Shown: piece by piece, positions 1 through 64,000 of the stretch
Layout of the letters: each line of letters begins with the position of its first letter
How positions within the stretch are numbered: position 1 is the first letter of the stretch
From: a plasmid
Sequence record: NZ_CP028351.1
Length of the DNA: 64,000 bases
Strand: one strand, 5' to 3'
Program-made: the position numbers and the translations under genes
Notes under the pieces: generated by a model
Seen by the model: only the letters and a program-made list of their open reading frames with translations
Told to the model about the DNA's origin: nothing
The model's database searches: none

Positions 1-375
1 AGCCAGAGCTGTACCATGACAGCACTGCGGGAGAATTACAGCCAGCTTATTGATAAGCCTGCCGACGATGTCAGTGGTAAAGATGTCTTTGACGCATACG
101 ATCGTAATGAAGACGCCGCGCAGCAGGTGGTAAATAAATTTTATGCGGATCTTGCGGCCTGCTTATATAACCTGTTCAGCGTGTTCGACCCGCAGAGGGT
201 ATTTATTGGCGGGGGAATTACTGAGCGCGAACCCTTCCTCAAGGAATTGGGAGAGCAGCTGGCAAAATATGATCCTGATATCCGCATAGATGCCGCAACC
301 TACGGTAACGACTCCGGCATGCTGGGCGCAACCTGGAATTACCTGCAGCGCCAGCCTGCGGGCAATAAGACCTGA
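1..375 (+). CDS. ROK-family sugar kinase/regulator, C-terminal fragment (5' end lies outside the window)
   Basis: The reading frame is open from base 1. The C-terminal sequence FIGGGITEREPFLKEL...DSGMLGATW is typical of the ROK (NagC/XylR/glucokinase) fold. The N-terminus is missing. Confidence 0.6.
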   Translation, partial: SQSCTMTALRENYSQLIDKPADDVSGKDVFDAYDRNEDAAQQVVNKFYADLAACLYNLFSVFDPQRVFIGGGITEREPFLKELGEQLAKYDPDIRIDAATYGNDSGMLGATWNYLQRQPAGNKT

Positions 376-429
376 GAGCTTTACTTTCCCTGAAGTGAAA
401 AATTGCCATCAGGTCTTATCCGCAGAGGC

Positions 430-1392
430 TTAATGCTGGATGTTAGCCAGATCGTCTGAGGAAAGACCTGTCATTTCCATGATGGTTTTACGTTCAAGGC
501 CGCGCTGTAACATAACGCGAGCGATTTCCAGAGTGGCTTCGCGCTTACCTTCACTGCGGCCTTTCTCCATTCCACGCTGTTCGCCCAGCTCAATACCTTC
601 AGCGCGGCCTTTTTCTATACCTTTTGCGATACCTTTTTGCTCAAGCTGCTGTGCAATAGTCATCAGTGCATCTCCGTGTTGCGGCACCCGCTGTGCCAGT
701 TCGCGAACGAAAGCTTCGTGATCAGCTGATTCACCTGCCTGCATTAAATAGTGTATCAGCGCCAATACCTGGGGTGAAGAAAGATAATCGGCCATCAGTA
801 AGGTACTCAGACGGTCAATGATCGAAGCCATATCACGTTGATGAATATGCTTCTGCATCAGTGTCAGTGCGGCCATGCTACGGTGCTTCATGATTTCGTC
901 ATCAGGAATAACCGTGACGTCCACCAGCGGAAAAGCACTTCCATAGAGTTGTTCTGCCACAGCCGGATCATCAAATTCGTCGAACCAGCGGGTCGAATAA
1001 GGATAGGGCGAGCGCTTACCGGTGTAGAACAATACAGGTATCACCAGAGGCAGCTTTTTATGACCCGCTGCAAGATGCTGTTGCATAGCGGCAATCGCAT
1101 AACGCATCAGACGAAACGCCATATGCCTGTCCGGTGTAGATTGATGTTCAATCAGAACGTGTATGTAGCCGTCCCCGGCTGAGGTTTTAAGACTGTACAG
1201 AACATCACTAAAATATTGCCGCAAATCGTCTTCGACAAAGGAGCCGGATTCAAGCTTAAGTGTGCCGAGATCGCAGATTTTACGCAGTTCTTCAGGAAGA
1301 TGCAGCTGCATAAAATCTCTGGCAACATCCGGATTTGCCAGAAACTGTCGGAATGTCGCGTCATGGGGAACAGGGCTTTTTTTCTTTCTCAT
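430..1392 (-). CDS. Rpn-family recombination-promoting nuclease / putative transposase (YhgA-like, PD-(D/E)XK)
   Basis: The start is chosen at MRKKKSPVPHDATFRQFLANPDVARDF, the canonical Rpn/YhgA N-terminus. The ORF track begins 13 codons earlier. The C-terminus has the degenerate repeated GIEKGRAEG...EKGRSEG tail typical of RpnA-E. Confidence 0.75.
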   Translation of the reverse strand: MRKKKSPVPHDATFRQFLANPDVARDFMQLHLPEELRKICDLGTLKLESGSFVEDDLRQYFSDVLYSLKTSAGDGYIHVLIEHQSTPDRHMAFRLMRYAIAAMQQHLAAGHKKLPLVIPVLFYTGKRSPYPYSTRWFDEFDDPAVAEQLYGSAFPLVDVTVIPDDEIMKHRSMAALTLMQKHIHQRDMASIIDRLSTLLMADYLSSPQVLALIHYLMQAGESADHEAFVRELAQRVPQHGDALMTIAQQLEQKGIAKGIEKGRAEGIELGEQRGMEKGRSEGKREATLEIARVMLQRGLERKTIMEMTGLSSDDLANIQH

Positions 1393-1907
1393 CGGTTTAC
1401 TTTCTATAAGGTTCACATACTGACAGCTCAAGGAAAAGTGGTTTATCCAGGCCGGACGGCAATATTATCGTTGTGTTATCTGTGAATTAAAATGGCCTAC
1501 GCCCATGATGAATTAACTGAAATTCTTAAAAGTAAAACCAATGCATTAAAAATAAGCCACCCCTTAATATAAAAAATAAATATCGTTACAAATCAGCAGG
1601 ATGAGCACTGATGAACTGAAAAAAACCATGATTCCCCACATCCACCAACAAGATTAAAACCGGAATAAATAAGAGATAATGAATTATAAAAAAACGATCA
1701 TTGCCTGAATCACCTGTTTTTTTCAGCATGATTTACCAATGATAAAACGGCTCAGTTTAAATTTATAAACCACGCCTGTTAATTAGCAGCATTACATTCA
1801 CTAGCAAGGTATTTCTATTTCCTGCCAGCCGCTATATCAGCATTGATTTATTCGGTAACAGAATGACTTAATAACTGTAAGCGCTGCAGTGAATATTATT
1901 CATGTCC

Positions 1908-2030
1908 TTATCCCCGTATCGGCGCATCAAACAGACTCAGCGCCACGATGAGAAGGGCATAAACCAGCAGATAGAACAGAATCAGCGCAGCCAGCAACCG
2001 TCGATGGCTACGCATCTCACTTTTCTTCAT
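1908..2030 (-). CDS. Possible 40-aa hydrophobic peptide immediately downstream of mipA
   Basis: Translated by hand: MKKSEMRSHRRLLAALILFYLLVYALLIVALSLFDAPIRG with stop TAA. It has one predicted TM helix and starts 8 nt after the mipA stop on the same strand. It is too short for the ORF track. Confidence 0.25.
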   Translation of the reverse strand: MKKSEMRSHRRLLAALILFYLLVYALLIVALSLFDAPIRG

Positions 2031-2038
2031 GGTGCCAT

Positions 2039-2830
2039 TCAGAAGGTGTAGCTCAATGCCAGCGTGGCCGAGGCACCATTGTGCCGGGCGACGATGGGGC
2101 TATCTGAAGCATGTTTATCCAGCCAGGTGTAATCGCCGATCACGCTGGCAGCCCAGGCGGGCGTGAACTGGTGACTCCATGTCAGGCTGGTGTCTGTGCC
2201 ATAAAATCCACCCGCGGCGTTATAGCGTTTAAACCCGCTACGAGCACTCTGCTCGCTGCTCACGCCATACCAGGTGTTCATATAACGCGCATCGCCAGAC
2301 AGACCTGCCACCTGCAGTACCACCGTATCGTCCTGGGTCTGCCAGGGGATCAGGGTTACAGACGTCCGGTACTGCACGCCCTGACTGTCACTTAATGGCA
2401 GCGTCGCTTTCCCCTCAACCACAAACCACGGGGTAACCGACCAGCCCACCGCCAGCGCGGTGTTAACCGTTGCGTCGATATTCCCCATGCCTCTGAGCCG
2501 GTCATCACCGTCGCGCCACGATGAGTTACGGTCAGAGCGGCCCAGCCCATAGCCCAGCGTATGTTCCAGATACAGCCCGTTATCCGCCTGCAGGTCATAA
2601 CCAATGCCTTTTTGCGAGTCGAAAAAGAATGCTCCGTCGCGCGCCTGAATAACCGGCATCAGCTGCCAGTGCTGCTTATCTGCGCCGCTGTAGCGTGGGG
2701 CATTAATGCCCGCAATGCCCAGCGTCAGGCTGGGCGGTGGCGTGGCACTCTCATCAGCCATAGCAGTAGCGGCACTCAACCCCAGCGAAAAACAGACCAT
2801 GTGAAGCGTTATTTTTCCGGTTATCATCAC
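2039..2830 (-). CDS. mipA: MipA/OmpV family outer-membrane protein (MltA-interacting protein)
   Basis: N-terminal signal peptide (MMITGKITLHMVCFSLGLSAATAMA). The residue composition suggests a beta-barrel, and the C-terminus ends LALSYTF with a terminal aromatic residue typical of OMPs. The family assignment is from established knowledge. Confidence 0.75.
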   Translation of the reverse strand: MMITGKITLHMVCFSLGLSAATAMADESATPPPSLTLGIAGINAPRYSGADKQHWQLMPVIQARDGAFFFDSQKGIGYDLQADNGLYLEHTLGYGLGRSDRNSSWRDGDDRLRGMGNIDATVNTALAVGWSVTPWFVVEGKATLPLSDSQGVQYRTSVTLIPWQTQDDTVVLQVAGLSGDARYMNTWYGVSSEQSARSGFKRYNAAGGFYGTDTSLTWSHQFTPAWAASVIGDYTWLDKHASDSPIVARHNGASATLALSYTF

Positions 2831-2956
2831 GTTTCCTCATTATCACATCAGGTGCGGAGCTGAGGGATTCAGTGCCGCGTCACTGTCCGGAGTATGCGAG
2901 GCGAGTGTCAATGAACGACCAGGGATTTATGAAGAAACAGTCAAGGTGATCCGAAA

Positions 2957-3652
2957 ATGCAGTCAAAACGTGTACTGATTATTGAAGATGACGCAGATGC
3001 GGCGGGTGTACTTGAGGCCTACCTGAAACGTGAAAACTATGAGGTCATGATTGCCGGTGACGGACCCGGCGGGCTGGAAACCGCAGGACGCTGGCAACCC
3101 GATCTGATCCTGCTGGATATCATGTTGCCTGGCATGAATGGCACCGAAGTGCTGGCCGCGCTGCGTCGGCGTGACGATACCCCGGTAATCATGGTGACGG
3201 CGATGGGTGACGCGCCGGACCGCATCGGCGCGCTACGTTATGGTGCTGATGACTACGTGGTCAAACCCTACCATCCGGGCGAAGTCGTGGCGCGCGTTCA
3301 GGCCGTGCTGCGCCGCAGCCAGAGTCACGCGCCCGCCGCAGAATCGCTGCGCTGGGCGGGTCTGGTGGTTGATCCCCTGGCACTTACCGCCGTGGTTGAT
3401 AGTGACAGTGATGCACCGCGCCGCCTGGATCTGACGCCTACCGAATTTTCTCTGCTGGTCACGCTGATGCGTGCCCCGACGCGGCCTTTTACCCGCCTGT
3501 TTCTGCTGGAGCACTGTCTGCCGGAAAGCGATGCTCTGGAGCGTGTAGTCGATACCCACGTCTATAACCTGCGCCGTAAACTGGAGGCTGCAGGCATCTC
3601 TGACGTCTTACCGGCAGTACGCAGCGTCGGTTACCGGTTCAGACAGCCATGA
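2957..3652 (+). CDS. OmpR/PhoB-family response regulator
   Basis: Receiver domain (LIIEDDAD...D...LLDIMLPGMNG...K) followed by a winged-helix output (TPTEFSLLVTLM...VYNLRRKL). Its stop overlaps the kinase start (ATGA). Confidence 0.9.
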   Translation: MQSKRVLIIEDDADAAGVLEAYLKRENYEVMIAGDGPGGLETAGRWQPDLILLDIMLPGMNGTEVLAALRRRDDTPVIMVTAMGDAPDRIGALRYGADDYVVKPYHPGEVVARVQAVLRRSQSHAPAAESLRWAGLVVDPLALTAVVDSDSDAPRRLDLTPTEFSLLVTLMRAPTRPFTRLFLLEHCLPESDALERVVDTHVYNLRRKLEAAGISDVLPAVRSVGYRFRQP

Positions 3653-4818
3653 AGAACAATACGCATACCTCACTGTGGCGCTGGATCTGCATCCGGGTGC
3701 TGTTTCTGGCTATCGGCAGCGTGATCCTCATCGCCGCCTGTATGTGGTTGCGCTTTGCGGTGCAGGCGTTCTGGGTCTACCACCGGATGCCGCCCACGCT
3801 GCTCGATGAGTTCACGCAGCTGCGCCATCATCCCGCCAGCGATCCGGCACGCTTTCATCAGATTGTCGATCAGTGGTGGGGGATCAAATTTTCCGATCCT
3901 TCGCTGGCATCCTCTGACTGGCTGACCGTGCTGGTCCTGGTAGTGGTCACCATCCCGTTTATGGTGATGATGGCGCTGCGTTTCGCCCGTCCGCTGTCGG
4001 CGCAGTTCAGCCAACTGGCGACGGCGGCGCGTGCGGTGTCGAAAGGGGAATTTGGCCGGACGGCGGCGGTAGTGAAAGAAGCCCCACAGGAGCTGGTGCG
4101 CTTTACCGACGATTTTAACCAGATGACACAACAGCTGGCGCGCTACGATCGTGAGTTGCGCACCTCGCATGTGGCGATGGCACACGAACTCCGCTCACCA
4201 TTGACAGCAGCGATGGGCCGCCTGCAGGGCATTCTGGACGGCGTCTTCCCTGCCGAGCCGCAGCAGCTGGCGATGATCATGAAGCAACTGACGCAGCTCA
4301 GCCGCCTGACCGATGAACTGCATCTGCTGTCACTGGCAGACGCCGGGCAGCTTACCCTCAACCGCGAGCGATTTAATCTCTCTGAGTTACTGCGCGAGCG
4401 TTCAGGCTGGCTGCTGCCACAGGCAGAAGAGTCGGGGGTCGTCATCAGCGTAATGGCACCCGGCGATCTGCTGCTCTGCGCCGATACCTTTCGCCTGGGT
4501 CAGGTCATAACCATCATCTGTGAAAATGCGCTGCGCTACGCCGCCGATGGTGGCGCATTGTTGATCACCGCCAACCAGAACGATAAGGCGACCACGCTGA
4601 CTTTCCGTGATTACGGTCAGGGCGTAGAGCAAGACTTCCTGCCGCAACTGTTTGACCGCTTTACCCGGGCTGACTCCTCACGCGCCCGCCACTCCGGCGG
4701 CAGCGGGCTGGGGCTGTCGATCGCCAAAGTGATTATCGAGGCGCACGGCGGATCGCTGCACGCCACCCTGCCTGCCGAGGGTGGTCTGCTGATTGGGATA
4801 ACGTTACCGGCGGGATAA
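3649..4818 (+). CDS. Sensor histidine kinase (two TM helices, HAMP, HisKA, HATPase_c)
   Basis: Two hydrophobic helices flank a periplasmic loop of about 70 aa. The phosphorylatable-His box is AHELRSPLTAAMGRLQ, and G-boxes occur near the C-terminus (DYGQGV, GGSGLGLSIAK). It is translationally coupled to the regulator. Confidence 0.85.
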   Translation: MKNNTHTSLWRWICIRVLFLAIGSVILIAACMWLRFAVQAFWVYHRMPPTLLDEFTQLRHHPASDPARFHQIVDQWWGIKFSDPSLASSDWLTVLVLVVVTIPFMVMMALRFARPLSAQFSQLATAARAVSKGEFGRTAAVVKEAPQELVRFTDDFNQMTQQLARYDRELRTSHVAMAHELRSPLTAAMGRLQGILDGVFPAEPQQLAMIMKQLTQLSRLTDELHLLSLADAGQLTLNRERFNLSELLRERSGWLLPQAEESGVVISVMAPGDLLLCADTFRLGQVITIICENALRYAADGGALLITANQNDKATTLTFRDYGQGVEQDFLPQLFDRFTRADSSRARHSGGSGLGLSIAKVIIEAHGGSLHATLPAEGGLLIGITLPAG

Positions 4819-4910
4819 ATTTACTGACTTGACCATTTCTTGATGGTTCATGGAACGTTTCTGGACACAGGCCGGGTTCAATGAGCACAACTCATTAAAG
4901 GAACCCGGTT

Positions 4911-6044
4911 ATGACAGACTTCTTATCGGATGCTGCCCGCCAGGTGTGGCGTCATCTCTTCAGTGTACATATTTTCGCGCCGATCGTGTTCGTGCTGCTC
5001 GGCGTATTCATCATGACCGGCTGCCGCGACAACAATGCTGCCCCGCCAGCCGCCCCACTCCGCCCGGTCAAAACGGTGATTGCCCCGCCGCTCAGCAGCA
5101 ACGCGTCACGCGTGCTGACCGGTGAAATTCGCGCCCATGAAGAGGTTGCACTGGCCTTCAGGCTGGATGGTCGGGTGGTGAGCCGCGCGGTTGAGCTGGG
5201 CGATCGCGTCACCGCCGGGCAACCCCTGGCCGCGCTGGAAAACGATCAGTCACGTAATCAGCTGAGCAGCGCGCAAGCCGATCTCGACAGCGCCCGCGCC
5301 GCCGAACGCGTCGCTGCGCTTAACCTCCATCGGATGCGGCTGCTGATGCCCGGCGGAGCCATCGCCCGCAGCCAGCTGGACAGTGCCGAGGGAGACTGGC
5401 AGAGCGCGCAGTCCCGCCGTCTCAGCAGCGAAGCAGCACTGAAAAATGCCCAGGATAATCTCAGCTGGACCCGGCTCACTGCGCCCGCCGCAGGCCGGAT
5501 TACCGCCCTCCCGGTTCAGCCCGGCCAGGTGGTCAGCGCCGGACAGACTGTGATGACGCTGGCAGCCGGTGATGCACGCGATGCGGTGTTTGATCTGACA
5601 ACGCCTGCTTTGCTGCGAGCTGACGACCAGACTCCGCTGAAGGTGACGCTGCTCGCCGACCCGGACATCCAGGCCAGTGGCACGATACGTGACATCAGCC
5701 CACAGGCCGATTCACAGACCCGTACCTGGCGGCTGCGCATCTCAATGCATCAGCCACCCGAGGCGATGGCACTGGGTGCCACCGTCACCGTCACGCTTCC
5801 CGATCCGCAACCGCCGGTTATCGCCCTGCCCGCCAGCGCCCTGACCCGGTTTGCAGACAAGCCCGCGCTGCTGGTGGTTGATGCGGCATCACGCTTACAG
5901 CTTCGTCCGGTGGTGCTGGCCCGCTTCAGCGCACAGCAAATCTTTGTCTCTGCCGGGATCCGGCCAGGCGAGCGCGTGGTTACCGCCGGTGTCGGCACCC
6001 TGCAGCCCGGTGAAAAAGTGACACTGGCGCAGGAGGGCTCATGA
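4911..6044 (+). CDS. RND efflux periplasmic adaptor (membrane-fusion protein), lipoprotein
   Basis: The lipobox-like LLGVFIMTGC sits near the N-terminus. The coiled-coil and beta-barrel adaptor signature is present. The stop overlaps the downstream permease start. An RBS AAGGA lies upstream. Confidence 0.85.
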   Translation: MTDFLSDAARQVWRHLFSVHIFAPIVFVLLGVFIMTGCRDNNAAPPAAPLRPVKTVIAPPLSSNASRVLTGEIRAHEEVALAFRLDGRVVSRAVELGDRVTAGQPLAALENDQSRNQLSSAQADLDSARAAERVAALNLHRMRLLMPGGAIARSQLDSAEGDWQSAQSRRLSSEAALKNAQDNLSWTRLTAPAAGRITALPVQPGQVVSAGQTVMTLAAGDARDAVFDLTTPALLRADDQTPLKVTLLADPDIQASGTIRDISPQADSQTRTWRLRISMHQPPEAMALGATVTVTLPDPQPPVIALPASALTRFADKPALLVVDAASRLQLRPVVLARFSAQQIFVSAGIRPGERVVTAGVGTLQPGEKVTLAQEGS

Positions 6045-9000
6045 AAAAAATGACTGGCTTTAACCTTTCCGGCTGGGCGCTGGCGCATCAGCAGCTGGTC
6101 ATCTTTTTCATGCTGCTGGTAATGGCGGCGGGTGTGCTGAGTTATGAACGCCTGTCACGTAATGAAGACCCGGCGTTCACCATCAAGACCGCCGTGATCT
6201 CTGCCCGGTGGCCCGGAGCTGACGTAAACACCACCGTACAACTGCTGACGGACGTGCTGGAACAGAAGGTGCAGGAAATCCCGTCGCTGGATGCGGTTGA
6301 GAGCGAGACCCGCGCCGGAGAGACGGTCATTTATGTCAACCTGCGCGATGACACGCCACCTTCTGAGGTGGCCGGTATCTGGTATCAGCTGCGGAAAAAA
6401 ATGCATGATGTGACGTCTTCCCTGCCGCAGGGCGTGCAGGGTCCGGCGGTTAACGACGAGTTTGATGATACCTTCGGCACAATTTACGGCTTCACGGCGG
6501 ATGGCTTTACCGCCAGAGAGCTGCGCGATCGGGTTGATAACCTGCGCCGCAGCCTGGCCAGTCTGCCCGACATTGGTAAAACCAGTCTGCTGGGCGTGCA
6601 GGAGCAGCAGGTGGTTATTGCCTTTTCCCCACGCAAGCTGAACGGCATGGGGCTCGATTTACAGCAGGTCAGCGACGCCATCAAAGCGCAGAACGATGTG
6701 GTGCCCGCTGGCAGCCTGCGCACCGACCGCGAAAATATCGCGCTGCGGGTGAGCGGTACGCTGACCTCGGTCGAAAGCCTGCAGGCGATTACCCTGCATA
6801 TCGGGGAGCGTTTCATCCCACTGACCGATCTGGCGACCATCAGCCTGCAATCTGCTGAACCGCCGGTACCCACCTTTCGGATTAACGGCGTGCCGGCTAT
6901 CGGGCTGGCAATCTCCATGGCCGCCAGCGGCAACATGCTCAATTTCGGTAAACAGCTTAACCAGCGCATGCAGACACTGGCCGGTCAGCTACCGCACGGT
7001 ATCACCATGACTCGCGTGGCCGATCAGTCTTCCGTGGTGAAACAAGCGGTCAGCGGCTTTGTGCGGATACTGGGCGAAGCGGTTGTCATCGTGTTAGCCG
7101 TCTCCTTTGTTACGCTGGGATTGCGTGCCGGTCTGGTGGTGGCGGCGGCTATTCCGCTGGTACTGGCGATGACCTTTACCGGCATGTTGCTGGCGGGCAT
7201 CGGACTGCAGCGCATCTCACTGGGCGCGCTGATTATTGCGCTCGGGCTGCTGGTGGATGACGCCATGATCACCGTCGAGGCGATGGTGGCACGGCTCGAA
7301 GCGGGCGACAGTAAGTGGCAGGCCGCGACGTATGCATTCAGAACCACCGCCTTTCCGATGCTGACCGGCACGCTGGTGATGATCGCCGGGTTCATCCCGG
7401 TCGGATTCGCCGCCTCCAGTGCCGGGGAGTATTGCTACTCGCTGTTTGTGGTGATTACGCTGGCGCTGCTCTGCTCATGGGTGGTTGCGGTCATCTTCTC
7501 GCCGCTCACCGGCTGCTGGCTGCTGTCAGCGAAGCGCATCAAAGCCCACCAGTCGCCGGGCTTACTGACGCGCGGCTATCATGGGCTGCTGGAGGTCATT
7601 CTGCGCCACCGGCTGATGACGATTGGCGCAGCGCTGACGGTGCTGCTGGTCAGCCTGTACGCCACCACCTTTATGCAGGGTGAATTTTTCCCGGCGTCAG
7701 ACCGCCCTGAACTGCTGGTCAGCCTGACGCTGCCCGCCAGTACTTCCCAGGCGGAAACCACGCGCCGTACCGCACAGCTGGAACAGATGCTGCGCAACGA
7801 TCGGGATGTGGCGAACTTCACCAGTTACGTCGGCTCTGGCGCAATACGCTTCTATCTGCCGATGGATGTATTGCTGGATAATGAAAACATCGCACAGCTG
7901 GTGGTGGTGGCGAAGAATCTGGCGGTACGCGATCGGCTGCGCAGCAGGCTGGAGAAGAAACTGGCCGCGGATTTCAGTGATATCACGACGCGGGTCTCGC
8001 CGCTGGAGCTGGGTCCGCCGGTGGGCTGGCCGCTGAAATATCGTATCACCGGCCCGGACAATGGCCGGGTGCGGCAGGCTGCCGGTGAGCTGGCAGCGCT
8101 GATCGCCCGCTCTCCACTGACCCGCGAGGTGAATCTCACCGCCGGGGAGCCGGAACGGGTCATGACGCTGGCCGTAAACCAGACCGCCGCCCGTGCCGCC
8201 GGACTGTCGTCCGACACCATCGCCTCTGCGCTGAACACCCTGATGTCCGGCAGCGTGGTGACCACTCTGCGCGATCGCAACCGGCTGATTGACGTGGTGC
8301 TACGCAGTAATGACGCCGAGCGGCAGAACACGGAGACGCTGGAAGGATTGATGATCACCAATGCCAGCGGACAGAAAATTCCGCTGCGCCAGGTAGCGAC
8401 CCTGAACTGGGGTGTGGATGATCCGGTGATCTGGCGCCGTCAGCGGCTCTCTTACATCACCGTACAGACCGATATCGCACCCGGTCAACGGGCTGAAAAG
8501 GTCTCGCAACAGCTCGCACCTGATGTCGCCGCCCTGCGCGCCTCACTGCCTGCCGGATACGGTATTGAAGAAGGTGGCGTAGTGGCGGAATCGGACAAAG
8601 GCAATGGTTCGGTGTTTGCTCTGCTGCCGGTGACGATCTGCGCCATGCTGGTCCTGCTGATGATTCAGCTGCAACGCTTCTTCGGTATGCTGCTGGCGCT
8701 GAGCATGGCCCCGTTTGGCCTGCCCGGCATCGTCTCCGCGATGCTGCCGGCAGGCACACCGCTGGGGTTTGTGGCGCTGCTGGGGATTATTGCGCTGGCG
8801 GGGATCATCATCCGCAACGCGGTGATTATGATCAGTGAAGTGGATGCGTACAGCCGCGCCGGACTGCCTGCTGGTGACGCTATACGGCAGGCCGCCCATC
8901 ACCGGGCGCGTCCCATCCTGCTGACCGCCTGTGCCGCGATACTTGGCATGATCCCTATCGCCCATCAGGTGTTCTGGGGGCCGATGGCACTGGCGATTAT

Positions 9001-9085
9001 TGGTGGTCTGGTCAGCGGCACGCTGGTGACGCTCACGGTGCTGCCCGCCGCGTTAAGTCTGCTGATGCAGCGACGTTCAGGTTAA
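6041..9085 (+). CDS. RND efflux permease (AcrB/AcrD/MdtB-like, 1014 aa)
   Basis: Twelve-TM RND architecture with two large periplasmic loops and a length of 1014 aa. It is coupled to the adaptor gene. No outer-membrane channel gene is adjacent. Confidence 0.9.
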   Translation: MKKMTGFNLSGWALAHQQLVIFFMLLVMAAGVLSYERLSRNEDPAFTIKTAVISARWPGADVNTTVQLLTDVLEQKVQEIPSLDAVESETRAGETVIYVNLRDDTPPSEVAGIWYQLRKKMHDVTSSLPQGVQGPAVNDEFDDTFGTIYGFTADGFTARELRDRVDNLRRSLASLPDIGKTSLLGVQEQQVVIAFSPRKLNGMGLDLQQVSDAIKAQNDVVPAGSLRTDRENIALRVSGTLTSVESLQAITLHIGERFIPLTDLATISLQSAEPPVPTFRINGVPAIGLAISMAASGNMLNFGKQLNQRMQTLAGQLPHGITMTRVADQSSVVKQAVSGFVRILGEAVVIVLAVSFVTLGLRAGLVVAAAIPLVLAMTFTGMLLAGIGLQRISLGALIIALGLLVDDAMITVEAMVARLEAGDSKWQAATYAFRTTAFPMLTGTLVMIAGFIPVGFAASSAGEYCYSLFVVITLALLCSWVVAVIFSPLTGCWLLSAKRIKAHQSPGLLTRGYHGLLEVILRHRLMTIGAALTVLLVSLYATTFMQGEFFPASDRPELLVSLTLPASTSQAETTRRTAQLEQMLRNDRDVANFTSYVGSGAIRFYLPMDVLLDNENIAQLVVVAKNLAVRDRLRSRLEKKLAADFSDITTRVSPLELGPPVGWPLKYRITGPDNGRVRQAAGELAALIARSPLTREVNLTAGEPERVMTLAVNQTAARAAGLSSDTIASALNTLMSGSVVTTLRDRNRLIDVVLRSNDAERQNTETLEGLMITNASGQKIPLRQVATLNWGVDDPVIWRRQRLSYITVQTDIAPGQRAEKVSQQLAPDVAALRASLPAGYGIEEGGVVAESDKGNGSVFALLPVTICAMLVLLMIQLQRFFGMLLALSMAPFGLPGIVSAMLPAGTPLGFVALLGIIALAGIIIRNAVIMISEVDAYSRAGLPAGDAIRQAAHHRARPILLTACAAILGMIPIAHQVFWGPMALAIIGGLVSGTLVTLTVLPAALSLLMQRRSG

Positions 9086-9104
9086 AGCAGTTCGTATTAA
9101 AACG

Positions 9105-9141
9105 CCCGGCGATCCCATGCTGAGAACAGCGGGATCGCCGG
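9105..9141 (-). terminator. Rho-independent terminator oriented for the minus strand
   Basis: An 11-bp perfect stem CCGGCGATCCC/GGGATCGCCGG with a 14-nt loop. On the minus-strand RNA the hairpin is followed by GCGUUUUAAU. On the plus strand there is no U-tract. Confidence 0.5.
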
Positions 9142-9147
9142 ATGCGT

Positions 9148-9393
9148 TCAGTTCATCACCTCGACCAGAATCAACGGGCACTTTCTGACTTTGCAGGCCT
9201 GACTGTAGGCCAGCGAGCAGACCGAACAGAGGTCGCGCACGTCAGACTGGTACTCATACTCCATGAAATAGCGGAACTGGCCGCCCGCCGAATCTGTTCT
9301 CCAGAATCGCTGCGGCTCCAGAATTTCATCCAGTTGCCTGAATGTCAGGGCTGACGGGTTGTGATACCCGACTCTTACGCGGTATGTAGTCAT
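9148..9393 (-). CDS. Hypothetical 81-aa Cys-rich protein (CSVCS...CKVRKC)
   Basis: The ORF is followed 7 nt after its stop by the minus-oriented terminator. It has a CxxC...CxxxxC cysteine pattern. No family is recognised and the SD is weak. Confidence 0.35.
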   Translation of the reverse strand: MTTYRVRVGYHNPSALTFRQLDEILEPQRFWRTDSAGGQFRYFMEYEYQSDVRDLCSVCSLAYSQACKVRKCPLILVEVMN

Positions 9394-9465
9394 GCACCGA
9401 TTATTGGCATCCCGGCCCCGCCGCCGCCAGTTGGTTATTGTTTTCAGTACAATAGCTGGCGCTTA

Positions 9466-10371
9466 TCAACCCGCTTCGCCTGGTGTCACAGGCGGTTCGG
9501 CCAGCAGCGCCAGCAGATGCAGCACCGCTTTTGATGGATGATGCCGACGCCAGGCAAACGCCACGTCGGTAAACAGCGTGTTGTTCTCGATATCGCAGAA
9601 GCTGACTTCGGGATTATCGACGCAGCGCAGCGACTCCGGCACCAGCGCAATCCCGCAGCCTGCAGCCACCATGCCCAGCGATGTGGTGATCTGTGGCGCC
9701 TGCTGGAAGGTGTGGCGTGAAAAGCCCGCCCGCAGACAGGCCGTAACAATCAGCTCATAGAGACTTGGCGAAACGTCGCGCGGGAAGATTATCAGGGTTT
9801 CATCCGCCAGCGCGGACAACGAGACTGTCGGCGTGCCGCTGAGGGGATGGCAGCGCGGCAGCGCAATCAGCATCTTTTCGGTGGAGATCACGCGCAGATT
9901 AAACGCCTTGCTGCTTTCGCACGGCAGCCGGATAAAGGCAGCATCCAGCAATCCCTCTTGCAGATCCTGCATCAGCAACGACATATTCTCTTCACGCGTC
10001 AGCAGCTCCATCGCCGGATAGCGTTCCGTAAACTGACGGATCAGGGTGAAGATGCGCGGATTAAACGCCACCGAGCTGGCAAACCCAAGCGACAGCTGGC
10101 CACTGATCCCGCGGGCAATCCCGCGCGCGTTCTCCAGTGCCTGATCGGCCAGTTGGACAATTTGCCGGGCATCGGCCAGAAACGCTTCCCCCGCTTCAGT
10201 AAGTTCCACGCCGCGCGTCAGTCGCTTCAGCAGCGGTGTGCCAATTTCCTGCTCCAGCCGCAGTATCTGCTGGCTCAGCGGCGGCTGAGAAATCCCCAGC
10301 ATTTCAGCGGCCCGGGTGAAGTGAAGCGTCTCGGCTACGGCAACAAAATAACGCAGGTGGCGCAGTTCCAT
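9466..10371 (-). CDS. budR: LysR-family transcriptional regulator, divergent from budA (BudR-like)
   Basis: N-terminal HTH (MELRHLRYFVAVAETLHFTRAAEMLGISQPPLSQQI). It is divergent from the bud operon. T-N11-A and TTAA repeats lie in the 92-bp intergenic region. Confidence 0.8.
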   Translation of the reverse strand: MELRHLRYFVAVAETLHFTRAAEMLGISQPPLSQQILRLEQEIGTPLLKRLTRGVELTEAGEAFLADARQIVQLADQALENARGIARGISGQLSLGFASSVAFNPRIFTLIRQFTERYPAMELLTREENMSLLMQDLQEGLLDAAFIRLPCESSKAFNLRVISTEKMLIALPRCHPLSGTPTVSLSALADETLIIFPRDVSPSLYELIVTACLRAGFSRHTFQQAPQITTSLGMVAAGCGIALVPESLRCVDNPEVSFCDIENNTLFTDVAFAWRRHHPSKAVLHLLALLAEPPVTPGEAG

Positions 10372-10475
10372 ATCAAAAACGTCTCAAAGTTAACAGGTTT
10401 CGCTATTGGACCCACCGACTGAATCGGTTCACCATTAGGTTAACACGGCTTAACGGTTAATCGATGAGGCATGAA

Positions 10476-11258
10476 ATGAGCAATTGTGTAACTGATTGTT
10501 CCTGTGAGGATCAACTAAAACATACTGTCTTAACGCTTTCCCAGGATGCACCAGAAAGCGTTATCTATCAGACCTCTTTAATGAGTGCGCTGCTGAGCGG
10601 CGTCTACGACGGTAACGTCCGCATCGCCGACCTGCTGCGCAAAGGGGATTTCGGCCTGGGCACGTTTAACCGGCTGGATGGCGAGATGATTGCGTTCGAC
10701 AGCAAGGTCTATCAACTGCACTCAGATGGCAGCGCGCATCCGGCCGATCCGGCACAGAAAACCCCGTTTGCGGTGATGACCTTTTTCAGGCCGCAGCACC
10801 TGTTTGAGTTTGACCGGCCCATGTCGCGCGAGAATATCCATCGGGTGATCGACAGCGAAATCACCTCCGATAACCAGTTCTGCGCGCTGCGCATCAGCGG
10901 TCGTTTCAGCCGCGTCGATACCCGCACCGTGCCGTGTCAGTGCCGTCCCTACCGCTCCATGCCGGAAGTGCTGGGCGATCAGCCGACCTTTGCCTTCAGC
11001 CAGCGCGCGGGCGAGCTGATTGGCTTCCGCACGCCACAGTATATGCAGGGCATTAACGTAGCGGGCTATCACGAACACTTTATTACCGACGACCGCGAAG
11101 GCGGCGGCCACATTCTCGATTATGCGCTGGAACAGGGCACCCTGACCTTTGGTGCCATCAGCAAGCTGGTCGTGGATCTGCCGCAGGACAGTGACTTTCT
11201 CAATGCCGACCTGAACCCCGCCAATCTTGACGCCGCGATCCGTGCGGTAGAAAGCTAA
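10476..11258 (+). CDS. budA: Alpha-acetolactate decarboxylase
   Basis: Near-colinear with enterobacterial BudA ([16 protein letters not shown]...GDFGLGTFN...[10 protein letters not shown]). The start is chosen at ATG 10476, which has GAGG 6 nt upstream. The ORF track starts at 10464. Confidence 0.9.
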
Positions 11259-11272
11259 TCAGAGGAATGACG

Positions 11273-12952
11273 ATGAAAACTCCAACCGATACCACACTCT
11301 GGACCTGCGGCGCTGACCTGGTGGTCGCACAGCTTGAGGCACAGGGCGTGCAGCATGTTTTTGGCATCCCTGGCGCAAAGATCGACAAGGTTTTTGACTC
11401 CCTGCTGGATTCCTCCATTCAGACAATCCCGGTTCGTCATGAAGCCAATGCTGCCTTTATGGCCGCCGCAGTGGGCCGGCTGACCGGCAATGCCGGTGTG
11501 GCACTGGTCACGTCCGGGCCGGGCTGCTCCAACCTGATCACCGGCATGGCCACCGCTACCAGCGAAGGCGATCCGGTGGTCGCCATCGGCGGCCAGGTGA
11601 AACGCTCCGACAGCGCCAAACAGGTTCACCAGAGCATGGATACGGTGTCCATGTTTCGCCCGGTCACCAAATATGCGGTTGAAGTGACCGATCCTTCTGC
11701 GCTCTCTGAATGCCTGTCGAATGCGTTTCGTCACGCCGAGCATGGCCGCGGCGGCGGCGCCTTTATCAGCCTGCCGCAGGATATTGTCGACCAGCCGGTG
11801 ACCGGCAAGGCACTGAGCAGCAAGGGCCGTCCGGTGCTGGGTGCCGCGCCAGACGCGATGATTGACACGGTCAGCCAGGCGATTGCCGGGGCGAAAAATC
11901 CGGTCATCCTGTTGGGATTAATGGCGAGCCAGCCGGAAAACAGCGAAGCGATTCACGATCTGCTGAGCCGCAGTCATATTCCGGTCACCAGCACCTATCA
12001 GGCGGCGGGCGCGATCAGGCAGGATCACTTCTCACGCTTCGCCGGTCGCGTCGGACTGTTTAACAACCAGGCAGGTGACCGGCTGCTGCAACAGGCTGAC
12101 CTGATCATCACCATCGGTTACAGTCCGGTAGAATATGAACCGGCGATGTGGAACAGCGGTAACGCCACCCTGATTCACATCGACGTGATTCCGGCAGAGA
12201 CCGACAACCGCTACCTGCCGGACGCCGAGCTGGTGGGCGATATCGCTGCCACGGTGCGTAAACTGGCAGCACGCATTACCGCGCCGCTGCAGCTGACATC
12301 AGAAGCCGCCAGCATTCTTGAAGATCGTCAGCAGCAGCGCAAACTGCTGGCGATGCAGGGTGCCAGTCTCAATCAGTTTGCCCTACATCCGCTGCGCATC
12401 GTGCGCGCTATGCAGGACATCATTAACAGCGACGTCAGCCTCACCGTTGATATGGGCAGCTTCCACATCTGGATTGCCCGTTATCTTTACAGCTTCCGTG
12501 CCCGCCAGATCATGATCTCCAACGGTCAGCAGACCATGGGTGTGGCGCTGCCGTGGGCGATTGGTGCCTGGCTGGTCGATCCACAGCGCAAATTGGTATC
12601 GGTTTCAGGGGATGGTGGCTTCCTGCAGTCCAGCATGGAGCTGGAAACGGCCGTCCGGTTAAAAGCCAATATCCTGCACATCGTCTGGGTCGATAACGCC
12701 TACAACATGGTGGCAATGCAGGAAGAGAAAAAGTATCACCGCGTCTCAGGTGTCAATTTTGGCCCGGTCGATTTCAAAGCCTACGCCGAAGCGTTTGGCG
12801 CTGCGGGCTTTGCGGTGACCAGCGCGGCAGAGCTGGAGCCGACGCTGCGTAAAGCGATGGATGTTCAGGGTCCTGCCGTGGTAGCTGTGCCGGTCGATTA
12901 CGCCGACAACCCGCTGCTGATGGGTCAGCTGCATCTGAGCCAGCTTCTTTAA
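11273..12952 (+). CDS. budB: Catabolic acetolactate synthase (TPP-dependent)
   Basis: TPP-enzyme motifs are present ([39 protein letters not shown]). It is colinear with K. pneumoniae BudB. ATG 11273 is preferred over 11267 because of RBS spacing. Confidence 0.9.
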
Positions 12953-13747
<795 letters not shown>

Positions 13748-13756
13748 TCTGCTCTC

Positions 13757-13789
13757 GCCTGCTGCGTCTCTGCGCAGCAGGCTTTTCTC
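13757..13789 (+). terminator. Rho-independent terminator after budC
   Basis: Stem GCCTGCTGCG/CGCAGCAGGC followed by TTTTCTC. Confidence 0.6.
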
Positions 13790-13893
13790 AAGACCGGATT
13801 GAACCGTTAATTTATTTTATCTGAAAAGCGGTTACCCATCAGCCGGTTGCCCTCCTGACCCCGTTTTTGCTTAGTTTTTGTCGCCGCAGAGAT

Positions 13894-13920
13894 TAAAGCT
13901 GCTTATCACCCTGCCGATAA
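13894..13920 (+). promoter_or_regulatory. Sigma-28 (FliA) class-3 flagellar promoter
   Basis: TAAAGCTG-N11-GCCGATAA matches TAAAGTTT-N11-GCCGATAA at 14 of 16 consensus positions. It lies 33 nt upstream of the flagellin ATG and inside the longer ORF predicted by the track. Confidence 0.6.
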
Positions 13921-13952
13921 AACAGAGACTCCTCTCCCTGTTCGAAGCGACC

Positions 13953-15404
13953 ATGTTAACGATCAACCATAACGAAACCGCCGCCATTACGAACAAATTG
14001 CGGTACGGTACTGACTCCGTTCTGGGACGAACGGTTGAACGGCTATCATCAGGGATGCGGATTAACAGTGCCAAAGACGATGCGGCAGGTCAGGCGATTG
14101 CCAACCGTATGACGGCCAATGTCAACGCCGACGCGGTAGTGGCACGCGGCCTTAATGATGCCATCAGCTATTCCCAGACCGCCAGTGGCGGCCTGGGGAC
14201 CATCGTCGATCTGTTGATCCAGGCGCGTACGCTGTCGGTGCAGGCCGCTAACGGCACGCTGTCAGACGCGGATCGGCAGAGTGTAAACGGTGCATATCAG
14301 CAGATTCTGGCCGGCATCAACGAAGTCGCGGATCACACCGAGATTTTCGGGCGTTACCCGCTGGCAACGGATAATCCCGATCTGCCGCCTGCGAAACTAG
14401 GTAACGTTGACCCTATCAACGTTAAGTTCCCGGTGCCGGGCAAGAATTACTCGTTTACCTCGGGTGTGATCCCGCTGGCCTATATCCCGGCAGGCTCAAC
14501 ATCGATAAGCATTACCATTGACTCACTGGGTCAGGATGACGATCTCCAGTTGTTTACCCGCGACGGTAAACATCTGGCGGGAACACCGCTGGACGGCAGT
14601 GCACCTGATTACACCTGGACCAGCAAAGGCATTACGGATGCAGCGACCGCAGATTCGCGCCTGCTGACCAGTAAAAACGGTTTTGCTACTGGCGCAACTT
14701 ATGACAGCTCTCAGCTGCTGGAAGGCGGCCCGAGCTGGGCGCTGGCGGGCAGTAACAGCAGCAGCTACAACGGGATGACCATCACCTACAGCGGTGACGG
14801 CGACCGCTATGAAGATGTCGCCAGCGGCGATTTCAATAACGGCACCAATACCGGCACCCGGCTGGAGCGCATCTCGCTGGACACCGTCAGCGAAGATTTG
14901 ATTGTGGTGGTGGTGGGCAACGGCTCCTTCACTGGTAGTCTGACCTGGGGAATCCTGCCGGAGCCCAAGGGCGTGCCTGCAACGCCGCCACATGAGAGTC
15001 GTCCTCTCGAAGTGATCACCAGCGCCGACTATGGTCAGCCGATACAGTCGGATAGCATCCCCGCTACGCCGTCAGATACTAAAACGCTGGGACTGAACAA
15101 CACCACTCTGCTGACCAGTGGCGACATCTCCACCACCATGAAGGCGCTGGATAAAGCGCTGGAGAAGATCAGCGGCTATCAGTCGCTCTATGGCGCTAAG
15201 ATAAATCGTTACGAGTCAAACCGTAATGTGCTGTCACAACAGGGTGTGGATACCTCTGCGGCTCGCAGCCGCATTCAGGATGCAGACTATGCTGAAGAAG
15301 CGAGTCAGCTGGCGCGCAGCCAGATTATCCAGCAGGGACAGACAGCCGTCAGCAAGATGGCGAGCAAAACACCTGAAATGATCATCCAGCTATTAGGCAG
15401 CTAA
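13953..15404 (+). CDS. Flagellin-family protein (conserved D0/D1 N- and C-terminal domains, divergent central domain)
   Basis: The N-terminus has VERLSSGMRINSAKDDAAGQAIANRMTAN, the FliC D1 signature. The C-terminus has LDKALEKISGYQSLYGAKINRYESNRNVLSQQGVDTSAARSRIQDADYAEEASQLARSQIIQQ. The start is chosen at MLTINHN, downstream of the sigma-28 promoter. Confidence 0.8.
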   Translation: MLTINHNETAAITNKLRYGTDSVLGRTVERLSSGMRINSAKDDAAGQAIANRMTANVNADAVVARGLNDAISYSQTASGGLGTIVDLLIQARTLSVQAANGTLSDADRQSVNGAYQQILAGINEVADHTEIFGRYPLATDNPDLPPAKLGNVDPINVKFPVPGKNYSFTSGVIPLAYIPAGSTSISITIDSLGQDDDLQLFTRDGKHLAGTPLDGSAPDYTWTSKGITDAATADSRLLTSKNGFATGATYDSSQLLEGGPSWALAGSNSSSYNGMTITYSGDGDRYEDVASGDFNNGTNTGTRLERISLDTVSEDLIVVVVGNGSFTGSLTWGILPEPKGVPATPPHESRPLEVITSADYGQPIQSDSIPATPSDTKTLGLNNTTLLTSGDISTTMKALDKALEKISGYQSLYGAKINRYESNRNVLSQQGVDTSAARSRIQDADYAEEASQLARSQIIQQGQTAVSKMASKTPEMIIQLLGS

Positions 15405-15727
15405 TACCTTATCCGGCTGAGCATCCTGACTCAGCCGTTTATCCTGTTTCTTCACCATCTGAACCGCCTGATTCCGCACCCTGCTGGCCCGACATTCGCG
15501 ATTACACCTCGTCACCCTTTGATCCCAGTCACACAAACTCGTTTAAGATTCGTTTAAAGATGATCGCGATCACCCTTCCTTGTTAAAGAAATGCTAAATC
15601 CTGACAACTATTTACTATCATCCTGCAGTGCAGGGTTAAATAAAACAACAGGTTAATTGTTACCACGCTAACTAATTACCTGAATTTTCCTGGCTTCATG
15701 TAACTTTTTTATTACTTTTACGCCAAT

Positions 15728-17056
15728 GTGAGGGCTGCTATTTTGCTGACGATACTGGGTTTTTCCATGGTTGTTTGCTTCATGTATCTGATCATGACCA
15801 AACGCATGTCAGCCTTAATTGCGCTGATCCTGATACCAACTATATTTGCGCTGATTGGCGGATTTTATGCCGGACTGGGTGCCATGATGCTGGATGGCGT
15901 CAAAAAGCTGGCGCCGACCGGTGTGATGCTGACCTTCTCCATTCTCTATTTTGGTCTGATGATCGATGCCGGGCTGTTTGACCCGCTGGTACGCTTTATT
16001 CTCCGGCTGGTGCGTGGCGATCCCCTGAAAGTGCTGGTCGGCACCGCGGTGCTGACGCTGCTGGTTTCGCTGGATGGTGACAGCTCCACCACTTACATGA
16101 TCGCTATCGCCGCGTTTCTACCGCTCTATCACCGGCTGGGCATGAACGTGCTGATGATGACCTGTCTGGTCAACCTCGCCAGCGGCATCATGAACCTTTC
16201 TCCCTGGGGTGGCCCGACGGCACGAGCCGCCGCAGCACTGCGCATTGATGCGCTCGACATCTTTATTCCGATGCTGCCAGCGATGCTGCTCGCCTGCGTC
16301 AGCCTGGTCGCGATGGCGGTGCTGTTTGGCCTGCGTGAGCGTAAACGGTTAGGCGTGATGACCATGAAAGATCACCATCTCGACAACATCGAGCTGGGTC
16401 TGGGCGATGCCGAAGAGTGCGCTGCCAACCGCCGTCCGAAGATGTTCTGGCCTAACTTTATCCTGACCACGGTGCTGCTGGTGCTGCTGGTAATTGGTTT
16501 AATGCCGATTCAGATCCTGTTCATGCTGGCGTTTGCCATTGCAGTGATGCTCAACTATCCCACGCTGGAGGAGCAGAAAGCCCGTATCAGCTCGCATGCC
16601 GGTAACGTGCTGGCGGTGACCGCGCTGATTTTTGCCGCCGGTATCTTCACGGGTATTCTCTCCGGCACCGGCATGGTGGATGCCATGGCGAAGAGTCTGC
16701 TGGCCGTGATCCCAACCAGCTTCGGACCTTACCTGGCGGTGTTTACCGCGCTGGTCAGCCTGCCGTTCACCTTCTTTATGTCGAATGATGCGTTTTACTT
16801 CGGCATCCTGCCGGTTATCGCGCAGACGGCGGCCAGCTACGGCATTACCGCCGAAGAGATTGCCCGTGCTTCCATTGTCGGTCAGCCGTTCCACCTGCTG
16901 AGCCCGCTGGTGCCGTCGGTCTACCTGCTGGTGGGCCTGGCGAAAGTCGATATCGGCGACCACCAGCGCTTTGCCATCAAGTGGGGGATTCTGGTCAGTC
17001 TGGTATTGATGGCGGGCGGTCTGCTGACCGGTGCTTTCCCGCTGTTCCACAGTTAA
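15728..17056 (+). CDS. CitMHS-family (citrate-Mg2+/H+ symporter-like) transporter
   Basis: The GTG-initiated N-terminus ILLTILGFSMVVCFMYLIMTKRMSALIALILIPTIFALIGGF resembles the N-terminus of CitM and CitH. The protein is polytopic over 442 aa. Confidence 0.7.
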   Translation: MRAAILLTILGFSMVVCFMYLIMTKRMSALIALILIPTIFALIGGFYAGLGAMMLDGVKKLAPTGVMLTFSILYFGLMIDAGLFDPLVRFILRLVRGDPLKVLVGTAVLTLLVSLDGDSSTTYMIAIAAFLPLYHRLGMNVLMMTCLVNLASGIMNLSPWGGPTARAAAALRIDALDIFIPMLPAMLLACVSLVAMAVLFGLRERKRLGVMTMKDHHLDNIELGLGDAEECAANRRPKMFWPNFILTTVLLVLLVIGLMPIQILFMLAFAIAVMLNYPTLEEQKARISSHAGNVLAVTALIFAAGIFTGILSGTGMVDAMAKSLLAVIPTSFGPYLAVFTALVSLPFTFFMSNDAFYFGILPVIAQTAASYGITAEEIARASIVGQPFHLLSPLVPSVYLLVGLAKVDIGDHQRFAIKWGILVSLVLMAGGLLTGAFPLFHS

Positions 17057-17221
17057 TTCTCTGCTTTCTGGCGGATAACCGGCTTTTTTTGCCCGGTTAT
17101 CCGCTTCACCGCTCCGCCTGTTGTTGCAACCCGCTCTACACTCTATAGCCAGGCTGATGTGCTGCGCGCCAGACAGGCCGTAGTCTCTCAGAGATTTTGC
17201 CGATGACCCTATGGAGGCCCG

Positions 17222-18061
17222 ATGAAAATTCACCACCTTAACTGTGGTTGTATGTGCCCGCTGGGCGGCGCGTTCTATGATGGATTCAGTAAAGGCCTGA
17301 AAGCGCACCTGGTCTGTCACTGCCTGCTGATTGAGACAGATCGCGACGGGCTGGTGCTGGTCGATACTGGCTTTGGGCGGCAGGATATCCATACGCCCGG
17401 CAGTCGCCTCTCGGGCTTTTTCCGCGCCTTAAACAATATTCAGCGGCGTGACGATCTCACCGCCTTGTCACAGGTGAAGGCACTGGGCTTTCGGGCTGAC
17501 GATGTGCGGCATATTATTCTGACCCATCTTGATTTTGATCATGCTGGCGGACTGACCGATTTTCCGCAGGCGCGCATCCATCTGTTGCAGCAGGAGGTCG
17601 ATACTGCCCACCAGCGTCATAGCTGGCTGTCGCGCGAGCGCTATCGTCCCGGACAATGGGGCGGGATCGGCAACTGGGAAACCTATCAGCCGCAGGGGGA
17701 AACATGGTTTGGTTTTGAGGCGGTAAATCGCCTGCGGGATTTACCACCGGAGATTTTGCTGGTGCCGCTGGCGGGCCATACGCCGGGTCACGCGGGCATT
17801 GCGATTCAGCAACCCGATGGCTGGCTGCTGCACGGCGGCGACACCTGGTTTTACCGCGGCGAAATGCGACAGCCGACGCGCCACTGCACGCCGGGACTGC
17901 GCTTTTACCAGTGGATGATGGGCATGGATAATGTGGCCAGACGGCACAACCAGCAGCGACTCCGTGAACTCTCCTGCCAGCGCGGCGGCGAAATCACCTT
18001 TTTCTGCAGTCACGATGCGCGCGAACTGGATGCGTTGCAGATTAATGCGCCGCTGCGCTGA
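17222..18061 (+). CDS. MBL-fold metallo-hydrolase
   Basis: The metal-binding motif is THLDFDHAGG, with downstream His and Asp ligands (AGHTPGH, HGGD). Confidence 0.75.
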   Translation: MKIHHLNCGCMCPLGGAFYDGFSKGLKAHLVCHCLLIETDRDGLVLVDTGFGRQDIHTPGSRLSGFFRALNNIQRRDDLTALSQVKALGFRADDVRHIILTHLDFDHAGGLTDFPQARIHLLQQEVDTAHQRHSWLSRERYRPGQWGGIGNWETYQPQGETWFGFEAVNRLRDLPPEILLVPLAGHTPGHAGIAIQQPDGWLLHGGDTWFYRGEMRQPTRHCTPGLRFYQWMMGMDNVARRHNQQRLRELSCQRGGEITFFCSHDARELDALQINAPLR

Positions 18062-18109
18062 TGCGATAAACTCCGTAATGGTGATGGGGCAGTCACCTCA
18101 GGGCGAGGA

Positions 18110-18424
18110 CTATGCCGTCCCGTCACTCCCCTGGGACGTCACGAGCCCCGGATGCAGAGGCACGCCGGAAACGTCCGTATTTTCACGCGCTTTGTGCAGA
18201 TCGCATGCAGCCTGCATGGATAACCAGAGCCGCGCTGAAATACCCAGCCCCGCCTCCAGCCGAAGAGCCATTTCCGGGCTTACGGAGGCTTTTCCGCCTG
18301 ACACTTTGCTCAGCGATGCCGCCGAAACGCCCAGCTGTTTAGCCAGACTGCGCATACTGATGTCATTATCTTCCAGATATTCCGCTATCAGGCTGCCTGG
18401 GTGTGGCGGTTTAAACATTACCAT
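18110..18424 (-). CDS. higA: HigA antitoxin (Xre-type HTH)
   Basis: MVMFKPPHPGSLIAEYLEDNDISMRSLAKQLGVSAASLSKV... matches the plasmid Rts1 HigA pattern (FK..HPGE.IA..LED). The ORF track extends it 75 codons upstream in frame, but that extension has no homology support. Confidence 0.8.
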   Translation of the reverse strand: MVMFKPPHPGSLIAEYLEDNDISMRSLAKQLGVSAASLSKVSGGKASVSPEMALRLEAGLGISARLWLSMQAACDLHKARENTDVSGVPLHPGLVTSQGSDGTA

Positions 18425-18561
18425 CAATGATAATCCTCGCGGTTGAGAATGAATGCGTCGACGTCCGTGAATCCGAATGTGATGTGCCAGTTTGCTCTGA
18501 CCGGAACTGAATAGACGTTCTTTCTTTCCCCGTGCCTGGGTAAAAGCGAAAGCCCGGCTTT
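18424..18561 (-). pseudogene. higB: higB toxin remnant: about 45 C-terminal codons, no start codon, 5' half missing
   Basis: The frame ending TGA overlapping the higA ATG (TGATG) reads ...[39 protein letters not shown]. This resembles the HigB C-terminus (...GDREGYWSITVRANWRITFQFINGDAYILNYEDYH, recalled from memory). An in-frame TGA lies immediately upstream and there is no ATG, GTG or TTG. Confidence 0.6.
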
Positions 18562-18602
18562 TCATTGTACAATGGTTTGTTTTATTCACTGCGGAGGTCT
18601 TT

Positions 18603-18854
18603 ATGAAAGCCATCATTTTCGGCGAAGCCCGACGGAATCTTTCTGCCACGATGATTCAGACGGCAGAAGATAAAGCGCCAGTAATGATCATTCGCCGGAA
18701 CGGTGAGTCCTGCGTGCTGATGTCGACTGAAGAATATAACTCACTGGAAGAGACGGACTGGCTACTGCGATCGCCCAGGAATGCCCGCAGATTGATGGAT
18801 GCTATCGAAAGCCTGCGAAGCGGTGACGGGACTGACAGGAATGTGATTGCGTAA
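18603..18854 (+). CDS. yefM: Phd/YefM-family antitoxin
   Basis: The 83-aa product is near-colinear with E. coli YefM ([52 protein letters not shown]...I). Confidence 0.85.
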
Positions 18855-18856
18855 AA

Positions 18857-18940
18857 CTGTCCAGGTCCGCAGAAGCCCGGCGGGTCTTTGCCGTCAGTGG
18901 GGATGCTCTGTCAATCGCCTTATGCCGCTATCATTATTGA
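18857..18940 (+). pseudogene. yoeB: yoeB toxin remnant: last 27 codons only
   Basis: The frame starting at 18842 reads LSRSAEARRVFAVSGDALSIALCRYHY*, compared with the YoeB C-terminus SRRITEEHRLVYAVTDDSLLIAACRYHY (from memory). The N-terminal two-thirds of the toxin is absent, and this frame is closed by stops just upstream. Confidence 0.6.
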
Positions 18941-19013
18941 CGGGCTCAGGAGTTTACCCCTGAGCCCTTATCTTGCGCCTGTTTCAGCGGCGTCGTCATC
19001 CACCGCAATCCTG

Positions 19014-21551
19014 TTACGTCGGATCGCCCGCCCTCTTTTTAAGCTGTGCGGAAAGCCATGGCGCAGTCAGACTCTCTGCGGATGTGCTGACCGCTTCCGG
19101 CGTACCGGACGAGACAATCCTTCCGCCCTTCAGCCCCGAACCGGGCCCCAGATCAATCACCCAGTCCGCCTCTGCCACAATGCGCATTGTGTGTTCCGCC
19201 ATCACGACGGTGTGGCCGCGCGTTACCAGTTCATTCAGCACAATCAGCAGTTTGTCCATGTCGGATGGGTGCAACCCGGTTGACGGTTCATCAAGCAGAT
19301 AGAGCGTGGCTGTGCGCTGGACGCGTTGCAGCTCCCAGGCGAGCTTGATGCGCTGACACTCACCGCCAGAGAGCTCCGTGGCGGGCTGACCCAGCGTCAG
19401 GTATCCCAGCCCCAGAGATCGCAGTGCCGACAGGGAACGCTGGATCCCGTCGTACCCGTCAAACACCCTGGTGGCATCGTCTACGGTAAGATCAAGCACA
19501 TCCGCTATGGTCAGGTCGTTCCACTTCACCTCTAGCGTTTCGGGGTTGTAGCGGCTTCCCGCACAGACCGAGCAGGTTGCGGTGGCGCTGGGCATAAAGA
19601 GCAGCTCTATCGAAATCTGTCCCTGACCCTCGCACGCAGGACAGCGACCCGCGGGCAGATTGAAGGAAAACCGGCTGGCGCTGAAACCTCGGGCTTTCGC
19701 CTCGGGGGTCTCTGCAAACAGCCGGCGGACGATATCGAAAAAGCCGGTATAGGTGGCCAGATTGGAGCGTGGCGTCCGCCCGATAGGGCGCTGATCGATT
19801 CTGACCAGACGGCCAATGGCGTCATTTCCGCTGAGAACCTGACCTTTAACGTCCGGCACCAGGTCCTCTTCTTCACCCTCTTCACTGTCAGATGTTTTGT
19901 CAAAACGTCCGAGCATTTCCGGAAGAACGCGATTCAGCAGCGTCGATTTGCCTGAGCCGGAAACGCCGGTAACCGCCGTCATTCTCGCCAGTGGGATGGC
20001 GATATCCACGCCGATAATATTGTTGCAATGGACCTGCTCAAGCCTGAGCCAGCTCTCCGCGGGCTGGCGCTGGCGCAGCCCGGTATAGCTGCGGGAAAAG
20101 AGATAGCCTGATGTCGGTGAGGCACTGACGTCTTTAAGGCCTGCCGGTTCACCGTTATAAACGATCTCACCACCATGCGTTCCCGGACCGGGGCCGACCT
20201 CGATGAGCCAGTCAGCCTCGGCGATGAGGTCGAGGTTATGTTCGACGACCACCAGCGAGTTACCTGCACGCACAAGATTCCTGAGGGATGCGAGCAGCGC
20301 TTTGACATCCTCAGGATGCAGACCAGCTGAAGGCTCATCCAGCACGTAAAGCACGCCAAACAGCCGCGATATCAGCTGGGTAGCCAGACGTACGCGCTGC
20401 AACTCGCCGGAGGAGAGCAGCGTGGTGCGGCGTCCCGGTGCCAGATGCCCAAGTCCCAGCGTCTCAAGCTGTTCAAGCCGCATGCAGATATCTGACGCCA
20501 TCCGGATGACGGCTTCCCGCAGCGCCGCCTCGGCAGGCAGATCTGATGATGAACCGTCTGCATAAGGCCTCAGCCGTTCAGCAAGTTCAGAAACCGACAG
20601 CTCACTCAGACTGGCAATGTCATAACCGGCAAAGGTCACGGACAGTGCGTTCCGGTTTAACCTTTTGCCATGACACACTGAACAGGGCGTGACCGTGACA
20701 AAGCGCGCCAGCCGTTTTTTCGTCGTCTCGCTGCCACCGGAATAGCTCTGCAATACGATTTTAGCTGCGCTGGTGTAGGTGCCGGTATAAGCGGGCTCTT
20801 CGCCAGCCGCCAGGGCTTTTTCACGCTGTTCAGCGTTCAGACCCATAAAAATCGGCACTGATGGCTGCTCGTCAGTCAGCAGTATCCACTGCTGGTCGCG
20901 GGCTGAAAGCGTATCCCAGGGGGCATCGACATCGTAGCCGAGCGTCTCAAGGATGCTGCGCAGATTTTTGTTATGCCAGCCCCGCGGCCATGAAGCTATG
21001 GCGCCCTGCCGGATGCTCAGTGACCTGTCCGGCACCATCGCCTCGGTTCTGACGGTATGAACCCGTCCCAGCCCCTGGCAATGCGGACAGGCACCTTCAG
21101 GATTGTTAGGCGAGAAATAATCGGCGGTCATAAACGGCACACCGTCAGGCCTTGTGCCCGCACGGGAAAACAGCAGGCGCAGCGTGACGGAAATTCGGGT
21201 CAGGCTGCCTACCGTTGAACGCTCCTGCGCGCCAGCCCGGCTCTGCTGAAGCGCCACCGCAGGCGGGAGTCCGTCAATATTATCCACATCCGGCGCAGCG
21301 GCCTGATCGATCAGGCGACGGGCATGGGGTGAAACCGACTCGATAAACCGGCGCTGGGCTTCTGCATAAAGCGTATCAAAGGCGAGTGAGGATTTCCCGG
21401 AGCCTGAAACCCCCGTGAACACCACCATGGCATTACGGGGAAACCGCAGCGATACATCTTTGAGGTTATGTGTTCTTGCACCCTGTACCGAGACATAAGG
21501 ATCAATGTGCTCATCAGCGCGATAAGTATGGGCGTTATCTTGTTCTGTCAT
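19014..21551 (-). CDS. UvrA-like ABC ATPase (class II UvrA paralog, 845 aa)
   Basis: Two ABC cassettes are present, with Walker A motifs [10 protein letters not shown] and [10 protein letters not shown]. Zinc-finger Cys pairs are CPHCQG...CSVCHG and CPACEG...CSVCAG. The protein is about 100 aa shorter than canonical UvrA, which is consistent with the absence of the UvrB-binding domain. Confidence 0.85.
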
Positions 21552-21740
21552 GATGTCCCTGTTTGATGATGCAAGGCAGATTAACGATCAGCTGCCGTTA
21601 ATGACTGAAAATTGCAGAGGCTGACCCGGCTTTCGGGCTATCCGGCCCATTACGGGACAGAAACACCAGCAAGGGTAGTCAGGGATTTTAGTCTGCACAA
21701 CGCGGGGGCAGCTGATTCAGGACAGTAAAAAGAACAGCAC

Positions 21741-21767
21741 ATAAAAAAGCCCACACAAGGTGGGCTT
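21741..21767 (-). terminator. Rho-independent terminator after the HigA-like gene
   Basis: Stem AAGCCCAC/GTGGGCTT; the minus-strand RNA is followed by UUUUUUAU. Confidence 0.5.
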
Positions 21768-21770
21768 TAG

Positions 21771-22163
21771 TTACCGGGCGCTTATCCTTTCGGATTGAGC
21801 TGCACCTACGAGTGATGCGAGCGGAATATTGAACATTTTATGCAGGTTCCGGATCATGGGCAGCGTCAGCGCACGCTTATGATTCAGTACCTCATAGACG
21901 CGGTTCGGGCGTCCAATTGCCGGCACCAGGTCTTTCGCTGTCAGCCCCATTTGTTCCATGCGGAATTTAATCGCCTCCACCGGATCAGGAGCCTCAATCG
22001 GATAATGTTCCTGTTCATATTTTTCAATAAGCAGGATCATGACTTCCAGAAAGTCACCGACTTCACTTCCCGGTTCTGGCTGATTGTCGACCAGGGGAGA
22101 TACGGCGGCCAGAGCGGCTTCATAATCTGCTTCACTGTGAATCGGTTTGATCTTATAAGTCAT
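21771..22163 (-). CDS. HigA-family antitoxin-like HTH protein (N-terminal extension plus C-terminal Xre HTH)
   Basis: The protein shows the architecture of the E. coli K-12 HigA (YgjM) family. The C-terminal motif is AIGRPNRVYEVLNHKRALTLPMIRNLHKMFNIP. Confidence 0.7.
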   Translation of the reverse strand: MTYKIKPIHSEADYEAALAAVSPLVDNQPEPGSEVGDFLEVMILLIEKYEQEHYPIEAPDPVEAIKFRMEQMGLTAKDLVPAIGRPNRVYEVLNHKRALTLPMIRNLHKMFNIPLASLVGAAQSERISAR

Positions 22164-22401
22164 CACATTTCCATCGTATTTGCATTTACCCTGTCGTACG
22201 TCGTTTTATCTCAAGATGATGGCTATGTCATTGCGCGCTCAGCAGAAACAAAGCACATGAGCATAAAAATGGCGTACATGTGTTCAGATCCAGTCATGAA
22301 CGTTACGCTGGCAGGTCGGCACAGATAAGTGCCATTCCGGGCGAAAAAAACTGAAAGGCGATCCCGCGCCGCAGATTTCATTCAAAACGTGCTCTGCACG
22401 C

Positions 22402-22433
22402 AAAAAAAAAACCCGTCAGCGACGGGTTTTTTC
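22402..22433. terminator. Bidirectional rho-independent terminator (A-tract, hairpin, T-tract)
   Basis: AAAAAAAAAACCCGTCAGCGACGGGTTTTTTC. It lies 25 nt downstream of the ysnF-like stop on the minus strand. Confidence 0.6.
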
Positions 22434-22457
22434 AGGCCTGAAAGATGAAAGTCAGCG

Positions 22458-23924
22458 TTACGGCTTTTTAAACTTGTCTTCGACCTTATCTTTTGCTTCA
22501 GCAATTTTATCCCCGGCTTTTTCCACGAAACCCTCTTTATGGGCGGGTTCGCTGCCTGGCGTTACCGGACGGCTGTCGTGGTCAGCGCGCGCCTGACGCG
22601 TGCTTTCCAGCAGCGGATCGGTCGCGGCAGGATTACCGGTCACCGGATCTGCATTGAGATGGTCGGCACGAGCATGATCAATATCCACTTCCTGACGACG
22701 CACCGAGTCATTGATGGTTTCGACCCGATCGCTTGCCTCTTTACGCAGCACCACTTCTTCGATGATCTGCGCAGTCTTATTGACGACCGGCTGCTCATGC
22801 GTCTCTTCCACTTCAATCGTTTTCTCGGACCAGTCAACCTGGTCCGGTGAGCCCGTTTCGCTCACCGGACGACGGAATATTTCCGCATGTTGCTCATGCA
22901 GAGAGACGTTTTCAGACACCCGATCCGTAACAGTGTAGCGGCGCACGCGGGTTGATCCTTCGCTGACCAGTCGTTTACCTACTTCCAGTCGCTCTTCGGC
23001 CAGACGCAGCACATCCTCGTCACTCTCATCACCGGTCAGGGCAGTACGCGCCGCGCCGCGATGGGCAGAATCGGTTTGCAGCGGATCGATGGCACCGTTT
23101 TCCTGAAGCGTACCGCTGGCGGGCGCAGTCAGACCATCATCGGGCGCATAGTCATCAGGCAGCGCGGCACTGCGTTCAGTCAGCTCTTCATGTGCATCCA
23201 GAATACCCAGTGCGCGCGGCAACTCATCCTCATCGGCCCGCAGCGACAGCACCACACCGCCGGTACGCATCGCATCTTCATAGACTTCGGCCTGATCCTC
23301 TTCCAGCGTGTTGCCAAACAGGCGCTGCCAGAATCCCGGATGACGGGCTTCATGACCTTCAGTACGCAGCCGTTCACCGGAGATGATATCAATGTCATCA
23401 TCCAGGAACCCGACCTTAATCAGGTTACGCTTTGCACCTTCTGCCAGTGAGATATTGCTGAACATTGTTACGATTGTTTCACGCGCCATGTTGTGTTCCT
23501 CGGTGATGGATTCGGACGGCTCTGAATAGGGTATTCGGGTCAGATGAGCCTGCTGTCGGCGCAGGGAGACAATCTGTTCTGTCTCCACCTCGCTGACGAC
23601 TGTGCGAATGTGCCACTCCTCTTTCAGCACCAGATGACGGACGATCTCGACCTCTTCTTCGACAATCGGAATAATCAGGACGCCATTTTCTTCACGAATC
23701 GCCGGCATCTCAGTTAGCCGCTCCGATTTAGGAATGCGTTGAATATCCGCCGTCTGCTGCCGGAGCATCAGCGCAATTTGCTGCTGATGTTCAGTGACCT
23801 GGCGGGTAACCCTGACATGACCGTCGATGACCCGCTGTTTCGAGACCTCAACGGTTTCCTCCGCCAGACTTAAGACCTGTTCGCTACCCTCTGACCCTGG
23901 TTTTTCAGGAGGTTGATTGTTCAT
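22458..23924 (-). CDS. YsnF/AvaK (DUF2382) domain general-stress protein
   Basis: Two copies of the EE(T/R)(V/L)EV.K..V..G..RV.R.V.......V.L..E (DUF2382) motif. The protein is acidic and low-complexity, and ends with a KDKVEDKFKKP tail. Confidence 0.65.
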   Translation of the reverse strand: MNNQPPEKPGSEGSEQVLSLAEETVEVSKQRVIDGHVRVTRQVTEHQQQIALMLRQQTADIQRIPKSERLTEMPAIREENGVLIIPIVEEEVEIVRHLVLKEEWHIRTVVSEVETEQIVSLRRQQAHLTRIPYSEPSESITEEHNMARETIVTMFSNISLAEGAKRNLIKVGFLDDDIDIISGERLRTEGHEARHPGFWQRLFGNTLEEDQAEVYEDAMRTGGVVLSLRADEDELPRALGILDAHEELTERSAALPDDYAPDDGLTAPASGTLQENGAIDPLQTDSAHRGAARTALTGDESDEDVLRLAEERLEVGKRLVSEGSTRVRRYTVTDRVSENVSLHEQHAEIFRRPVSETGSPDQVDWSEKTIEVEETHEQPVVNKTAQIIEEVVLRKEASDRVETINDSVRRQEVDIDHARADHLNADPVTGNPAATDPLLESTRQARADHDSRPVTPGSEPAHKEGFVEKAGDKIAEAKDKVEDKFKKP

Positions 23925-24200
23925 GGTTAACCTGCCTGTGATACAGAGCGATCATTTGTACTTTCCCTGGCCTTGAGCATAAGTGACTGCTTTTGGGTTA
24001 GTTAAAGCCTGGCACAAAGAATGATAATGGAAAGAAAAAAGCAGAAATATGCCGCGATGTGAAGATAACTTGGCGCTAAAATCGGATAAGCGATGCGGCA
24101 GATAAAAAGAGGATCAAAGGGTGAATAGCAGTGAAATCTCTGTTTTCAGATGAGTCAAAGAGAAGGGATCGGGCAGTGAGCTCGCCTGACGTGCCTAATG

Positions 24201-24770
24201 TCACGGGTTGATCCATCCGCTTTCCTGCCGTTCCCCATGGGCAGAATAGTAAAACAGTGCGCGCTGATTATCATTGCGCTGAAGCTGATACGCATCCAGC
24301 ATGCTGACCTGCACAATCACCACGCCAAAACGCGATTCGCCCGTTTCTGCTGTCGACGCGTCCGGTAGCTCATGAGCGGGAGCCTGCGCTTCTCCCGGCG
24401 GCCCGCCGATGTACGTCTGGCGCGTGTGCTGGGGTAACGTGCGCCAGGCGTCATGGGCAACAGCACTTCCCGCTGCATAACATTCAGCCTGTCCCACCAG
24501 CCGGAGCTGCAGGCGACGCTCATGGCAATATCCCAGCACGGTAACCTGGGGGTTCGCTGCCATCTCCAGCCACTTCGGACTACGCACATCGGTATGAAAG
24601 GTCAGCATCCGGCGAACGTCATGGCACTCGCGCAGGACCACCGTGCGTGCCTGAGGCTGTTGTGCAGCATCCGCGGTAGCGAGTGTCAGATAACGAAATC
24701 CGGCCTGCGGATCGGCGGCAGCCTCTGCCAGTGCTGCCCAGCTGGCTGTTTCAAAGCTTTTCAGATCCAT
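24201..24770 (-). CDS. Pyridoxamine 5'-phosphate oxidase-like FMN-binding split-barrel protein
   Basis: A split-barrel pattern (FRYLTLATADAAQQPQARTVVLREC...LTFHTDVRSPKWLEMAANPQVTVL) with a length of about 190 aa. Confidence 0.65.
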   Translation of the reverse strand: MDLKSFETASWAALAEAAADPQAGFRYLTLATADAAQQPQARTVVLRECHDVRRMLTFHTDVRSPKWLEMAANPQVTVLGYCHERRLQLRLVGQAECYAAGSAVAHDAWRTLPQHTRQTYIGGPPGEAQAPAHELPDASTAETGESRFGVVIVQVSMLDAYQLQRNDNQRALFYYSAHGERQESGWINP

Positions 24771-25024
24771 TGGAAATTACTCTCATCAGGGACAATGTCA
24801 GCCATCTGGCTAAAAGCGTAGCAATGATGTGAGCAGATGGCCTGTCCGCTCTGCTCTGGCAGGAAAATATGACCCGCGACTCGCCGCGCAATACCGCGGA
24901 AGAGTAAGACAGCCGCGTGATTGCGGAACGCCTCGCAAAGTCGCGAACGCGCGTCCCGCCAGTCTGCCGCTCTGTGCTATTTTTGCGCCATCACCTTACC
25001 GTTTTGTCCGCAGGGAATGGCACT

Positions 25025-25609
25025 ATGTCTGATGAGAAACCCGCTGAAGTCCGGCCAGAAGTGCCCGTTAAAGTCACCTCGCCGCGCCTGACCTATCGGC
25101 CACTGAGTCAGGAAGACTGGCCTTTTTATCTTGCGGTCAGTCAGGACAGATCGGTGATGAATTACATCAGCGATCCGCGCAGCGCTGAAGAGATCCGAAC
25201 CCGGTCATTCGACGTGCGCCTGCCAGCCTGGTACAAAGGCTGCACACACTGGCTGTGCCTGGTCATTGAGGAAAAAGCGACGGGTCTTCCGGCTGGCTTC
25301 TGCGGGTTTATCGATCGCGGAGAGGGCATTGCGGAATTTGGTTTTATTCTGGCTGCCCACGCACAGAGCAAAGGCTACGGCAGCGAGTCGCTGCATGCCA
25401 CTATCGCCATCTGCTTTGAGCAACAGGGTTACCGCAAAATGACCGCAACGGTGACGGCAGGCAATGTCGCCTCGCGCCGCACGCTGATCTCCGCGGGCTT
25501 TATTCAGGAAGGCACTCTGCGGCAGAATTTCTTCCTCGATGGCCAGTGGCAGGATGACTGGATTTTCGGATTGCTGAAACAGGATTACCGACCCGGACAG
25601 CTAGACTGA
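25025..25609 (+). CDS. GNAT-family N-acetyltransferase (RimJ/RimL-like)
   Basis: The start is chosen at MSDEKPAE. GNAT motif A and B region: GFILAAHAQSKGYGSESL...AGNVASRRTLISAGF. Confidence 0.75.
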   Translation: MSDEKPAEVRPEVPVKVTSPRLTYRPLSQEDWPFYLAVSQDRSVMNYISDPRSAEEIRTRSFDVRLPAWYKGCTHWLCLVIEEKATGLPAGFCGFIDRGEGIAEFGFILAAHAQSKGYGSESLHATIAICFEQQGYRKMTATVTAGNVASRRTLISAGFIQEGTLRQNFFLDGQWQDDWIFGLLKQDYRPGQLD

Positions 25610-25654
25610 CGGGCGTCGATAGCCCCCTCTCTTCGGCTGTCAGGGTCAGAATGT

Positions 25655-27784
25655 TCAGGGGGATGTGACATCGTAACCGCTGGCAACAGCGGGCACAGAA
25701 TGCTCCTCGCCGTACAGCATCGCTTCAAAGTCCGCCGGTGTCAGTGGCCGGCACAGGCCATTGCCCTGCATAATGTGACATCCGGCTGACGTGACAAAGG
25801 CGATCTGCTCTTTGTCTTCAACCCCTTCAGCAGCCACCCGAATACCCAGACTTTTGCCGAGTGCGGTGATAGATCGGAACATCATTCGCACCCGCATGCT
25901 GGAGTTCAGCTCGTGCGTCAGCGACTTGTCGATTTTGAAACCTGCCACAAAGCTGTGGCGCAGCAGATTAATGGCCCCCAGCGTGCGTCCGTAATGATCG
26001 ATGACAAATGAGGCACCGGTCCGGCGCACCGCTTCAACCTGAACCGGCATATCCTGCACCAGCACAGCCAGCAGAGGCTCATCCACTTCCAGCTCAACAA
26101 AACCCGCATCGCCGCCGGCACTCTCGCGTATAACGTTTTCCAGGCTGTTCCCTGTCAGCTGACGCGGAAACAGATTGATGCTGACACGAAGCTCAGGCGA
26201 TCGCACCTGCCACTGCCGGACCTGTGCCAGAGCACTGCGGATAATCCATTCCCCCAGCGTTACGGAAAGCGGGCTTTTAACCAGCATGCTGATGAAGTCG
26301 GCAGGCAACAGCAATCCGCGTGTCGGATGCTGCCAGCGTACCAGCGTCTCGCAGCCAGCCAGTTTTCCGCTTTCCACGTCGAAGCGGGGCTGATAGTAAA
26401 GTGTGAACTGCTGCTGCCGCACCGCCGTTTCCAGTTCGCGTTCAAAACGGCGGCGCTGCTGCTCCGCTTCACGAAACGCAGGCATAAACAGGATACTGCA
26501 GCCTTTGCCTGAGGCTTTGGCACGGTAGAGTGCCAGATCAGCAGCGGACATCACCGCAGAGGGATCGCGACCGTGCTCCGGGTAGGAAGCGATGCCGGTA
26601 CTGGCACCAACCACAACCGGCGAGTCGTGGTAGCGGAACGGCGTCTGTACGGCTGCAATCAGTTTTTCCGCCGTAATCGCTGCCTCAGCGCTGCCGCCCG
26701 CCAGCAGGATCACAAATTCATCACCGCCCAGCCGCGCAGCAGTCACGGCACCGGCACACACTGCACGAATCTGCTCGGCCACGTGACACAGCAGCGCATC
26801 GCCAGCTGCATGTCCCAGCGTATCGTTCACCTCTTTAAAACCATCGAGATCGGTCATCAGTAACGTATAGGGAACACCCGCTTTGGTCAGCTGCCCCACC
26901 TGATGCATGAACGCGCTACGGCTGGCGAGTCGTGTCAGCATATCCAGAGAAGCCAGCTCACAGAGCCGCGCCTCACTTTCATAGCGGGCTGTAACGTCGC
27001 GGATGATCATGCCCACCAGCCGCTCGCCCTCTTCACGCCAGCCCGAAAATGAGACTTCTGCCGGGAATTCACGGCCGTCACGCGTGACGCCCCATATCTG
27101 CAACGAACGAGGATGAGAGATAGCTGCTTCGTCTGAGGTAATCCGGGCCAGCTCGTTACGGTAGTCAGTCTGGCAGCGCGCCGGGATCAGCTCGCTGACA
27201 TACTGACCTCTCATCTCCTCTGCGCTGTAGCCGAAGAGAGCAGTGGCGGCCGGATTCCAGAAGGTGATGCCGCGCCGCAGGTCGGTACAGACAATGGCGT
27301 CGGGTGAGGTGGATGAGATTGCCTGAAGACGCTGCTGACTGGTGTAGCGCAGTAACTCCAGACGATGCATCTCCATGCGATCCATCACCAGCGCGGCAAT
27401 ATCGGTCAGATGCGTCCGATCCTCTGCAGTCAGCGGCTCGCGCGGATGACTGTCGGTCAGGCAGACGGTGCCAATGTGATGACCATCCGGCGTCGAGAGC
27501 GGGATCCCGGCATAAAAGCGGATAAAGGGGTAGCCATGAACCAGCGGACTGTCGCGGAAGCGGGGATCTTTCAGCGTATCGGGCACACACAGGATATCGC
27601 CCTGCGCCAGCGTATGGTGGCAGAAGGCGACGTTGCGCGACGTACCGGAAATGTTCAGACCGTAACGGGAAGCGAAAAACTGTCGCTTCTCATCGATTAG
27701 CGATACAAAAGCCACCGGTACGCGGAACAGTCGCGCAGCAAGCGTGGTAAGGCGATCCAGCGCATCGGTCGGCGGTGAATCCAT
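25655..27784 (-). CDS. GAF-PAS-GGDEF-EAL c-di-GMP turnover protein
   Basis: N-terminal GAF domain, then a PAS domain (IVCTDLRRGITFWNPAAT). The GGDEF domain has an intact RLGGDEF site. The EAL domain has ETLVRW...DDFGTGYS-like motifs. Confidence 0.85.
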   Translation of the reverse strand: MDSPPTDALDRLTTLAARLFRVPVAFVSLIDEKRQFFASRYGLNISGTSRNVAFCHHTLAQGDILCVPDTLKDPRFRDSPLVHGYPFIRFYAGIPLSTPDGHHIGTVCLTDSHPREPLTAEDRTHLTDIAALVMDRMEMHRLELLRYTSQQRLQAISSTSPDAIVCTDLRRGITFWNPAATALFGYSAEEMRGQYVSELIPARCQTDYRNELARITSDEAAISHPRSLQIWGVTRDGREFPAEVSFSGWREEGERLVGMIIRDVTARYESEARLCELASLDMLTRLASRSAFMHQVGQLTKAGVPYTLLMTDLDGFKEVNDTLGHAAGDALLCHVAEQIRAVCAGAVTAARLGGDEFVILLAGGSAEAAITAEKLIAAVQTPFRYHDSPVVVGASTGIASYPEHGRDPSAVMSAADLALYRAKASGKGCSILFMPAFREAEQQRRRFERELETAVRQQQFTLYYQPRFDVESGKLAGCETLVRWQHPTRGLLLPADFISMLVKSPLSVTLGEWIIRSALAQVRQWQVRSPELRVSINLFPRQLTGNSLENVIRESAGGDAGFVELEVDEPLLAVLVQDMPVQVEAVRRTGASFVIDHYGRTLGAINLLRHSFVAGFKIDKSLTHELNSSMRVRMMFRSITALGKSLGIRVAAEGVEDKEQIAFVTSAGCHIMQGNGLCRPLTPADFEAMLYGEEHSVPAVASGYDVTSP

Positions 27785-28210
27785 CAGATGATACTGCTTA
27801 AGTGCATCAAGGCGAGCCGCCTCGGCATCATGATAAACTGGGCGTTTCAGCGTAAATCCCCTCTGATGTTATCTGCTGTGGCCGGCATGACGCAGCATGA
27901 AGAGGACACGTTCAATCAGACAGGACGCGCAGAACTGGCTGCCGACCCGCTACCGGAAGAAAGGCCCGTCAGTGAACTCTGCAACAATAACCAGCTGCAA
28001 CGAGTCCGATAATACCGGCATCGCAGACAGCGGGATGCCGGTTAATACGTTATGCCGGGCAGTGCGGTCGTGACGGTTCGGCGGTTAATAGCGGACCATG
28101 CCAGGACAATCCTGCCAGAGCAGATAAGATGCGCGAATTAATGCGCTTCGCTTAGCTCTTTATATCGGCCTGAAATACGTTAACTTCAGGGGAAAAAGCG
28201 GCAGAACGCC

Positions 28211-28450
28211 TTACTTTTTAAGCTTTGGAACCAGTTCGTAGTGCGGATGCTCTCCCGCCAGCAGCATCAGCAGTTCATATTCTCCCTGGCTGAGCAGCGC
28301 AGGGTTTTTGGATGCTTCTTTGGTCTGCCAGACGCGCTGGCTAAGGTCGAAACGTTCGGCTGCAATCTCCTGCGAAAGACCCGCCGCAAGGCGCAGCTCA
28401 CGTACGTTATGCTGGACGGCAACCGGCCGCTGTAAAATCTGATTTCCCAT
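28211..28450 (-). CDS. Small (79 aa) Xre-like HTH protein, paralog of 58400..58639
   Basis: NVRELRLAAGLSQEIAAERFDLSQRVWQTKEA...LLSQGEYELLMLLAG. It is about 80% identical to the second copy in this window. The ATG at 28450 is chosen. Confidence 0.6.
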   Translation of the reverse strand: MGNQILQRPVAVQHNVRELRLAAGLSQEIAAERFDLSQRVWQTKEASKNPALLSQGEYELLMLLAGEHPHYELVPKLKK

Positions 28451-28789
28451 ATGAAACGCTCCGCATACGGTGCCCCGGTGAGATGGCCGGACAATCGAAT
28501 CCGCTGTGGCCAACACATAAATTTGAGTTAAGTTTTAAATGCGCAGCGATCCGTAATCGTCAGGAAAGCGTAAAGCTCAGGTAAAACCACAGAGATTAAC
28601 TGTAATTATATTTAATTCGTGAACCGGATAATTATTGCACCGCTGAGAATAACCCTCGCCCTTCTGAATAGTGATTATGATCAGGTAATGATTAACATTC
28701 ATCACTGTCTGAAAAAGATGACTTTTTTCATCCAGAAATAAAAGAGAGTGAATATTAACCATTATTTTACTTTACAGATCTGTTATCTG

Positions 28790-28828
28790 CAGATGAATAA
28801 AATAGCCGGTCAGGCTATGCCTGACCGG
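28790..28828 (-). terminator. Rho-independent terminator after the MCP gene
   Basis: 9-bp stem CCGGTCAGG/CCTGACCGG. The minus-strand RNA is followed by CUAUUUUAUUC. Confidence 0.55.
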
Positions 28829-28865
28829 AACCCACACGGCCACGTGTGTCTAATCCATGCAAATG

Positions 28866-30248
28866 TCAGTTCACTATCCCGACAACCTGCGGTGGCAGGG
28901 TGAAGCGGGTAATAACGCTGCCCAGCGTTTCAGTCTGTCCGCTAAGGCTGCCTGCCGTTGCCGAAACCTGCTGGACCAGCGTCGCGTTCTGCTGCGTAAC
29001 GCGGTCAAGTTCAGCCACCGCCACGGTGACCTGGGCAATCCCTTTGCTCTGCTCATCCGAGGCCAGCGCAATCTGTCCAATCAGCTCATTGACGCCGCCG
29101 ACACCGCGCAGCACGGCTTCCATAGTCGTTCCGGCACTCTCTGCCGCCCGCCGGCCATCATCCACGCGTGCCACGGTATCGGCTATCAGCTCTTCGATCT
29201 CTCTGGAGGCCGCAGCACTTCGCTGGGCCAGTGAACGTACCTCACTGGCAACCACCGCGAAACCGCGGCCCTGCTCGCCCGCACGCGCGGCTTCTACGGC
29301 GGCGTTGAGCGCCAGAATATTGGTCTGAAATGCGATGCCATTGATGGTGGCGGTGAACTGCCGGATTTTCTCTGATCCCTGCGCGATGCTGGTGATGGCT
29401 GCCGACACCCGCTGAACCAGCTCCACGCCCTGATGGGTCGTATTCGTGGTGCTGGCGGCCAGTTCACGCGCTTCACGGGCATTCTGTGCATTATGACGCA
29501 CGGTAACCGTGATCTCTTCCATGCTGGCGGCGGTCTGCTCCAGCGCAGCGGCCTGAGTGGAGGTCCGGTCAGAGAGATCGGCGTTACCTGCTGCGATGTC
29601 GCCAGCCTCACGATGAAGAATGGCTGCGTTGTCGTGAATAGCGCTAACCGTCTGCAACAGACTGTGCTGCATCTCTTTAACCAGCGGCACCAGCTGCCCG
29701 ACGCAGTTGCGACCCAGATCTTCCGGCTCGCGCGTCAGGTCACCTCCGGCAATAATTTTTAAATGCCCGCGGATTTTACCCACCGGACGCACCAGATGGA
29801 CGACCAGATAGCGGTCGCAAAACAGCAGCAACGCGAAGGCTGCCAGCAGTGCCGCCAGCAGTATGCGCTCGAGCTGACGCCGGTCGGCGTTAAGAACGGC
29901 CTGATTTTGCGCCAGCTGCTGCGTCACGCTATCCAGCTTCGCACGGGTAACCGTTGCATACTCTGAGGGTGAGGTCGTAAGTGCTGCGCGAAAGCTATCC
30001 CAGTCAGCACTGGCCGGGGTTAAGGCGACCAGGGCGTTTTTGTCTGCGTCTGTTCCACCCTGCATAACAAGAGCGCTGTGCGTAAGAAAACTCAGTTGCT
30101 GCGTCAGAACAGCTGAGCGATCGGTCTGACGATAAATATCCCGCACAATCTGACTGCTGTAGCCACCTGCCAGCGCGACCACGCCCAGTGAGACGATCAT
30201 TATCCACAGCACAACGCGGCGAATAGTGAAATGCCTGAGTGAGTTCAT
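28866..30248 (-). CDS. Methyl-accepting chemotaxis protein
   Basis: The N-terminal TM helix is followed by a periplasmic sensor domain of about 150 aa. The second TM is [19 protein letters not shown] domain follows, then the conserved MCP signalling hairpin ([19 protein letters not shown]...[16 protein letters not shown]). The start is chosen at MNSLRHFT. Confidence 0.85.
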
Positions 30249-30595
30249 GAGGTTTTCCCCGATGTTGTCATTGGTGTAGTTAAAATCAAACAAAAATAAG
30301 TTATGTCATCTACTTTAATGCGTTATTATATAGTGCACTATGTTTGTGCTTACTATCCTGGCAGGGTATTCCAGAAATTAAAAGTTTTTAGCGACAAAAT
30401 AATAGAATCGTCATTCATAAAATATTTCGTTAAAGAAAAAGGATTTGCTATTCTGCTCAGGACTGGCAGGCAATGTAATAAAAAATAAATCGTCATGGCT
30501 CTTTCTTTTTACAGAAATAGACTGTAGTCATGACGCTATAACCTTCAATTTTTCTGTTTAGTTTCGCTCCGTAACCAGCCGGCGCGGAGGAATCC

Positions 30596-32377
30596 ATGCT
30601 TATGAGCCTTAGCGGCGGCGACGATTGCCGTACGCGAACCCTGCACGCGCTGCGCAGTAACGACGAGAGTCGTGACGATGTGTTGCGACAGTTCGTCCGG
30701 CTGGCCAGCCAGGCCATTGGCATTCCCGGCAGCTTTATCTCCGTTCTGGATGATGAGATGCAGCACGTCAAAGCGGCGCACAATTTCACACTGACTCAAT
30801 CCACGCGACAGGACTCGCTCTGCCGGCACGCCGTGGACAGTGACAGTACAGTAGTGGTGCCCGATACTCTGCTGGATAGCCGTTTTGCTGCCCATAAGCT
30901 GATTACAGGCGCGCCTTTTATCCGTTTCTATGCTGGCGTGCCGCTTAAAAGCAGTACCGGTCTGATTCTCGGTACACTCTGCGTGACCGACACGGCACCT
31001 CATCGCTTCAGTGACGATCAGGTGGCGATGCTGAAAATGCTGGCCGCGCTGGTGATGTCTTTTCTTGACGCCTGGTACTCGGCTGGCTTTGCCGACCCGG
31101 TAACCGGCCTGCCCAATCGTCAGCGTCTGATCCGCGACCTGCAGTTCCTTGCCGCCTCCGGAGACACCACGCCACGGCGGCTGGTGCTGATTGACTGTAT
31201 CAATATGCCGCGTGCTTACGAGCTGGCGCGCTCAATGGGCATGGGGCCGGTTGAAAGTCTGCTGAAGGATGTGGCAACACTGCTGCCGCTGCGTCTGCGC
31301 CCAGCCCCGGGAGAAATGCTTTACACCGTAGCAACCGGACGCTTTGCCCTGCTGACACGGCAGGAGAGCAGACTCACTGCCAGCTGGGTGGCCAATAAGC
31401 TGGCCGGGATCAGCGCCGATCTGGGTGATGGGCTATCGGTTGCGCTGATGACCCACACCGGTGAGGCAAGTTTCAACACGGGTGAGATGCCTGCCCAGGA
31501 GATCCTGCGGCGTGCAGTCAGCGCGTTGCACGAAGCCATTACCCGCAACGTTGCCTCAATGCCGTTCAGTGAAGCCACTGATACGCGCCATACCCAGGAT
31601 TTCACCCTGATGCATGACCTGGCCACTGCTATACGCCAGGATAAAGGGTTATGGCTCGCCTGGCAGCCGAAAATCTGCCTTCACAGCGGTAAGCCGATAG
31701 GACTGGAAGCGCTGATCCGCTGGCAGCATCCGCAGCGCGGCGAGCTTTCACCTGCGCAGTTTTTGCCCGTTGCCGGGCAAACCCAACTGCTTACAGAGCT
31801 GACCGCCTGGGTCACAGAGCACGCCATCGCCCGTTTGTCCCGTCTTCGCGACAGCTATATTCAGCTGCCCATCACCATTAACGTCAGCAGCAGCGATTTT
31901 TCCCGTGACGGTTTTGCTGACGAACTGGAAGAACAGATGCTAAGAGCGAAGCTGCCGGTTTCACTGCTGGGCATTGAGTGTCTGGAAACAGAACGGATTC
32001 TGGAAAGCCCCACCGCGATGCAGGGGCTTGAGATGCTGAAGCTACGGGGATTTGGTATTTCACTGGATGACTTCGGGACCGGCTACAGTAACATCAGTTA
32101 TCTGCGGCGCATGCCGCTGGATGTGATCAAGCTGGACCGCTCACTGATCAGTGAAATTTCGTCTGACACCGCATCGCGCGTCATTGCCCGCAGTATCATT
32201 GCGATGCTCAAGGACCTTGATTACATGGTGCTGGCTGAAGGCGTTGAGAATGCGGAAACCGTTACGGCGCTGACCGAGTTCGGCTGCGACCAGGCTCAGG
32301 GATTTTTCTACTCCAGGCCGCTGCCAGAAGCGGCGCTGGATGAGTGGCTCGGCTGGCGATTACGCAGTAAGTGCTGA
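30596..32377 (+). CDS. GAF - degenerate GGDEF - EAL protein (probable c-di-GMP phosphodiesterase); paralog of 55522..57306
   Basis: N-terminal GAF domain (VRLASQAIGIPGSFISVLDD...FIRFYAGVPL). The GGDEF A-site is replaced (TVATGRFALL). The EAL domain has EALIRW and DDFGTGYS motifs. Confidence 0.85.
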   Translation: MLMSLSGGDDCRTRTLHALRSNDESRDDVLRQFVRLASQAIGIPGSFISVLDDEMQHVKAAHNFTLTQSTRQDSLCRHAVDSDSTVVVPDTLLDSRFAAHKLITGAPFIRFYAGVPLKSSTGLILGTLCVTDTAPHRFSDDQVAMLKMLAALVMSFLDAWYSAGFADPVTGLPNRQRLIRDLQFLAASGDTTPRRLVLIDCINMPRAYELARSMGMGPVESLLKDVATLLPLRLRPAPGEMLYTVATGRFALLTRQESRLTASWVANKLAGISADLGDGLSVALMTHTGEASFNTGEMPAQEILRRAVSALHEAITRNVASMPFSEATDTRHTQDFTLMHDLATAIRQDKGLWLAWQPKICLHSGKPIGLEALIRWQHPQRGELSPAQFLPVAGQTQLLTELTAWVTEHAIARLSRLRDSYIQLPITINVSSSDFSRDGFADELEEQMLRAKLPVSLLGIECLETERILESPTAMQGLEMLKLRGFGISLDDFGTGYSNISYLRRMPLDVIKLDRSLISEISSDTASRVIARSIIAMLKDLDYMVLAEGVENAETVTALTEFGCDQAQGFFYSRPLPEAALDEWLGWRLRSKC

Positions 32378-32401
32378 TTCTGTCTTCCCTGCCCCGTAAT
32401 C

Positions 32402-33985
32402 TTATCTGGCAGACTCAGGCGTACTGAATCCGTCCGGCCCGGCAATGATAACCGTATTGCGCCCGGCCGCTTTCGCCTCATAAAGCGCTTCATCCGCCCG
32501 GCGCAACAGCGCATCGCGATCGCGACTCTGGTCATCCCGTGAAGCCACGCCTGCTGATATGGTCATCGTACCGGCGAACGGGAAGGTGGTGGCGCAGACG
32601 GTCTCGCGGATGCGTTCCGCGGTGCGGGCAGCATCGGCCAGCGTCGTGTCCGGCAGCAGCAGTATAAACTCCTCGCCACCAAACCGGCTGACGATATCGC
32701 CGGTTCGGCAGGCCTGACGCAGCAACGCCGCCAGGCTCACCAGGACCGCATCGCCCGCGTCATGCCCATACCAGTCATTGATCTTCTTGAAATGGTCAAT
32801 ATCAATCGCGATGATACACTGTTCATGCTCACTGTCTGCCTGCGCCGCCAGCGCCGAAAATCCGCGACGGTTGCAGAGCCCGGTCAGCGGATCGGTCATT
32901 GCTTCATCGTTAAGCGCAGCCAGATGGCCTGCCACGGCATGGCGATGCGCCTGCACCGCTTCTTTGAGCCGGTCAGCCTCGTAATACCAGGTTTTGACAG
33001 TGGCGAGTGACTCCGCCTGTGCTTCGCTGCCGCCATCCCGCACTCTGTCCGCCAGCTTTTCCAGTGGCGAAGCGATCCGTCCAGCCATAAAAGCAATCAC
33101 GCCAGCCGTTACGAGAATAATGCCCAGAACGAACCAGATGGCGCTTTCTGCCGTGCGCAGCAGAATATGCCTGACCGTTTCAGAGGTGCCGGTAATAAAC
33201 ACATTCCAGCCGGTTTTATGCAGCGTGCCATAGCCGGTCAGAAAGTTTTGCCCCCCATTTTCCAGGGTAAAATGTCCACTTTCCGTAGTGGACAGACGCT
33301 TCTGCAGAGCCAGGCTCAGCAGCATCTTCGTTCCGACGAGCGCCGGATCATGACTGAAAATAATCAGCCCCTCATTGCTGACCACGCTGACCGTCGAGCC
33401 TTTGGTATAAAAATGCTGGCTAAGGATCTCACTCAGCATGCTCTGTTTTTTAAGATAAATGGTGCCGCCGATATAGCCCAGATAGCCCCCTTCTTCGCTG
33501 AACAGCGGCTGAGATAAAAACACCACATAGTTTCCGGCGGCAGAGGTAAAGGGCGCTGAGATAAAGGGCTTACGGGTGGCAATAGCCTGCAGACTGGCTG
33601 CTGAGTGAAGTTTCATGCCTGTCAGATTCAGGCTATCCGGTGAGGTTGCCGCAATAATGGCATCGTGGTTAACCACCACCACCGAGTTGAAAAAGCCTGA
33701 CTGCATGCGCAGACGATCGGCCTCTGCTTTTAGCTGTTTCAGATCGCTAAGGCCCTTGATCTGCGATGCACTCCAGGCCAGTTCCCGTTGTGCTGTTGTC
33801 AGGTAACGATCAGTGGTATCGGCCAGTTTGCGGGCATAGGCAATGTTTCCTTCAAGCAGGCTGTCTTCAATATTAGCCTTCTGAAACAGTAGCAGCGCAC
33901 TCAGCAGCAGACCCGAGGTCAGAATGACGCCCCCAATGGAAAGCAGAGTCAGCAGCGAACGAAGGCGCATTTTTTCATGGAACAT
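32402..33985 (-). CDS. Membrane-bound Cache-domain diguanylate cyclase (GGEEF)
   Basis: A TM helix, then a periplasmic dCache-like domain, a second TM, and a GGDEF domain with RFGGEEF. Confidence 0.85.
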   Translation of the reverse strand: MFHEKMRLRSLLTLLSIGGVILTSGLLLSALLLFQKANIEDSLLEGNIAYARKLADTTDRYLTTAQRELAWSASQIKGLSDLKQLKAEADRLRMQSGFFNSVVVVNHDAIIAATSPDSLNLTGMKLHSAASLQAIATRKPFISAPFTSAAGNYVVFLSQPLFSEEGGYLGYIGGTIYLKKQSMLSEILSQHFYTKGSTVSVVSNEGLIIFSHDPALVGTKMLLSLALQKRLSTTESGHFTLENGGQNFLTGYGTLHKTGWNVFITGTSETVRHILLRTAESAIWFVLGIILVTAGVIAFMAGRIASPLEKLADRVRDGGSEAQAESLATVKTWYYEADRLKEAVQAHRHAVAGHLAALNDEAMTDPLTGLCNRRGFSALAAQADSEHEQCIIAIDIDHFKKINDWYGHDAGDAVLVSLAALLRQACRTGDIVSRFGGEEFILLLPDTTLADAARTAERIRETVCATTFPFAGTMTISAGVASRDDQSRDRDALLRRADEALYEAKAAGRNTVIIAGPDGFSTPESAR

Positions 33986-35062
33986 TGCAGTCGGGATCCG
34001 GATGAAGTATCACCTCAGTGTAACAGTTGATGCTTAACGTCAAGGGAAGAACAGAAGAGGATTTACAGTGGATCACGCTGCATTGCCGGGCGCAGGACAA
34101 ATCCGTACGGGCTTGCATAAGGCCTTGTTGAGCATTTATCAGGCACTGATAAATAGCAGCCGAAAATAATTAAGCAGTAATAATGAAACGGATTAAGCCG
34201 CGACCGGCTCAGGTGAGACGCCTTATTATCGCCAAGCGCCAGCATGAGGTGCTGCAGGCACGAAAAATAACGGGGCAGAATCTGCCCCGTTTATCATCAT
34301 GAATGAAATTCCCGTAAAACAGCTAAATGAAATCTGCGTTGTGAATACGCAGTCAGGCACAGGATTACTCATTACGGTCGGATTAACGCCAGAACGAATT
34401 AATATAAGAACGGCTGCTGAGTTTTTTAATAAACTGATGCGGGCAGGTAAAGCGACACCCTTCCCACTCCAGATTAATCCACTGAAATTAATCATTTTTA
34501 ATTTTATCCAGCAGGCTCACCGCCTGCATGGGCGTCTGGAAAGCATAAGCCTTCATAACTCCCTCTTTGGTACATAAATCAATATGGACCATGTGCCCCC
34601 CGGAGTTAAAAAGATCGTATATTTTATAATTATTGAACAGCCTGTTTAGCATAATCCATTTACCGTCCGCCAATTATCTGATTCCGTAATATTTACGTAA
34701 AAAAAATACTTTATTTTTCATTTAATTTTCGGGCAACTTAGCTCTATTGCATCAATTAATTTGACCATGTTTGCGTAACGTGCCAAAAGCCGGGGAAATG
34801 CTCTTTTTTTTAAATCAGCAAGCCGGCGGAGATAATAAGCGCGCAGGAGGATGACGTTTATCTGACTGCATTTGAGGCATGAGACCGCGCGCGCGGCAGG
34901 ACCGGCACCTTCATGAAACGCCAAAAAATTCGTGCTGACCGATGCGATGGTGATGGTCATAAAGCGAACGCATCGTTTACACTCTCAGCAGCCTTATCGG
35001 CACGGTTATATCGTGTACGCAGAGAGGCAGGAGATTACTGACGGCGGGCAATAAGGAATCTT

Positions 35063-35974
35063 ATGCTGAATTATATGGTATCGCTCTACCGTACTGTGCC
35101 TGTCTCATCTGAATGTCTCAGCGACTGGCTTACCCGCTGGCTGGCGCAGCAGCAGGCCCGGTGCCATGATCATCACTTCTCCGCCGCCTTTCCCTGGCGT
35201 GAAACCAGCCTGCCCCAGCACACGTTTTTGCAGCGCGAACTGACGATTAACGGCCAGCGTTTTCTCACCGGCCCGCGCTATCTGGGGGGCGACCCCGCTC
35301 AGCCTTTTATTGAAATCGTGGCCCGTGATGGCGCACTGGATTACGCAGCCGCAGCCGCCATCATGCGTGAGTGGCAAACGATCAGGCCGCTGAAGATGCG
35401 TATTCTGCTGCCGGCCACGGATCCTGATATTGGTATAACCGATCAGCTGATTTACCTCAGCGTTCCAGGCTTACACTCCGCGTCTCACGACGATGAGATT
35501 TCGCTGATTACGGCCTGTCGGAAAGATTATGCCCTCTGTAGCTCCGCCATTAACCGCGCTTATCATGCCAGCTGGCACACGCTGCCGCATCTGCGGGATC
35601 AGTTGCTGGCCACCAGCAGGCAGGAATTACGAGACGATATTGCCGGGGGGCATGTGTTTCTGATCCTCTGGCAGGGCATGGTGGCGGGGCTGATGATTTG
35701 TGTGCCGCGACGACTGGCCTTTATTGAAGGATTTCAGATCATGGATGAGGTGATTTTGCCGGCGTATCAGGGCCGTGGACTCGCTGCACGCGCTCAGCAG
35801 CGTTTGCTGCAGCAGCTTCACCATTACTGCGGTCATGATGCGATGCTGACCGGCACCATTCTGCCCGGCAATACGCCGTCTCTGCGAAGCGCGCAAAATG
35901 CCGGACGGCGCTGCGTGCTGAAATATCACTTTTTTACCCCCGCTGATTTACGGGCGGAGCGCCGGGCCATTTAA
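35063..35974 (+). CDS. GNAT-domain protein (303 aa; N-terminal 180 aa unassigned)
   Basis: C-terminal GNAT motif A (VILPAYQGRGLAARAQQRLLQQL). An RBS AAGGAA lies 4 nt upstream of the start. Confidence 0.6.
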   Translation: MLNYMVSLYRTVPVSSECLSDWLTRWLAQQQARCHDHHFSAAFPWRETSLPQHTFLQRELTINGQRFLTGPRYLGGDPAQPFIEIVARDGALDYAAAAAIMREWQTIRPLKMRILLPATDPDIGITDQLIYLSVPGLHSASHDDEISLITACRKDYALCSSAINRAYHASWHTLPHLRDQLLATSRQELRDDIAGGHVFLILWQGMVAGLMICVPRRLAFIEGFQIMDEVILPAYQGRGLAARAQQRLLQQLHHYCGHDAMLTGTILPGNTPSLRSAQNAGRRCVLKYHFFTPADLRAERRAI

Positions 35975-35975
35975 A

Positions 35976-36221
35976 TCACCACAGCGCCAGCTCAATCAAT
36001 TCATCCTGAATGCTGTAAACGCACTGCTTCAGGTTCAGAACCTCTTCTGCGCCGATCCACTTTGCCTCAACCGCATGATTAATTTTTTCCAGTGCGATTC
36101 TGGTGCTGCTTTTCAGACCATTGTGCCAGTTGGCATCCGCACGGTTTGACGCCTGTTTTTCCAGAATCCCGACGAGTTCCGCGACATTTTTACCACTGGC
36201 TGACGTTTCAGTTGCAGACAT
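35976..36221 (-). CDS. Hypothetical 81-aa protein
   Basis: The ORF is convergent with the GNAT gene and abuts it. No family is recognised. Confidence 0.35.
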   Translation of the reverse strand: MSATETSASGKNVAELVGILEKQASNRADANWHNGLKSSTRIALEKINHAVEAKWIGAEEVLNLKQCVYSIQDELIELALW

Positions 36222-36449
36222 ATCTGCCTATTTTTGCTGCTAAAAATGATGAAACCGGCGGCACGTATTATACCGATTATCCGACAGGCATGACGGCTTA
36301 CTGTGCGCATAACCCGGCATGCATCGCAGAAGCTTTATAGCCTTGCAGAGATGACCTGCAGGGCGCGGCTTCGCTCGCAAAATTCCGCCAGCTGTTCTTA
36401 ACTCAAAATCAGTGATTTTGTGCCACTGAGAGAACTATCGGAGGACGTT

Positions 36450-36983
36450 TTGACGACAACATCTCTGACTACCGCCAGTGACAATACCCTCACGCTACGG
36501 CGCTGGATTACTGTGGGCCTGCCCGCTACCGAGCTTTTTAACCTGTGGCTTGAGCCCGATACCCTGCCCCGCATTATGAGCCACTTTGCCAGCGTGACGC
36601 CGGTCAATAAAAGCGATGCACACTGGCAGATTGAGGGCCCACTGGGTAAGCACTACCGCTGGGATACCCGCATTGTCGAAGCGCAGCCAGGCGAAGTGAT
36701 TGCCTGGCGCTCGCTTGAGGATGCAGACATTCCTAACGAAGGTGAACTGCGCCTTCGCCCGGCGCCGGGGGAATGGGGCACCGAGCTGGCTCTGACTCTG
36801 CAGTTCACGCCGCCGGGTGGCGCACTGGGAAAAAAGGTAACGACGTTATTTGATCTGCTGCCAAAAGAGGTGGCCAGCAAAGCGTTACATCGCTTTAAAA
36901 GCCTGGCTGAAACCGGTGAAATTCCTACCCTGAACGGGCAGCCTGCGGGTCGTCATGCCGGACGTCAGGATAAGGAGAAATAA
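36450..36983 (+). CDS. SRPBCC (START/Bet v1/polyketide-cyclase-like) protein
   Basis: A TTG at 36450 has GGAGG 6 nt upstream, and this start is chosen. The GTG at 36420 is an alternative. The stop abuts the downstream ADH start (TAAATG). Confidence 0.6.
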   Translation: MTTTSLTTASDNTLTLRRWITVGLPATELFNLWLEPDTLPRIMSHFASVTPVNKSDAHWQIEGPLGKHYRWDTRIVEAQPGEVIAWRSLEDADIPNEGELRLRPAPGEWGTELALTLQFTPPGGALGKKVTTLFDLLPKEVASKALHRFKSLAETGEIPTLNGQPAGRHAGRQDKEK

Positions 36984-38150
36984 ATGCGCGCACTCTGCTG
37001 GAATGGCGTCAACGATTTAAGTGTTGAAACCGTAGCCGACCCCGGTCTGCTCAATCCTCATGATGCCATTATTCGCGTCAGGCTCACCACCACCTGCGGC
37101 TCCGATCTGCACGTCATTGACGGCCTGATCCCGAGTATGCGTGAAGGCGATATTCTGGGTCATGAATTCATGGGTGAGGTAGTTGAAGTTGGCCGTGCGA
37201 TAAAAAATATCCGGCGTGGCGATCGGGTCGTAGTGCCCTCTTTCATCTCCTGTGGTTCCTGCTGGTATTGCCAGCATCAGTTGCCCTCCTGCTGTGACAA
37301 TACGCATCCGCAGTGGGAGAAAGGTGAAACAGTGCTCGGTCATGCCACGGGCGGCATTTACGCTTACAGCCACGCGTTTGGCGGTTATGCAGGCTCACAC
37401 GCAGAGTATGTTCGTGTGCCCTTTGCCGACAATGATTGCTTCGTCGTGCCCGAAGGCGTAATCGATGAGCAGGCGCTGTTCCTCTCCGATGCGACGCCGA
37501 CCGGTTATATGGGTGCCGACTTCTGTAATATTCATCCCGGTGACACCGTGGTGGTCTGGGGCTGTGGCGGTGTCGGACTGATGGCACAGCAAAGCGCCTG
37601 GCTGATGGGCGCGCATCAGGTCATCGGTATCGATCGCTATCCTGAACGGCTGGCCATGGCACGCGACTTCGCAGGCAGCATAACGCTGGATTACACCGAG
37701 GTGGACGTCAACGAAGCGCTGCTGGAGTTAACCGGCGGGCGCGGCCCGGACAGCTGTATTGATGCTGTCGGCATGGAAGCCCGCGGTGAAGGATTAAGTC
37801 AGGTCTATGACAAGACCAAACAGATGCTGCATCTGGAAACGGATGTCGGTGCAGCCTTGCGCCAGGCGTTATATGCCTGCCGTAAAGGCGGCAACATCGC
37901 GATTCTGGGGGTATATGGCGTGATGGATAAGTTCCCGCTGGGGCTGATGATTAATAAAAGCCTGACCATCCGTACCGCCCAGCAGCACGGGCAACGCTAC
38001 ATGCATCGTCTGCTGGAGCATGTTGCCAGAAATGAGCTGAACCCGGCTTTTATGGCGACACATCGTTTTCCACTGGAAGAGGCCCCGCGAGGCTATGAGA
38101 TGTTTAAACACAAAGAAGATGGCTGCGTTCGCGCCGTGTTCGTGCCCTGA
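36984..38150 (+). CDS. Zinc-dependent alcohol dehydrogenase (glutathione-independent formaldehyde / threonine dehydrogenase-like)
   Basis: Catalytic-zinc motif CGSDLH...GHEFMGEV. Structural-zinc Cys cluster CGSCWYCQHQLPSCC. Rossmann motif GCGGVGL. Confidence 0.85.
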   Translation: MRALCWNGVNDLSVETVADPGLLNPHDAIIRVRLTTTCGSDLHVIDGLIPSMREGDILGHEFMGEVVEVGRAIKNIRRGDRVVVPSFISCGSCWYCQHQLPSCCDNTHPQWEKGETVLGHATGGIYAYSHAFGGYAGSHAEYVRVPFADNDCFVVPEGVIDEQALFLSDATPTGYMGADFCNIHPGDTVVVWGCGGVGLMAQQSAWLMGAHQVIGIDRYPERLAMARDFAGSITLDYTEVDVNEALLELTGGRGPDSCIDAVGMEARGEGLSQVYDKTKQMLHLETDVGAALRQALYACRKGGNIAILGVYGVMDKFPLGLMINKSLTIRTAQQHGQRYMHRLLEHVARNELNPAFMATHRFPLEEAPRGYEMFKHKEDGCVRAVFVP

Positions 38151-38470
38151 AAACACATAAACCGATTCGGGCGGCGCTGCCGCCCGGCGGGACCTTTCCT
38201 GAATTCTGGCAAAAATCCCACTTATTCCCGGACGCTGAAACACTGATGATAAGCGCCTGTCACCGTAAAGCTGAACCTGAATTAACCCGCCATAATTCCA
38301 TGTTGATATGAATTTTTATGAACGTAAAGTGAAAAAAACACATCAGAATCAGATCCCTGTAAACGCTAAGCAGACACCTCTGCCTGTTCACATTTTGAAA
38401 ACAAAATAATCACAATAAGTTATTTTTTCATGTGTAAATTAGTGCCAATTTTCATTTATGGAGCAGGCCA

Positions 38471-39016
38471 ATGACGCAATATGTGGCAGTTTTTCTCTCT
38501 TCACTGTTCATGTGCAGCAACGTTTTCGCAGGTTCGGTTTCTTCCGTATCACTCGACGCGCTTTCCACCGCATTAAATGAACGCATGCAGGTCATGAAGG
38601 CTGTGGCGGGTTATAAAGCGCAGCATCATTTACCCGTTGAGGATCTGCCTCGTGAGCAGGTTGTTCTGGAAAAGATGCTGCATAACGCGCAGCAGGCAGG
38701 ACTTGAACCTCAATCGGTGGAGCCTTTTGTCCATGCTCTGATGAACGTCAGCAAAGCGATTCAGTATCGCTATCGGGCTGACTGGCTTTCAGCACCGGAA
38801 AGTGACGTACCCGTCACCGATCTGGCCGGGACCCGGCAGCAGATTGAACAGCTGGATACCCAGCTCCTGGCTGCGATCAGCCAGCGCCTGATGACCGGCA
38901 GCTTCTCGCAGGAGGACAAAGCGTTTCTGATGTCACAGCTCACGGCACCCCACCTCAGCGAAAGTGATAAAAACAACCTTTTCGCTTCTCTCGCCCGCAT
39001 TCAGCGCTCGCATTAA
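38471..39016 (+). CDS. Secreted (periplasmic) AroQ-class chorismate mutase
   Basis: A signal peptide precedes an AroQ helical domain (LNERMQVMKAVAGYK...P..D..RE..VL). The length is about 180 aa, as in the periplasmic *AroQ enzymes of Erwinia, Pantoea and Salmonella. Confidence 0.75.
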   Translation: MTQYVAVFLSSLFMCSNVFAGSVSSVSLDALSTALNERMQVMKAVAGYKAQHHLPVEDLPREQVVLEKMLHNAQQAGLEPQSVEPFVHALMNVSKAIQYRYRADWLSAPESDVPVTDLAGTRQQIEQLDTQLLAAISQRLMTGSFSQEDKAFLMSQLTAPHLSESDKNNLFASLARIQRSH

Positions 39017-39038
39017 TCCTTAAGCCGTGGAGTGAGCT

Positions 39039-40229
39039 ATGCAGCTTCATGAACTGATGAACCCCGAATACACTGACAATCCGTTTCCCCTTTATCGGAA
39101 ACTGCATCGGCAGGGCCCGCTTATTCCTGCCGGGGATAAGATCATCATCAGCGGGAGTCACGCGGTGGTGGAGACACTGCTGAACGATCGGCGGGTCGGC
39201 AAGAATTATATGGAAAGTGTCAGGCTAAGATTTGGAGATGCCGCAGCCGACATGCCGCTGTTTCAGGGCATCAGCAGAATGTTTCTGGTGCTGAATCCGC
39301 CGGATCATAACCGATTAAGAGGACTGGTTATGAAGGCATTCAGCGCCCGGGAAATTAAACCACTCCGGGAGATGGCGCTGAGTGTCGCTCATGACCTGGT
39401 TGATGCGCTGGCAGGTCATCGCGACTGCGATCTGGCCCAGGCATTCGCCTTTCCGTTACCGGTACGCATTATCTGCGGGATGCTGGATCTTGCTGAGTCT
39501 GACGCGCCTGAACTGGGTCGGCTCACATCTGTACTGGTCAAAGTGTTCGACCCGCAAATCAGCCAGTCGGATCTACTGGAAGCCGCCGATGCGTTTGCCG
39601 TACTGGAGCGTTACTTCAGCGCAATGATCGTCGCCCGGCGTGACAGCACGGCCAGCGATCTGGTGTCCCTTTTTCTGCGCAGCAGCAGCGATGGCGACCG
39701 GCTAAGTCACGATGAGATCATCGCCAATGTGATACTGCTGTTTATTGCCGGCCATGAGACCACCTCAAATATGCTCTGCAATACTCTCCTGGCTCTGCAT
39801 GACCATCCGCAGGAACTGGCTTGCCTGAAACAGAATCATGCACTGATACCTGATGCCATAGCGGAGTGTCTGCGTTACGACAGTTCGGTCCAGATGCTGT
39901 ACCGCACGACGCTGAAAGAAATTGAGGTGGCAGGCCAGCTCATTCCGCCAGGAACACGCTTTTTTCTGAGTCTGGGCGCAGCCAATCACGACCCGCTTGT
40001 CTTTACCTCGCCGGAGCGGGTCAATATCCGGCGACATGAGGGACGCAGCCTGGCATTTGGTGGCGGGATACATCACTGTATGGGCTACCGGCTGGCACTG
40101 GCGGAAATGGAGGTGGCGCTAGAGGTATTGCTGACCCGACTGCCAGCAATGCGACCGGTAACCGCCGGGGTTCGCCGCAATCACAGAGCCAACCTGCGTG
40201 GTGTCAGCGCCCTGCCGGTCAAGTGGTGA
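39039..40229 (+). CDS. Cytochrome P450 monooxygenase
   Basis: Heme-binding loop FGGGIHHCMGYRLA (FxxGxHxCxG). I-helix AGHETTS. K-helix ECLRYDS (ExxR). The RBS is GGAGTGAG. Confidence 0.85.
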   Translation: MQLHELMNPEYTDNPFPLYRKLHRQGPLIPAGDKIIISGSHAVVETLLNDRRVGKNYMESVRLRFGDAAADMPLFQGISRMFLVLNPPDHNRLRGLVMKAFSAREIKPLREMALSVAHDLVDALAGHRDCDLAQAFAFPLPVRIICGMLDLAESDAPELGRLTSVLVKVFDPQISQSDLLEAADAFAVLERYFSAMIVARRDSTASDLVSLFLRSSSDGDRLSHDEIIANVILLFIAGHETTSNMLCNTLLALHDHPQELACLKQNHALIPDAIAECLRYDSSVQMLYRTTLKEIEVAGQLIPPGTRFFLSLGAANHDPLVFTSPERVNIRRHEGRSLAFGGGIHHCMGYRLALAEMEVALEVLLTRLPAMRPVTAGVRRNHRANLRGVSALPVKW

Positions 40230-40257
40230 AACCGCCGGGGCCAGAAGCGCCCGGCGA

Positions 40258-41262
40258 TTAGCCGCGCAGGCGCAACGTGGCGGGCAGCACCAGCTGGCTG
40301 TCTGCTGGATCATTTCCGGCGATCATCGTGGTCAGCATAGAAAAACAGGCCTGCGCGAGCGCCGGAACATTCTGCTCTACGGTGTCGACAGGAATCGAGA
40401 GTGAATCATAGAGATAGTGGTCATCAAAACTGGCGATGCGGATATCGCCGGTCAGCAGGTGATGCTCACTCATGTAGCGCAGTACCCCTTCCAGCAGGCC
40501 GCAGGCGGCAGTGAAAATTGCTTTAGGTGGACGCCCCAGCCGCTGACATAGTGCGGCAAACATCTCGTAACCGCTGCCGGGATGGTAGTTCCCCTGGATT
40601 ACCCACTCCGGCTGCAGCGTTACACCGGCCCGCGCCAGCCCCTCTCTGAATCCCGCCAGACGATCCTGAGTCGGAGAAAGATCGGACTGTCCGCCCATAA
40701 AGTAGATCTCCTCCGGACAGGCGCGCGCCAGCTTTTCAACCAGCTCAGCGGTGGGCGTCACGGAGTCGGTGATGACCCAGGGCAGCGTCGTGTTGTTCAT
40801 GTGGCGGTCAAACAGCAGCACCGGCAGCTGTTCGCTGAGGCTGACATAGTCGCTGTCAGTCAGCATACTGGAGGCAACAATCAGGCCGTCGACCTGACGC
40901 GCCACCAGATTGTTGACCACGACCCGTTCCTGACCGGCATTTTCGTCGGTACAGGCGATCAGCAACTGCAGACCCGCCGCACGGCAGAGATTTTCCAGCG
41001 CATGAGAGAAAGCTGCAAAACCGTGGTTGGTGATCTCCGGTACTACCAGCCCCAGCGTATGACTGCGGGCGTCGTGCAACATCCGCGCATGGATACTGGG
41101 CTGATAATGGTGTTCGCGGGCCAGCCTCAGCACCCGCTCACGCGTCTCCTTCGCGACCCTTAACTCTTCGCCACGGCCGTTGAGCACCAGGCTGGCAGTG
41201 GCTTTTGAAACCCCGGCCAGCCCGGCGATATCACTGATGGTAACGCGTTTTGTTTTTCTCAC
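40258..41262 (-). CDS. scrR: LacI-family sucrose operon repressor
   Basis: N-terminal [26 protein letters not shown]. It is the last gene of the scr cluster. Confidence 0.85.
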
Positions 41263-41291
41263 GGCAAGACATCGGTTAGGGAAACAAGGGC

Positions 41292-42701
41292 TTATTCTAC
41301 CATGCAGCGACGTAACGACCAGTAGCGCGCCTGCAGTTCTGCGCGCCCGCGCAGAGTCAGCAGCGCCGGCTGGTCCGGAAAATAGCGGCTGCTCATCACC
41401 CCTTCCCCGTCGTTGATGAAGATCTCAACGCTGGAGTGGTCACACAGAATCTGTAACCGGCGGGCTGCTCCGGTCCAGTAACGATACGTCCATTCACCCG
41501 AGATCAGGCTGCGACGGGCAAGCCGCAGTTCGTTGTGCTGCCACGTCAGGATCAGGGTATCGGCGAAATTGAGTTCGATGTTGCCCTGGCTCTCAAGCTC
41601 AAGCTCCAGCCGCTGGGCGGCAATCGGCGGCGCATCATCGGCGCGGCCCTGATAGTGCTGCTCGTGCTTGCGCAACGCCTGCAGTTCCGCGATGGGCTGC
41701 TGACAGAGCCGCCCGTTACGTGAGCTCAGCTCGCGCAGACAGGTCATCTGGTGGATCCAGCCCTGCGCCACGGTTGGCTGGGCCATCTCTTCACCGTCTG
41801 GCGTCCCCATCCAGCCCACCAGCAGCCGCCGGCCATCCGCGGTCAGCGTGGTTTGCGGAGCATAAAATTCAAAGCCGGCATCCATTTCGTTCAGCGGGCC
41901 GTGCTGGTATGCAGGCTGCTGATAATCCAGGTCGCCACTCAGCCAGGCACAGGCGTGACTGTTCAGAAAGCGCTTCTCTTCGGGCGCAACACCCTGCGGA
42001 CAGCAGATCAGATAGGTGCTGTCTCCGAGCGTGAACATGTCCGGGCACTCCCACATATAACCCGCGGCATCCAGCCCGCCCAGTCCGCTGCCCGCAATCT
42101 CGCCGGGATTCTGCCACTCCCGCAGATTGTCAGAACGCAGCAGCAGCACCCTGCCCTGCCGCTGCGTATTCTGCGCCGCCAGCACCATGTACCAGCGATC
42201 GTCGTGACGCCACACTTTGGGATCGCGAACGTGGCCGGTATACCCCTCCGGCACGGCGATGACCGGACCGAGCTTGTCAAAACCGCCCGCTCTGTTCTGC
42301 TGCGCCAGGCACTGCCACGCCGTGCGCGAGCCATCATCAAATTTTACGTTGCCGGTGTAGACCAGTGTCAGTACGCCGTTATCGTCGACCGCGCTGCCGG
42401 AGTAGCAGCCACTGCGGTCATACTCCTCATCCGGCATCAGCGCGATGGGCTGATGCTCCCAGTGCAGCAGATCGGCTGAGCGCCAGTGCCCCCAGCATTT
42501 ATGCTGATGCGCACAGCCCAGCGCGTTCCACTGGTAGAAGAGATGATAGTGACCGTCGAAATGGATGAAGCCGTTGGGATCGTTAAGCAGTCCGGTAACC
42601 GGTGCCAGATGCCAGCCGGGATAGTGGCTGTCGCTGAGCGCCTTTGACATCCCCTGCATCACCGCCTGCAGAATGGCGGCAAGACGTGTTGATGAGGCCA
42701 T
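41292..42701 (-). CDS. scrB: Sucrose-6-phosphate hydrolase (GH32 invertase)
   Basis: GH32 motifs NDPNG, RDP and EC are present. It is colinear with Klebsiella ScrB. Confidence 0.9.
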
Positions 42702-44071
42702 TATTCAGAGTCCGTTTTGTATTTGAGCAGATAAGAGATCACAAACGCGGTGGTGAACGCGATGGCGACGCCGATGACATAATTGAGCAGAGAACCCGCC
42801 TTAACAATCGCCATGCCCGGCAGACCGGTCAGCCCGACCGCCGTCATATAGACATGGACCGATACCACCCAGGCACCGCCCAGCGCGCCGCCCACCAGAC
42901 CCGCGATAAAGGGTTTCATAAACCGCAGGTTGATACCAAAGATAGCCGCCTCGGTGATCCCCAGCAGTGCTGAAAACGCCGAGGGCAGCGAAATTGCTTT
43001 GATCTTCGCATCGCGGGTTTTAAACCACACCGCCAGACAGGCCCCGCCCTGAGCAACGTTCGCCATCGCCCAGATAGGCAGCAGAAAGTTAACCCCGATA
43101 GACGGGTTACCCAGCAGTCCCGCCTCAATCGCATGGAAGCTGTGATGCACGCCGGTAATAACAATCACCGAGTAGAGCCCGCCAAATACCAGTCCCGCCA
43201 GCCAGCCAGCGTGAGCAATCAGGGTGCTGAGCACAAAAGAGATCCCATCGCCCAGCATACGGCCCGCCGGACCGATAATCAGCAGCGCAATGAAGCCTGA
43301 GATAATCACCGTCAGGAACGGGGTCAGAATAAGATCGAGCGCATCCGGGATCACCCGACGCAGCTGCTTTTCCAGCATGCTCATAAACCATACCGCCAGC
43401 AGCACCGGGAATACCGTACCCTGATAGCCAATCATCGCCACTTCAATGCCGAAGAAGTTCATGGTGTGGAAACCGGCGGCGACGCCCCAGGCGTTGGTCA
43501 GCGCCGGGTGCGTCAGAATGCCGCCCAGCGTCGCGCCCAGAAATGGGTTGCCGCCAAACTCGCGTGCTGCCGTAAAACCAATCAGGATCGGCAGGATAAT
43601 AAAGGCCGCTGAGCTGCACATATCCAGCATGATGTAGAGCGCATTTTCCGGATTGACCCAGCCGTAGGTTTTAACCATCCCCAGCAGGCCCATCAACAGA
43701 CCCGACGCCACAATAGCCGGAATGATCGGCACAAAAATGTTCGACAGCAGACGAGCGATACGCTGGAAAGGATTGAGCTTGCGGGCGGCAATATCAGCAG
43801 CCTCAGACTTGCTCGATTCGCTAATGCCAGCTTCGGCGATAAAGGCAGCGTAGACCTTATTTACCACACCGGTACCGAAGATAACCTGAAGCTGTCCGGC
43901 GTTGCGGAAGCAGCCTTTAACGCCCTCAATCCGGCCAATCGCGGTGGTGTCCGCTTTTTCATCATCTGCCAGCACCAGCCGTAGCCGCGTCGCACAGTGA
44001 GCCGCACTGGCAATGTTCTCTTTGCCACCCAGCAGGGGCAGCAGGGCCCGCGATATTTTTACATAGTCCAT
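42701..44071 (-). CDS. scrA: PTS sucrose-specific EIIBC component
   Basis: N-terminal EIIB Cys motif (AAHCATRLRL) followed by a polytopic EIIC domain. Confidence 0.9.
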   Translation of the reverse strand: MDYVKISRALLPLLGGKENIASAAHCATRLRLVLADDEKADTTAIGRIEGVKGCFRNAGQLQVIFGTGVVNKVYAAFIAEAGISESSKSEAADIAARKLNPFQRIARLLSNIFVPIIPAIVASGLLMGLLGMVKTYGWVNPENALYIMLDMCSSAAFIILPILIGFTAAREFGGNPFLGATLGGILTHPALTNAWGVAAGFHTMNFFGIEVAMIGYQGTVFPVLLAVWFMSMLEKQLRRVIPDALDLILTPFLTVIISGFIALLIIGPAGRMLGDGISFVLSTLIAHAGWLAGLVFGGLYSVIVITGVHHSFHAIEAGLLGNPSIGVNFLLPIWAMANVAQGGACLAVWFKTRDAKIKAISLPSAFSALLGITEAAIFGINLRFMKPFIAGLVGGALGGAWVVSVHVYMTAVGLTGLPGMAIVKAGSLLNYVIGVAIAFTTAFVISYLLKYKTDSE

Positions 44072-44138
44072 ACATACCTCACTCTTGTTATGTTTTTATC
44101 CGCGTGACGTTCAGGCCCCGGCAGCCGGGGCCGCCCGA

Positions 44139-45719
<1,581 letters not shown>

Positions 45720-45735
45720 CTAAACCGGTTTAGGT
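45720..45735. promoter_or_regulatory. Putative ScrR operator 1 (16-bp palindrome GCTAAACCGGTTTAGG) in the scrK-scrY intergenic region
   Basis: A near-perfect palindrome of the LacI-family type. Two further copies occur at 45779..45794 (GCTAAACCGGTTTAGT) and at 46779..46794 (GCTAAACCGTTTTAGC) upstream of scrK. Confidence 0.5.
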
Positions 45736-45834
45736 GCAAATCATAGCCATGGGTAATTTCCCTCTGCAATGAAAATAGCTAAACCGGTTTAGTGATTGTG
45801 AGATAGCTCCCAAAACAGGGGCATTACAGGATGA

Positions 45835-46761
45835 TTAGCCGGCCAGATCGTCCAGCTGGTGGCGCCAGGGAAGTGCTGTCATGGCTCCTTTCGCCGTGGT
45901 TGCAAGTGCGCCACAGCGCTGCGCAGTCACCAGATAGCTGGCAAGTTGTGATTCGTTTACAGGCAGACCCGACTTCGCCAGCTCCCAGAGTAATCCGGCT
46001 ACAAAGGCATCACCTGCACCGGTAGTATCGACGCTGTCAACGGGCGTGGTGGCATGGTGGGTTATCTGGCCCTGATAACAGGCCATCACCCCTTCCCTGC
46101 CCCGCGTCACCAGTAACAGGCGAATGCTGAATTTGGCGGCCAGTTGAGGCATGCTGACAGCTGCTTCCTGACCCGGACTAAGAAAATCGAGCTCTTCGTC
46201 AGAGAGTTTCACCACGTCCGTATGACTGAGGGCTTCGTTCACCACCGCATGGAGGAGTACCGTGTCGGGCCAGAGATCTTCCCGCAGATTTAAATCGAAG
46301 CTGACATGGCCGCCTGCCGCGCGGATTTGTTTCATGGCGGTCAGCGTCGCCGTACGAGAGGGTTCCGCCGCTAAGGCAATGGAACAGCAGTGCAGCCATT
46401 CCCTGCGATGAAACTCGGGCAGATCTGACGGTTCAAGAAACAGGTCGGCACTGGGCCGAACCATAAAGGTAAAGGAGCGCTCGCCCTGCTCATCCAGCCC
46501 GACCACCACGGTTGATGTGCGATGCTGTGAATCGGCAATCATGCAGGCCGTATCAACATTTTCTTCACTGAGCGTCTGCCGCATAAACTCACCAAACGGA
46601 TCGGCACCCACCCGTCCGATAAAACCGCTGTTTCCCTGCAGGCGGGCAATGCCAACGGCGACATTAGCGGGTGCTCCGCCCGGACACTGCATCAGGCTAC
46701 CCGGCATTTCGGGTAGCAAATCGACCACGGCATCCCCGAGGCACCATACGCGAACAGACAT
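45835..46761 (-). CDS. scrK: Fructokinase (PfkB family)
   Basis: PfkB motifs GGAPANVA near the N-terminus and DTTGAGDAF near the C-terminus. It is the first gene of the scr cluster. Confidence 0.85.
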   Translation of the reverse strand: MSVRVWCLGDAVVDLLPEMPGSLMQCPGGAPANVAVGIARLQGNSGFIGRVGADPFGEFMRQTLSEENVDTACMIADSQHRTSTVVVGLDEQGERSFTFMVRPSADLFLEPSDLPEFHRREWLHCCSIALAAEPSRTATLTAMKQIRAAGGHVSFDLNLREDLWPDTVLLHAVVNEALSHTDVVKLSDEELDFLSPGQEAAVSMPQLAAKFSIRLLLVTRGREGVMACYQGQITHHATTPVDSVDTTGAGDAFVAGLLWELAKSGLPVNESQLASYLVTAQRCGALATTAKGAMTALPWRHQLDDLAG

Positions 46762-46892
46762 AAAAAACTCCTCTGATTAAACCTGAAAGCTAAACCGTTT
46801 TAGCTATAACGCTAAATGGCGTCAGGTTCAAGCGTTAACATGTTTAAGTGATATGTGATTAGCAGAGGAGTTTTATGATTAGAGAGCAGGAA

Positions 46893-46918
46893 TAAAAAAA
46901 CCGGCGCAGCGGCCGGTT
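46893..46918 (-). terminator. Rho-independent terminator after parB
   Basis: GC-rich hairpin CCGGCGCAGCGGCCGG. The minus-strand RNA is followed by UUUUUUUAUU. Confidence 0.5.
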
Positions 46919-46944
46919 CCATTGTCAGTAATGTGTGATGAAGA

Positions 46945-47916
46945 TTATTTAAGCGTAGAGAGTATCTGTCTGATCGACGCATCAATCTGTTCAGCAATCT
47001 CTTTCGGCAGACGACTGAATTCATACTGCACGGTGCGCTTCTCATCATTGGTTTTACGACGCGCATAGGTATTGGCCGTAGTAAACGTTGCCAGCTTTTC
47101 CGTCACCGTTTTACTGACCGGTGCAGGTTTTTTTAACTGACGACGCGCGCTTTTGAAGCCATTCAGGATTGCGCTCTTCTTCTCGTCTGCATTAGCGTTT
47201 TGCAGTGCATCATCTGCCTCCAGCTTTTGCTGAATTTCGCTGACCAGTCCGGCGACATCAATCGCTTCCGCTTTCGCCTCCTCCCAGACATCAAGCAGCA
47301 ACTGATAATCCTGAAGGGTCAGCTCAGAAACGACCGGGAAGAGTTCGATAAACTCAGCGGGTACGGATGCGGCCTGAAATGCACGGGAGACCTTAGCATT
47401 TGAGATACCTTCCGCTTTAGCAATGTCTGATTTGCTCATGCCACTTTCATTCATCAGCATAAAGCGCAGCCCTAATTCACGCAGGTTATGCTCTTTCGCC
47501 GTCTGAATATCAGCAGCGAGCTGACGCGCATCGCTAAGGCTCAGTTCATCCGCGGTGACCAGCACTTCCAGACTGGCCCCGGAAAGAATACAGGCAGCGC
47601 GACGGCGCGAGCCATCCATGATCTCAATTCGGTCACCGTTCACGCGACCTATGGCCGGGAAAAATTGCTGCAGTGTAATCGTACGCGTGATTTCCTGCAG
47701 CGATTCAGGCGTCAGCGTGCTCTGATCACGTCCATTGATTTTCGGGTCAACGCTGGTTCGGGTTTCAATATCGTCATGCAGGATCAGCTGGCGTACAAAG
47801 GTCGCCTTCGCACCTGACTTCAGCGTAAAAGTGCGCGACTGGCTGCTGCTGTCGATCATGTTCGCAATAGCAGAATCGCCGAACTTGCGGCCAATGCGCT
47901 GTATCGGTTTGCTCAC
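46945..47916 (-). CDS. parB: ParB/SopB-type plasmid partition protein
   Basis: ParB box (RIEIMDGSRRRAA) and an HTH (SKSDIAKAEGISNAKVSRA). It overlaps the parA stop by 4 nt. Confidence 0.85.
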   Translation of the reverse strand: MSKPIQRIGRKFGDSAIANMIDSSSQSRTFTLKSGAKATFVRQLILHDDIETRTSVDPKINGRDQSTLTPESLQEITRTITLQQFFPAIGRVNGDRIEIMDGSRRRAACILSGASLEVLVTADELSLSDARQLAADIQTAKEHNLRELGLRFMLMNESGMSKSDIAKAEGISNAKVSRAFQAASVPAEFIELFPVVSELTLQDYQLLLDVWEEAKAEAIDVAGLVSEIQQKLEADDALQNANADEKKSAILNGFKSARRQLKKPAPVSKTVTEKLATFTTANTYARRKTNDEKRTVQYEFSRLPKEIAEQIDASIRQILSTLK

Positions 47917-49115
47917 AGGGTACTCCTGATATATTCGATGCGATCAAACACAGCCCTTGAGAACTGCTCGGCTTCATATTTGGCTTTTCGCAGGGCGTCT
48001 GCACTGCCCGGATAGGAAGCTGGGTTGGCACTGATCACCGTGTCAAAGGATTCGCCACAACGCTCAAATCCATCAAGACGCGGTAAGCCGCAGTCCAGCA
48101 TCGATTTGGTAAATACCTCACGGGCATAACTTTGTGACGTCAGGTGATCATGCTTGGAGGTCATTTTAGACATAAAGCCAATATTAGCTTTGAGCCGCGG
48201 TTCGATACCTTCAGCCTCAATACGCTCCAGCATTTCTGGCAGGCGCGTCAGGTACTTCATGGTGGAGTGGAAATCGACCTGTGCCGGCGGCGTCGGTGTC
48301 AGCAGCACATCGCTGGCCGCGATCGCATTCAGCATAAAGGAATCAAGATGAGGGCCGGTATCAAGGAAGATAAAATCGTAGTCACCTGCCAGACGGTCGA
48401 TCACATTACGGCGAAGGACTTCTGAGGGGGCAACGCCGGGCAGATGTTCAGCAACCAGTTCTTCCCAGTCGCTGGCAACGAAGCCATCGTCGATTGAGGC
48501 CGGGATAACGTCAACGCCGGGCATGACGGTAGGTTTAATAAACTGCTCGCGAAGCTGGTCTGCATCCAGATCGTTGAGCATAGCCTGCGCTGCTGTTTCC
48601 AGTACAGAACCGACACTGTTGGTATGGCTCAGGAACATCGTGCTTGACGCCTGGGGATCCAGGTCAATAACCAGTATGCGCAGGTCATTGTGCAGCATTG
48701 AAGGATGGGCGCGCATACCGTGAGCCAGCGTCACGGTGCTGACGGTTTTAGAGACACCGCCTTTAAGGCTGACAACAAACACGACAAATGGGCCATCATG
48801 CCGATCGCGATATTTTGGTACTTTACGATGCTGATAAATGTCGACGACGTTCTGAAGGGTCAGGGCATATTGCGATGTACTGCCAGTTTGCTTTTTACCA
48901 AACTGGTATCCTGCTGCTTCCATATCACTAATTGCAGCGACGACAGCGTGCTTACTCAGCAGTGGCATATTAGCAACAGCATTGCGGGAGAAAGTCTGGT
49001 AAAAACCTGTCTGGTTAAATTCCTGACGCTGCTGCTCAATGTGGTCACTGAGTCCATGTAACATGGAGTTGGCACGTGTTGCCATCTCCAGCACTCCACC
49101 ATAATCGCGCTTCAT
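47913..49115 (-). CDS. parA: ParA/SopA type Ia partition ATPase (400 aa, N-terminal HTH extension)
   Basis: Deviant Walker A motif VVSLKGGVSKTVSTVTLAHG. The length and N-terminal domain are typical of type Ia. An RBS AGAGGGG is present. Confidence 0.85.
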   Translation of the reverse strand: MKRDYGGVLEMATRANSMLHGLSDHIEQQRQEFNQTGFYQTFSRNAVANMPLLSKHAVVAAISDMEAAGYQFGKKQTGSTSQYALTLQNVVDIYQHRKVPKYRDRHDGPFVVFVVSLKGGVSKTVSTVTLAHGMRAHPSMLHNDLRILVIDLDPQASSTMFLSHTNSVGSVLETAAQAMLNDLDADQLREQFIKPTVMPGVDVIPASIDDGFVASDWEELVAEHLPGVAPSEVLRRNVIDRLAGDYDFIFLDTGPHLDSFMLNAIAASDVLLTPTPPAQVDFHSTMKYLTRLPEMLERIEAEGIEPRLKANIGFMSKMTSKHDHLTSQSYAREVFTKSMLDCGLPRLDGFERCGESFDTVISANPASYPGSADALRKAKYEAEQFSRAVFDRIEYIRSTL

Positions 49116-50880
49116 AAGCCCCTCTGCGTTAATGTTTTTTGCATACTACACAAAAAGCGCATACCTGCCAATTTTTTAGGGAAATGCCAAAAACCTGGAT
49201 TTTTTGTCTCAGGTGGTGGAATGGTTTTCGGAAATTTATGGTCAGCTGTAAAAGAGGATCTCTTGAGCTCTGTGGCCGCAGTCCATTCAGTTTGAGTATA
49301 TTGAACAGGCATCAGAGAGGAGTGTGATAATGGATGGCGGATGTTAGTGCCCGATATTCGTTTTAATTCTGTAATGGCAGAAATGTCCAGTCGGCAATCG
49401 TGGCCCTTGTTTCAGTTGCTGATCATGGTATTTTCATCATGAAAATTTTCTATATATCCATTTATATCAATATCTTACGAGAATATTTGCTTGGTGAAAA
49501 TCTGCAGCGAAAATGGGTTTTTATAAAGTATTCTTTTAACTATAAATAGTGGCTTAACGTTAGTGGAAAGTCTAAGTGGTCACCCTGGCAGTACTCTCTT
49601 TTTGATAATAAAACCTTGCTCCCTCAAAAGAACAGATATCAGCCTTATACATTACCAAACTAACCTTTTCTGACTTTTAAGATCATCGCAATCGAAATCG
49701 AAGAATTTCTTTTCTGGCCCGGAGCCGATCTGTCAGCAATGTAAGCTTTGCTAAGAGCCAGGCGTAGACATGACTTCTTCGAGAAAGTCTATAAAGGCAA
49801 AGCTATAGGATGCGATGCTTTACTCACTTTCTTAATAAATCTGCAAAAGAGAGGAAATGTATCGAGCCAGGCTGAAACCCTATACATCAACTATCGGGCT
49901 GTGAACTTCTACACGAAAAATGGTTATATGCGTATTGGAGTTACAGCTCCTGTATAGGCAGGACAGAATCTGTCTGTTCCTCTAAGAAATGGTGCTGGTC
50001 GTAAGCTTGTCAGAAATTCATATCCTCTTATAACTTTCAATTACGATTTGTTTATAGTCTGTGTGGATGCTTCTCACAGAGTCCTGCAGCATTTGTCACT
50101 GCATCTGACAGAGATTCTATTCTTATCGCTGACTGACTTTGATCCCCATAAAGATGTTTTATTTATAGTGTTAGCTTTAGCGGTTTCATGAATACTGTGA
50201 TGAAACATTGAGATCTGTGAATAGGGCAGGGGATTGAGAGTAACAGGCCAGATAGTAATAACCAGTAACATGCCGCATAAGCAGCAAAAGGAAATCCGCA
50301 TAATTTAAACATCGTCTGTTAGGTAAGTGTACGGGTATGACAACCAACTTTCTTTTTCCCTCGTGATAAACGATCGTATGCAGTTACCTGATGATGAGAC
50401 TATGCATAACAAATTTCTTTATGAGCTGGATTTATCAGGTTGGGGAAAAGTATCAATTGCTACGCTACCTTATCGCTGTCTGAATTCATTCAGGAGCCAG
50501 TTGGACTTAATGAGTCCATCTTCAACCTCTTGAAACGTTATTTCTGAGATCATAAGCAGGGTGTTTTCACTATGAAAATATGTAAAAATTACTTTTTTAT
50601 CAGATACATAAATCATTAAATTCATGGTGAAAATCTGTTCTTTACTCATGAACGTTTATTTGAAGAGCCTGGAGATATTCACTCTGGGCTTAAAACCTTA
50701 ATCTCTTTATGGTTATTGGCACATACCCGATTAAATGCTTTGCCTTGTCAGCAACAGATTGCTCCACACCTAATAACTCGCTCAGAACCTGCTTATAGAA
50801 TTCTTAATCTCGTATCTGCAGTTGAAAACCCGTTTGATCTCAGATTTGGTTATTGCTGAATCGTGTCTGTTTTATCCCCG

Positions 50881-50944
50881 TTATTCACAGGCCAGATCCA
50901 ATTGGTCGATCCTCAATAGATCAAATTGAGATCCTTAACAGATC
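50881..50944 (+). promoter_or_regulatory. Origin element copy 1: DnaA box TTATTCACA (50881..50889) plus five GATC sites (CAGATCC heptamers) in 50 bp
   Basis: The box matches TTWTNCACA. GATC sites start at 50895, 50908, 50919, 50930 and 50941. The layout resembles the P1 oriR type. Confidence 0.5.
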
Positions 50945-50994
50945 CCAACAGGCTTTGAAGCCACGCAGCACAAGGTCTGAAAGGGTGTTGGTAT

Positions 50995-51094
50995 CCACTG
51001 TAGCGAGAAGAACAACCACTGCAGAGAGCACAATAACCACTATAGCGAGTAAAGCAACCGCGCTGGCGAGTACTCAACAACCACTGTAGCGAGT
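50995..51094 (+). repeat. Iteron set 1: five direct repeats (CCACTRTAGCGAGt, 21-23 bp period)
   Basis: Repeat starts at 50995, 51016, 51037, 51058 and 51081. Confidence 0.8.
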
Positions 51095-51219
51095 AGATAA
51101 CACTTTTTCATGTGCATAACCCTCGATTGAGCACACCCGCTGCAGTTTTAGAGTCTTTGGCAAGGAAACAGGATAAAAACGGAGATTCTGATTAACCGGG
51201 GGCAGGCTTTTTTAACGGG

Positions 51220-51292
51220 TTATCCACCGAGCAGATCCAATAACAGATCCACATAAGATCCTTTTTAAGTTCCTTAAAGATCCCCGTGCCGC
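51220..51292 (+). promoter_or_regulatory. Origin element copy 2: DnaA-like box TTATCCACC (51220..51228) plus four GATC heptamers
   Basis: The box matches 8 of 9 consensus positions. GATC sites start at 51234, 51246, 51257 and 51289. Confidence 0.4.
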
Positions 51293-51332
51293 CTCAGCCC
51301 CTGGTATCACTGCGATAAAGAAGGTTAGCTAA

Positions 51333-51436
51333 CCACTGTAGCGAGTAAAACAACCACTGTATCGAGATAAATAACCACTATGGCAAGTAGATTAACCGCT
51401 ATAGTGAGTGCTAGTATCCACTGTATTGAGTAACAG
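51333..51436 (+). repeat. Iteron set 2: five direct repeats (21-22 bp period) immediately upstream of repA
   Basis: Repeat starts at 51333, 51354, 51375, 51396 and 51418. The repeat is the same family as set 1. Confidence 0.8.
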
Positions 51437-51470
51437 CGGCTCTCGCCTGTTCACATTACGGATCTTCCTA

Positions 51471-52544
51471 ATGCCAAGAAAAGAACCAGATATCCTGAAC
51501 ATAGCTGATGCGTTTAGCGAAACAGACAAGCGTACAGGCGAAGTTGTTACTCTAACGCCCAACAGTAATAACACCGTGCAGCCAGTCGCGTTGATGCGTC
51601 TCGGCTTGTTTGTTCCAACGCTGAAATCCACAGCGCGCAGTCAGAAAAACCAGATGAATGCGATGGATGTGACTCAGGATCTGAAACAGTTATCTCTGGT
51701 CAGATCGGAAGGGTATGACAACATCAAGATTCTGGGTGCCCGGCTGGATATGGATAATGATTTTAAGACCTGGGTTGGGATCATTCGCGCATTCGCCACG
51801 CATGAGTGTCTGGGAGACACGGTAACGCTCTCGTTCGTAGAATTTGCAAAACTCTGCGGCATACCTTCTGCGCGCCTCTCATCGAAGCTCAGGAGCCGTC
51901 TGGACGCTTCGCTGACGCGGATTGCGTCTAATACCCTGACTTTTACCAGCAAGGGCGGAGAGAACTACACAACGCATCTGGTGCAGTCCGCCAAATACAG
52001 CGTCAAAAAGGACACGGTGACCTTACAGGCCGATCCCAAAATCTTTGAGCTATATCAGTTCGACAGAAAGGTTCTGCTGCAGCTTAAGGCTATTAACGAG
52101 CTGGCACGCAAAGAATCCGCTCAGGCGCTTTATACGTTCATTGAAAGCCTTCCGCCTAAACCTGCACCAATATCCATGGCACGCCTGCGTGCAAGGCTTA
52201 ACCTTACGTCGCGCGTGATCACCCAGAATGCGACAGTCAGGAAAGCGATGGAGCAGTTAAAAGAGATTGGTTATCTCGATTATACCGAGACCCGCCGCGG
52301 CTCTTCCGTGTACTTCTGGGTCCATTATCGTCACCCCAAACTGCGCCCGGCCGAACTGCCGCTCAGCAAGGCAGACCTGATCGATGATGAGATGGACGAG
52401 TTTGACGATATGGACAACGATCTCACTATTATTGATGTCAATCTGCCTGAACCGGTGGGTGAAGATGAAAGCAGTGAACTTGTCATGGTATCGCGTGAGG
52501 AAAAAGAGTTACTGAATAAAATCAGGAAACAGAAAAAGCGTTAG
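51471..52544 (+). CDS. repA: RepFIB/P1-type plasmid replication initiator RepA
   Basis: [53 protein letters not shown]... is colinear with RepFIB RepA ([70 protein letters not shown]). The start is at 51471; the ORF track begins upstream inside the iterons. Confidence 0.9.
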
Positions 52545-52593
52545 AGGCCTGTTCACCACACAGTTCATGGCTGACCCATCCTGCAGCCTGCTA

Positions 52594-53813
52594 ACCACTA
52601 TAGCGAGAGATGGGCTGTTTAAGGGTATCTGACAGCCCTAACCACTATAGCGAGTTAGATTACTCGCTATAGTGGTTAGCCCCTTTCCAAAAGAGCATCA
52701 ATATCCAGATGCGCCTGCCTGAAAACATCCTGCAATTTGCTGTGGTCTTCCATTCCGCCTCCCGGACCCAGAGGGTGCATTGGACTTCACAAGAGATCTA
52801 CTTCCCGTAGTGGTTAGCCAGTACGTGGCTTCACTGTAAACGCTGCAATAAGGCGTTATCGTGTTTATCACTCTCTATAGTGGTTAGTCAGGTCTGGTTA
52901 ACAGAATGCGGATTCTCCTCCCAATGCCATCTGACGTGTTCCGCAGGCGATATTCAGCTCTTCGGTTTTACTCGCTACAGTGGTTATCGCCATTCTGAAA
53001 TGGCTATCTCATGCTGGTTTGCCTCATTCTGCCCAAAAGATTTACACGCTACAGTGGTTTTCTGGAGATTTATTGGCTGATGCGTTCAGATAATGATCAG
53101 GTGACAGACCCGGTTCTTACAACATTCTCGCTACAGTGGTTATTTTTTTGGATTGAGGGGCGATATTACTCGCTATAGTGGTTAGCAGTATCATTTTACT
53201 CTGCCTGTTAATGACATTTAGCTAGTTAAAGTGAGTGCTTACTATCAATATTTATCTCTCATAGCATGATGAGAACAAAAAATTAGCATAGCAGGTAAGG
53301 TCAGCCAGGCACTCGCTACAGTGGTTGTGTTACAGGATGAGCAGAATGATTTCGTCAACAGAACAAAGCTATTTTAGCGAATAACAGCGCAAAACAGGGC
53401 AGGGCTATCACTCCGTTCCTGCTACATGCACCTCCTCACACGACCTTTTCACTCGCTATAGTGGTTATGCCGCATGGAAGTCGTGCGTGGTGCACTGTTG
53501 AGCATAGATAATCTTAGGCTCCTCTTTCTGGATCACTTACTCGATACAGTGGTTATCATCTGAGAACAGAGGTGAGCAGGTACTCGCTACAGTGGTTATC
53601 TGAGCGTTTATCGACTGCCTGAGTGATTTATCGGCATAATCCGGATGAATATTGCGCAACATACTGGCTACAGTGGTTGTCATAAACGCTTCGGGCGCAC
53701 CTTTGCTCGCTATAGTGGATATTTGTCACATTCTATACCCAGATAGTGCAGTTCAGTCTCAGATTTACTTCCTATAGTGGTTAACCTGTAAGCGTTACTC
53801 GCTATAGTGGTTA
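52594..53813. repeat. Downstream iteron field: about 17 copies (2 direct, 15 inverted; ACTCGCTAYAGTGGTTA) over 1.2 kb
   Basis: Direct copies at 52594 and 52642. A head-to-head palindrome spans 52642..52675. Inverted copies lie near 52802, 52869, 52968, 53042, 53124, 53166, 53310, 53448, 53537, 53581, 53661, 53704, 53765 and 53795. Confidence 0.8.
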
Positions 53814-54027
53814 TCAGAAAATGTATGCCGGAAATGCGTCAGAAACTCATTCAAAAATGCAGTATCGCGTCCAGGATTTACAAAAGAAGCTTAGAATGCG
53901 CAGATAAATAAAGGGGAGTAGGGAGGGCCTGTTAATCATGCCTTTTCCTGAGAGTCGGCACGGCCATAAATGAAAAAAGCGGCCGCTCGCTGGCGTACCG
54001 CTTTAAAATTATTAAGACCGCGTACGG

Positions 54028-55215
54028 TTACATCGCTTCGCGATATTCCGGCCAGGCGACCGATTGGGCCTCATAGCGGCCCGCAGATGCGAACAGCGTA
54101 CCCTGGAAATTGATCACACCTGCAGCTTCCAGCCACATCCACTCTTCAGCCTGTACGATCCCAGCCGCGATAACGGTGATCTCCAGCGCTGAGCAGCACT
54201 TGATGATTGCCTGCACCACCGCCTGCTTTGGCCCACTGCGATGAACGTCGCGGGTGATACCGGCATCGATACGGATACGGTCGGGCTGAATATGAGTCAG
54301 CAATGACAATCCCGCGGAGCCGTCTCCAAAATTGTCGATAGACAGGCTGATCCCGAACGCTTTTAACGCGCGTACGGCTTCAGAGAACGCATCCAGCTGT
54401 GAAATCACGCCGGTTTCACTCACACCAATAACCACCTGCTCCGGCACCAGACCCGCCTGCTGAATGGCTGCCACAATGTGCTCAACAGCGTCGGGTATGA
54501 CAACCAGCGTCATTGGCAGCAGACTCACGTAGAGCGTCATACCATCGGGACAAACCAGGCCAGCGTGGGCAAAGGTTTTCTTCACGGTTTCCAGATCGTC
54601 AACATAAAGCCGGTCGCCGGAAATTTCACCGGTCAGCGCCGGACGCAGGGTGACAGCTTCAATGGCGGTCACCTGACGCGCCAGTGGATCGACCACCGGC
54701 CGGAAGCTCACCCCTTCTGTCTCCGGACGGGAATCCGGCACATTAGTGTGCTCTGAAATAAACTCCCAGTAACCTGGCGGCAGAACCTCGTAGTAGTTTT
54801 CTTTCTCGCGTGACTCAACAAAAGTACGCAGGAATTGCAGTGCCCGATCATCATAGGTCAGGCGATATTTAGACGTACCTTTGTCCAGCACCGCCTGCAG
54901 CAGTGATGAGCGATCGTGTTCGCGCAGATCAAACAGCGACATGCCCGCATTACCAAAACGTCGGGAAGGCGCATAGTCGCGCATTAACTCCACCACATTA
55001 TGATGCCGGCGATCGGCACAGATTCGCTGATAAACGGCCCGAATGCCCGCTTCCGGGCCTTCAAGTAACTGGAAGAAATGGGTGCCGTTGAATAACAGGA
55101 TACCGGTTACACCGTGGGTAGTATTGATTTTGCTGGCGTTGTCGACCATTTCCGGTAGGGTTCTGACCGGAAAGTCATCTGAAATATGGCTGCGATAGAT
55201 TATGGTGGTAAGCAT
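54028..55215 (-). CDS. BLUF-EAL blue-light sensor protein (BluF/YcgF/BlrP1-like), copy 1
   Basis: N-terminal BLUF domain (MLTTIIYRSHISDD...GVTGILLFNGTHFFQLLEGPE...) plus a C-terminal EAL domain (LLPMTLVVIPDAV...DNFGDGSAG...IKCCSALEITVIAAGI). The start is chosen at MLTT. Confidence 0.85.
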   Translation of the reverse strand: MLTTIIYRSHISDDFPVRTLPEMVDNASKINTTHGVTGILLFNGTHFFQLLEGPEAGIRAVYQRICADRRHHNVVELMRDYAPSRRFGNAGMSLFDLREHDRSSLLQAVLDKGTSKYRLTYDDRALQFLRTFVESREKENYYEVLPPGYWEFISEHTNVPDSRPETEGVSFRPVVDPLARQVTAIEAVTLRPALTGEISGDRLYVDDLETVKKTFAHAGLVCPDGMTLYVSLLPMTLVVIPDAVEHIVAAIQQAGLVPEQVVIGVSETGVISQLDAFSEAVRALKAFGISLSIDNFGDGSAGLSLLTHIQPDRIRIDAGITRDVHRSGPKQAVVQAIIKCCSALEITVIAAGIVQAEEWMWLEAAGVINFQGTLFASAGRYEAQSVAWPEYREAM

Positions 55216-55521
55216 GTGCAGCTCCGTTTTACGTGATTGTTGCGGACACGCTAACATTGATCAAAAAATGTTTCACCTTTACTTGGTTACTGTCGCACAG
55301 ACTGCACCAGAGCAGGTGGCACTAAGCGAAGCGGCAAATTGGCAGATCTGAATTCAGTTACCTTAATGGTAATAATGCTGCTGGATCTCCGCAGAGAAGC
55401 TCATTTCAGTGCATCATAAATAAGACCGCCATCAGGGCGGCCTTGTGGCTTTAGCGGAAAGTTAATCCGCAGCTCAGCAGTGACATAAGCGCAATGTTCA
55501 ACACAGGTATAGCCTGCAGGT

Positions 55522-57306
55522 TTAATGACACTCACCACGCAATTTCCAGTGAAGCCAGTGATCCAGCGCCTCTTCGTTTAATGGCCTGGAATAGAAATAG
55601 CCCTGAGCCTGATCGCAGCCATATTCTGTCAGGGATGTCACGGCGTCAGGACACTCAACGCCTTCTGCCACCACCGTATAGTCCAGCTCTTTGAGCATGG
55701 CGATAATGCTGCGGGCAATAATGCGTGAAGCCGTATCTGAAGAGAGTTCACTGATCAGAGAGCGATCCAGCTTGATAACATCCAGCGGCATACGGCGCAG
55801 ATAGCTGATATTGCTGTAGCCTGCGCCAAAATCATCGAGTGAAATCGTGAATCCCCGTTCTCTGAGCATCTCCAGTCCGCGAAGGGCGGTGGGGCTTTCC
55901 AGGATACGTTCTGTCTCCAGGCATTCGATGCCCAGCAGCGAAGTCGGAAGCTTAGACTTCAGCATTTTGCTTTCCAGCGCGGATGCAAATCCCTCGCATG
56001 CAAAATCGCGTACGCTGACGTTGATGGTCAGTGGCAACTGAATACAGTTATTACGCAGTCGTCTGAGACGTTCAACGGCCTGATCGATAATCCAGGCGGT
56101 GAGCACCGAGAGCAGATCGGTCTGCTCAGCCAGCGGAATAAAGGCGGCAGGTGAAAGTTCCCCTCTGCTGGGATGTCGCCAGCGGATGAGCGCTTCCAGG
56201 CCCACCGGTTTGCCACTCTGCAGGCAAATCTTAGGCTGATAGACCATATAAAGCCCGATGTTATCGCGCAAAGCGGTTTTCAGATCGGTCATCAGCAGGA
56301 AATCTTCTGAGCGCTGTGTTTCCGCCTCAATATCAAAACGCTGAGAGGGCAGTCCGCGCCCGACAGCTTCATTCAGCGCGCTGACCGCGCGGCGTAACAC
56401 TTCCGACGCTGACATGCTGCCGGCAACAAAGGCCGCCTCACCGGTATGAGGCGTCAGTGCAACTGACAGCCCCTCATCCATGTCTGCACTGATACCTTCC
56501 AGGCGACCGGCGACCCAGGCTGCACTCAGTCTGCTATCAGCACGGGTCAGAATGGCAAACCGCCCTGTGGCCACGGTGTAGATCATCTCACCCACCGCCG
56601 GGCGCAGGCGCAGCGGCAGCAGGGTAGCCATATCCTTCAGCAGGCTTTCAACCGGATTCATTCCCATGGTGCGGGCCAGTTCATAAGCACGTGACATGTC
56701 GATGCAATCAATCAGCACCAGACGGCGTGGCGTGGTGTCACCCGCCACGGCCAGATATTGTAAATCACGTATCAGGCGCTGACGGTTAGGCAATCCGGTC
56801 ACCGGATCGCAAAAACCAGCGGAATGCCAGGCTTCAAGGAAGGACATGACCAGCGTGGAGAGCAGCGTTAATGTCGTCACCTGCTCAACGGCAAACGCAT
56901 GCGGCTCGGTGTCGGTAACACAGAGCGTGCCCAGAATAATGCCGTCGCGGGTTTTAAGAGGCACACCGGCATAAAAGCGAATAAAAGGTGAGCCGGTGAT
57001 CAGCGGATGCGTCACGAAACGCGCATCGTGATAGGTATCCGGGACGATCACTGCGCTGTCGCTGTCTACCACATGACGGCAGAGTGAATCCCCACGCGTT
57101 GAACGTTGCAGATCAAAGTTATGTGACGCCCGTACGGTCTGGAACTCGTCATCCAGCACAGAGATAAAGCTTCCCGGGATGCCCAGGGCCTGACTGGCTA
57201 ACCGGACAAATTTTCGCAGAACGTCATCGCGACTTTCGTCAGGGTCACGCAGTGCCTGCAAAGCACGACTTCGGCGTTCATTGTCGCCGTTTAGATTCTT
57301 GAGCAT
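55522..57306 (-). CDS. GAF - degenerate GGDEF - EAL protein, paralog of 30596..32377
   Basis: About 75% identical to the first copy along the whole length. The GGDEF site is again replaced by TVATGRFA. The EAL motif is EALIRW. Confidence 0.85.
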   Translation of the reverse strand: MLKNLNGDNERRSRALQALRDPDESRDDVLRKFVRLASQALGIPGSFISVLDDEFQTVRASHNFDLQRSTRGDSLCRHVVDSDSAVIVPDTYHDARFVTHPLITGSPFIRFYAGVPLKTRDGIILGTLCVTDTEPHAFAVEQVTTLTLLSTLVMSFLEAWHSAGFCDPVTGLPNRQRLIRDLQYLAVAGDTTPRRLVLIDCIDMSRAYELARTMGMNPVESLLKDMATLLPLRLRPAVGEMIYTVATGRFAILTRADSRLSAAWVAGRLEGISADMDEGLSVALTPHTGEAAFVAGSMSASEVLRRAVSALNEAVGRGLPSQRFDIEAETQRSEDFLLMTDLKTALRDNIGLYMVYQPKICLQSGKPVGLEALIRWRHPSRGELSPAAFIPLAEQTDLLSVLTAWIIDQAVERLRRLRNNCIQLPLTINVSVRDFACEGFASALESKMLKSKLPTSLLGIECLETERILESPTALRGLEMLRERGFTISLDDFGAGYSNISYLRRMPLDVIKLDRSLISELSSDTASRIIARSIIAMLKELDYTVVAEGVECPDAVTSLTEYGCDQAQGYFYSRPLNEEALDHWLHWKLRGECH

Positions 57307-57803
57307 GTGTGTGTAACCTCCGCACCGGCTGATTACGGAGCGAAAAAAGAAAACTGTCCGGAGCGAAATTTCATTCGGGCGGCAGGAAATATAGCGTATT
57401 TTTTTATTTTCATCCTGATGATAAGGGACTATGCGGCGGGTGTCTCTTAATATTTTCTTTAACGCATAAAGGCGATATTTACGATTCGAAAATTTAATCG
57501 AAGCGGTGCCTGATTATTTACCTTTTATATTTTCAGCCCGGCGCAGCAGCGCTGTTAAGGTTTATTCCCGGGCAGAAAATCAATAAGCATTCAGGATGGT
57601 TACTATTATTTCTAAGTTGGTTTTCAGGGGGAACAGTCATGATGCCGGAGGCAGGATCGTTATGCGCAGACTACTCAGCGGGATAACCTCTTCAAACACA
57701 ACGCAAAAGCCGGGCAGAGATGACCTGTCAGCGTGCTCCCGGCTGATGCAGGCCAATCCACCGCAAGGCCGGCGTTAACACAGCGTTTCTGTCAGCAATC
57801 AGC

Positions 57804-58028
57804 TTAACGTTTGATGCCATTCAGAGATTGAGCCGGGCGGCGTGGGGGCGGGTTCTGTTCCAGCCAGTCACGCACCTGTTCGGTCCGCGCGCCGCTTTCT
57901 CGGATCGCGCGTGTCAGCCTTTCCTGGGTTGTCCTCAGCTCCTGAGTCCAGTAGGTGATTTGCCACTGCTCACGAATTTCCACATGCGACAGATCGTCGG
58001 GTGAGCGACGCTGGATGGGATTTTTCAT
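57804..58028 (-). CDS. DUF3606-like small protein (74 aa)
   Basis: The central segment EIREQWQITYWTQELRTTQERLTRAIRESGARTEQVRDWL resembles DUF3606. The assignment is from memory. Confidence 0.45.
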   Translation of the reverse strand: MKNPIQRRSPDDLSHVEIREQWQITYWTQELRTTQERLTRAIRESGARTEQVRDWLEQNPPPRRPAQSLNGIKR

Positions 58029-58399
58029 TTATTATCCTCCTCTGGTTTCAATGATGCAGCCTGAACAGGAACCTCAGGCTAAACATCTATCCTGATGAAG
58101 AAAGCGGCATTGAGGTAGCGGATTAATCCCTGAATGGTCCTTAAGTCAAATAACAGGATAATTCCTGGCGGAAGAAATAAAGCATTCTAAGGAAATAGGA
58201 AAAGTACTGCGAGGACGAAATATGCCGCTTCGCTTACAGAAAAATTTCGCTTAATTGTTGAATCTGAAATTTGACATTTAAGCAAAATAGTCAATTATTC
58301 TCTGGTCTTTTCGCTGTGAGCGCTTTCAGGCCGCTTCGCTTTAATTGCTGGCGAAGCGCTGTGCTTTTGCGTTTTTAATCATGTTGAAGGAGTGTTTGT

Positions 58400-58639
58400 T
58401 TGGTTAATCGTCCCCCCAAGCCGCCTGTGGTTGTCCAGAGTAATGTACGTGAACTTCGTCTTGCCGCTGGCCTCTCACAACAGAGCGCCGCTGAGCGTTT
58501 TGATCTTAGCCTGAGAGTCTGGCAAACCAAAGAAGCAGCAGGTAATCCGACGCTACTCAGTCAGGGTGAATATGAACTGCTGTTATTACTGGCGGGTTGC
58601 CATCCCCATTTCACTCTTGCGCCTCAGAGCAAAAAGTAA
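58400..58639 (+). CDS. Small (79 aa) Xre-like HTH protein, paralog of 28211..28450
   Basis: TTG start at 58400, with AAGGAG 7 nt upstream. The sequence NVRELRLAAGLSQQSAAERFDLSLRVWQTKEA...LLSQGEYELLLLLAG closely matches the first copy. Confidence 0.6.
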   Translation: MVNRPPKPPVVVQSNVRELRLAAGLSQQSAAERFDLSLRVWQTKEAAGNPTLLSQGEYELLLLLAGCHPHFTLAPQSKK

Positions 58640-58813
58640 CGGCTCAGTTAATACCCTGAAATGTATTTCTGTGATAACCGGCCGTACAGTCACGTTAAAA
58701 AAAATCTATTAAGCTACTTGAAAGCGGACAATTGATCCCTACTTTAGCGATGATCGGGAATATCATACCGGTCAGATGAACTTTTGGATGAACCTGTTCA
58801 GGAGATTATCACC

Positions 58814-59302
58814 ATGTCTGTACAACAGTTTTCTGTTTTTCCTTCGCTGACGGATTCTGTCTTTTCAGACCGTTTTAGCCGTATCGATAAATTGTTCAGC
58901 CAGCTGACTGGCGACAAGCCGGTGACGTCAGTTCCCGCTTACGATCTGCAGCGGGTTGAGGATAACCGCTACGCGCTGACCGTCAGCGTACCCGGCTGGA
59001 AAGAGCATGAGCTGGAGATAGAACTACGTGGCGGCCGGCTTTGCGTGGCAGGTCACCGGGATGATGCATCCGGGGAGTCGTCCGGCGAAGCTCGGCAGGA
59101 GAACAGCAGCTGGATCCATCGCGGCATTTCCCGGCACGATTTCCAGCTAAGCTTTTCGATTCCGGAGCACATGAAGGTGACCGGCGCCAGCCTGGCGGAC
59201 GGTTTACTCAGCATTGATTTGATCCAGGAAATACCGGAGAGCGAGAAACCGCGTCGTATCCCGATTGCGATCGGCGGACCACGAACGCTGGAACATCAGT
59301 AA
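58814..59302 (+). CDS. Hsp20/alpha-crystallin small heat-shock protein (IbpA/B-like)
   Basis: The alpha-crystallin domain reads AYDLQRVEDNRYALTVSVPGWKEHELEIEL....ADGLLSIDL. The start is at ATG 58814 with GGAGA 8 nt upstream. Confidence 0.8.
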   Translation: MSVQQFSVFPSLTDSVFSDRFSRIDKLFSQLTGDKPVTSVPAYDLQRVEDNRYALTVSVPGWKEHELEIELRGGRLCVAGHRDDASGESSGEARQENSSWIHRGISRHDFQLSFSIPEHMKVTGASLADGLLSIDLIQEIPESEKPRRIPIAIGGPRTLEHQ

Positions 59303-59374
59303 TGTGAACAGGGCGGAAGCGGCTAAGGCTGTTTCCGCCCTTTTAACTGCTGGCAGGGAAGAAGGTCAACCGCA

Positions 59375-60139
59375 TCAGGCGCTGGCAGACATCGGGCAGA
59401 TGGGCGATTGCACGCCAGTATTTGTTCCGGTCAGCATAACAGGATCACCCGCCTCCAGGCTGGCGTGAAATGCCGCCTTCATCGATGCACTGATACCATC
59501 GCCACACCACATCAGATGATGCTCAAAGCGGCGATGCGCTACAGCGGGAACACCGCATGCGGCCGCTGCGACTTCAACCCGAAAGCCCTGTCCGTTGAGC
59601 CGTATCGCCTCCATCCAGATCTCGGTTTCATCCGTTACGCTGACCGCTTCAAGAAACAGTGGTACGGTGCTGCGTCGCCGTGCGGCCAGCGACAGGCGCT
59701 CCCACTGGCCGATGACGGCACTATGAAAACGCTGCTGACGCTGGGCTGCTCCTTCGCTGAGGTCAGAACGCAGCCAGAGGTTGAGCGGCCGCAGATAGCG
59801 ATTAACATAGTCATCACCACAGTAGTCGGTATTCATCATCTGCAGTTCACGTTCAACATCTGCGTCCGGATTGTTCGCCAGCAGTTGCAACATATCCTCT
59901 TCCCGGCAGGCCCAGCCGCCGGGAAGCGTGACGCTGGGCCAGTTAAGGGCAGCATGGATATCAAACAGCGTATGGCCTCCTGATGTCATTTCACGAACGC
60001 AGAGCGCGCGCGTGAGCTGCTGATCTGAATAGCCAGCAGGGCCAGGCGGTGTGATCAGCCCGGCCCGGCGCCAGCGACGCAGGGTTTCAGGAAGAACACC
60101 GACGAGACCACATACGGTGTCGGTAGAGTGGTGAGGCAT
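59375..60139 (-). CDS. MerR-family transcriptional regulator with a C-terminal domain of about 180 aa (BluR/YcgE-like architecture)
   Basis: N-terminal MerR HTH (VCGLVGVLPETLRRWRRAGLITPPGPAGYSDQQL). It sits between the Hsp20 gene and the csbD / BLUF-EAL genes. Confidence 0.65.
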   Translation of the reverse strand: MPHHSTDTVCGLVGVLPETLRRWRRAGLITPPGPAGYSDQQLTRALCVREMTSGGHTLFDIHAALNWPSVTLPGGWACREEDMLQLLANNPDADVERELQMMNTDYCGDDYVNRYLRPLNLWLRSDLSEGAAQRQQRFHSAVIGQWERLSLAARRRSTVPLFLEAVSVTDETEIWMEAIRLNGQGFRVEVAAAACGVPAVAHRRFEHHLMWCGDGISASMKAAFHASLEAGDPVMLTGTNTGVQSPICPMSASA

Positions 60140-60340
60140 AGTTGATATCCGGGAAGCGTTGCAATCCCATGATCGGGAAAGATGGCCGCATTATGCGCGC
60201 CAGGAATAAATAAAGAAACAATCATTTCCATAATCTGTCCCTGCAACAGGTACAGAGGTGTCAGAGAGTAAATGAACAGACGGAGAGAAGGGCTGACGGG
60301 CAGGTGCCGGGCGCAGAGACGCCCGGCGATTAAGAACGCT

Positions 60341-60550
60341 TTACCAGTGGTACTTGTTGGAATCTTCCCACTCTTTTACTTCTTTTTCGGCACGGTCTTT
60401 CTCGTAGCCGTAGCGTTCCTGAATTTTACCGACCAGCTGATCGCGCTTCCCTTCTACAACGGTCATATCATCATCCGTAAGATCACCCCATTTTTCCTTG
60501 ACCTTACCTTTGAACTGCTTCCAGTTGCCGCCAATGCGATCTTCGTTCAT
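60341..60550 (-). CDS. CsbD-family stress protein (YjbJ-like)
   Basis: MNEDRIGGNWKQFKGKVKEKWGDLTDDDMTVVEGKRDQLVGKIQERYGYEKDRAEKEV is near-identical in pattern to E. coli YjbJ. The start is chosen at MNED. Confidence 0.8.
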   Translation of the reverse strand: MNEDRIGGNWKQFKGKVKEKWGDLTDDDMTVVEGKRDQLVGKIQERYGYEKDRAEKEVKEWEDSNKYHW

Positions 60551-60723
60551 GGTGATTCTCCCAATTCCGGTTGTTATCCAGGGACCTGATGAATATCTGT
60601 CCTGCCAGAAGGCTGTCAGATGGATCAAGCATGGCACAGCTTTTGCTTTTTGCAGCGAAGCGGTGTGAGCCGCTTCAAACTATGAGCAAAAGGGCAGGCA
60701 GGGAGGTATTTCTGCCGGGGAAA

Positions 60724-61938
60724 TCACGGGCGTCGTGCAGGCCAGCTAACAGCAGGCAGAGCATTAAGGGCAGGGCGGGCAAACATAAAGCCCTGGTAAT
60801 AACGGACCCCGGCACCTTCCAGCCAGAGCCACTCTTCAATTTTCTCCACGCCTTCCGCAATGACCGTAATTTCCAGCGCCTGGCAGCATTTAAGGATGGC
60901 CAGCACAATCGCCTGACGCGGGCCGCTGCGATGAATATCGGTGATCAGCTTGCGATCGATCTTAACTTTGTCGGGCTGGAAATCGGCGAGCAGCGACAGG
61001 CCTGCGAAACCGGCACCGAAATCATCAAGGGCCAGGCTGATTCCGGCTGCTTTCAGCTGGCGCACAGCAAACTGAAAGGCATCGAAGCGGGAGATGACCT
61101 CATCTTCAGTCACCTCAACCACCACCTGCTCAGGGCGCAATCCCTGTTGCCTGATCTGCTGAATGAGATGTTCAACCGCATCGTCGATCACCACCAGCGA
61201 CATGGGCAGCAGGTTGACGGAGAGCGTCTGCTCCCGCAGGCCGAGATGTCTGGCCAGCTGAAACGCATAGGTTTTGGAATGGAGATCCGCCTGATAACGC
61301 TCGCCTTCCGGCAGCTGTGAAAAGTAGTCTGCGGGTGGTGCGCCCTGAAGACCGCGTATCAGGGCTTCGCAGGAGACAATCCGGCGATTCGCAGCGTCTA
61401 CGATAGGCTGAAGCGCAAATTCACAGCGCTGATCCGCTGCAGGCTGCAGGGGTGGCCGGGCACTGACGGTAAGAGGCGCAGTCAGTGTCCACTCGCTGGC
61501 AGGGGCAATCCCGATAAACGTTTCTTTATCTCTGCCTTCGACAAAAGAACGCAAAAACTTCACTACCCGGTCATGTCTGATTCGCTCATCAGTCAGGGTG
61601 ACCCGTTTAAGCAGGGCTTCTACAACGGTATGTTTCTGATAGTCACGTAAATCAAACAAGGCCATACCGGCATGACCAAATCGACGTGCAGGGGCGTAAT
61701 CTCGCATCAGTTCAATCAGATTATAATGCCGATCATCCCGACTAATACGCTGAAAAACCGTGTGAACATTATCAACGCTCCCTTCAAGCACCTGAAAAAA
61801 GTGCTGCCCGTCATAGAGCAGTATCCCGGTGACTTCAGCTTCAGCGTTTTTAATACTGGCGCGCTCCACCAGCGCTTTAAGCTTCTCTGGCGAGACCGAA
61901 CCCGCAAGCTGGCTACGGTAAATCAGGGTGGAGAGCAT
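60724..61938 (-). CDS. BLUF-EAL blue-light sensor protein, copy 2
   Basis: BLUF domain (MLSTLIYRSQLAG...VTGILLYDGQHFFQVLEGS) plus an EAL domain that contains EALIRG and DDFGAGFAG. The ATG at 61938 is preferred over the GTG at 61950. Confidence 0.85.
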   Translation of the reverse strand: MLSTLIYRSQLAGSVSPEKLKALVERASIKNAEAEVTGILLYDGQHFFQVLEGSVDNVHTVFQRISRDDRHYNLIELMRDYAPARRFGHAGMALFDLRDYQKHTVVEALLKRVTLTDERIRHDRVVKFLRSFVEGRDKETFIGIAPASEWTLTAPLTVSARPPLQPAADQRCEFALQPIVDAANRRIVSCEALIRGLQGAPPADYFSQLPEGERYQADLHSKTYAFQLARHLGLREQTLSVNLLPMSLVVIDDAVEHLIQQIRQQGLRPEQVVVEVTEDEVISRFDAFQFAVRQLKAAGISLALDDFGAGFAGLSLLADFQPDKVKIDRKLITDIHRSGPRQAIVLAILKCCQALEITVIAEGVEKIEEWLWLEGAGVRYYQGFMFARPALNALPAVSWPARRP

Positions 61939-62882
61939 AAGCAGACTCACATGACAGGAAGTTACTGATTAACCATACCACATAAATATTGATGGTTAAG
62001 GGCATAACTGCGGCCAATATATCGTTCTGCTTGCGGCATCAAACCGGGCATAGGGCAGGGTAATACTTCAGGCATTAAGCACACACATGTCAGATGGCGT
62101 CTCAATAATAAACCGGCGAATAAGCTGAGATAAAAGAAAAGCCCCCGCAAAAGCGGGGGCGAAGAGCGGATATAGCGCATTATTATAACGTCACGACATC
62201 CCTGGTGAGGCGCCGGTCATTCGGGTTGTGCCTGATTATTACGCGCTTTATATTCTCCTTACCATGTTGTTCTGGCGGGATTATTAAGCGGGTAAAAATC
62301 AGTTTCTCTGATATTTCAGAAAATTGTCCTGATATTCAATCAACTGGTTTGGGCTTTTGATAATATCAGCACAGCCATTGAATTATCAGGTTACAAATCC
62401 ACCACTTTTCCAGTCGCAATCTTAACGTCTTCAGCAGGTTTAACCGGTACGCGTAAACATTACTCGCCTGCAGAGTTAACTGCGTGTCGACATCTGCGGT
62501 AACTGAAAAAGTGCCCCCCTGTAAAAGGGGGCAAGGGTAGGAGTCAGATCACTCTGAAACAGAAGTGGATTTCGTTGCAGAGCCATTTAAAGATAGGGCA
62601 AAACCGCTGTTATTTCCGCTGCGGTTAACCCTTTTTTTAGTTAGATATCAAATAATTAAAATGCTTACAATGTAAAATAATGAGCAGGATCAGTCAGTTA
62701 ATCAGATATGAAAACGATTACTAAGATTAGGATTAAAGTCCTGATCTGCCTGCGGCTACGGCTATTAATGGCCATAATTCCGGCATCCAAAGCATGTGAA
62801 TGCAGACTTGACCGCCTGACGGATTGATTATACTGTTCATAAACACAGTACTATTTCAAACAAAAGCCGTTGTGGAGTCAAT

Positions 62883-63119
62883 GTGATGTCACAGGATGAT
62901 GAGATCTGGCATGCTTTCAGAGAGGCGACAAGACAGGATGATGCCGGTCAGTTTACCGTCAGCACCCGGGATTTTGTGGCGGAGCTGCAACAGCGCAACG
63001 CACCTCATACACTGCGAGCCGCAAATACCTGGATCGAGATGCATATCACTACCTTCAGTGATATTTCTGTTGAGCCTGGTGAGTGTCGGTTGTTTCAGAT
63101 GCCTGCGGCGCGCAGTTAA
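62883..63119 (+). CDS. Hypothetical 78-aa protein
   Basis: The ORF is surrounded by AT-rich non-coding DNA. No family is recognised. Confidence 0.3.
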   Translation: MMSQDDEIWHAFREATRQDDAGQFTVSTRDFVAELQQRNAPHTLRAANTWIEMHITTFSDISVEPGECRLFQMPAARS

Positions 63120-63198
63120 CACGCGCCGCAGAACGGAAATAACACTATAGTGCAGGTATTTCAGCCACGCTGCTCTGGCGGATGCTGACTGAATGGCT

Positions 63199-63528
63199 TC
63201 AGAGCCTGGACGACTGACGACCCATATCTGACCGATCCTGATAGTTAGGATTAGCAGGATAGCTCTTCTCGCAGGCCATGCGTGTCAGGTTGAGCGCAAC
63301 TTTACGCTTTTTAAGCTTTAACTTTGGCAGCCACTCTTTGAACTGCGCCGTCAGCGACGCTGCCTGCTGTTCTGTTGTGACGCGACAGATAAACAGCTTG
63401 CTCTTCGTCTGGCGGCTGACATCAATGGCGTAGATTTCAAAGCCAGCACTGCACTCTTCATATTCAACATCCGTAAACTGCATGTGTGGCCAAAGACCGA
63501 TTCTGGTTTCAAATGTGGCTAAATCCAT
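63199..63528 (-). CDS. Hypothetical 109-aa protein
   Basis: An isolated ORF in an AT-rich flank. No family is recognised. Confidence 0.3.
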   Translation of the reverse strand: MDLATFETRIGLWPHMQFTDVEYEECSAGFEIYAIDVSRQTKSKLFICRVTTEQQAASLTAQFKEWLPKLKLKKRKVALNLTRMACEKSYPANPNYQDRSDMGRQSSRL

Positions 63529-64000
63529 AAGAACTACCTTTTTTATTGTAAGCGTTATTGCTGCGCGACAGACTTAAGCCTGGTCGGGCCAGTTAGCATA
63601 GACCACAATCAGCATTCCGCCAGTGAATTCCCTGATTTAATCTGGCCCTGACACAAATAGCTAAAATCTCAGAGATGTACCGCCCGTGTTGCTCCGGGTA
63701 CATTCATATGTATCAGTTAATCTGATGACACGCCCACATTTCGAATGTTCTTTCCCGATAACGCCTGCTATTCGCATCACTGACATTGCAGGATCTGTTG
63801 CCCTCTCTCATGATGCTAACATGCCTCTTAACAACAATTATCGTCAGCGATCCTGTTGAATTAGCAGGCTAATCATCAGATACCAACGGACAGTATCTGA
63901 AGCCTGATCCTGACCATCGGATTATGTAAGCAGGCAGGCAGATTTTCGTCGGCATGCGTTATTAAAGGGGAAAGATGAAAGGGGATCGATAACTGAGAAC

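Follow-up and report, generated by a model that had tools for sequence, protein, structure and literature searches.

The toxin-antitoxin (TA) site in the window (the whole 64-kb stretch of plasmid DNA that was analysed) holds two divergent type II modules, a minus-strand higB-higA and a plus-strand yefM-yoeB, and both are decayed: only toxin fragments lie beside the two antitoxin genes. The locus is flanked by the genes for an MBL hydrolase and a UvrA paralogue (Table 1). It is carried by a large Pantoea plasmid of the pPag1 type with ParAB partitioning, which is very probably pPV989-167 from strain PV989 of P. vagans. Altogether, we hold with moderate confidence that both toxins of the two decayed modules were lost by deletion, that the antitoxins persisted, and that anti-addiction is the candidate benefit of their persistence.

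Table 1 Features of the decayed TA locus and its flanks
Feature	Position	Strand	Description and basis
MBL-fold metallo-hydrolase gene	17222..18061	+	Left flank; syntenic anchor
higA	18110..18424	-	Intact orphan antitoxin gene, 104 aa; HTH_3 / TIGR02607 HigA profile match
higB remnant	18425..18557	-	Last ~44 codons; homology to intact HigB
Deletion-1 junction	18549..18561		About 18557 +/-1; alignments with P. agglomerans pCB1B
yefM operator and core promoter (putative)	18562..18583	+	Alignment with E. coli yefM upstream DNA
L palindrome TCATTGTACAATGG	18562-18575	+	Holds the -10 hexamer TACAAT (18568-18573)
Shine-Dalgarno GGAGG of yefM	18593-18597	+	Sequence
yefM	18603..18854	+	Intact orphan antitoxin gene, 83 aa; equivalog-level profile match
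yoeB remnant	18851..18940	+	29 codons and stop; codons 1-9 (18851-18877) joined in frame to 65-84 and stop (18878-18940)
G+C-rich, terminator-like hairpin	18942..18967	+	Retained 3' of the yoeB remnant
Plasmid-borne UvrA paralogue gene	19014..21551	-	845 aa; right flank; syntenic anchor

Architecture of the locus

Profile scores and reading frames agree with the initial annotation that both antitoxin genes are intact and divergently arranged; 178 bp separate their starts. The deduced HigA, an exact match to P. vagans AVV39905.1 / WP_107320505.1, is an HTH-domain antitoxin scoring 86.1 bits against TIGR02607 (cutoff 47.7), and its best match in the PDB is Proteus vulgaris HigA 4MCX (Rts1). YefM, an antitoxin of the Phd/YefM fold, scores 136.1 bits against the NF008499 equivalog (cutoff 121) and matches PF02604 with E = 2e-16; the closest solved structure is that of E. 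coli YefM (2A6Q, E = 1e-32).

No intact HigB toxin gene (RelE-like, PF05015) was found upstream of higA; an intact HigB comparator scores 65.8 bits on this profile. The higB remnant aligns to residues 51-93 of an intact syntenic HigB with 65% identity (E = 5e-20). It ends in a stop that overlaps the start of higA (TGATG), a start codon is missing and an in-frame stop lies just upstream, much as first described, with ~44 codons counted here and about 45 then. Compared with two intact higB genes, the remnant carries an additional 1-nt deletion near 18540, which throws the first ~8 codons off the ancestral frame.

Likewise, no intact YoeB gene (PF06769 / TIGR02116) overlaps the yefM stop. The yoeB remnant covers only positions 58-80 of PF06769, with 18 bits, below the cutoff of 27, and has no NCBIfam match. 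Its peptide RRVFAVSGDALSIALCRYHY, which ends at the stop codon, resembles the YoeB C-terminus (71% over 24 aa, E = 2e-10). The earlier view that 3' ends alone were left of both toxins, each having lost its 5' half, is correct for higB, which lost its promoter and operators as well. It is wrong for yoeB: exactly the last 27 codons had been thought to survive a 5' truncation, whereas codons 1-9 are also kept and the middle was lost in frame. The yoeB start GTG is now GTA, and the same G>A makes the yefM stop TAA instead of TGA. This change is secondary to the deletion, because metagenome contig L011 has the deletion yet retains GTG/TGA.

The terminator-like hairpin behind the yoeB remnant is also conserved in plasmids with intact yefM-yoeB. 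A search of positions 17800-19300 gave no match to Rfam families at E <= 1.

Deletion junctions and their age

Both junctions were mapped on syntenic Pantoea plasmids with intact versions, pCB1B for higBA and pVag2 for yefM-yoeB, which bears out the proposal that deletion or recombination destroyed the toxins and spared the antitoxins. Relative to P. agglomerans pCB1B, ~256 bp are missing at the first junction, namely codons 1-49 of higB, the hig promoter and the stretch preceding the yefM operator; an interrupted palindrome, AAAGCC-C-GGCTTT, encloses this junction. The hig promoter region removed by this deletion bears two GTTTC-N7-GAAAC palindromes (putative operators), found in pCB1B, pVag2 and CQ10. 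The latter two plasmids retain these operator-like palindromes though higBA is absent from them, and some ancestor therefore carried both modules. The second deletion removed 165 bp (55 codons, yoeB codons 10-64) in frame, between the imperfect repeats GCAGAAGCCTGG and GCAGAACATCGG.

Junction 1 was present in 7/7 other sequences examined (C9-1, FDAARGOS_160 and five metagenome contigs) and junction 2 in all six of those reaching it (C9-1, FDAARGOS_160 and L011-L014), with backbones that diverge from the window by up to 9%. This recurrence of both junctions indicates that the deletions are old. The exact junction-1 pattern had no match among GTDB representative genomes. The window and C9-1 are identical over 18425-18887 and 3-5% different in the flanks and in higA; the locus is a mosaic, and recombination is evident.

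Both junctions bear the same 9-mer, AAGCCCGGC. No IS or transposon scars were seen at the junctions, nor were terminal inverted repeats found there. One alternative was that the 9-bp direct repeat on either side of yefM is a target-site duplication. Two microhomology deletions were judged the more parsimonious account, since yefM still adjoins its native operator at one end and codons 1-9 of yoeB at the other.

States of the site in sibling plasmids

We scored the state of the site in PLSDB Pantoea plasmids. Intact yefM-yoeB without higBA was found in 18 plasmids, and intact higBA together with yefM and a 5' yoeB stub, the product of a separate yoeB deletion, in 11. Another 14 plasmids have higA only, two have yefM only and two are double orphans. 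None of the PLSDB Pantoea plasmids carries both toxins together at this site, and none carries a toxin without its antitoxin. The annotation of plasmid pPag1 includes ParA/ParB and no further TA module.

Control regions of the orphan genes

An operator of the yefM-yoeB type is expected to pair an L and an S palindrome that overlap the -10 box and whose TGTACA cores are spaced by 12 bp. In E. coli, the L repeat is TCATTGTACAATGA, the footprint extends across the -10 box and the ATG lies at +21 (PMC1802561). The L palindrome of the window agrees with the E. coli L repeat at 13/14 positions and is perfectly conserved in all lineages compared. The S-repeat position (18578-18583) is degenerate, TGTTTT with 3/6 matches, and Pantoea plasmids whose toxin is live are degenerate there too (TGTATT or TGTAAT). 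The first deletion junction is located at about -22 of the yefM promoter, and the native -35 zone is swapped for higB-derived DNA. A consensus sigma-70 scan returned no sites in the window and none at the intact pCB1B cassette; the scan is uninformative on expression, because intact cassettes gave nothing either. The yefM reading frame is intact in 7/7 double-orphan sequences that cover the whole gene.

The autoregulated promoter with operator repeats expected upstream of higB is absent, as this region has been deleted, and higA has no recognisable promoter. A manual search of the minus strand between 18425 and 18600 revealed only weak -10-like hexamers, TACAAT (within the palindromic L operator) and TATCAT (directly before the ATG), and no -35. 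A weak promoter, PhigA, has reportedly been seen in Rts1. An internal higA promoter was predicted for A. baumannii higBA2 and is inactive (PMC5906591). In two sister lineages higA is disrupted, by an 11-bp deletion in L011 and by a 1-bp deletion in FDAARGOS_160. The latter sits in an A run and could be an assembly error.

Selection on antitoxins and remnants

The higB remnant has dN/dS of 1.2-3.6 in most comparisons and 0.5 in one, never distinguishable from 1. Pooled over three lineages, the toxin remnants evolve neutrally (Nd:Sd = 30:10), in contrast with the antitoxins (35:43; Fisher P = 0.002). Orphan yefM has dN/dS of 0.22-0.29, with 0.26 in the toxin-binding C-terminus (residues 56-83) and 0.32 in the DNA-binding N-terminus; in higA, the core (residues 1-81) has 0.15 and the tail 1.2. 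No indels were found in yefM, against seven in the remaining 579 bp of TA DNA. Among the flanking genes, dN/dS is 0.05-0.10 for the MBL hydrolase (in comparisons with appreciable divergence) and 0.03-0.16 for the uvrA paralogue.

Toxin-linked YefM has dN/dS of only 0.02-0.05; the orphan protein evolves 5-10 times faster at non-synonymous sites (Nd:Sd 19:19 versus 1:16, P = 0.002), and the two are ~75% identical. The YefM cluster at 90% identity comprises 30 distinct variants of the 83-aa protein, several with radical changes. An independently orphaned yefM, that of the pCB1B lineage, has dN/dS of 0.09 (CB1 versus CFBP8756). Divergence of the remnants, ~9% per site, is below the neighbouring dS of 0.2-0.3.

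From these values we infer purifying selection on the antitoxins since the deletions, on small counts, at a locus with recombination and with higA broken in two lineages. Part of the antitoxin variation may have entered from toxin-linked alleles, and dN/dS would then be biased to low values. Antitoxins under constraint next to neutral remnants suggest that the usefulness of an orphan antitoxin can long outlast its toxin.

Course of decay and possible benefit

The ~256-bp deletion took the 5' part of higB with the hig promoter and operators, and the in-frame deletion between short imperfect repeats took the middle of yoeB. Later decay cost yoeB its start codon and shifted the frame of the higB stub. 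Cells presumably survive the loss of a toxin, or of a toxin together with its antitoxin, and never that of the antitoxin alone; as the last would be lethal, decay would have to run through orphan-antitoxin states. With its L operator, -10 box, ribosome-binding site and terminator, yefM is probably still made and self-repressing, and yefM at least is probably still beneficial. The promoterless higA appears to be in the early stages of decay in some lineages.

The leading candidate benefit is neutralisation of related YoeB and HigB toxins of sibling, incompatible or conjugative Pantoea plasmids, i.e., anti-addiction or displacement immunity. As judged from the sequences, such a role for orphan higA and yefM is plausible, because strain PV989 also has a conjugative plasmid, pPV989-94, with intact higBA. 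The HigB of this plasmid shares 91% identity with the HigB that pCB1B encodes at the syntenic site, and its HigA shares 76% with that of the window; pPV989-94 and the window plasmid are very probably from the same strain. The locus thus combines intact antitoxins without a functional adjacent toxin with a related live toxin, higBA of pPV989-94, on another replicon that the host would meet if this strain link holds. As for YoeB, 18 sibling plasmids belonging to the same replicon cluster carry an intact gene, and no YoeB turned up on a further replicon of the strain. For C9-1, which has the same orphans, none of its other plasmids is among the close HigB or YoeB matches listed. No YoeB locus of P. 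vagans occurs among the best 80 relatives in GTDB representatives, which hints weakly at the absence of a close yoeB from the species representative and is not informative for PV989 itself. Orphan YefM is fast-evolving and has diverged from its toxin-linked counterpart, and cross-neutralisation is therefore uncertain. The low dN/dS of both orphans beside that of the adjacent remnants speaks for an anti-addiction role, and the lost control region and the broken higA frames of two sister lineages speak against it. We put forward only tentatively, as a rather doubtful extension, that the two genes form a plasmid-borne immunity pair, by which the pPag1-type lineage may coexist with or displace same-replicon siblings with live yoeB or higB and may blunt addiction by conjugative higBA plasmids like pPV989-94. 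That, in addition to this role, both deletions stem from one concerted template-switching event seems to us equally speculative.

Competing explanations

The antitoxins might instead be pure relics, both functionless, with low dN/dS an artefact of recombination with toxin-linked alleles, of small counts or of short time. We regard this as possible, though on the unlikely side. It would account for the deleted promoter and operators of higA and its frameshifts in 2/7 lineages, for the strongly relaxed evolution of orphan YefM and the radical variants in its cluster, and it is compatible with the mosaic recombination at the locus and with a remnant divergence lower than the neighbouring dS. It is at odds with the higB remnant, which lies between the antitoxins and has dN/dS of about 1 or more against 0.15-0.3 for these, a significant difference. 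Nor would functionless genes be expected to show the uninterrupted yefM frames and lack of indels described above, or the constraint on yefM in the pCB1B lineage, where the gene was orphaned independently.

A further reading is co-option of YefM, HigA or both as stand-alone transcription factors, kept to repress other genes and not for toxin binding. Both are DNA-binding proteins, constraint in higA is confined to the HTH core with a neutral C-terminal tail, and the L operator of yefM is perfectly conserved. However, the toxin-binding segment of YefM is as constrained as its N-terminus, which counts against co-option because it would be unexpected if DNA binding alone mattered. Moreover, no target was identified besides the operator of yefM itself, and the GTTTC-N7-GAAAC palindromes beside higA have been deleted. 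We therefore consider co-option improbable. A mis-reading of the locus, with an intact toxin in another frame or nearby, or with remnants that resemble toxins by chance, is practically out of the question. A 179-aa ORF (18110-18649, minus strand) does extend the higA frame upstream; it was rejected, being broken by a 4-bp insertion in FDAARGOS_160, not conserved and without a family match beyond HigA. Searches by tblastn with intact HigB and YoeB found the two remnants and no further homologue in any frame of the 64-kb window, and the remnants combine E-values far from chance with a perfectly syntenic position; the synteny alignment, remnant homology and tblastn result refute this reading.

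Significance and comparison with known systems

Orphan antitoxins and degraded TA loci are common, and anti-addiction has been discussed for about 20 years. Whether an orphan antitoxin is junk or useful is rarely answerable. This site offers a natural experiment, in which one syntenic locus exists in at least five decay states with independent loss of each toxin, and toxin remnants located between the antitoxin genes provide a neutral reference from within the locus. Trans-immunity can be tested directly, thanks to the live higBA on a conjugative plasmid that very probably resides in the same strain. Annotation pipelines call these genes parts of an 'addiction module' though the plasmid has no working killer, and such labels matter wherever annotation is the basis for judging how stable a plasmid is in clinical or biocontrol strains of Pantoea.

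The closest counterpart of the yefM half is chromosomal yefM-yoeB of E. coli (2A6Q; Kedzierska et al. 2007, PMC1802561). Window YefM aligns with this protein end to end and passes the equivalog cutoff; the L operator, the TACAAT -10 box and, approximately, the distance from operator to ATG are shared, as is the overlap of yefM stop and yoeB start (GTGA) in the ancestral form of the locus. Unlike in E. coli, the locus is on a plasmid, its yoeB is an internally deleted gene without a start codon, the S repeat is degenerate and the -35 zone is higB-derived; its YefM also evolves faster than toxin-linked Pantoea homologues. The hig half resembles higBA of Rts1 (Proteus vulgaris; 4MCX, 4MCT; PMC12266136) in the toxin-first order and the HTH-fold HigA. 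Two inverted-repeat sites upstream of higB in intact Pantoea relatives recall O1/O2 of Rts1, although, in contrast with those operators, the Pantoea palindromes are only putative HigA sites. Again unlike Rts1, the window has a truncated higB and has lost the promoter with both sites.

Orphan antitoxins are exemplified by Klebsiella pneumoniae (PMC7192599) and by the Bartonella plasmid pVbh (reviewed in PMC7354431), and anti-addiction by the chromosomal ccd of Erwinia chrysanthemi acting against CcdB of the F plasmid. As in anti-addiction systems, related live toxins are found here on other mobile elements of the same genus and probably of the same strain. The window differs from known cases in having two adjacent orphans from unrelated families, on a plasmid and not on a chromosome, in a promoterless higA that is deteriorating in some lineages, and in that trans-neutralisation is a candidate role only. 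Overall, the locus adds a further case to a known phenomenon, with a familiar type of decay that is here unusually well documented.

A decayed pair of toxin–antitoxin modules

The site is a decayed pair of toxin–antitoxin (TA) modules, higBA and yefM-yoeB, in which both toxins are dead. Against TIGR02607 (cutoff 47.7) HigA reaches 86 bits, with HigA of plasmid Rts1 as best solved relative; YefM reaches 136 bits against the equivalog NF008499 (cutoff 121), with E. coli YefM (2A6Q) as best solved relative. These scores, the ORF positions and the opposite strands bear out the initial annotation of both antitoxin genes as intact and divergent; both lie between genes for an MBL-fold hydrolase and a UvrA paralogue. 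The window HigA exactly matches AVV39905.1/WP_107320505.1. The window very probably comes from plasmid pPV989-167 (CP028351) of P. vagans PV989, a clinical isolate (PMC5971314). At 97% identity the region matches pPag1 of Pantoea vagans C9-1, and it has counterparts on many Pantoea plasmids within a single replicon cluster. The UvrA paralogue is plasmid-borne, shorter than canonical UvrA and, in every Pantoea plasmid examined, conserved beside the TA site; purifying selection on its gene is strong (dN/dS 0.03-0.16).

Features of the decayed TA site
Feature	Coordinates	Strand	Remarks
MBL-fold hydrolase gene	17222-18061	+	one flank
higA	18110-18424	-	intact, 104 aa
Segment identical to C9-1 pPag1	18425-18887		higB stub, yefM, first part of yoeB stub
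AAGCCCGGC, first copy	18550-18558		at junction 1
Junction 1	~18557		left by deletion 1
yefM	18603-18854	+	intact, 83 aa
YefM residue 53	18759-18761		Trp
yoeB remnant	18851-18940	+	ends in RRVFAVSGDALSIALCRYHY, then stop
yoeB codons 1-9	18851-18877		retained
AAGCCCGGC, second copy	18873-18881		at junction 2
yoeB codons 65-84 with stop	18878-18940		retained
UvrA paralogue gene	19014-21551	-	845 aa, other flank

The frame upstream of higA has no start codon, is preceded by a stop and ends in a TGA overlapping the higA ATG (TGATG). Its alignment with intact HigB proteins covers their residues 51-93 (65% identity; E = 5e-20, 3e-20), so the claim that only the 3' end of higB survives was correct. 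Deletion 1 (~256 bp absent by alignment to pCB1B) took codons 1-49 of higB together with the greater part of the DNA between higB and yefM, joining GCGAAAGCCCGG to CTTTTCATTG. Also lost were two GTTTC-N7-GAAAC palindromes, which in pCB1B lie just 5' of the higB ribosome-binding site and, by position, are probably HigA operators. Compared with two intact higB genes, the stub has a further 1-nt deletion.

The loss of the 5' end had been claimed for both toxins, with exactly the last 27 codons of yoeB remaining; this holds for higB only. Alignment to four intact yoeB genes mapped deletion 2 as an in-frame loss of codons 10-64 (165 bp). Since codons 1-9 and 65-84 are kept, yoeB is internally deleted, not 5'-truncated. 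Imperfect direct repeats, GCAGAAGCCTGG and GCAGAACATCGG, flank deletion 2, and the remnant ends in the YoeB C-terminus. The former GTG start is now GTA, and the same base change gives yefM a TAA stop in place of TGA. A tblastn search of the 64-kb window with intact HigB and YoeB found the two remnants and no other homologues. With remnants and intact antitoxins confirmed and no second toxin match, the core of the initial annotation therefore holds.

The 9-mer AAGCCCGGC occurs at both junctions, in direct orientation and 323 bp apart, bracketing PyefM, yefM and yoeB codons 1-9 (chance ~1e-3 by rough estimate). In addition, an interrupted palindrome, AAAGCC-C-GGCTTT, is centred on junction 1. 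At both left breakpoints the native DNA was already similar, so the 9-mer may mirror a sequence preference of slippage or a single concerted template switch; its sharing could reflect a sequence-preferring or concerted deletion event.

Age and states of the site

Two or more of the deletion junctions are old, and several lineages share them. A scan with the junction-1 sequence yielded five metagenome contigs (L011-L015). All seven other sequences examined (C9-1, FDAARGOS_160 and the contigs) show an identical junction 1, and the six that extend to junction 2 show that one unchanged as well, L015 stopping inside yefM; in backbone they diverge by up to 9% from the window. No sequence among these seven carries just one of the two deletions, L015 not reaching junction 2. 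Contig L011 has deletion 2 yet still GTG/TGA; the yoeB start codon was therefore lost after deletion 2. From the higB stub through yefM into the yoeB stub the window and pPag1 are 100% identical, whereas outside this segment they differ by 3-5%: higA by 4.8%, and the MBL and uvrA flanks by ~3% (dS ~0.1). This mosaic implies that the TA segment was exchanged recently by homologous recombination.

States of the site among PLSDB records
State	Examples	Records
Intact yefM-yoeB, no higBA	P. vagans LMG 24199 pVag2, P. alfalfae CQ10, P. agglomerans TH81, FBS135	18
Intact higB-higA, yefM, 5' yoeB stub	P. agglomerans pCB1B	11
higA only	ZJU23	14
yefM only	CFBP8756	2
Double orphan: higA and yefM, both toxins remnants	C9-1, FDAARGOS_160	2

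No PLSDB record of the site has both toxins intact, and none has a toxin without its antitoxin. In pCB1B-type plasmids the 3' part of yoeB was lost instead, an event independent of that in the window lineage. The GTTTC-N7-GAAAC palindromes persist in pVag2 and CQ10, where higBA is absent; an ancestor therefore held both complete modules. In pVag2 (L003 2163-2321) and CQ10 (L007) they start directly after the MBL stop codon (compare pCB1B, L002 2810-2962), which suggests near-precise excision of the higB-higA coding block with the operator region left behind.

In two P. agglomerans plasmids of the CFBP8756 type (L008 1-1837), an S-type pyocin domain gene lies 5' of the orphan yefM, replacing the CitMHS, MBL and higA genes; this rearrangement also ends at the yefM operator. 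Residue 53 of YefM is Trp in all yoeB-dead alleles (window lineage, pCB1B type, CFBP8756 type) and Tyr in all toxin-linked Pantoea YefM and in E. coli YefM. This suggests one orphan clade, in which yoeB would then have been lost twice through different deletions.

Selection on remnants and antitoxins

dN/dS from Nei-Gojobori counts
Sequence	dN/dS	Remarks
Flanking MBL and uvrA genes	0.03-0.16	informative comparisons
Toxin-linked yefM	0.02-0.05	between species
higB remnant, double-orphan lineage	1.2-3.6 mostly, 0.5 in one comparison	never distinguishable from 1
yoeB remnant, double-orphan lineage	0.4-1.05	
Orphan yefM	0.22-0.29	P ~0.003 vs neutrality, 3/3 comparisons
Orphan yefM residues 56-83	0.26	toxin-binding C-terminus
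Orphan higA, whole gene	0.13-0.40	
Orphan higA residues 1-81	0.15	core
Orphan higA residues 82-104	1.2	tail

Pooled over three lineages, Nd:Sd is 35:43 in the antitoxins against 30:10 in the remnants (Fisher P = 0.002), and yefM has no indel in any lineage, against seven in the other 579 bp of TA DNA. Orphan and toxin-linked yefM differ too (19:19 vs 1:16; P = 0.002), pointing to selection relaxed roughly 5-10-fold, yet persisting. We infer with moderate confidence that selection continued to act on yefM at least, and on higA until recently. The chief alternative is slow neutral decay in which recombination has pushed dN/dS down: the locus is a mosaic, and some antitoxin variation may be imported from toxin-linked alleles. 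However, the higB stub, lying between the two antitoxin genes, shows a neutral pattern, which argues against importation as the full explanation. Counted against continued usefulness are an 11-bp higA deletion in L011, a 1-bp deletion in an A run of higA in FDAARGOS_160 (possibly an assembly error) and the YefM 90%-identity cluster, with 30 variants, some radically changed. In FDAARGOS_160 (L005), the strongly constrained MBL hydrolase gene stops early after a 5-bp deletion that looks genuine (aligned to window position 17273; higA, 18325); the indels of this record reflect either broader plasmid decay or assembly errors.

Expression signals and possible partners

Alignment with E. coli, read against the operator of Kedzierska et al. 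(PMC1802561), shows that yefM shares its L operator (TCATTGTACAATGG, 13/14 positions) with a TACAAT -10 box inside; the leader, GGAGG site and 3' terminator hairpin are also retained. Unlike in E. coli, the S repeat is degenerate, as also in Pantoea plasmids with live toxin, and the -35 zone is replaced by higB-derived DNA, junction 1 lying at ~-22. No higA promoter was recognisable; a consensus promoter scan gave nothing in the window and is uninformative because intact cassettes also gave no site. Any expression of yefM and higA is therefore putative.

The conjugative IncFII plasmid pPV989-94 of strain PV989 (CP028352) encodes intact higBA directly after psiB-psiA, the higB start overlapping the psiA stop (L010 3961-5805). 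Its HigB shares 91% identity with the syntenic pCB1B protein, and its HigA 76% with that of the window. This higBA appears to belong to the leading-region operon of psiB-psiA, and its expression would start soon after entry by conjugation. Live yoeB is common among sibling plasmids of the same replicon cluster; none was found on another replicon of PV989. Neither pPag2 nor pPag3 of C9-1 is among the close HigB or YoeB matches listed. pPag1 has ParA/ParB and no other TA module annotated in the PLSDB gene table, itself incomplete.

Losing an antitoxin before its toxin is lethal, which would explain why antitoxins persist longer; the series of states at this single site fits that rule. The best candidate for a benefit of the orphans would be protection from related toxins that competing or incoming plasmids carry, in line with the anti-addiction model (review: PMC7354431) and with the orphan antitoxins of a published survey (PMC7192599). 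The decay of higBA and yefM-yoeB is real, with one detail corrected, and is a mechanistically ordinary, well-documented case of a known phenomenon.

Follow-up and report, generated by a model that had tools for sequence, protein, structure and literature searches.

Why would a plasmid carry two BLUF-EAL photoreceptor genes in one 8-kb cluster, together with a MerR-family regulator and small stress genes, and does this arrangement form a light-controlled circuit like the BluF(YcgF)-BluR(YcgE)-YcgZ/YmgAB pathway of E. coli? An earlier note on this DNA had suggested that one of the two photoreceptors may be a light-gated, BlrP1-like active enzyme and the other an anti-repressor similar to BluF. 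We followed this up within a window of 64,000 nucleotides of the plasmid record NZ_CP028351.1, in which the BLUF-EAL gene closer to the replication module is designated copy 1 and its distal paralogue copy 2 (Table 1).

A conserved island on pPag1-type plasmids

A Pfam profile search placed eight island genes, with their reading frames and domains, exactly where the earlier note had them: two BLUF-EAL paralogues bracketing genes for a MerR-family regulator, a CsbD protein, an Hsp20 protein, small proteins and a GAF-phosphodiesterase. The assignment to a plasmid held as well, as the island adjoins a Rep3/RepB-type initiator gene with eight iterons and is 99.2% identical across all 8001 bases to pPag1 of Pantoea vagans C9-1 (NC_014561); the DNA accordingly belongs to a pPag1-type plasmid of P. 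vagans. At least 80% of the island is covered in 49 of 60 matching plasmid records. Its synteny is kept in 17 related island loci, and gene order and content remain stable even between species with saturated synonymous divergence (dS about 1.1). The available part of a preprint describes pPag1 as vertically inherited (10.1101/2024.10.17.618910). Further EAL, GGDEF-EAL, diguanylate cyclase and stress genes are found elsewhere on pPag1. The co-location of the island genes on the origin side may partly reflect linkage to the plasmid backbone rather than shared function. RNA-library contigs from three studies cover each island gene in part; strand, ends and level are not readable from them, and this support is weak because DNA carry-over is possible.

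Table 1 Features of the island and the adjoining replication module (positions within the window)
Feature	Position	Strand	Evidence and details
Replication module	51408..53813	+	Rep3/RepB-type initiator 51408-52544; eight 19-nt iterons 53124-53813
Copy 1, BLUF-EAL with degenerate EAL, 395 aa	54028..55215	-	Pfam BLUF 84.7 bits, EAL 121.9 bits
Box GCCGCTTCGCTTA, 109 nt upstream of copy 1 start codon	55323..55335	-	At 109-110 nt in 8/10 species representatives
Terminator-like hairpin between GAF-EAL gene and copy 1	55422..55444	-	Consensus scan only
GAF, degenerate GGDEF and canonical EAL protein (GAF-EAL), 594 aa	55522..57306	-	GAF 51.9 bits, EAL 221.1 bits, GGDEF 22 bits
DUF3606 small protein, 74 aa	57804..58028	-	Pfam 48.2 bits
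Two conserved palindromes, GGATTAATCC and CAGGATAATTCCTG, upstream of DUF3606 gene	58120..58167	.	Conservation
HTH79 promoter region	58224..58342	+	Box copies 58224-58236 and 58330-58342 flanking TTGACA-16-AATTAT at 58271-58298
HTH79, Xre-like HTH protein, 79 aa	58400..58639	+	HTH_31 17.8 bits, under cut-off
Hsp20 control region	58717..58813	+	Sigma-32-like CTTGAAA-N13-CCCTACTT, then conserved 5'UTR
Hsp20/IbpB-like small heat-shock protein, 162 aa from annotated start	58814..59302	+	Pfam 54.2 bits
MerR-family regulator with MlrA_C C-terminal domain, 254 aa	59375..60139	-	MerR_1 27.1 bits; MlrA_C (PF22267) 35.8 bits
CsbD/YjbJ-like protein, 69 aa	60341..60550	-	Pfam 80.6 bits; NCBIfam PRK10428 136.9 bits
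Box variant ACCGCTTCGCTGC, 103 nt upstream of csbD start codon	60652..60664	-	At 101-103 nt in 6/10 representatives
Copy 2, canonical BlrP1-like BLUF-EAL, 404 aa	60724..61938	-	Pfam BLUF 84.7 bits, EAL 175.3 bits

An intact and a degenerate BLUF-EAL protein

Copy 1 and copy 2 are 46% identical in a protein alignment, and the motifs previously quoted for them, IEAVTLR and CEALIR, respectively, were both recovered. The EAL domains were scored at twelve sites (BlrP1 numbering: E188, R192, N239, E272, E275, D302, D303, K323, D325, E359, E362 and Q379). Outside Asn239, Asp302, Asp303, Lys323 and Asp325, the roles of these sites are the ones we take them to have. For those five, the roles follow the available part of PMC3989770. 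The Tyr, Gln and Met of the BLUF photocycle are present in 116 of 116 aligned rows; copy 1 retains them, as does copy 2 (Y7, Q49 and M92).

Copy 2 aligns to BlrP1 end to end (residues 4-407; 375 bits, E = 2.4e-111) and keeps all 12 scored sites, so the catalytic set is not missing from both EAL domains. The corresponding pattern, ERNEEDDKDEEQ, is retained in 18/18 orthologues, for which the median dN/dS is 0.086. In all scored catalytic, metal, substrate and BLUF residues, copy 2 is therefore like BlrP1 of Klebsiella pneumoniae (PDB 3GFX and others), a light-activated c-di-GMP phosphodiesterase, and most likely is the BlrP1-like, light-gated c-di-GMP phosphodiesterase that had been suspected in one of the copies. 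Light absorbed by its BLUF flavin would act on the intact EAL dimer and increase hydrolysis of c-di-GMP, a step that we infer because the active site and the BLUF residues are fully conserved. Unlike BlrP1, copy 2 represents a separate lineage and is followed by csbD and merR. Its branch is very long (1.05-1.21 changes per column in the trees), and for this reason its function might have drifted despite the intact site. The lineage is confined to pPag1-type plasmids, with 11 species-level matches at 79-97% identity and the next ones at 58% or less. An ordinary, stand-alone-looking canonical BLUF-EAL gene beside anmK on the Pantoea chromosome makes up a third copy.

In copy 1, the EAL match is limited to profile positions 82-234 of 236, and the alignment to BlrP1 reaches 280 bits. 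Seven of the 12 scored sites are changed (R192, N239, E272, D303, K323, E359 and E362), six residues are missing after the EAL motif, and the Gln of the QPIV motif is replaced by Arg (Arg or Lys in copy 1 relatives). As metal-binding and water-activating residues are lost, copy 1 should be unable to hydrolyse c-di-GMP. The resulting pattern, E-x-S-G-E-D-N-R-D-A-V-Q, is found in 19/19 orthologues, one of which has eight rather than seven changed sites. Median dN/dS is 0.049 for the whole protein and 0.060 for its EAL part (18 orthologues), that is, strong purifying selection acts over the whole length. Loss of seven sites under such strong selection suggests a non-enzymatic light sensor, BluF-like in kind, and supports, at the level of sequence, an active/dead division of labour between copy 2 and copy 1. 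Most likely, copy 1 would be a light-switched protein-binding regulator like E. coli BluF, its mode of binding being modelled on that protein. With E188, D302 and Q379 still present, it could also serve as a c-di-GMP-binding receptor rather than a light-gated binder. The idea of a BluF-like anti-repressor is hence borne out with respect to the degenerate EAL domain and its selective maintenance, but not with respect to the surroundings, as neither a BluR-like MerR gene nor a divergent ycgZ-ymgAB-type operon lies beside copy 1.

A dead EAL domain that selection keeps within a BLUF-EAL protein is a trait shared with the E. coli pathway. The replacements differ, with seven of 12 sites changed in copy 1 versus five in BluF; N239S, E272G and K323R are peculiar to copy 1, and D325S to BluF. 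These differing sets suggest, without proving it, that copy 1 may have degenerated independently. The best trees placed copy 1 outside the BluF clade, beside a Siccibacter protein (SH-aLRT 90-93); AU tests rejected neither a grouping with the BluF clade (p = 0.187) nor one with copy 2 (p = 0.307). The dead-site signature also occurs in copy 1 relatives of P. ananatis, P. eucrina, Pantoea sp. SS70 and Pantoea sp. Nvir (68-77% identity). Among five loci of such relatives outside the island, none has a MerR-like ORF within 6-9 kb, and three have ycgZ/ymgB genes at a distance of 0.8-2.3 kb. The P. ananatis orthologue sits between two homologues of the island GAF-EAL protein, each 53% identical to it; near the relatives in P. 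eucrina, SS70 and Nvir no such homologue was found, the weak EAL matches there being the BLUF-EAL gene itself. A plasmid BLUF-EAL gene of P. ananatis, p030, is listed in the available part of a preprint (10.64898/2026.05.12.724576).

The MlrA_C regulator and its neighbours

The island regulator exceeds the Pfam cut-offs of both MerR_1 (21.6 bits) and MlrA_C (27 bits), and its N-terminus is near-invariant across 11 orthologues; its length of 254 aa is close to the roughly 243 aa expected for the subfamily. The earlier label 'BluR-like' agrees with these family domains, but the protein is not a BluR orthologue: full-length alignment gave 23% identity to BluR and 22% to MlrA, while BluR and MlrA are 49% identical to each other (PMC3509220, available part), and the NCBIfam MlrA model returned 32.6 bits against a cut-off of 417 bits. 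Judged from its sequence, it splits off deeply within the MlrA/BluR family and represents a third branch. A distinct MlrA-like gene, scoring 127 bits against MlrA_C, is present on the Pantoea chromosome, and the large Pantoea plasmid encodes a paralogue 42% identical to the island regulator. In 16 of 18 loci merR follows copy 2 at a distance of 460-569 bp, encoded on the same strand, with csbD in between; the BluR gene follows BluF-type genes at 0-254 bp in 24/24 loci. From copy 1, merR is five genes and 4.1 kb away (4.0-4.6 kb across loci). Since the C-terminal MlrA_C domains of BluR and MlrA contact EAL domains, as stated in the available part of PMC3509220, any of the three island EAL proteins might control MerR, whose gene is positioned relative to copy 2 as bluR is to bluF. 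Two of 17 related island loci, from two species, have lost merR and keep both BLUF-EAL genes and everything else, suggesting that the module works without MerR. Compared to P. brenneri, copy 2 (79% identity) and MerR (78%) are among the faster-evolving island proteins, copy 1 being 89% identical.

The island stress genes seem to be transcribed from their own promoters. A conserved CCGCTTCGCTT box is common to the promoters of copy 1, csbD and HTH79 and is kept in a species without MerR; the factor acting on it is probably not MerR. Between copy 2 and merR, the csbD gene, a covarying hairpin after it and conserved sequence upstream of merR suggest separate transcription units. Other candidate elements were discarded: a sigma-54-like TGGCAC-N5-TTGC at 60633-60647 (+), which runs antisense to the genes and is lacking in some of the species; the dyad GAAGCGG-N6-CCGCTTC in front of csbD, considered as a MerR operator but with one unconserved arm; and a box-like site at 57495 upstream of the GAF-EAL gene, present in P. 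vagans only.

The hsp20 gene is preceded by an element that matches what we take to be the sigma-32 consensus. In the second hairpin of its 5'UTR, CUUUU would pair with the AGGAG Shine-Dalgarno sequence in a fourU-like manner. This hairpin was predicted in 8/8 sequences; compensatory change is seen at only one of the 22 predicted pairs, so that conservation and folding energy are what support the fold. An Rfam scan of positions 52500-64000 (E up to 1) returned three chance-level matches, none of them for the hsp20 leader or a conserved non-coding stretch. Together, the sigma-32-like promoter and the predicted masking of the Shine-Dalgarno sequence point to control by heat rather than by MerR, and a sigma-32-like element with a U-run/Shine-Dalgarno hairpin is a combination that we assume hsp20 shares with AgsA of Salmonella and IbpA of E. 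coli.

Within the GAF-EAL protein, the GGDEF match falls under the Pfam cut-off of 23.8 bits and a motif scan found no GG[DE]EF string; the EALIR, DDFG, KxD and EGVE motifs are present, and judged by these the protein is probably an active phosphodiesterase. Encoding an MlrA-family regulator with a protein of degenerate or accessory GGDEF and putatively active EAL domain resembles the PdeR(YciR)-MlrA-DgcM system of E. coli. Unlike that system, the island has GAF rather than PAS as sensor and no diguanylate cyclase partner; the GAF-EAL protein scores 206 bits against NCBIfam PRK10060, far under the 782-bit cut-off. HTH79 is conserved at 85-100% in 17/17 island loci and has a 73%-identical paralogue elsewhere on the plasmid, and CsbD is 96-100% identical across island loci. 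None of 18 small intergenic ORFs gave a Pfam match at E up to 0.1, a scan in which the E. coli controls YcgZ and AriR matched PF10798 and YmgA did not.

Candidate circuits and their meaning

The combination of an active paralogue, a degenerate paralogue and a MerR-like regulator is a pattern already known since 2012: according to the available part of Tschowri et al. (2012, PMC3509220), Klebsiella and Enterobacter sp. 638 have a degenerate BLUF-EAL gene beside BluR and ycgZ-ymgAB and an active copy in another chromosomal context. The island is a variant of this known E. coli/Klebsiella blue-light circuit. As in those two genera, one organism holds a canonical and a degenerate BLUF-EAL protein and an MlrA/BluR-like regulator; unlike there, both copies share one 8-kb plasmid locus, with the canonical one beside the regulator. 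As in E. coli, a BLUF-EAL gene is followed on its own strand by a gene for an MlrA_C MerR-type regulator, and small stress genes are close by, but the regulator neighbours the intact copy 2 instead of the dead copy 1. In further contrast to E. coli, the locus is plasmid-borne and lacks ycgZ/ymgAB; a YmgB-family ORF was found in 0/18 island loci, and ycgZ/ymgAB in 24/24 BluF-type loci.

With slightly better than even confidence, we read the 8-kb cluster as a signalling module of pPag1-type plasmids that is conserved and passed on vertically, comprising the intact copy 2, the dead light-regulator copy 1, an MlrA-like MerR and stress genes under their own promoters. The circuit originally proposed would be a re-targeted BluF-BluR pair, in which copy 1 is the light-dependent antagonist of MerR as repressor of hsp20, csbD, the HTH gene and DUF3606. 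Copy 1 is indeed degenerate yet selected, as BluF is, MerR carries the domain that contacts EAL proteins in BluR and MlrA (PMC3509220, available part), the copy 1 relatives in three other Pantoea adjoin genes of the BluR target type, and a place within the BluF clade is not rejected. We nevertheless consider this circuit unlikely, as merR is remote from copy 1 and beside copy 2, is gone from two loci with intact copy 1 and has no counterpart near copy 1 relatives outside the island, hsp20 has its conserved sigma-32-like promoter and thermometer-like hairpin, the shared promoter box persists without MerR, and the best trees keep copy 1 apart from BluF. Pairing MerR with copy 2 instead is possible but doubtful. 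Copy 2 would then be a trigger phosphodiesterase (compare PdeR-MlrA) that degrades c-di-GMP and holds or releases MerR depending on light, the pre-degeneration stage of the evolution proposed for BluF. The one-strand order copy 2, csbD, merR mirrors bluF followed by bluR, MlrA_C is present, both proteins belong to the faster-evolving ones, and the available part of Tschowri et al. (PMC3509220) proposes as ancestor of BluF an active, light-regulated phosphodiesterase that acted on a duplicate of MlrA; against it stand the indications of separate transcription units and the two species that lack MerR and keep a still canonical copy 2.

That copy 1 makes the GAF-EAL protein or another EAL enzyme light-dependent through mixed EAL dimers appears quite unlikely. 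In every island locus the GAF-EAL gene is immediately followed by copy 1, GAF-EAL homologues flank its P. ananatis orthologue, and the dimer interface governs EAL activity (PMC3989770, available part), but the relatives in P. eucrina, SS70 and Nvir have no such neighbour, and between the two island genes lie a terminator-like hairpin and a promoter with the conserved box. Comparably improbable is a set of independent stress and c-di-GMP genes, together only through their proximity to the replication origin: each gene apparently has its own conserved upstream region, similar genes occur elsewhere on pPag1, and the plasmid is described as vertically inherited (10.1101/2024.10.17.618910, available part), yet three island promoters share a box at fixed distance, MlrA_C regulators accompany BLUF-EAL genes in all BluF-type loci, and order and content persist at saturated dS. 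Returning to the module we favour, a more elaborate version is speculative and merits little credence: both ends of the proposed BluF path would be found in one locus, with copy 2 as trigger enzyme coupled to the deep-branching MlrA-like regulator and copy 1 independently degenerated and now working with other partners (GAF-EAL, other MlrA_C proteins, or ymgB-type modules elsewhere), while HTH79, binding to the CCGCTTCGCTT box, would place copy 1, csbD and additional stress genes of the plasmid in a common regulon.

The textbook case of an enzyme turned protein-binding regulator is that of the BLUF-EAL proteins, which also serve as optogenetic tools. The island unites an intact and a very degenerate paralogue, a third-branch MlrA/BluR regulator and natural MerR-deletion variants in a tractable plasmid module, in which one may ask what features of an EAL domain determine if it catalyses or binds a partner, and whether coupling to a regulator preceded the loss of catalysis. 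Leaves and flowers, the habitat of P. vagans (with the biocontrol strain C9-1) and P. agglomerans, expose bacteria to pronounced cycles of light and temperature. If both ends of the BluF path are indeed present in this locus, a plasmid circuit would integrate light, temperature and c-di-GMP in a leaf-dwelling bacterium.

Active sites of and selection on the two photoreceptors

Gene-by-gene domain matches bore out the eight genes that the earlier note had placed at 54028-61938, among them a degenerate (copy 1) and a canonical (copy 2) BLUF-EAL gene; no GG[DE]EF string was found in the sequence of the GAF-GGDEF-EAL protein (GAF-EAL). Copy 1 is directly adjoined by the gene of a Rep3/RepB-type initiator and eight 19-nt iterons.

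Features of the island, its plasmid surroundings and related loci
Feature	Position	Strand	Remark
Copy 1, BLUF-EAL	54028-55215	-	BLUF 84.7 bits; EAL 121.9 bits, profile positions 82-234 of 236 only
GAF-GGDEF-EAL	55522-57306	-	GGDEF 22 bits, below the 23.8 cut-off; canonical EAL motifs
DUF3606	57804-58028	-	48.2 bits
HTH79, Xre-like, 79 aa	58400-58639	+	HTH_31 match, weak
Hsp20	58814-59302	+	RefSeq start
MerR-family regulator	59375-60139	-	MerR_1 27.1 bits; MlrA_C 35.8 bits
CsbD/YjbJ-like	60341-60550	-	Domain profile match
Copy 2, BLUF-EAL	60724-61938	-	BLUF 84.7 bits; EAL 175.3 bits
Rep3/RepB-type initiator	51408-52544
Iterons	53124-53813
Box GCCGCTTCGCTTA (core CCGCTTCGCTT)	55323-55335	-	109 nt upstream of copy 1
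Box copies flanking HTH79 promoter	58224-58236; 58330-58342	+	GCCGCTTCGCTTA type
Box copy	60652-60664	-	103 nt upstream of csbD
Box copies outside island	24087-24099; 28142-28154	-; +	GCCGCTTCGCTTA type, 1-2 mismatches
YsnF/AvaK-type stress gene	22458-23924
709-aa EAL-domain gene	25655-27784	-
HTH79 paralogue	~28211-28450	-	73% identical
Palindrome GGATTAATCC	58120-58129
Palindrome CAGGATAATTCCTG	58154-58167
hsp20 control region	58717-58813	+
Conserved non-coding stretch	62166-62608
Non-coding block, ~110 nt	~62505-62620	-	Terminator hairpin 62533-62512
LexA-box-like palindrome TACTGTTCATAAACACAGTA	62831-62850
78-aa ORF	62883-63119
Large-plasmid MerR paralogue	L111:9096-9866	-	Pantoea genome G001
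Third BLUF-EAL, chromosomal	L015:8500-9711	+	Pantoea genome G001
Extra DUF1471 gene	L018:2941-3150; L019:2936-3142; L021:2980-3189	-	Between GAF-EAL and copy 1
YmgB/YcgZ near MerR-less BLUF-EAL	L035, L036, L039, L040, L042, L044, L049, L050, L066, L067, L073, L074, L083

Both photoreceptors aligned end to end with BlrP1, the light-activated c-di-GMP phosphodiesterase of Klebsiella pneumoniae (copy 2: 375.4 bits, E = 2.4e-111; copy 1: 280.4 bits, E = 2.3e-82), and are 46% identical to each other. As the earlier note had suggested, EAL active-site residues were scored, at twelve positions in BlrP1 numbering across 116 aligned BLUF-EAL proteins. Presumed roles were used for the scored positions other than Asn239, Asp302, Asp303, Lys323 and Asp325. 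For these, the roles were taken from the available part of PMC3989770. The fully canonical pattern ERNEEDDKDEEQ occurred in 63 of the 116 rows, including copy 2 and all its 18 orthologues, and nine other BLUF-EAL proteins carried one or two changes. Three to four changes (D303H, D325N/S, E359V) were seen in the 24 BluF-type proteins with an adjoining BluR gene, and five in BluF of E. coli (one row). Copy 1 and its orthologues (19 rows) read E-x-S-G-E-D-N-R-D-A-V-Q, with seven changes of twelve in 18 rows, copy 1 among them, and eight in one. In addition, copy 1 has Arg in place of the Gln of the QPIV motif and a six-residue gap right after the EAL motif. The Tyr, Gln and Met of the BLUF domain were conserved in all 116 proteins. 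The median dN/dS of copy 1 was 0.049 over 18 orthologues (EAL part 0.060; N-terminal 150 residues 0.033) and that of copy 2 was 0.086 (median dS ~1.1; pairs with dS < 0.05 excluded).

Judged from the sequences, copy 1 has lost its active site, with the gene held by selection and not in decay, and the BlrP1-like active site of copy 2 is intact. Because seven of the twelve positions are replaced and the QPIV Gln is lost, copy 1 cannot be a phosphodiesterase, while copy 2, having kept all twelve, has everything that an active phosphodiesterase needs. Copy 2 would act as a light-gated phosphodiesterase and copy 1 as a light-switched binding protein. The site scoring and the selection on copy 1 support the division of labour proposed earlier, with one active and one non-enzymatic BLUF-EAL protein.

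The MerR regulator and its proposed wiring

The available section 8 of PMC3509220 gives an identity of 49% between BluR and MlrA. The island MerR, aligned over its full length, is 23% identical to E. coli BluR and 22% to MlrA, and by sequence it is placed as a third, deep branch of the family bearing the MlrA_C domain. The protein is accordingly an MlrA_C-family regulator other than BluR, and two species do without it. Three Pantoea genomes each encode three MlrA_C proteins, namely a chromosomal MlrA-like protein (~127 bits), the island MerR and a paralogue on the large plasmid. The latter is 42% identical and adjoins genes for DUF1090, DUF1348 and lumazine synthase (flavin pathway), with no EAL gene nearby.

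The wiring proposed earlier runs from copy 1 through MerR to the Hsp20, csbD and HTH genes. Of 18 loci, 16 have merR on the strand of copy 2 and 460-569 bp downstream of it, with csbD in between; in all 24 BluF-type loci, BluR likewise shares the strand of the BLUF-EAL gene and follows it at 0-254 bp. By synteny, the position of BluF is thus held by the canonical copy 2 and not by the dead copy 1. A YmgB-family ORF was present at none of the 18 island loci versus all 24 BluF-type loci; Pantoea genomes contain six to ten genes of this family, all of them outside the pPag1-type contig. The region upstream of merR shows its own conserved sequence, and a hairpin whose arms covary follows csbD. Taken together, the contrary evidence outweighs the support for a route from copy 1 through MerR to the Hsp20, csbD and HTH genes. 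MerR may be controlled through contact with an EAL protein.

Promoter boxes, leaders and non-coding elements

A search of ten representatives for the box CCGCTTCGCTT with at most one mismatch placed it 109-110 nt ahead of the copy 1 start in eight and 101-103 nt ahead of csbD in six; all ten have one or two copies around HTH79's strong TTGACA-16-AATTAT promoter. The 13-mer GCCGCTTCGCTTA has exactly two perfect copies in the window, both of them within the island. Allowing one mismatch brings the count to four, of which three are in island intergenic DNA; the 8-mer core was observed 16 times (5.3 expected). The box may mark a plasmid-wide regulon. As it is conserved in the MerR-less locus L025, its factor is probably not MerR. 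HTH79, whose own promoter is flanked by two copies, is a candidate for the protein that would bind CCGCTTCGCTT.

Elsewhere on the plasmid, a one-mismatch copy lies ~163 nt upstream of the YsnF/AvaK-type stress gene and a two-mismatch copy between the HTH79 paralogue and the 709-aa EAL gene. This paralogue is directly upstream of the EAL gene, and the pairing of a small HTH with an EAL gene therefore recurs on the plasmid. At 90-140 nt upstream of the DUF3606 gene, the conserved palindromes GGATTAATCC and CAGGATAATTCCTG are candidate operator sites.

Intergenic alignments of ten species representatives revealed a conserved CTTGAAA-N13/14-CCCTATTT element ahead of hsp20, which we take to be similar to a sigma-32 promoter. 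The 5'UTR is almost invariant; in the second of its predicted hairpins, CUUUU is paired with the ribosome-binding site AGGAG, several of the pairs being G-U. The leader fold comprises 22 predicted pairs, one of them compensatory, and matched no Rfam family. The second hairpin is predicted to be fourU-like, with a U run masking the Shine-Dalgarno sequence, and Hsp20 looks to be under heat control in its own right.

RNA-library contigs from three studies (one plant and three tick metatranscriptome runs) span parts of every island gene as well as the conserved non-coding stretch; these contigs give neither strand, ends nor level and may include DNA carry-over, and are a weak hint of island gene expression. 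The ~110-nt block, almost invariant in ten species and ending in a strong minus-strand terminator hairpin, was covered by contigs in two runs, matched no Rfam family and may be a small RNA gene. Upstream of the 78-aa ORF, which some records annotate as a DNA polymerase V subunit, ten species keep the perfect LexA-box-like palindrome TACTGTTCATAAACACAGTA.

Distribution, relatives and known BLUF-EAL systems

The 8-kb island is 99.2% identical to positions 122-8139 of the P. vagans C9-1 plasmid pPag1. Matches in the plasmid collection came from 60 records (57 Pantoea, two Duffyella, one Kosakonia), 49 of them with at least 80% of the island covered, including P. vagans, P. agglomerans, P. alfalfae, P. 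eucalypti, P. jilinensis and P. deleyi; the RepB gene adjoins the island in all four related plasmids opened. Among species-representative genomes, copy 2 orthologues (79-97% identity) were found at 11 loci, the next matches reaching at most 58%. According to the available text of preprint 10.1101/2024.10.17.618910, pPag1 is a chromid-like, vertically inherited replicon of the species group; a term search for 'blue', 'phosphodiesterase' and 'c-di-GMP' gave zero occurrences in its main text as available. pPag1 128000-167983, corresponding roughly to window 14000-53900, carries more c-di-GMP genes (EAL, GGDEF-EAL and diguanylate cyclase) together with genes for a second UvrA, a YsnF/AvaK stress protein and flagellin and the sucrose operon, and chemoreceptor genes lie just past the island on the pPag1-type plasmid.

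Searching the plasmid collection with copy 1 (tblastn) returned 170 records, 35 of them at 60-80% identity; most of these 35 are large Pantoea plasmids, from P. ananatis among others. Five related loci outside the island were opened (P. ananatis, P. eucrina, Pantoea sp. SS70, Pantoea sp. Nvir and Duffyella). The four Pantoea relatives (68-77%) all share the dead signature, and catalysis was therefore lost long ago within Pantoea; the Duffyella relative (58% identity) is canonical save R192C. No MerR/MlrA-like ORF was present within 6-9 kb at any of the five loci. YcgZ/YmgB-family genes (PF10798) lie 0.8-2.3 kb away at three, in strain Nvir in an E. coli-like divergent arrangement, and the P. 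ananatis relative has on either side a GAF-EAL homologue 53% identical to that of the island.

In maximum-likelihood trees of 53 and 57 rows (rows >88% identical removed; quick search), copy 2 formed its own long-branch clade. The copy 1 lineage was recovered as a clade with support of 100, next to which stood a Siccibacter protein (SH-aLRT 90-93), and the BluF/BluR-linked proteins as a separate supported clade (99). AU tests rejected neither a grouping of copy 1 with copy 2 (p = 0.307) nor one with the BluF clade (p = 0.187). D325 is retained in copy 1 and lost in all BluF-type proteins, while N239, E272 and K323 are lost in copy 1 alone. As the replacement sets differ, independent degeneration of copy 1 and BluF appears favoured, though not settled.

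A third BLUF-EAL gene of Pantoea is chromosomal and fully canonical; it lies next to anmK, slyB-like and slyA-like genes and has no MerR neighbour. ORFs of the YmgB/YcgZ family also lie a few kb or less from many BLUF-EAL genes, canonical or nearly so, that lack a MerR gene beside them, so that the link between BLUF-EAL and ymgB extends beyond the BluF-BluR unit.

Tschowri et al. (2012) described enterobacteria in which an active BLUF-EAL paralogue is accompanied by a degenerate one; in the available part of that article (PMC3509220), the degenerate paralogue adjoins BluR and ycgZ-ymgAB, the active one lies elsewhere, and E. coli BluF is termed the most degenerate variant. Copy 1 is more degenerate than E. 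coli BluF. The Pantoea island further differs from these species in being plasmid-borne with both paralogues in one locus, in a regulator from the third family branch that adjoins the canonical paralogue, and in having general-stress genes as neighbours instead of a ycgZ-ymgAB unit. No paper describing this island was found in the literature searched, which lay outside subscription journals.

Gene order and content of the island are conserved across 17 related loci with few exceptions. The Hsp20 match is partial in one (L026), and an additional small stress/biofilm gene of DUF1471 type (YdgH/BhsA/McbA-like), missing from the window and from P. deleyi, is present in P. agglomerans, P. eucalypti and a few more. 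In two of the 17 (L025 and L027; Pantoea sp. R13S299 and Candidatus Pantoea varia), merR is wholly absent and the remaining island genes are all there. The deletion between csbD and hsp20 is clean, with both BLUF-EAL genes intact, and these two loci are natural merR knock-outs in which the circuit can be tested.
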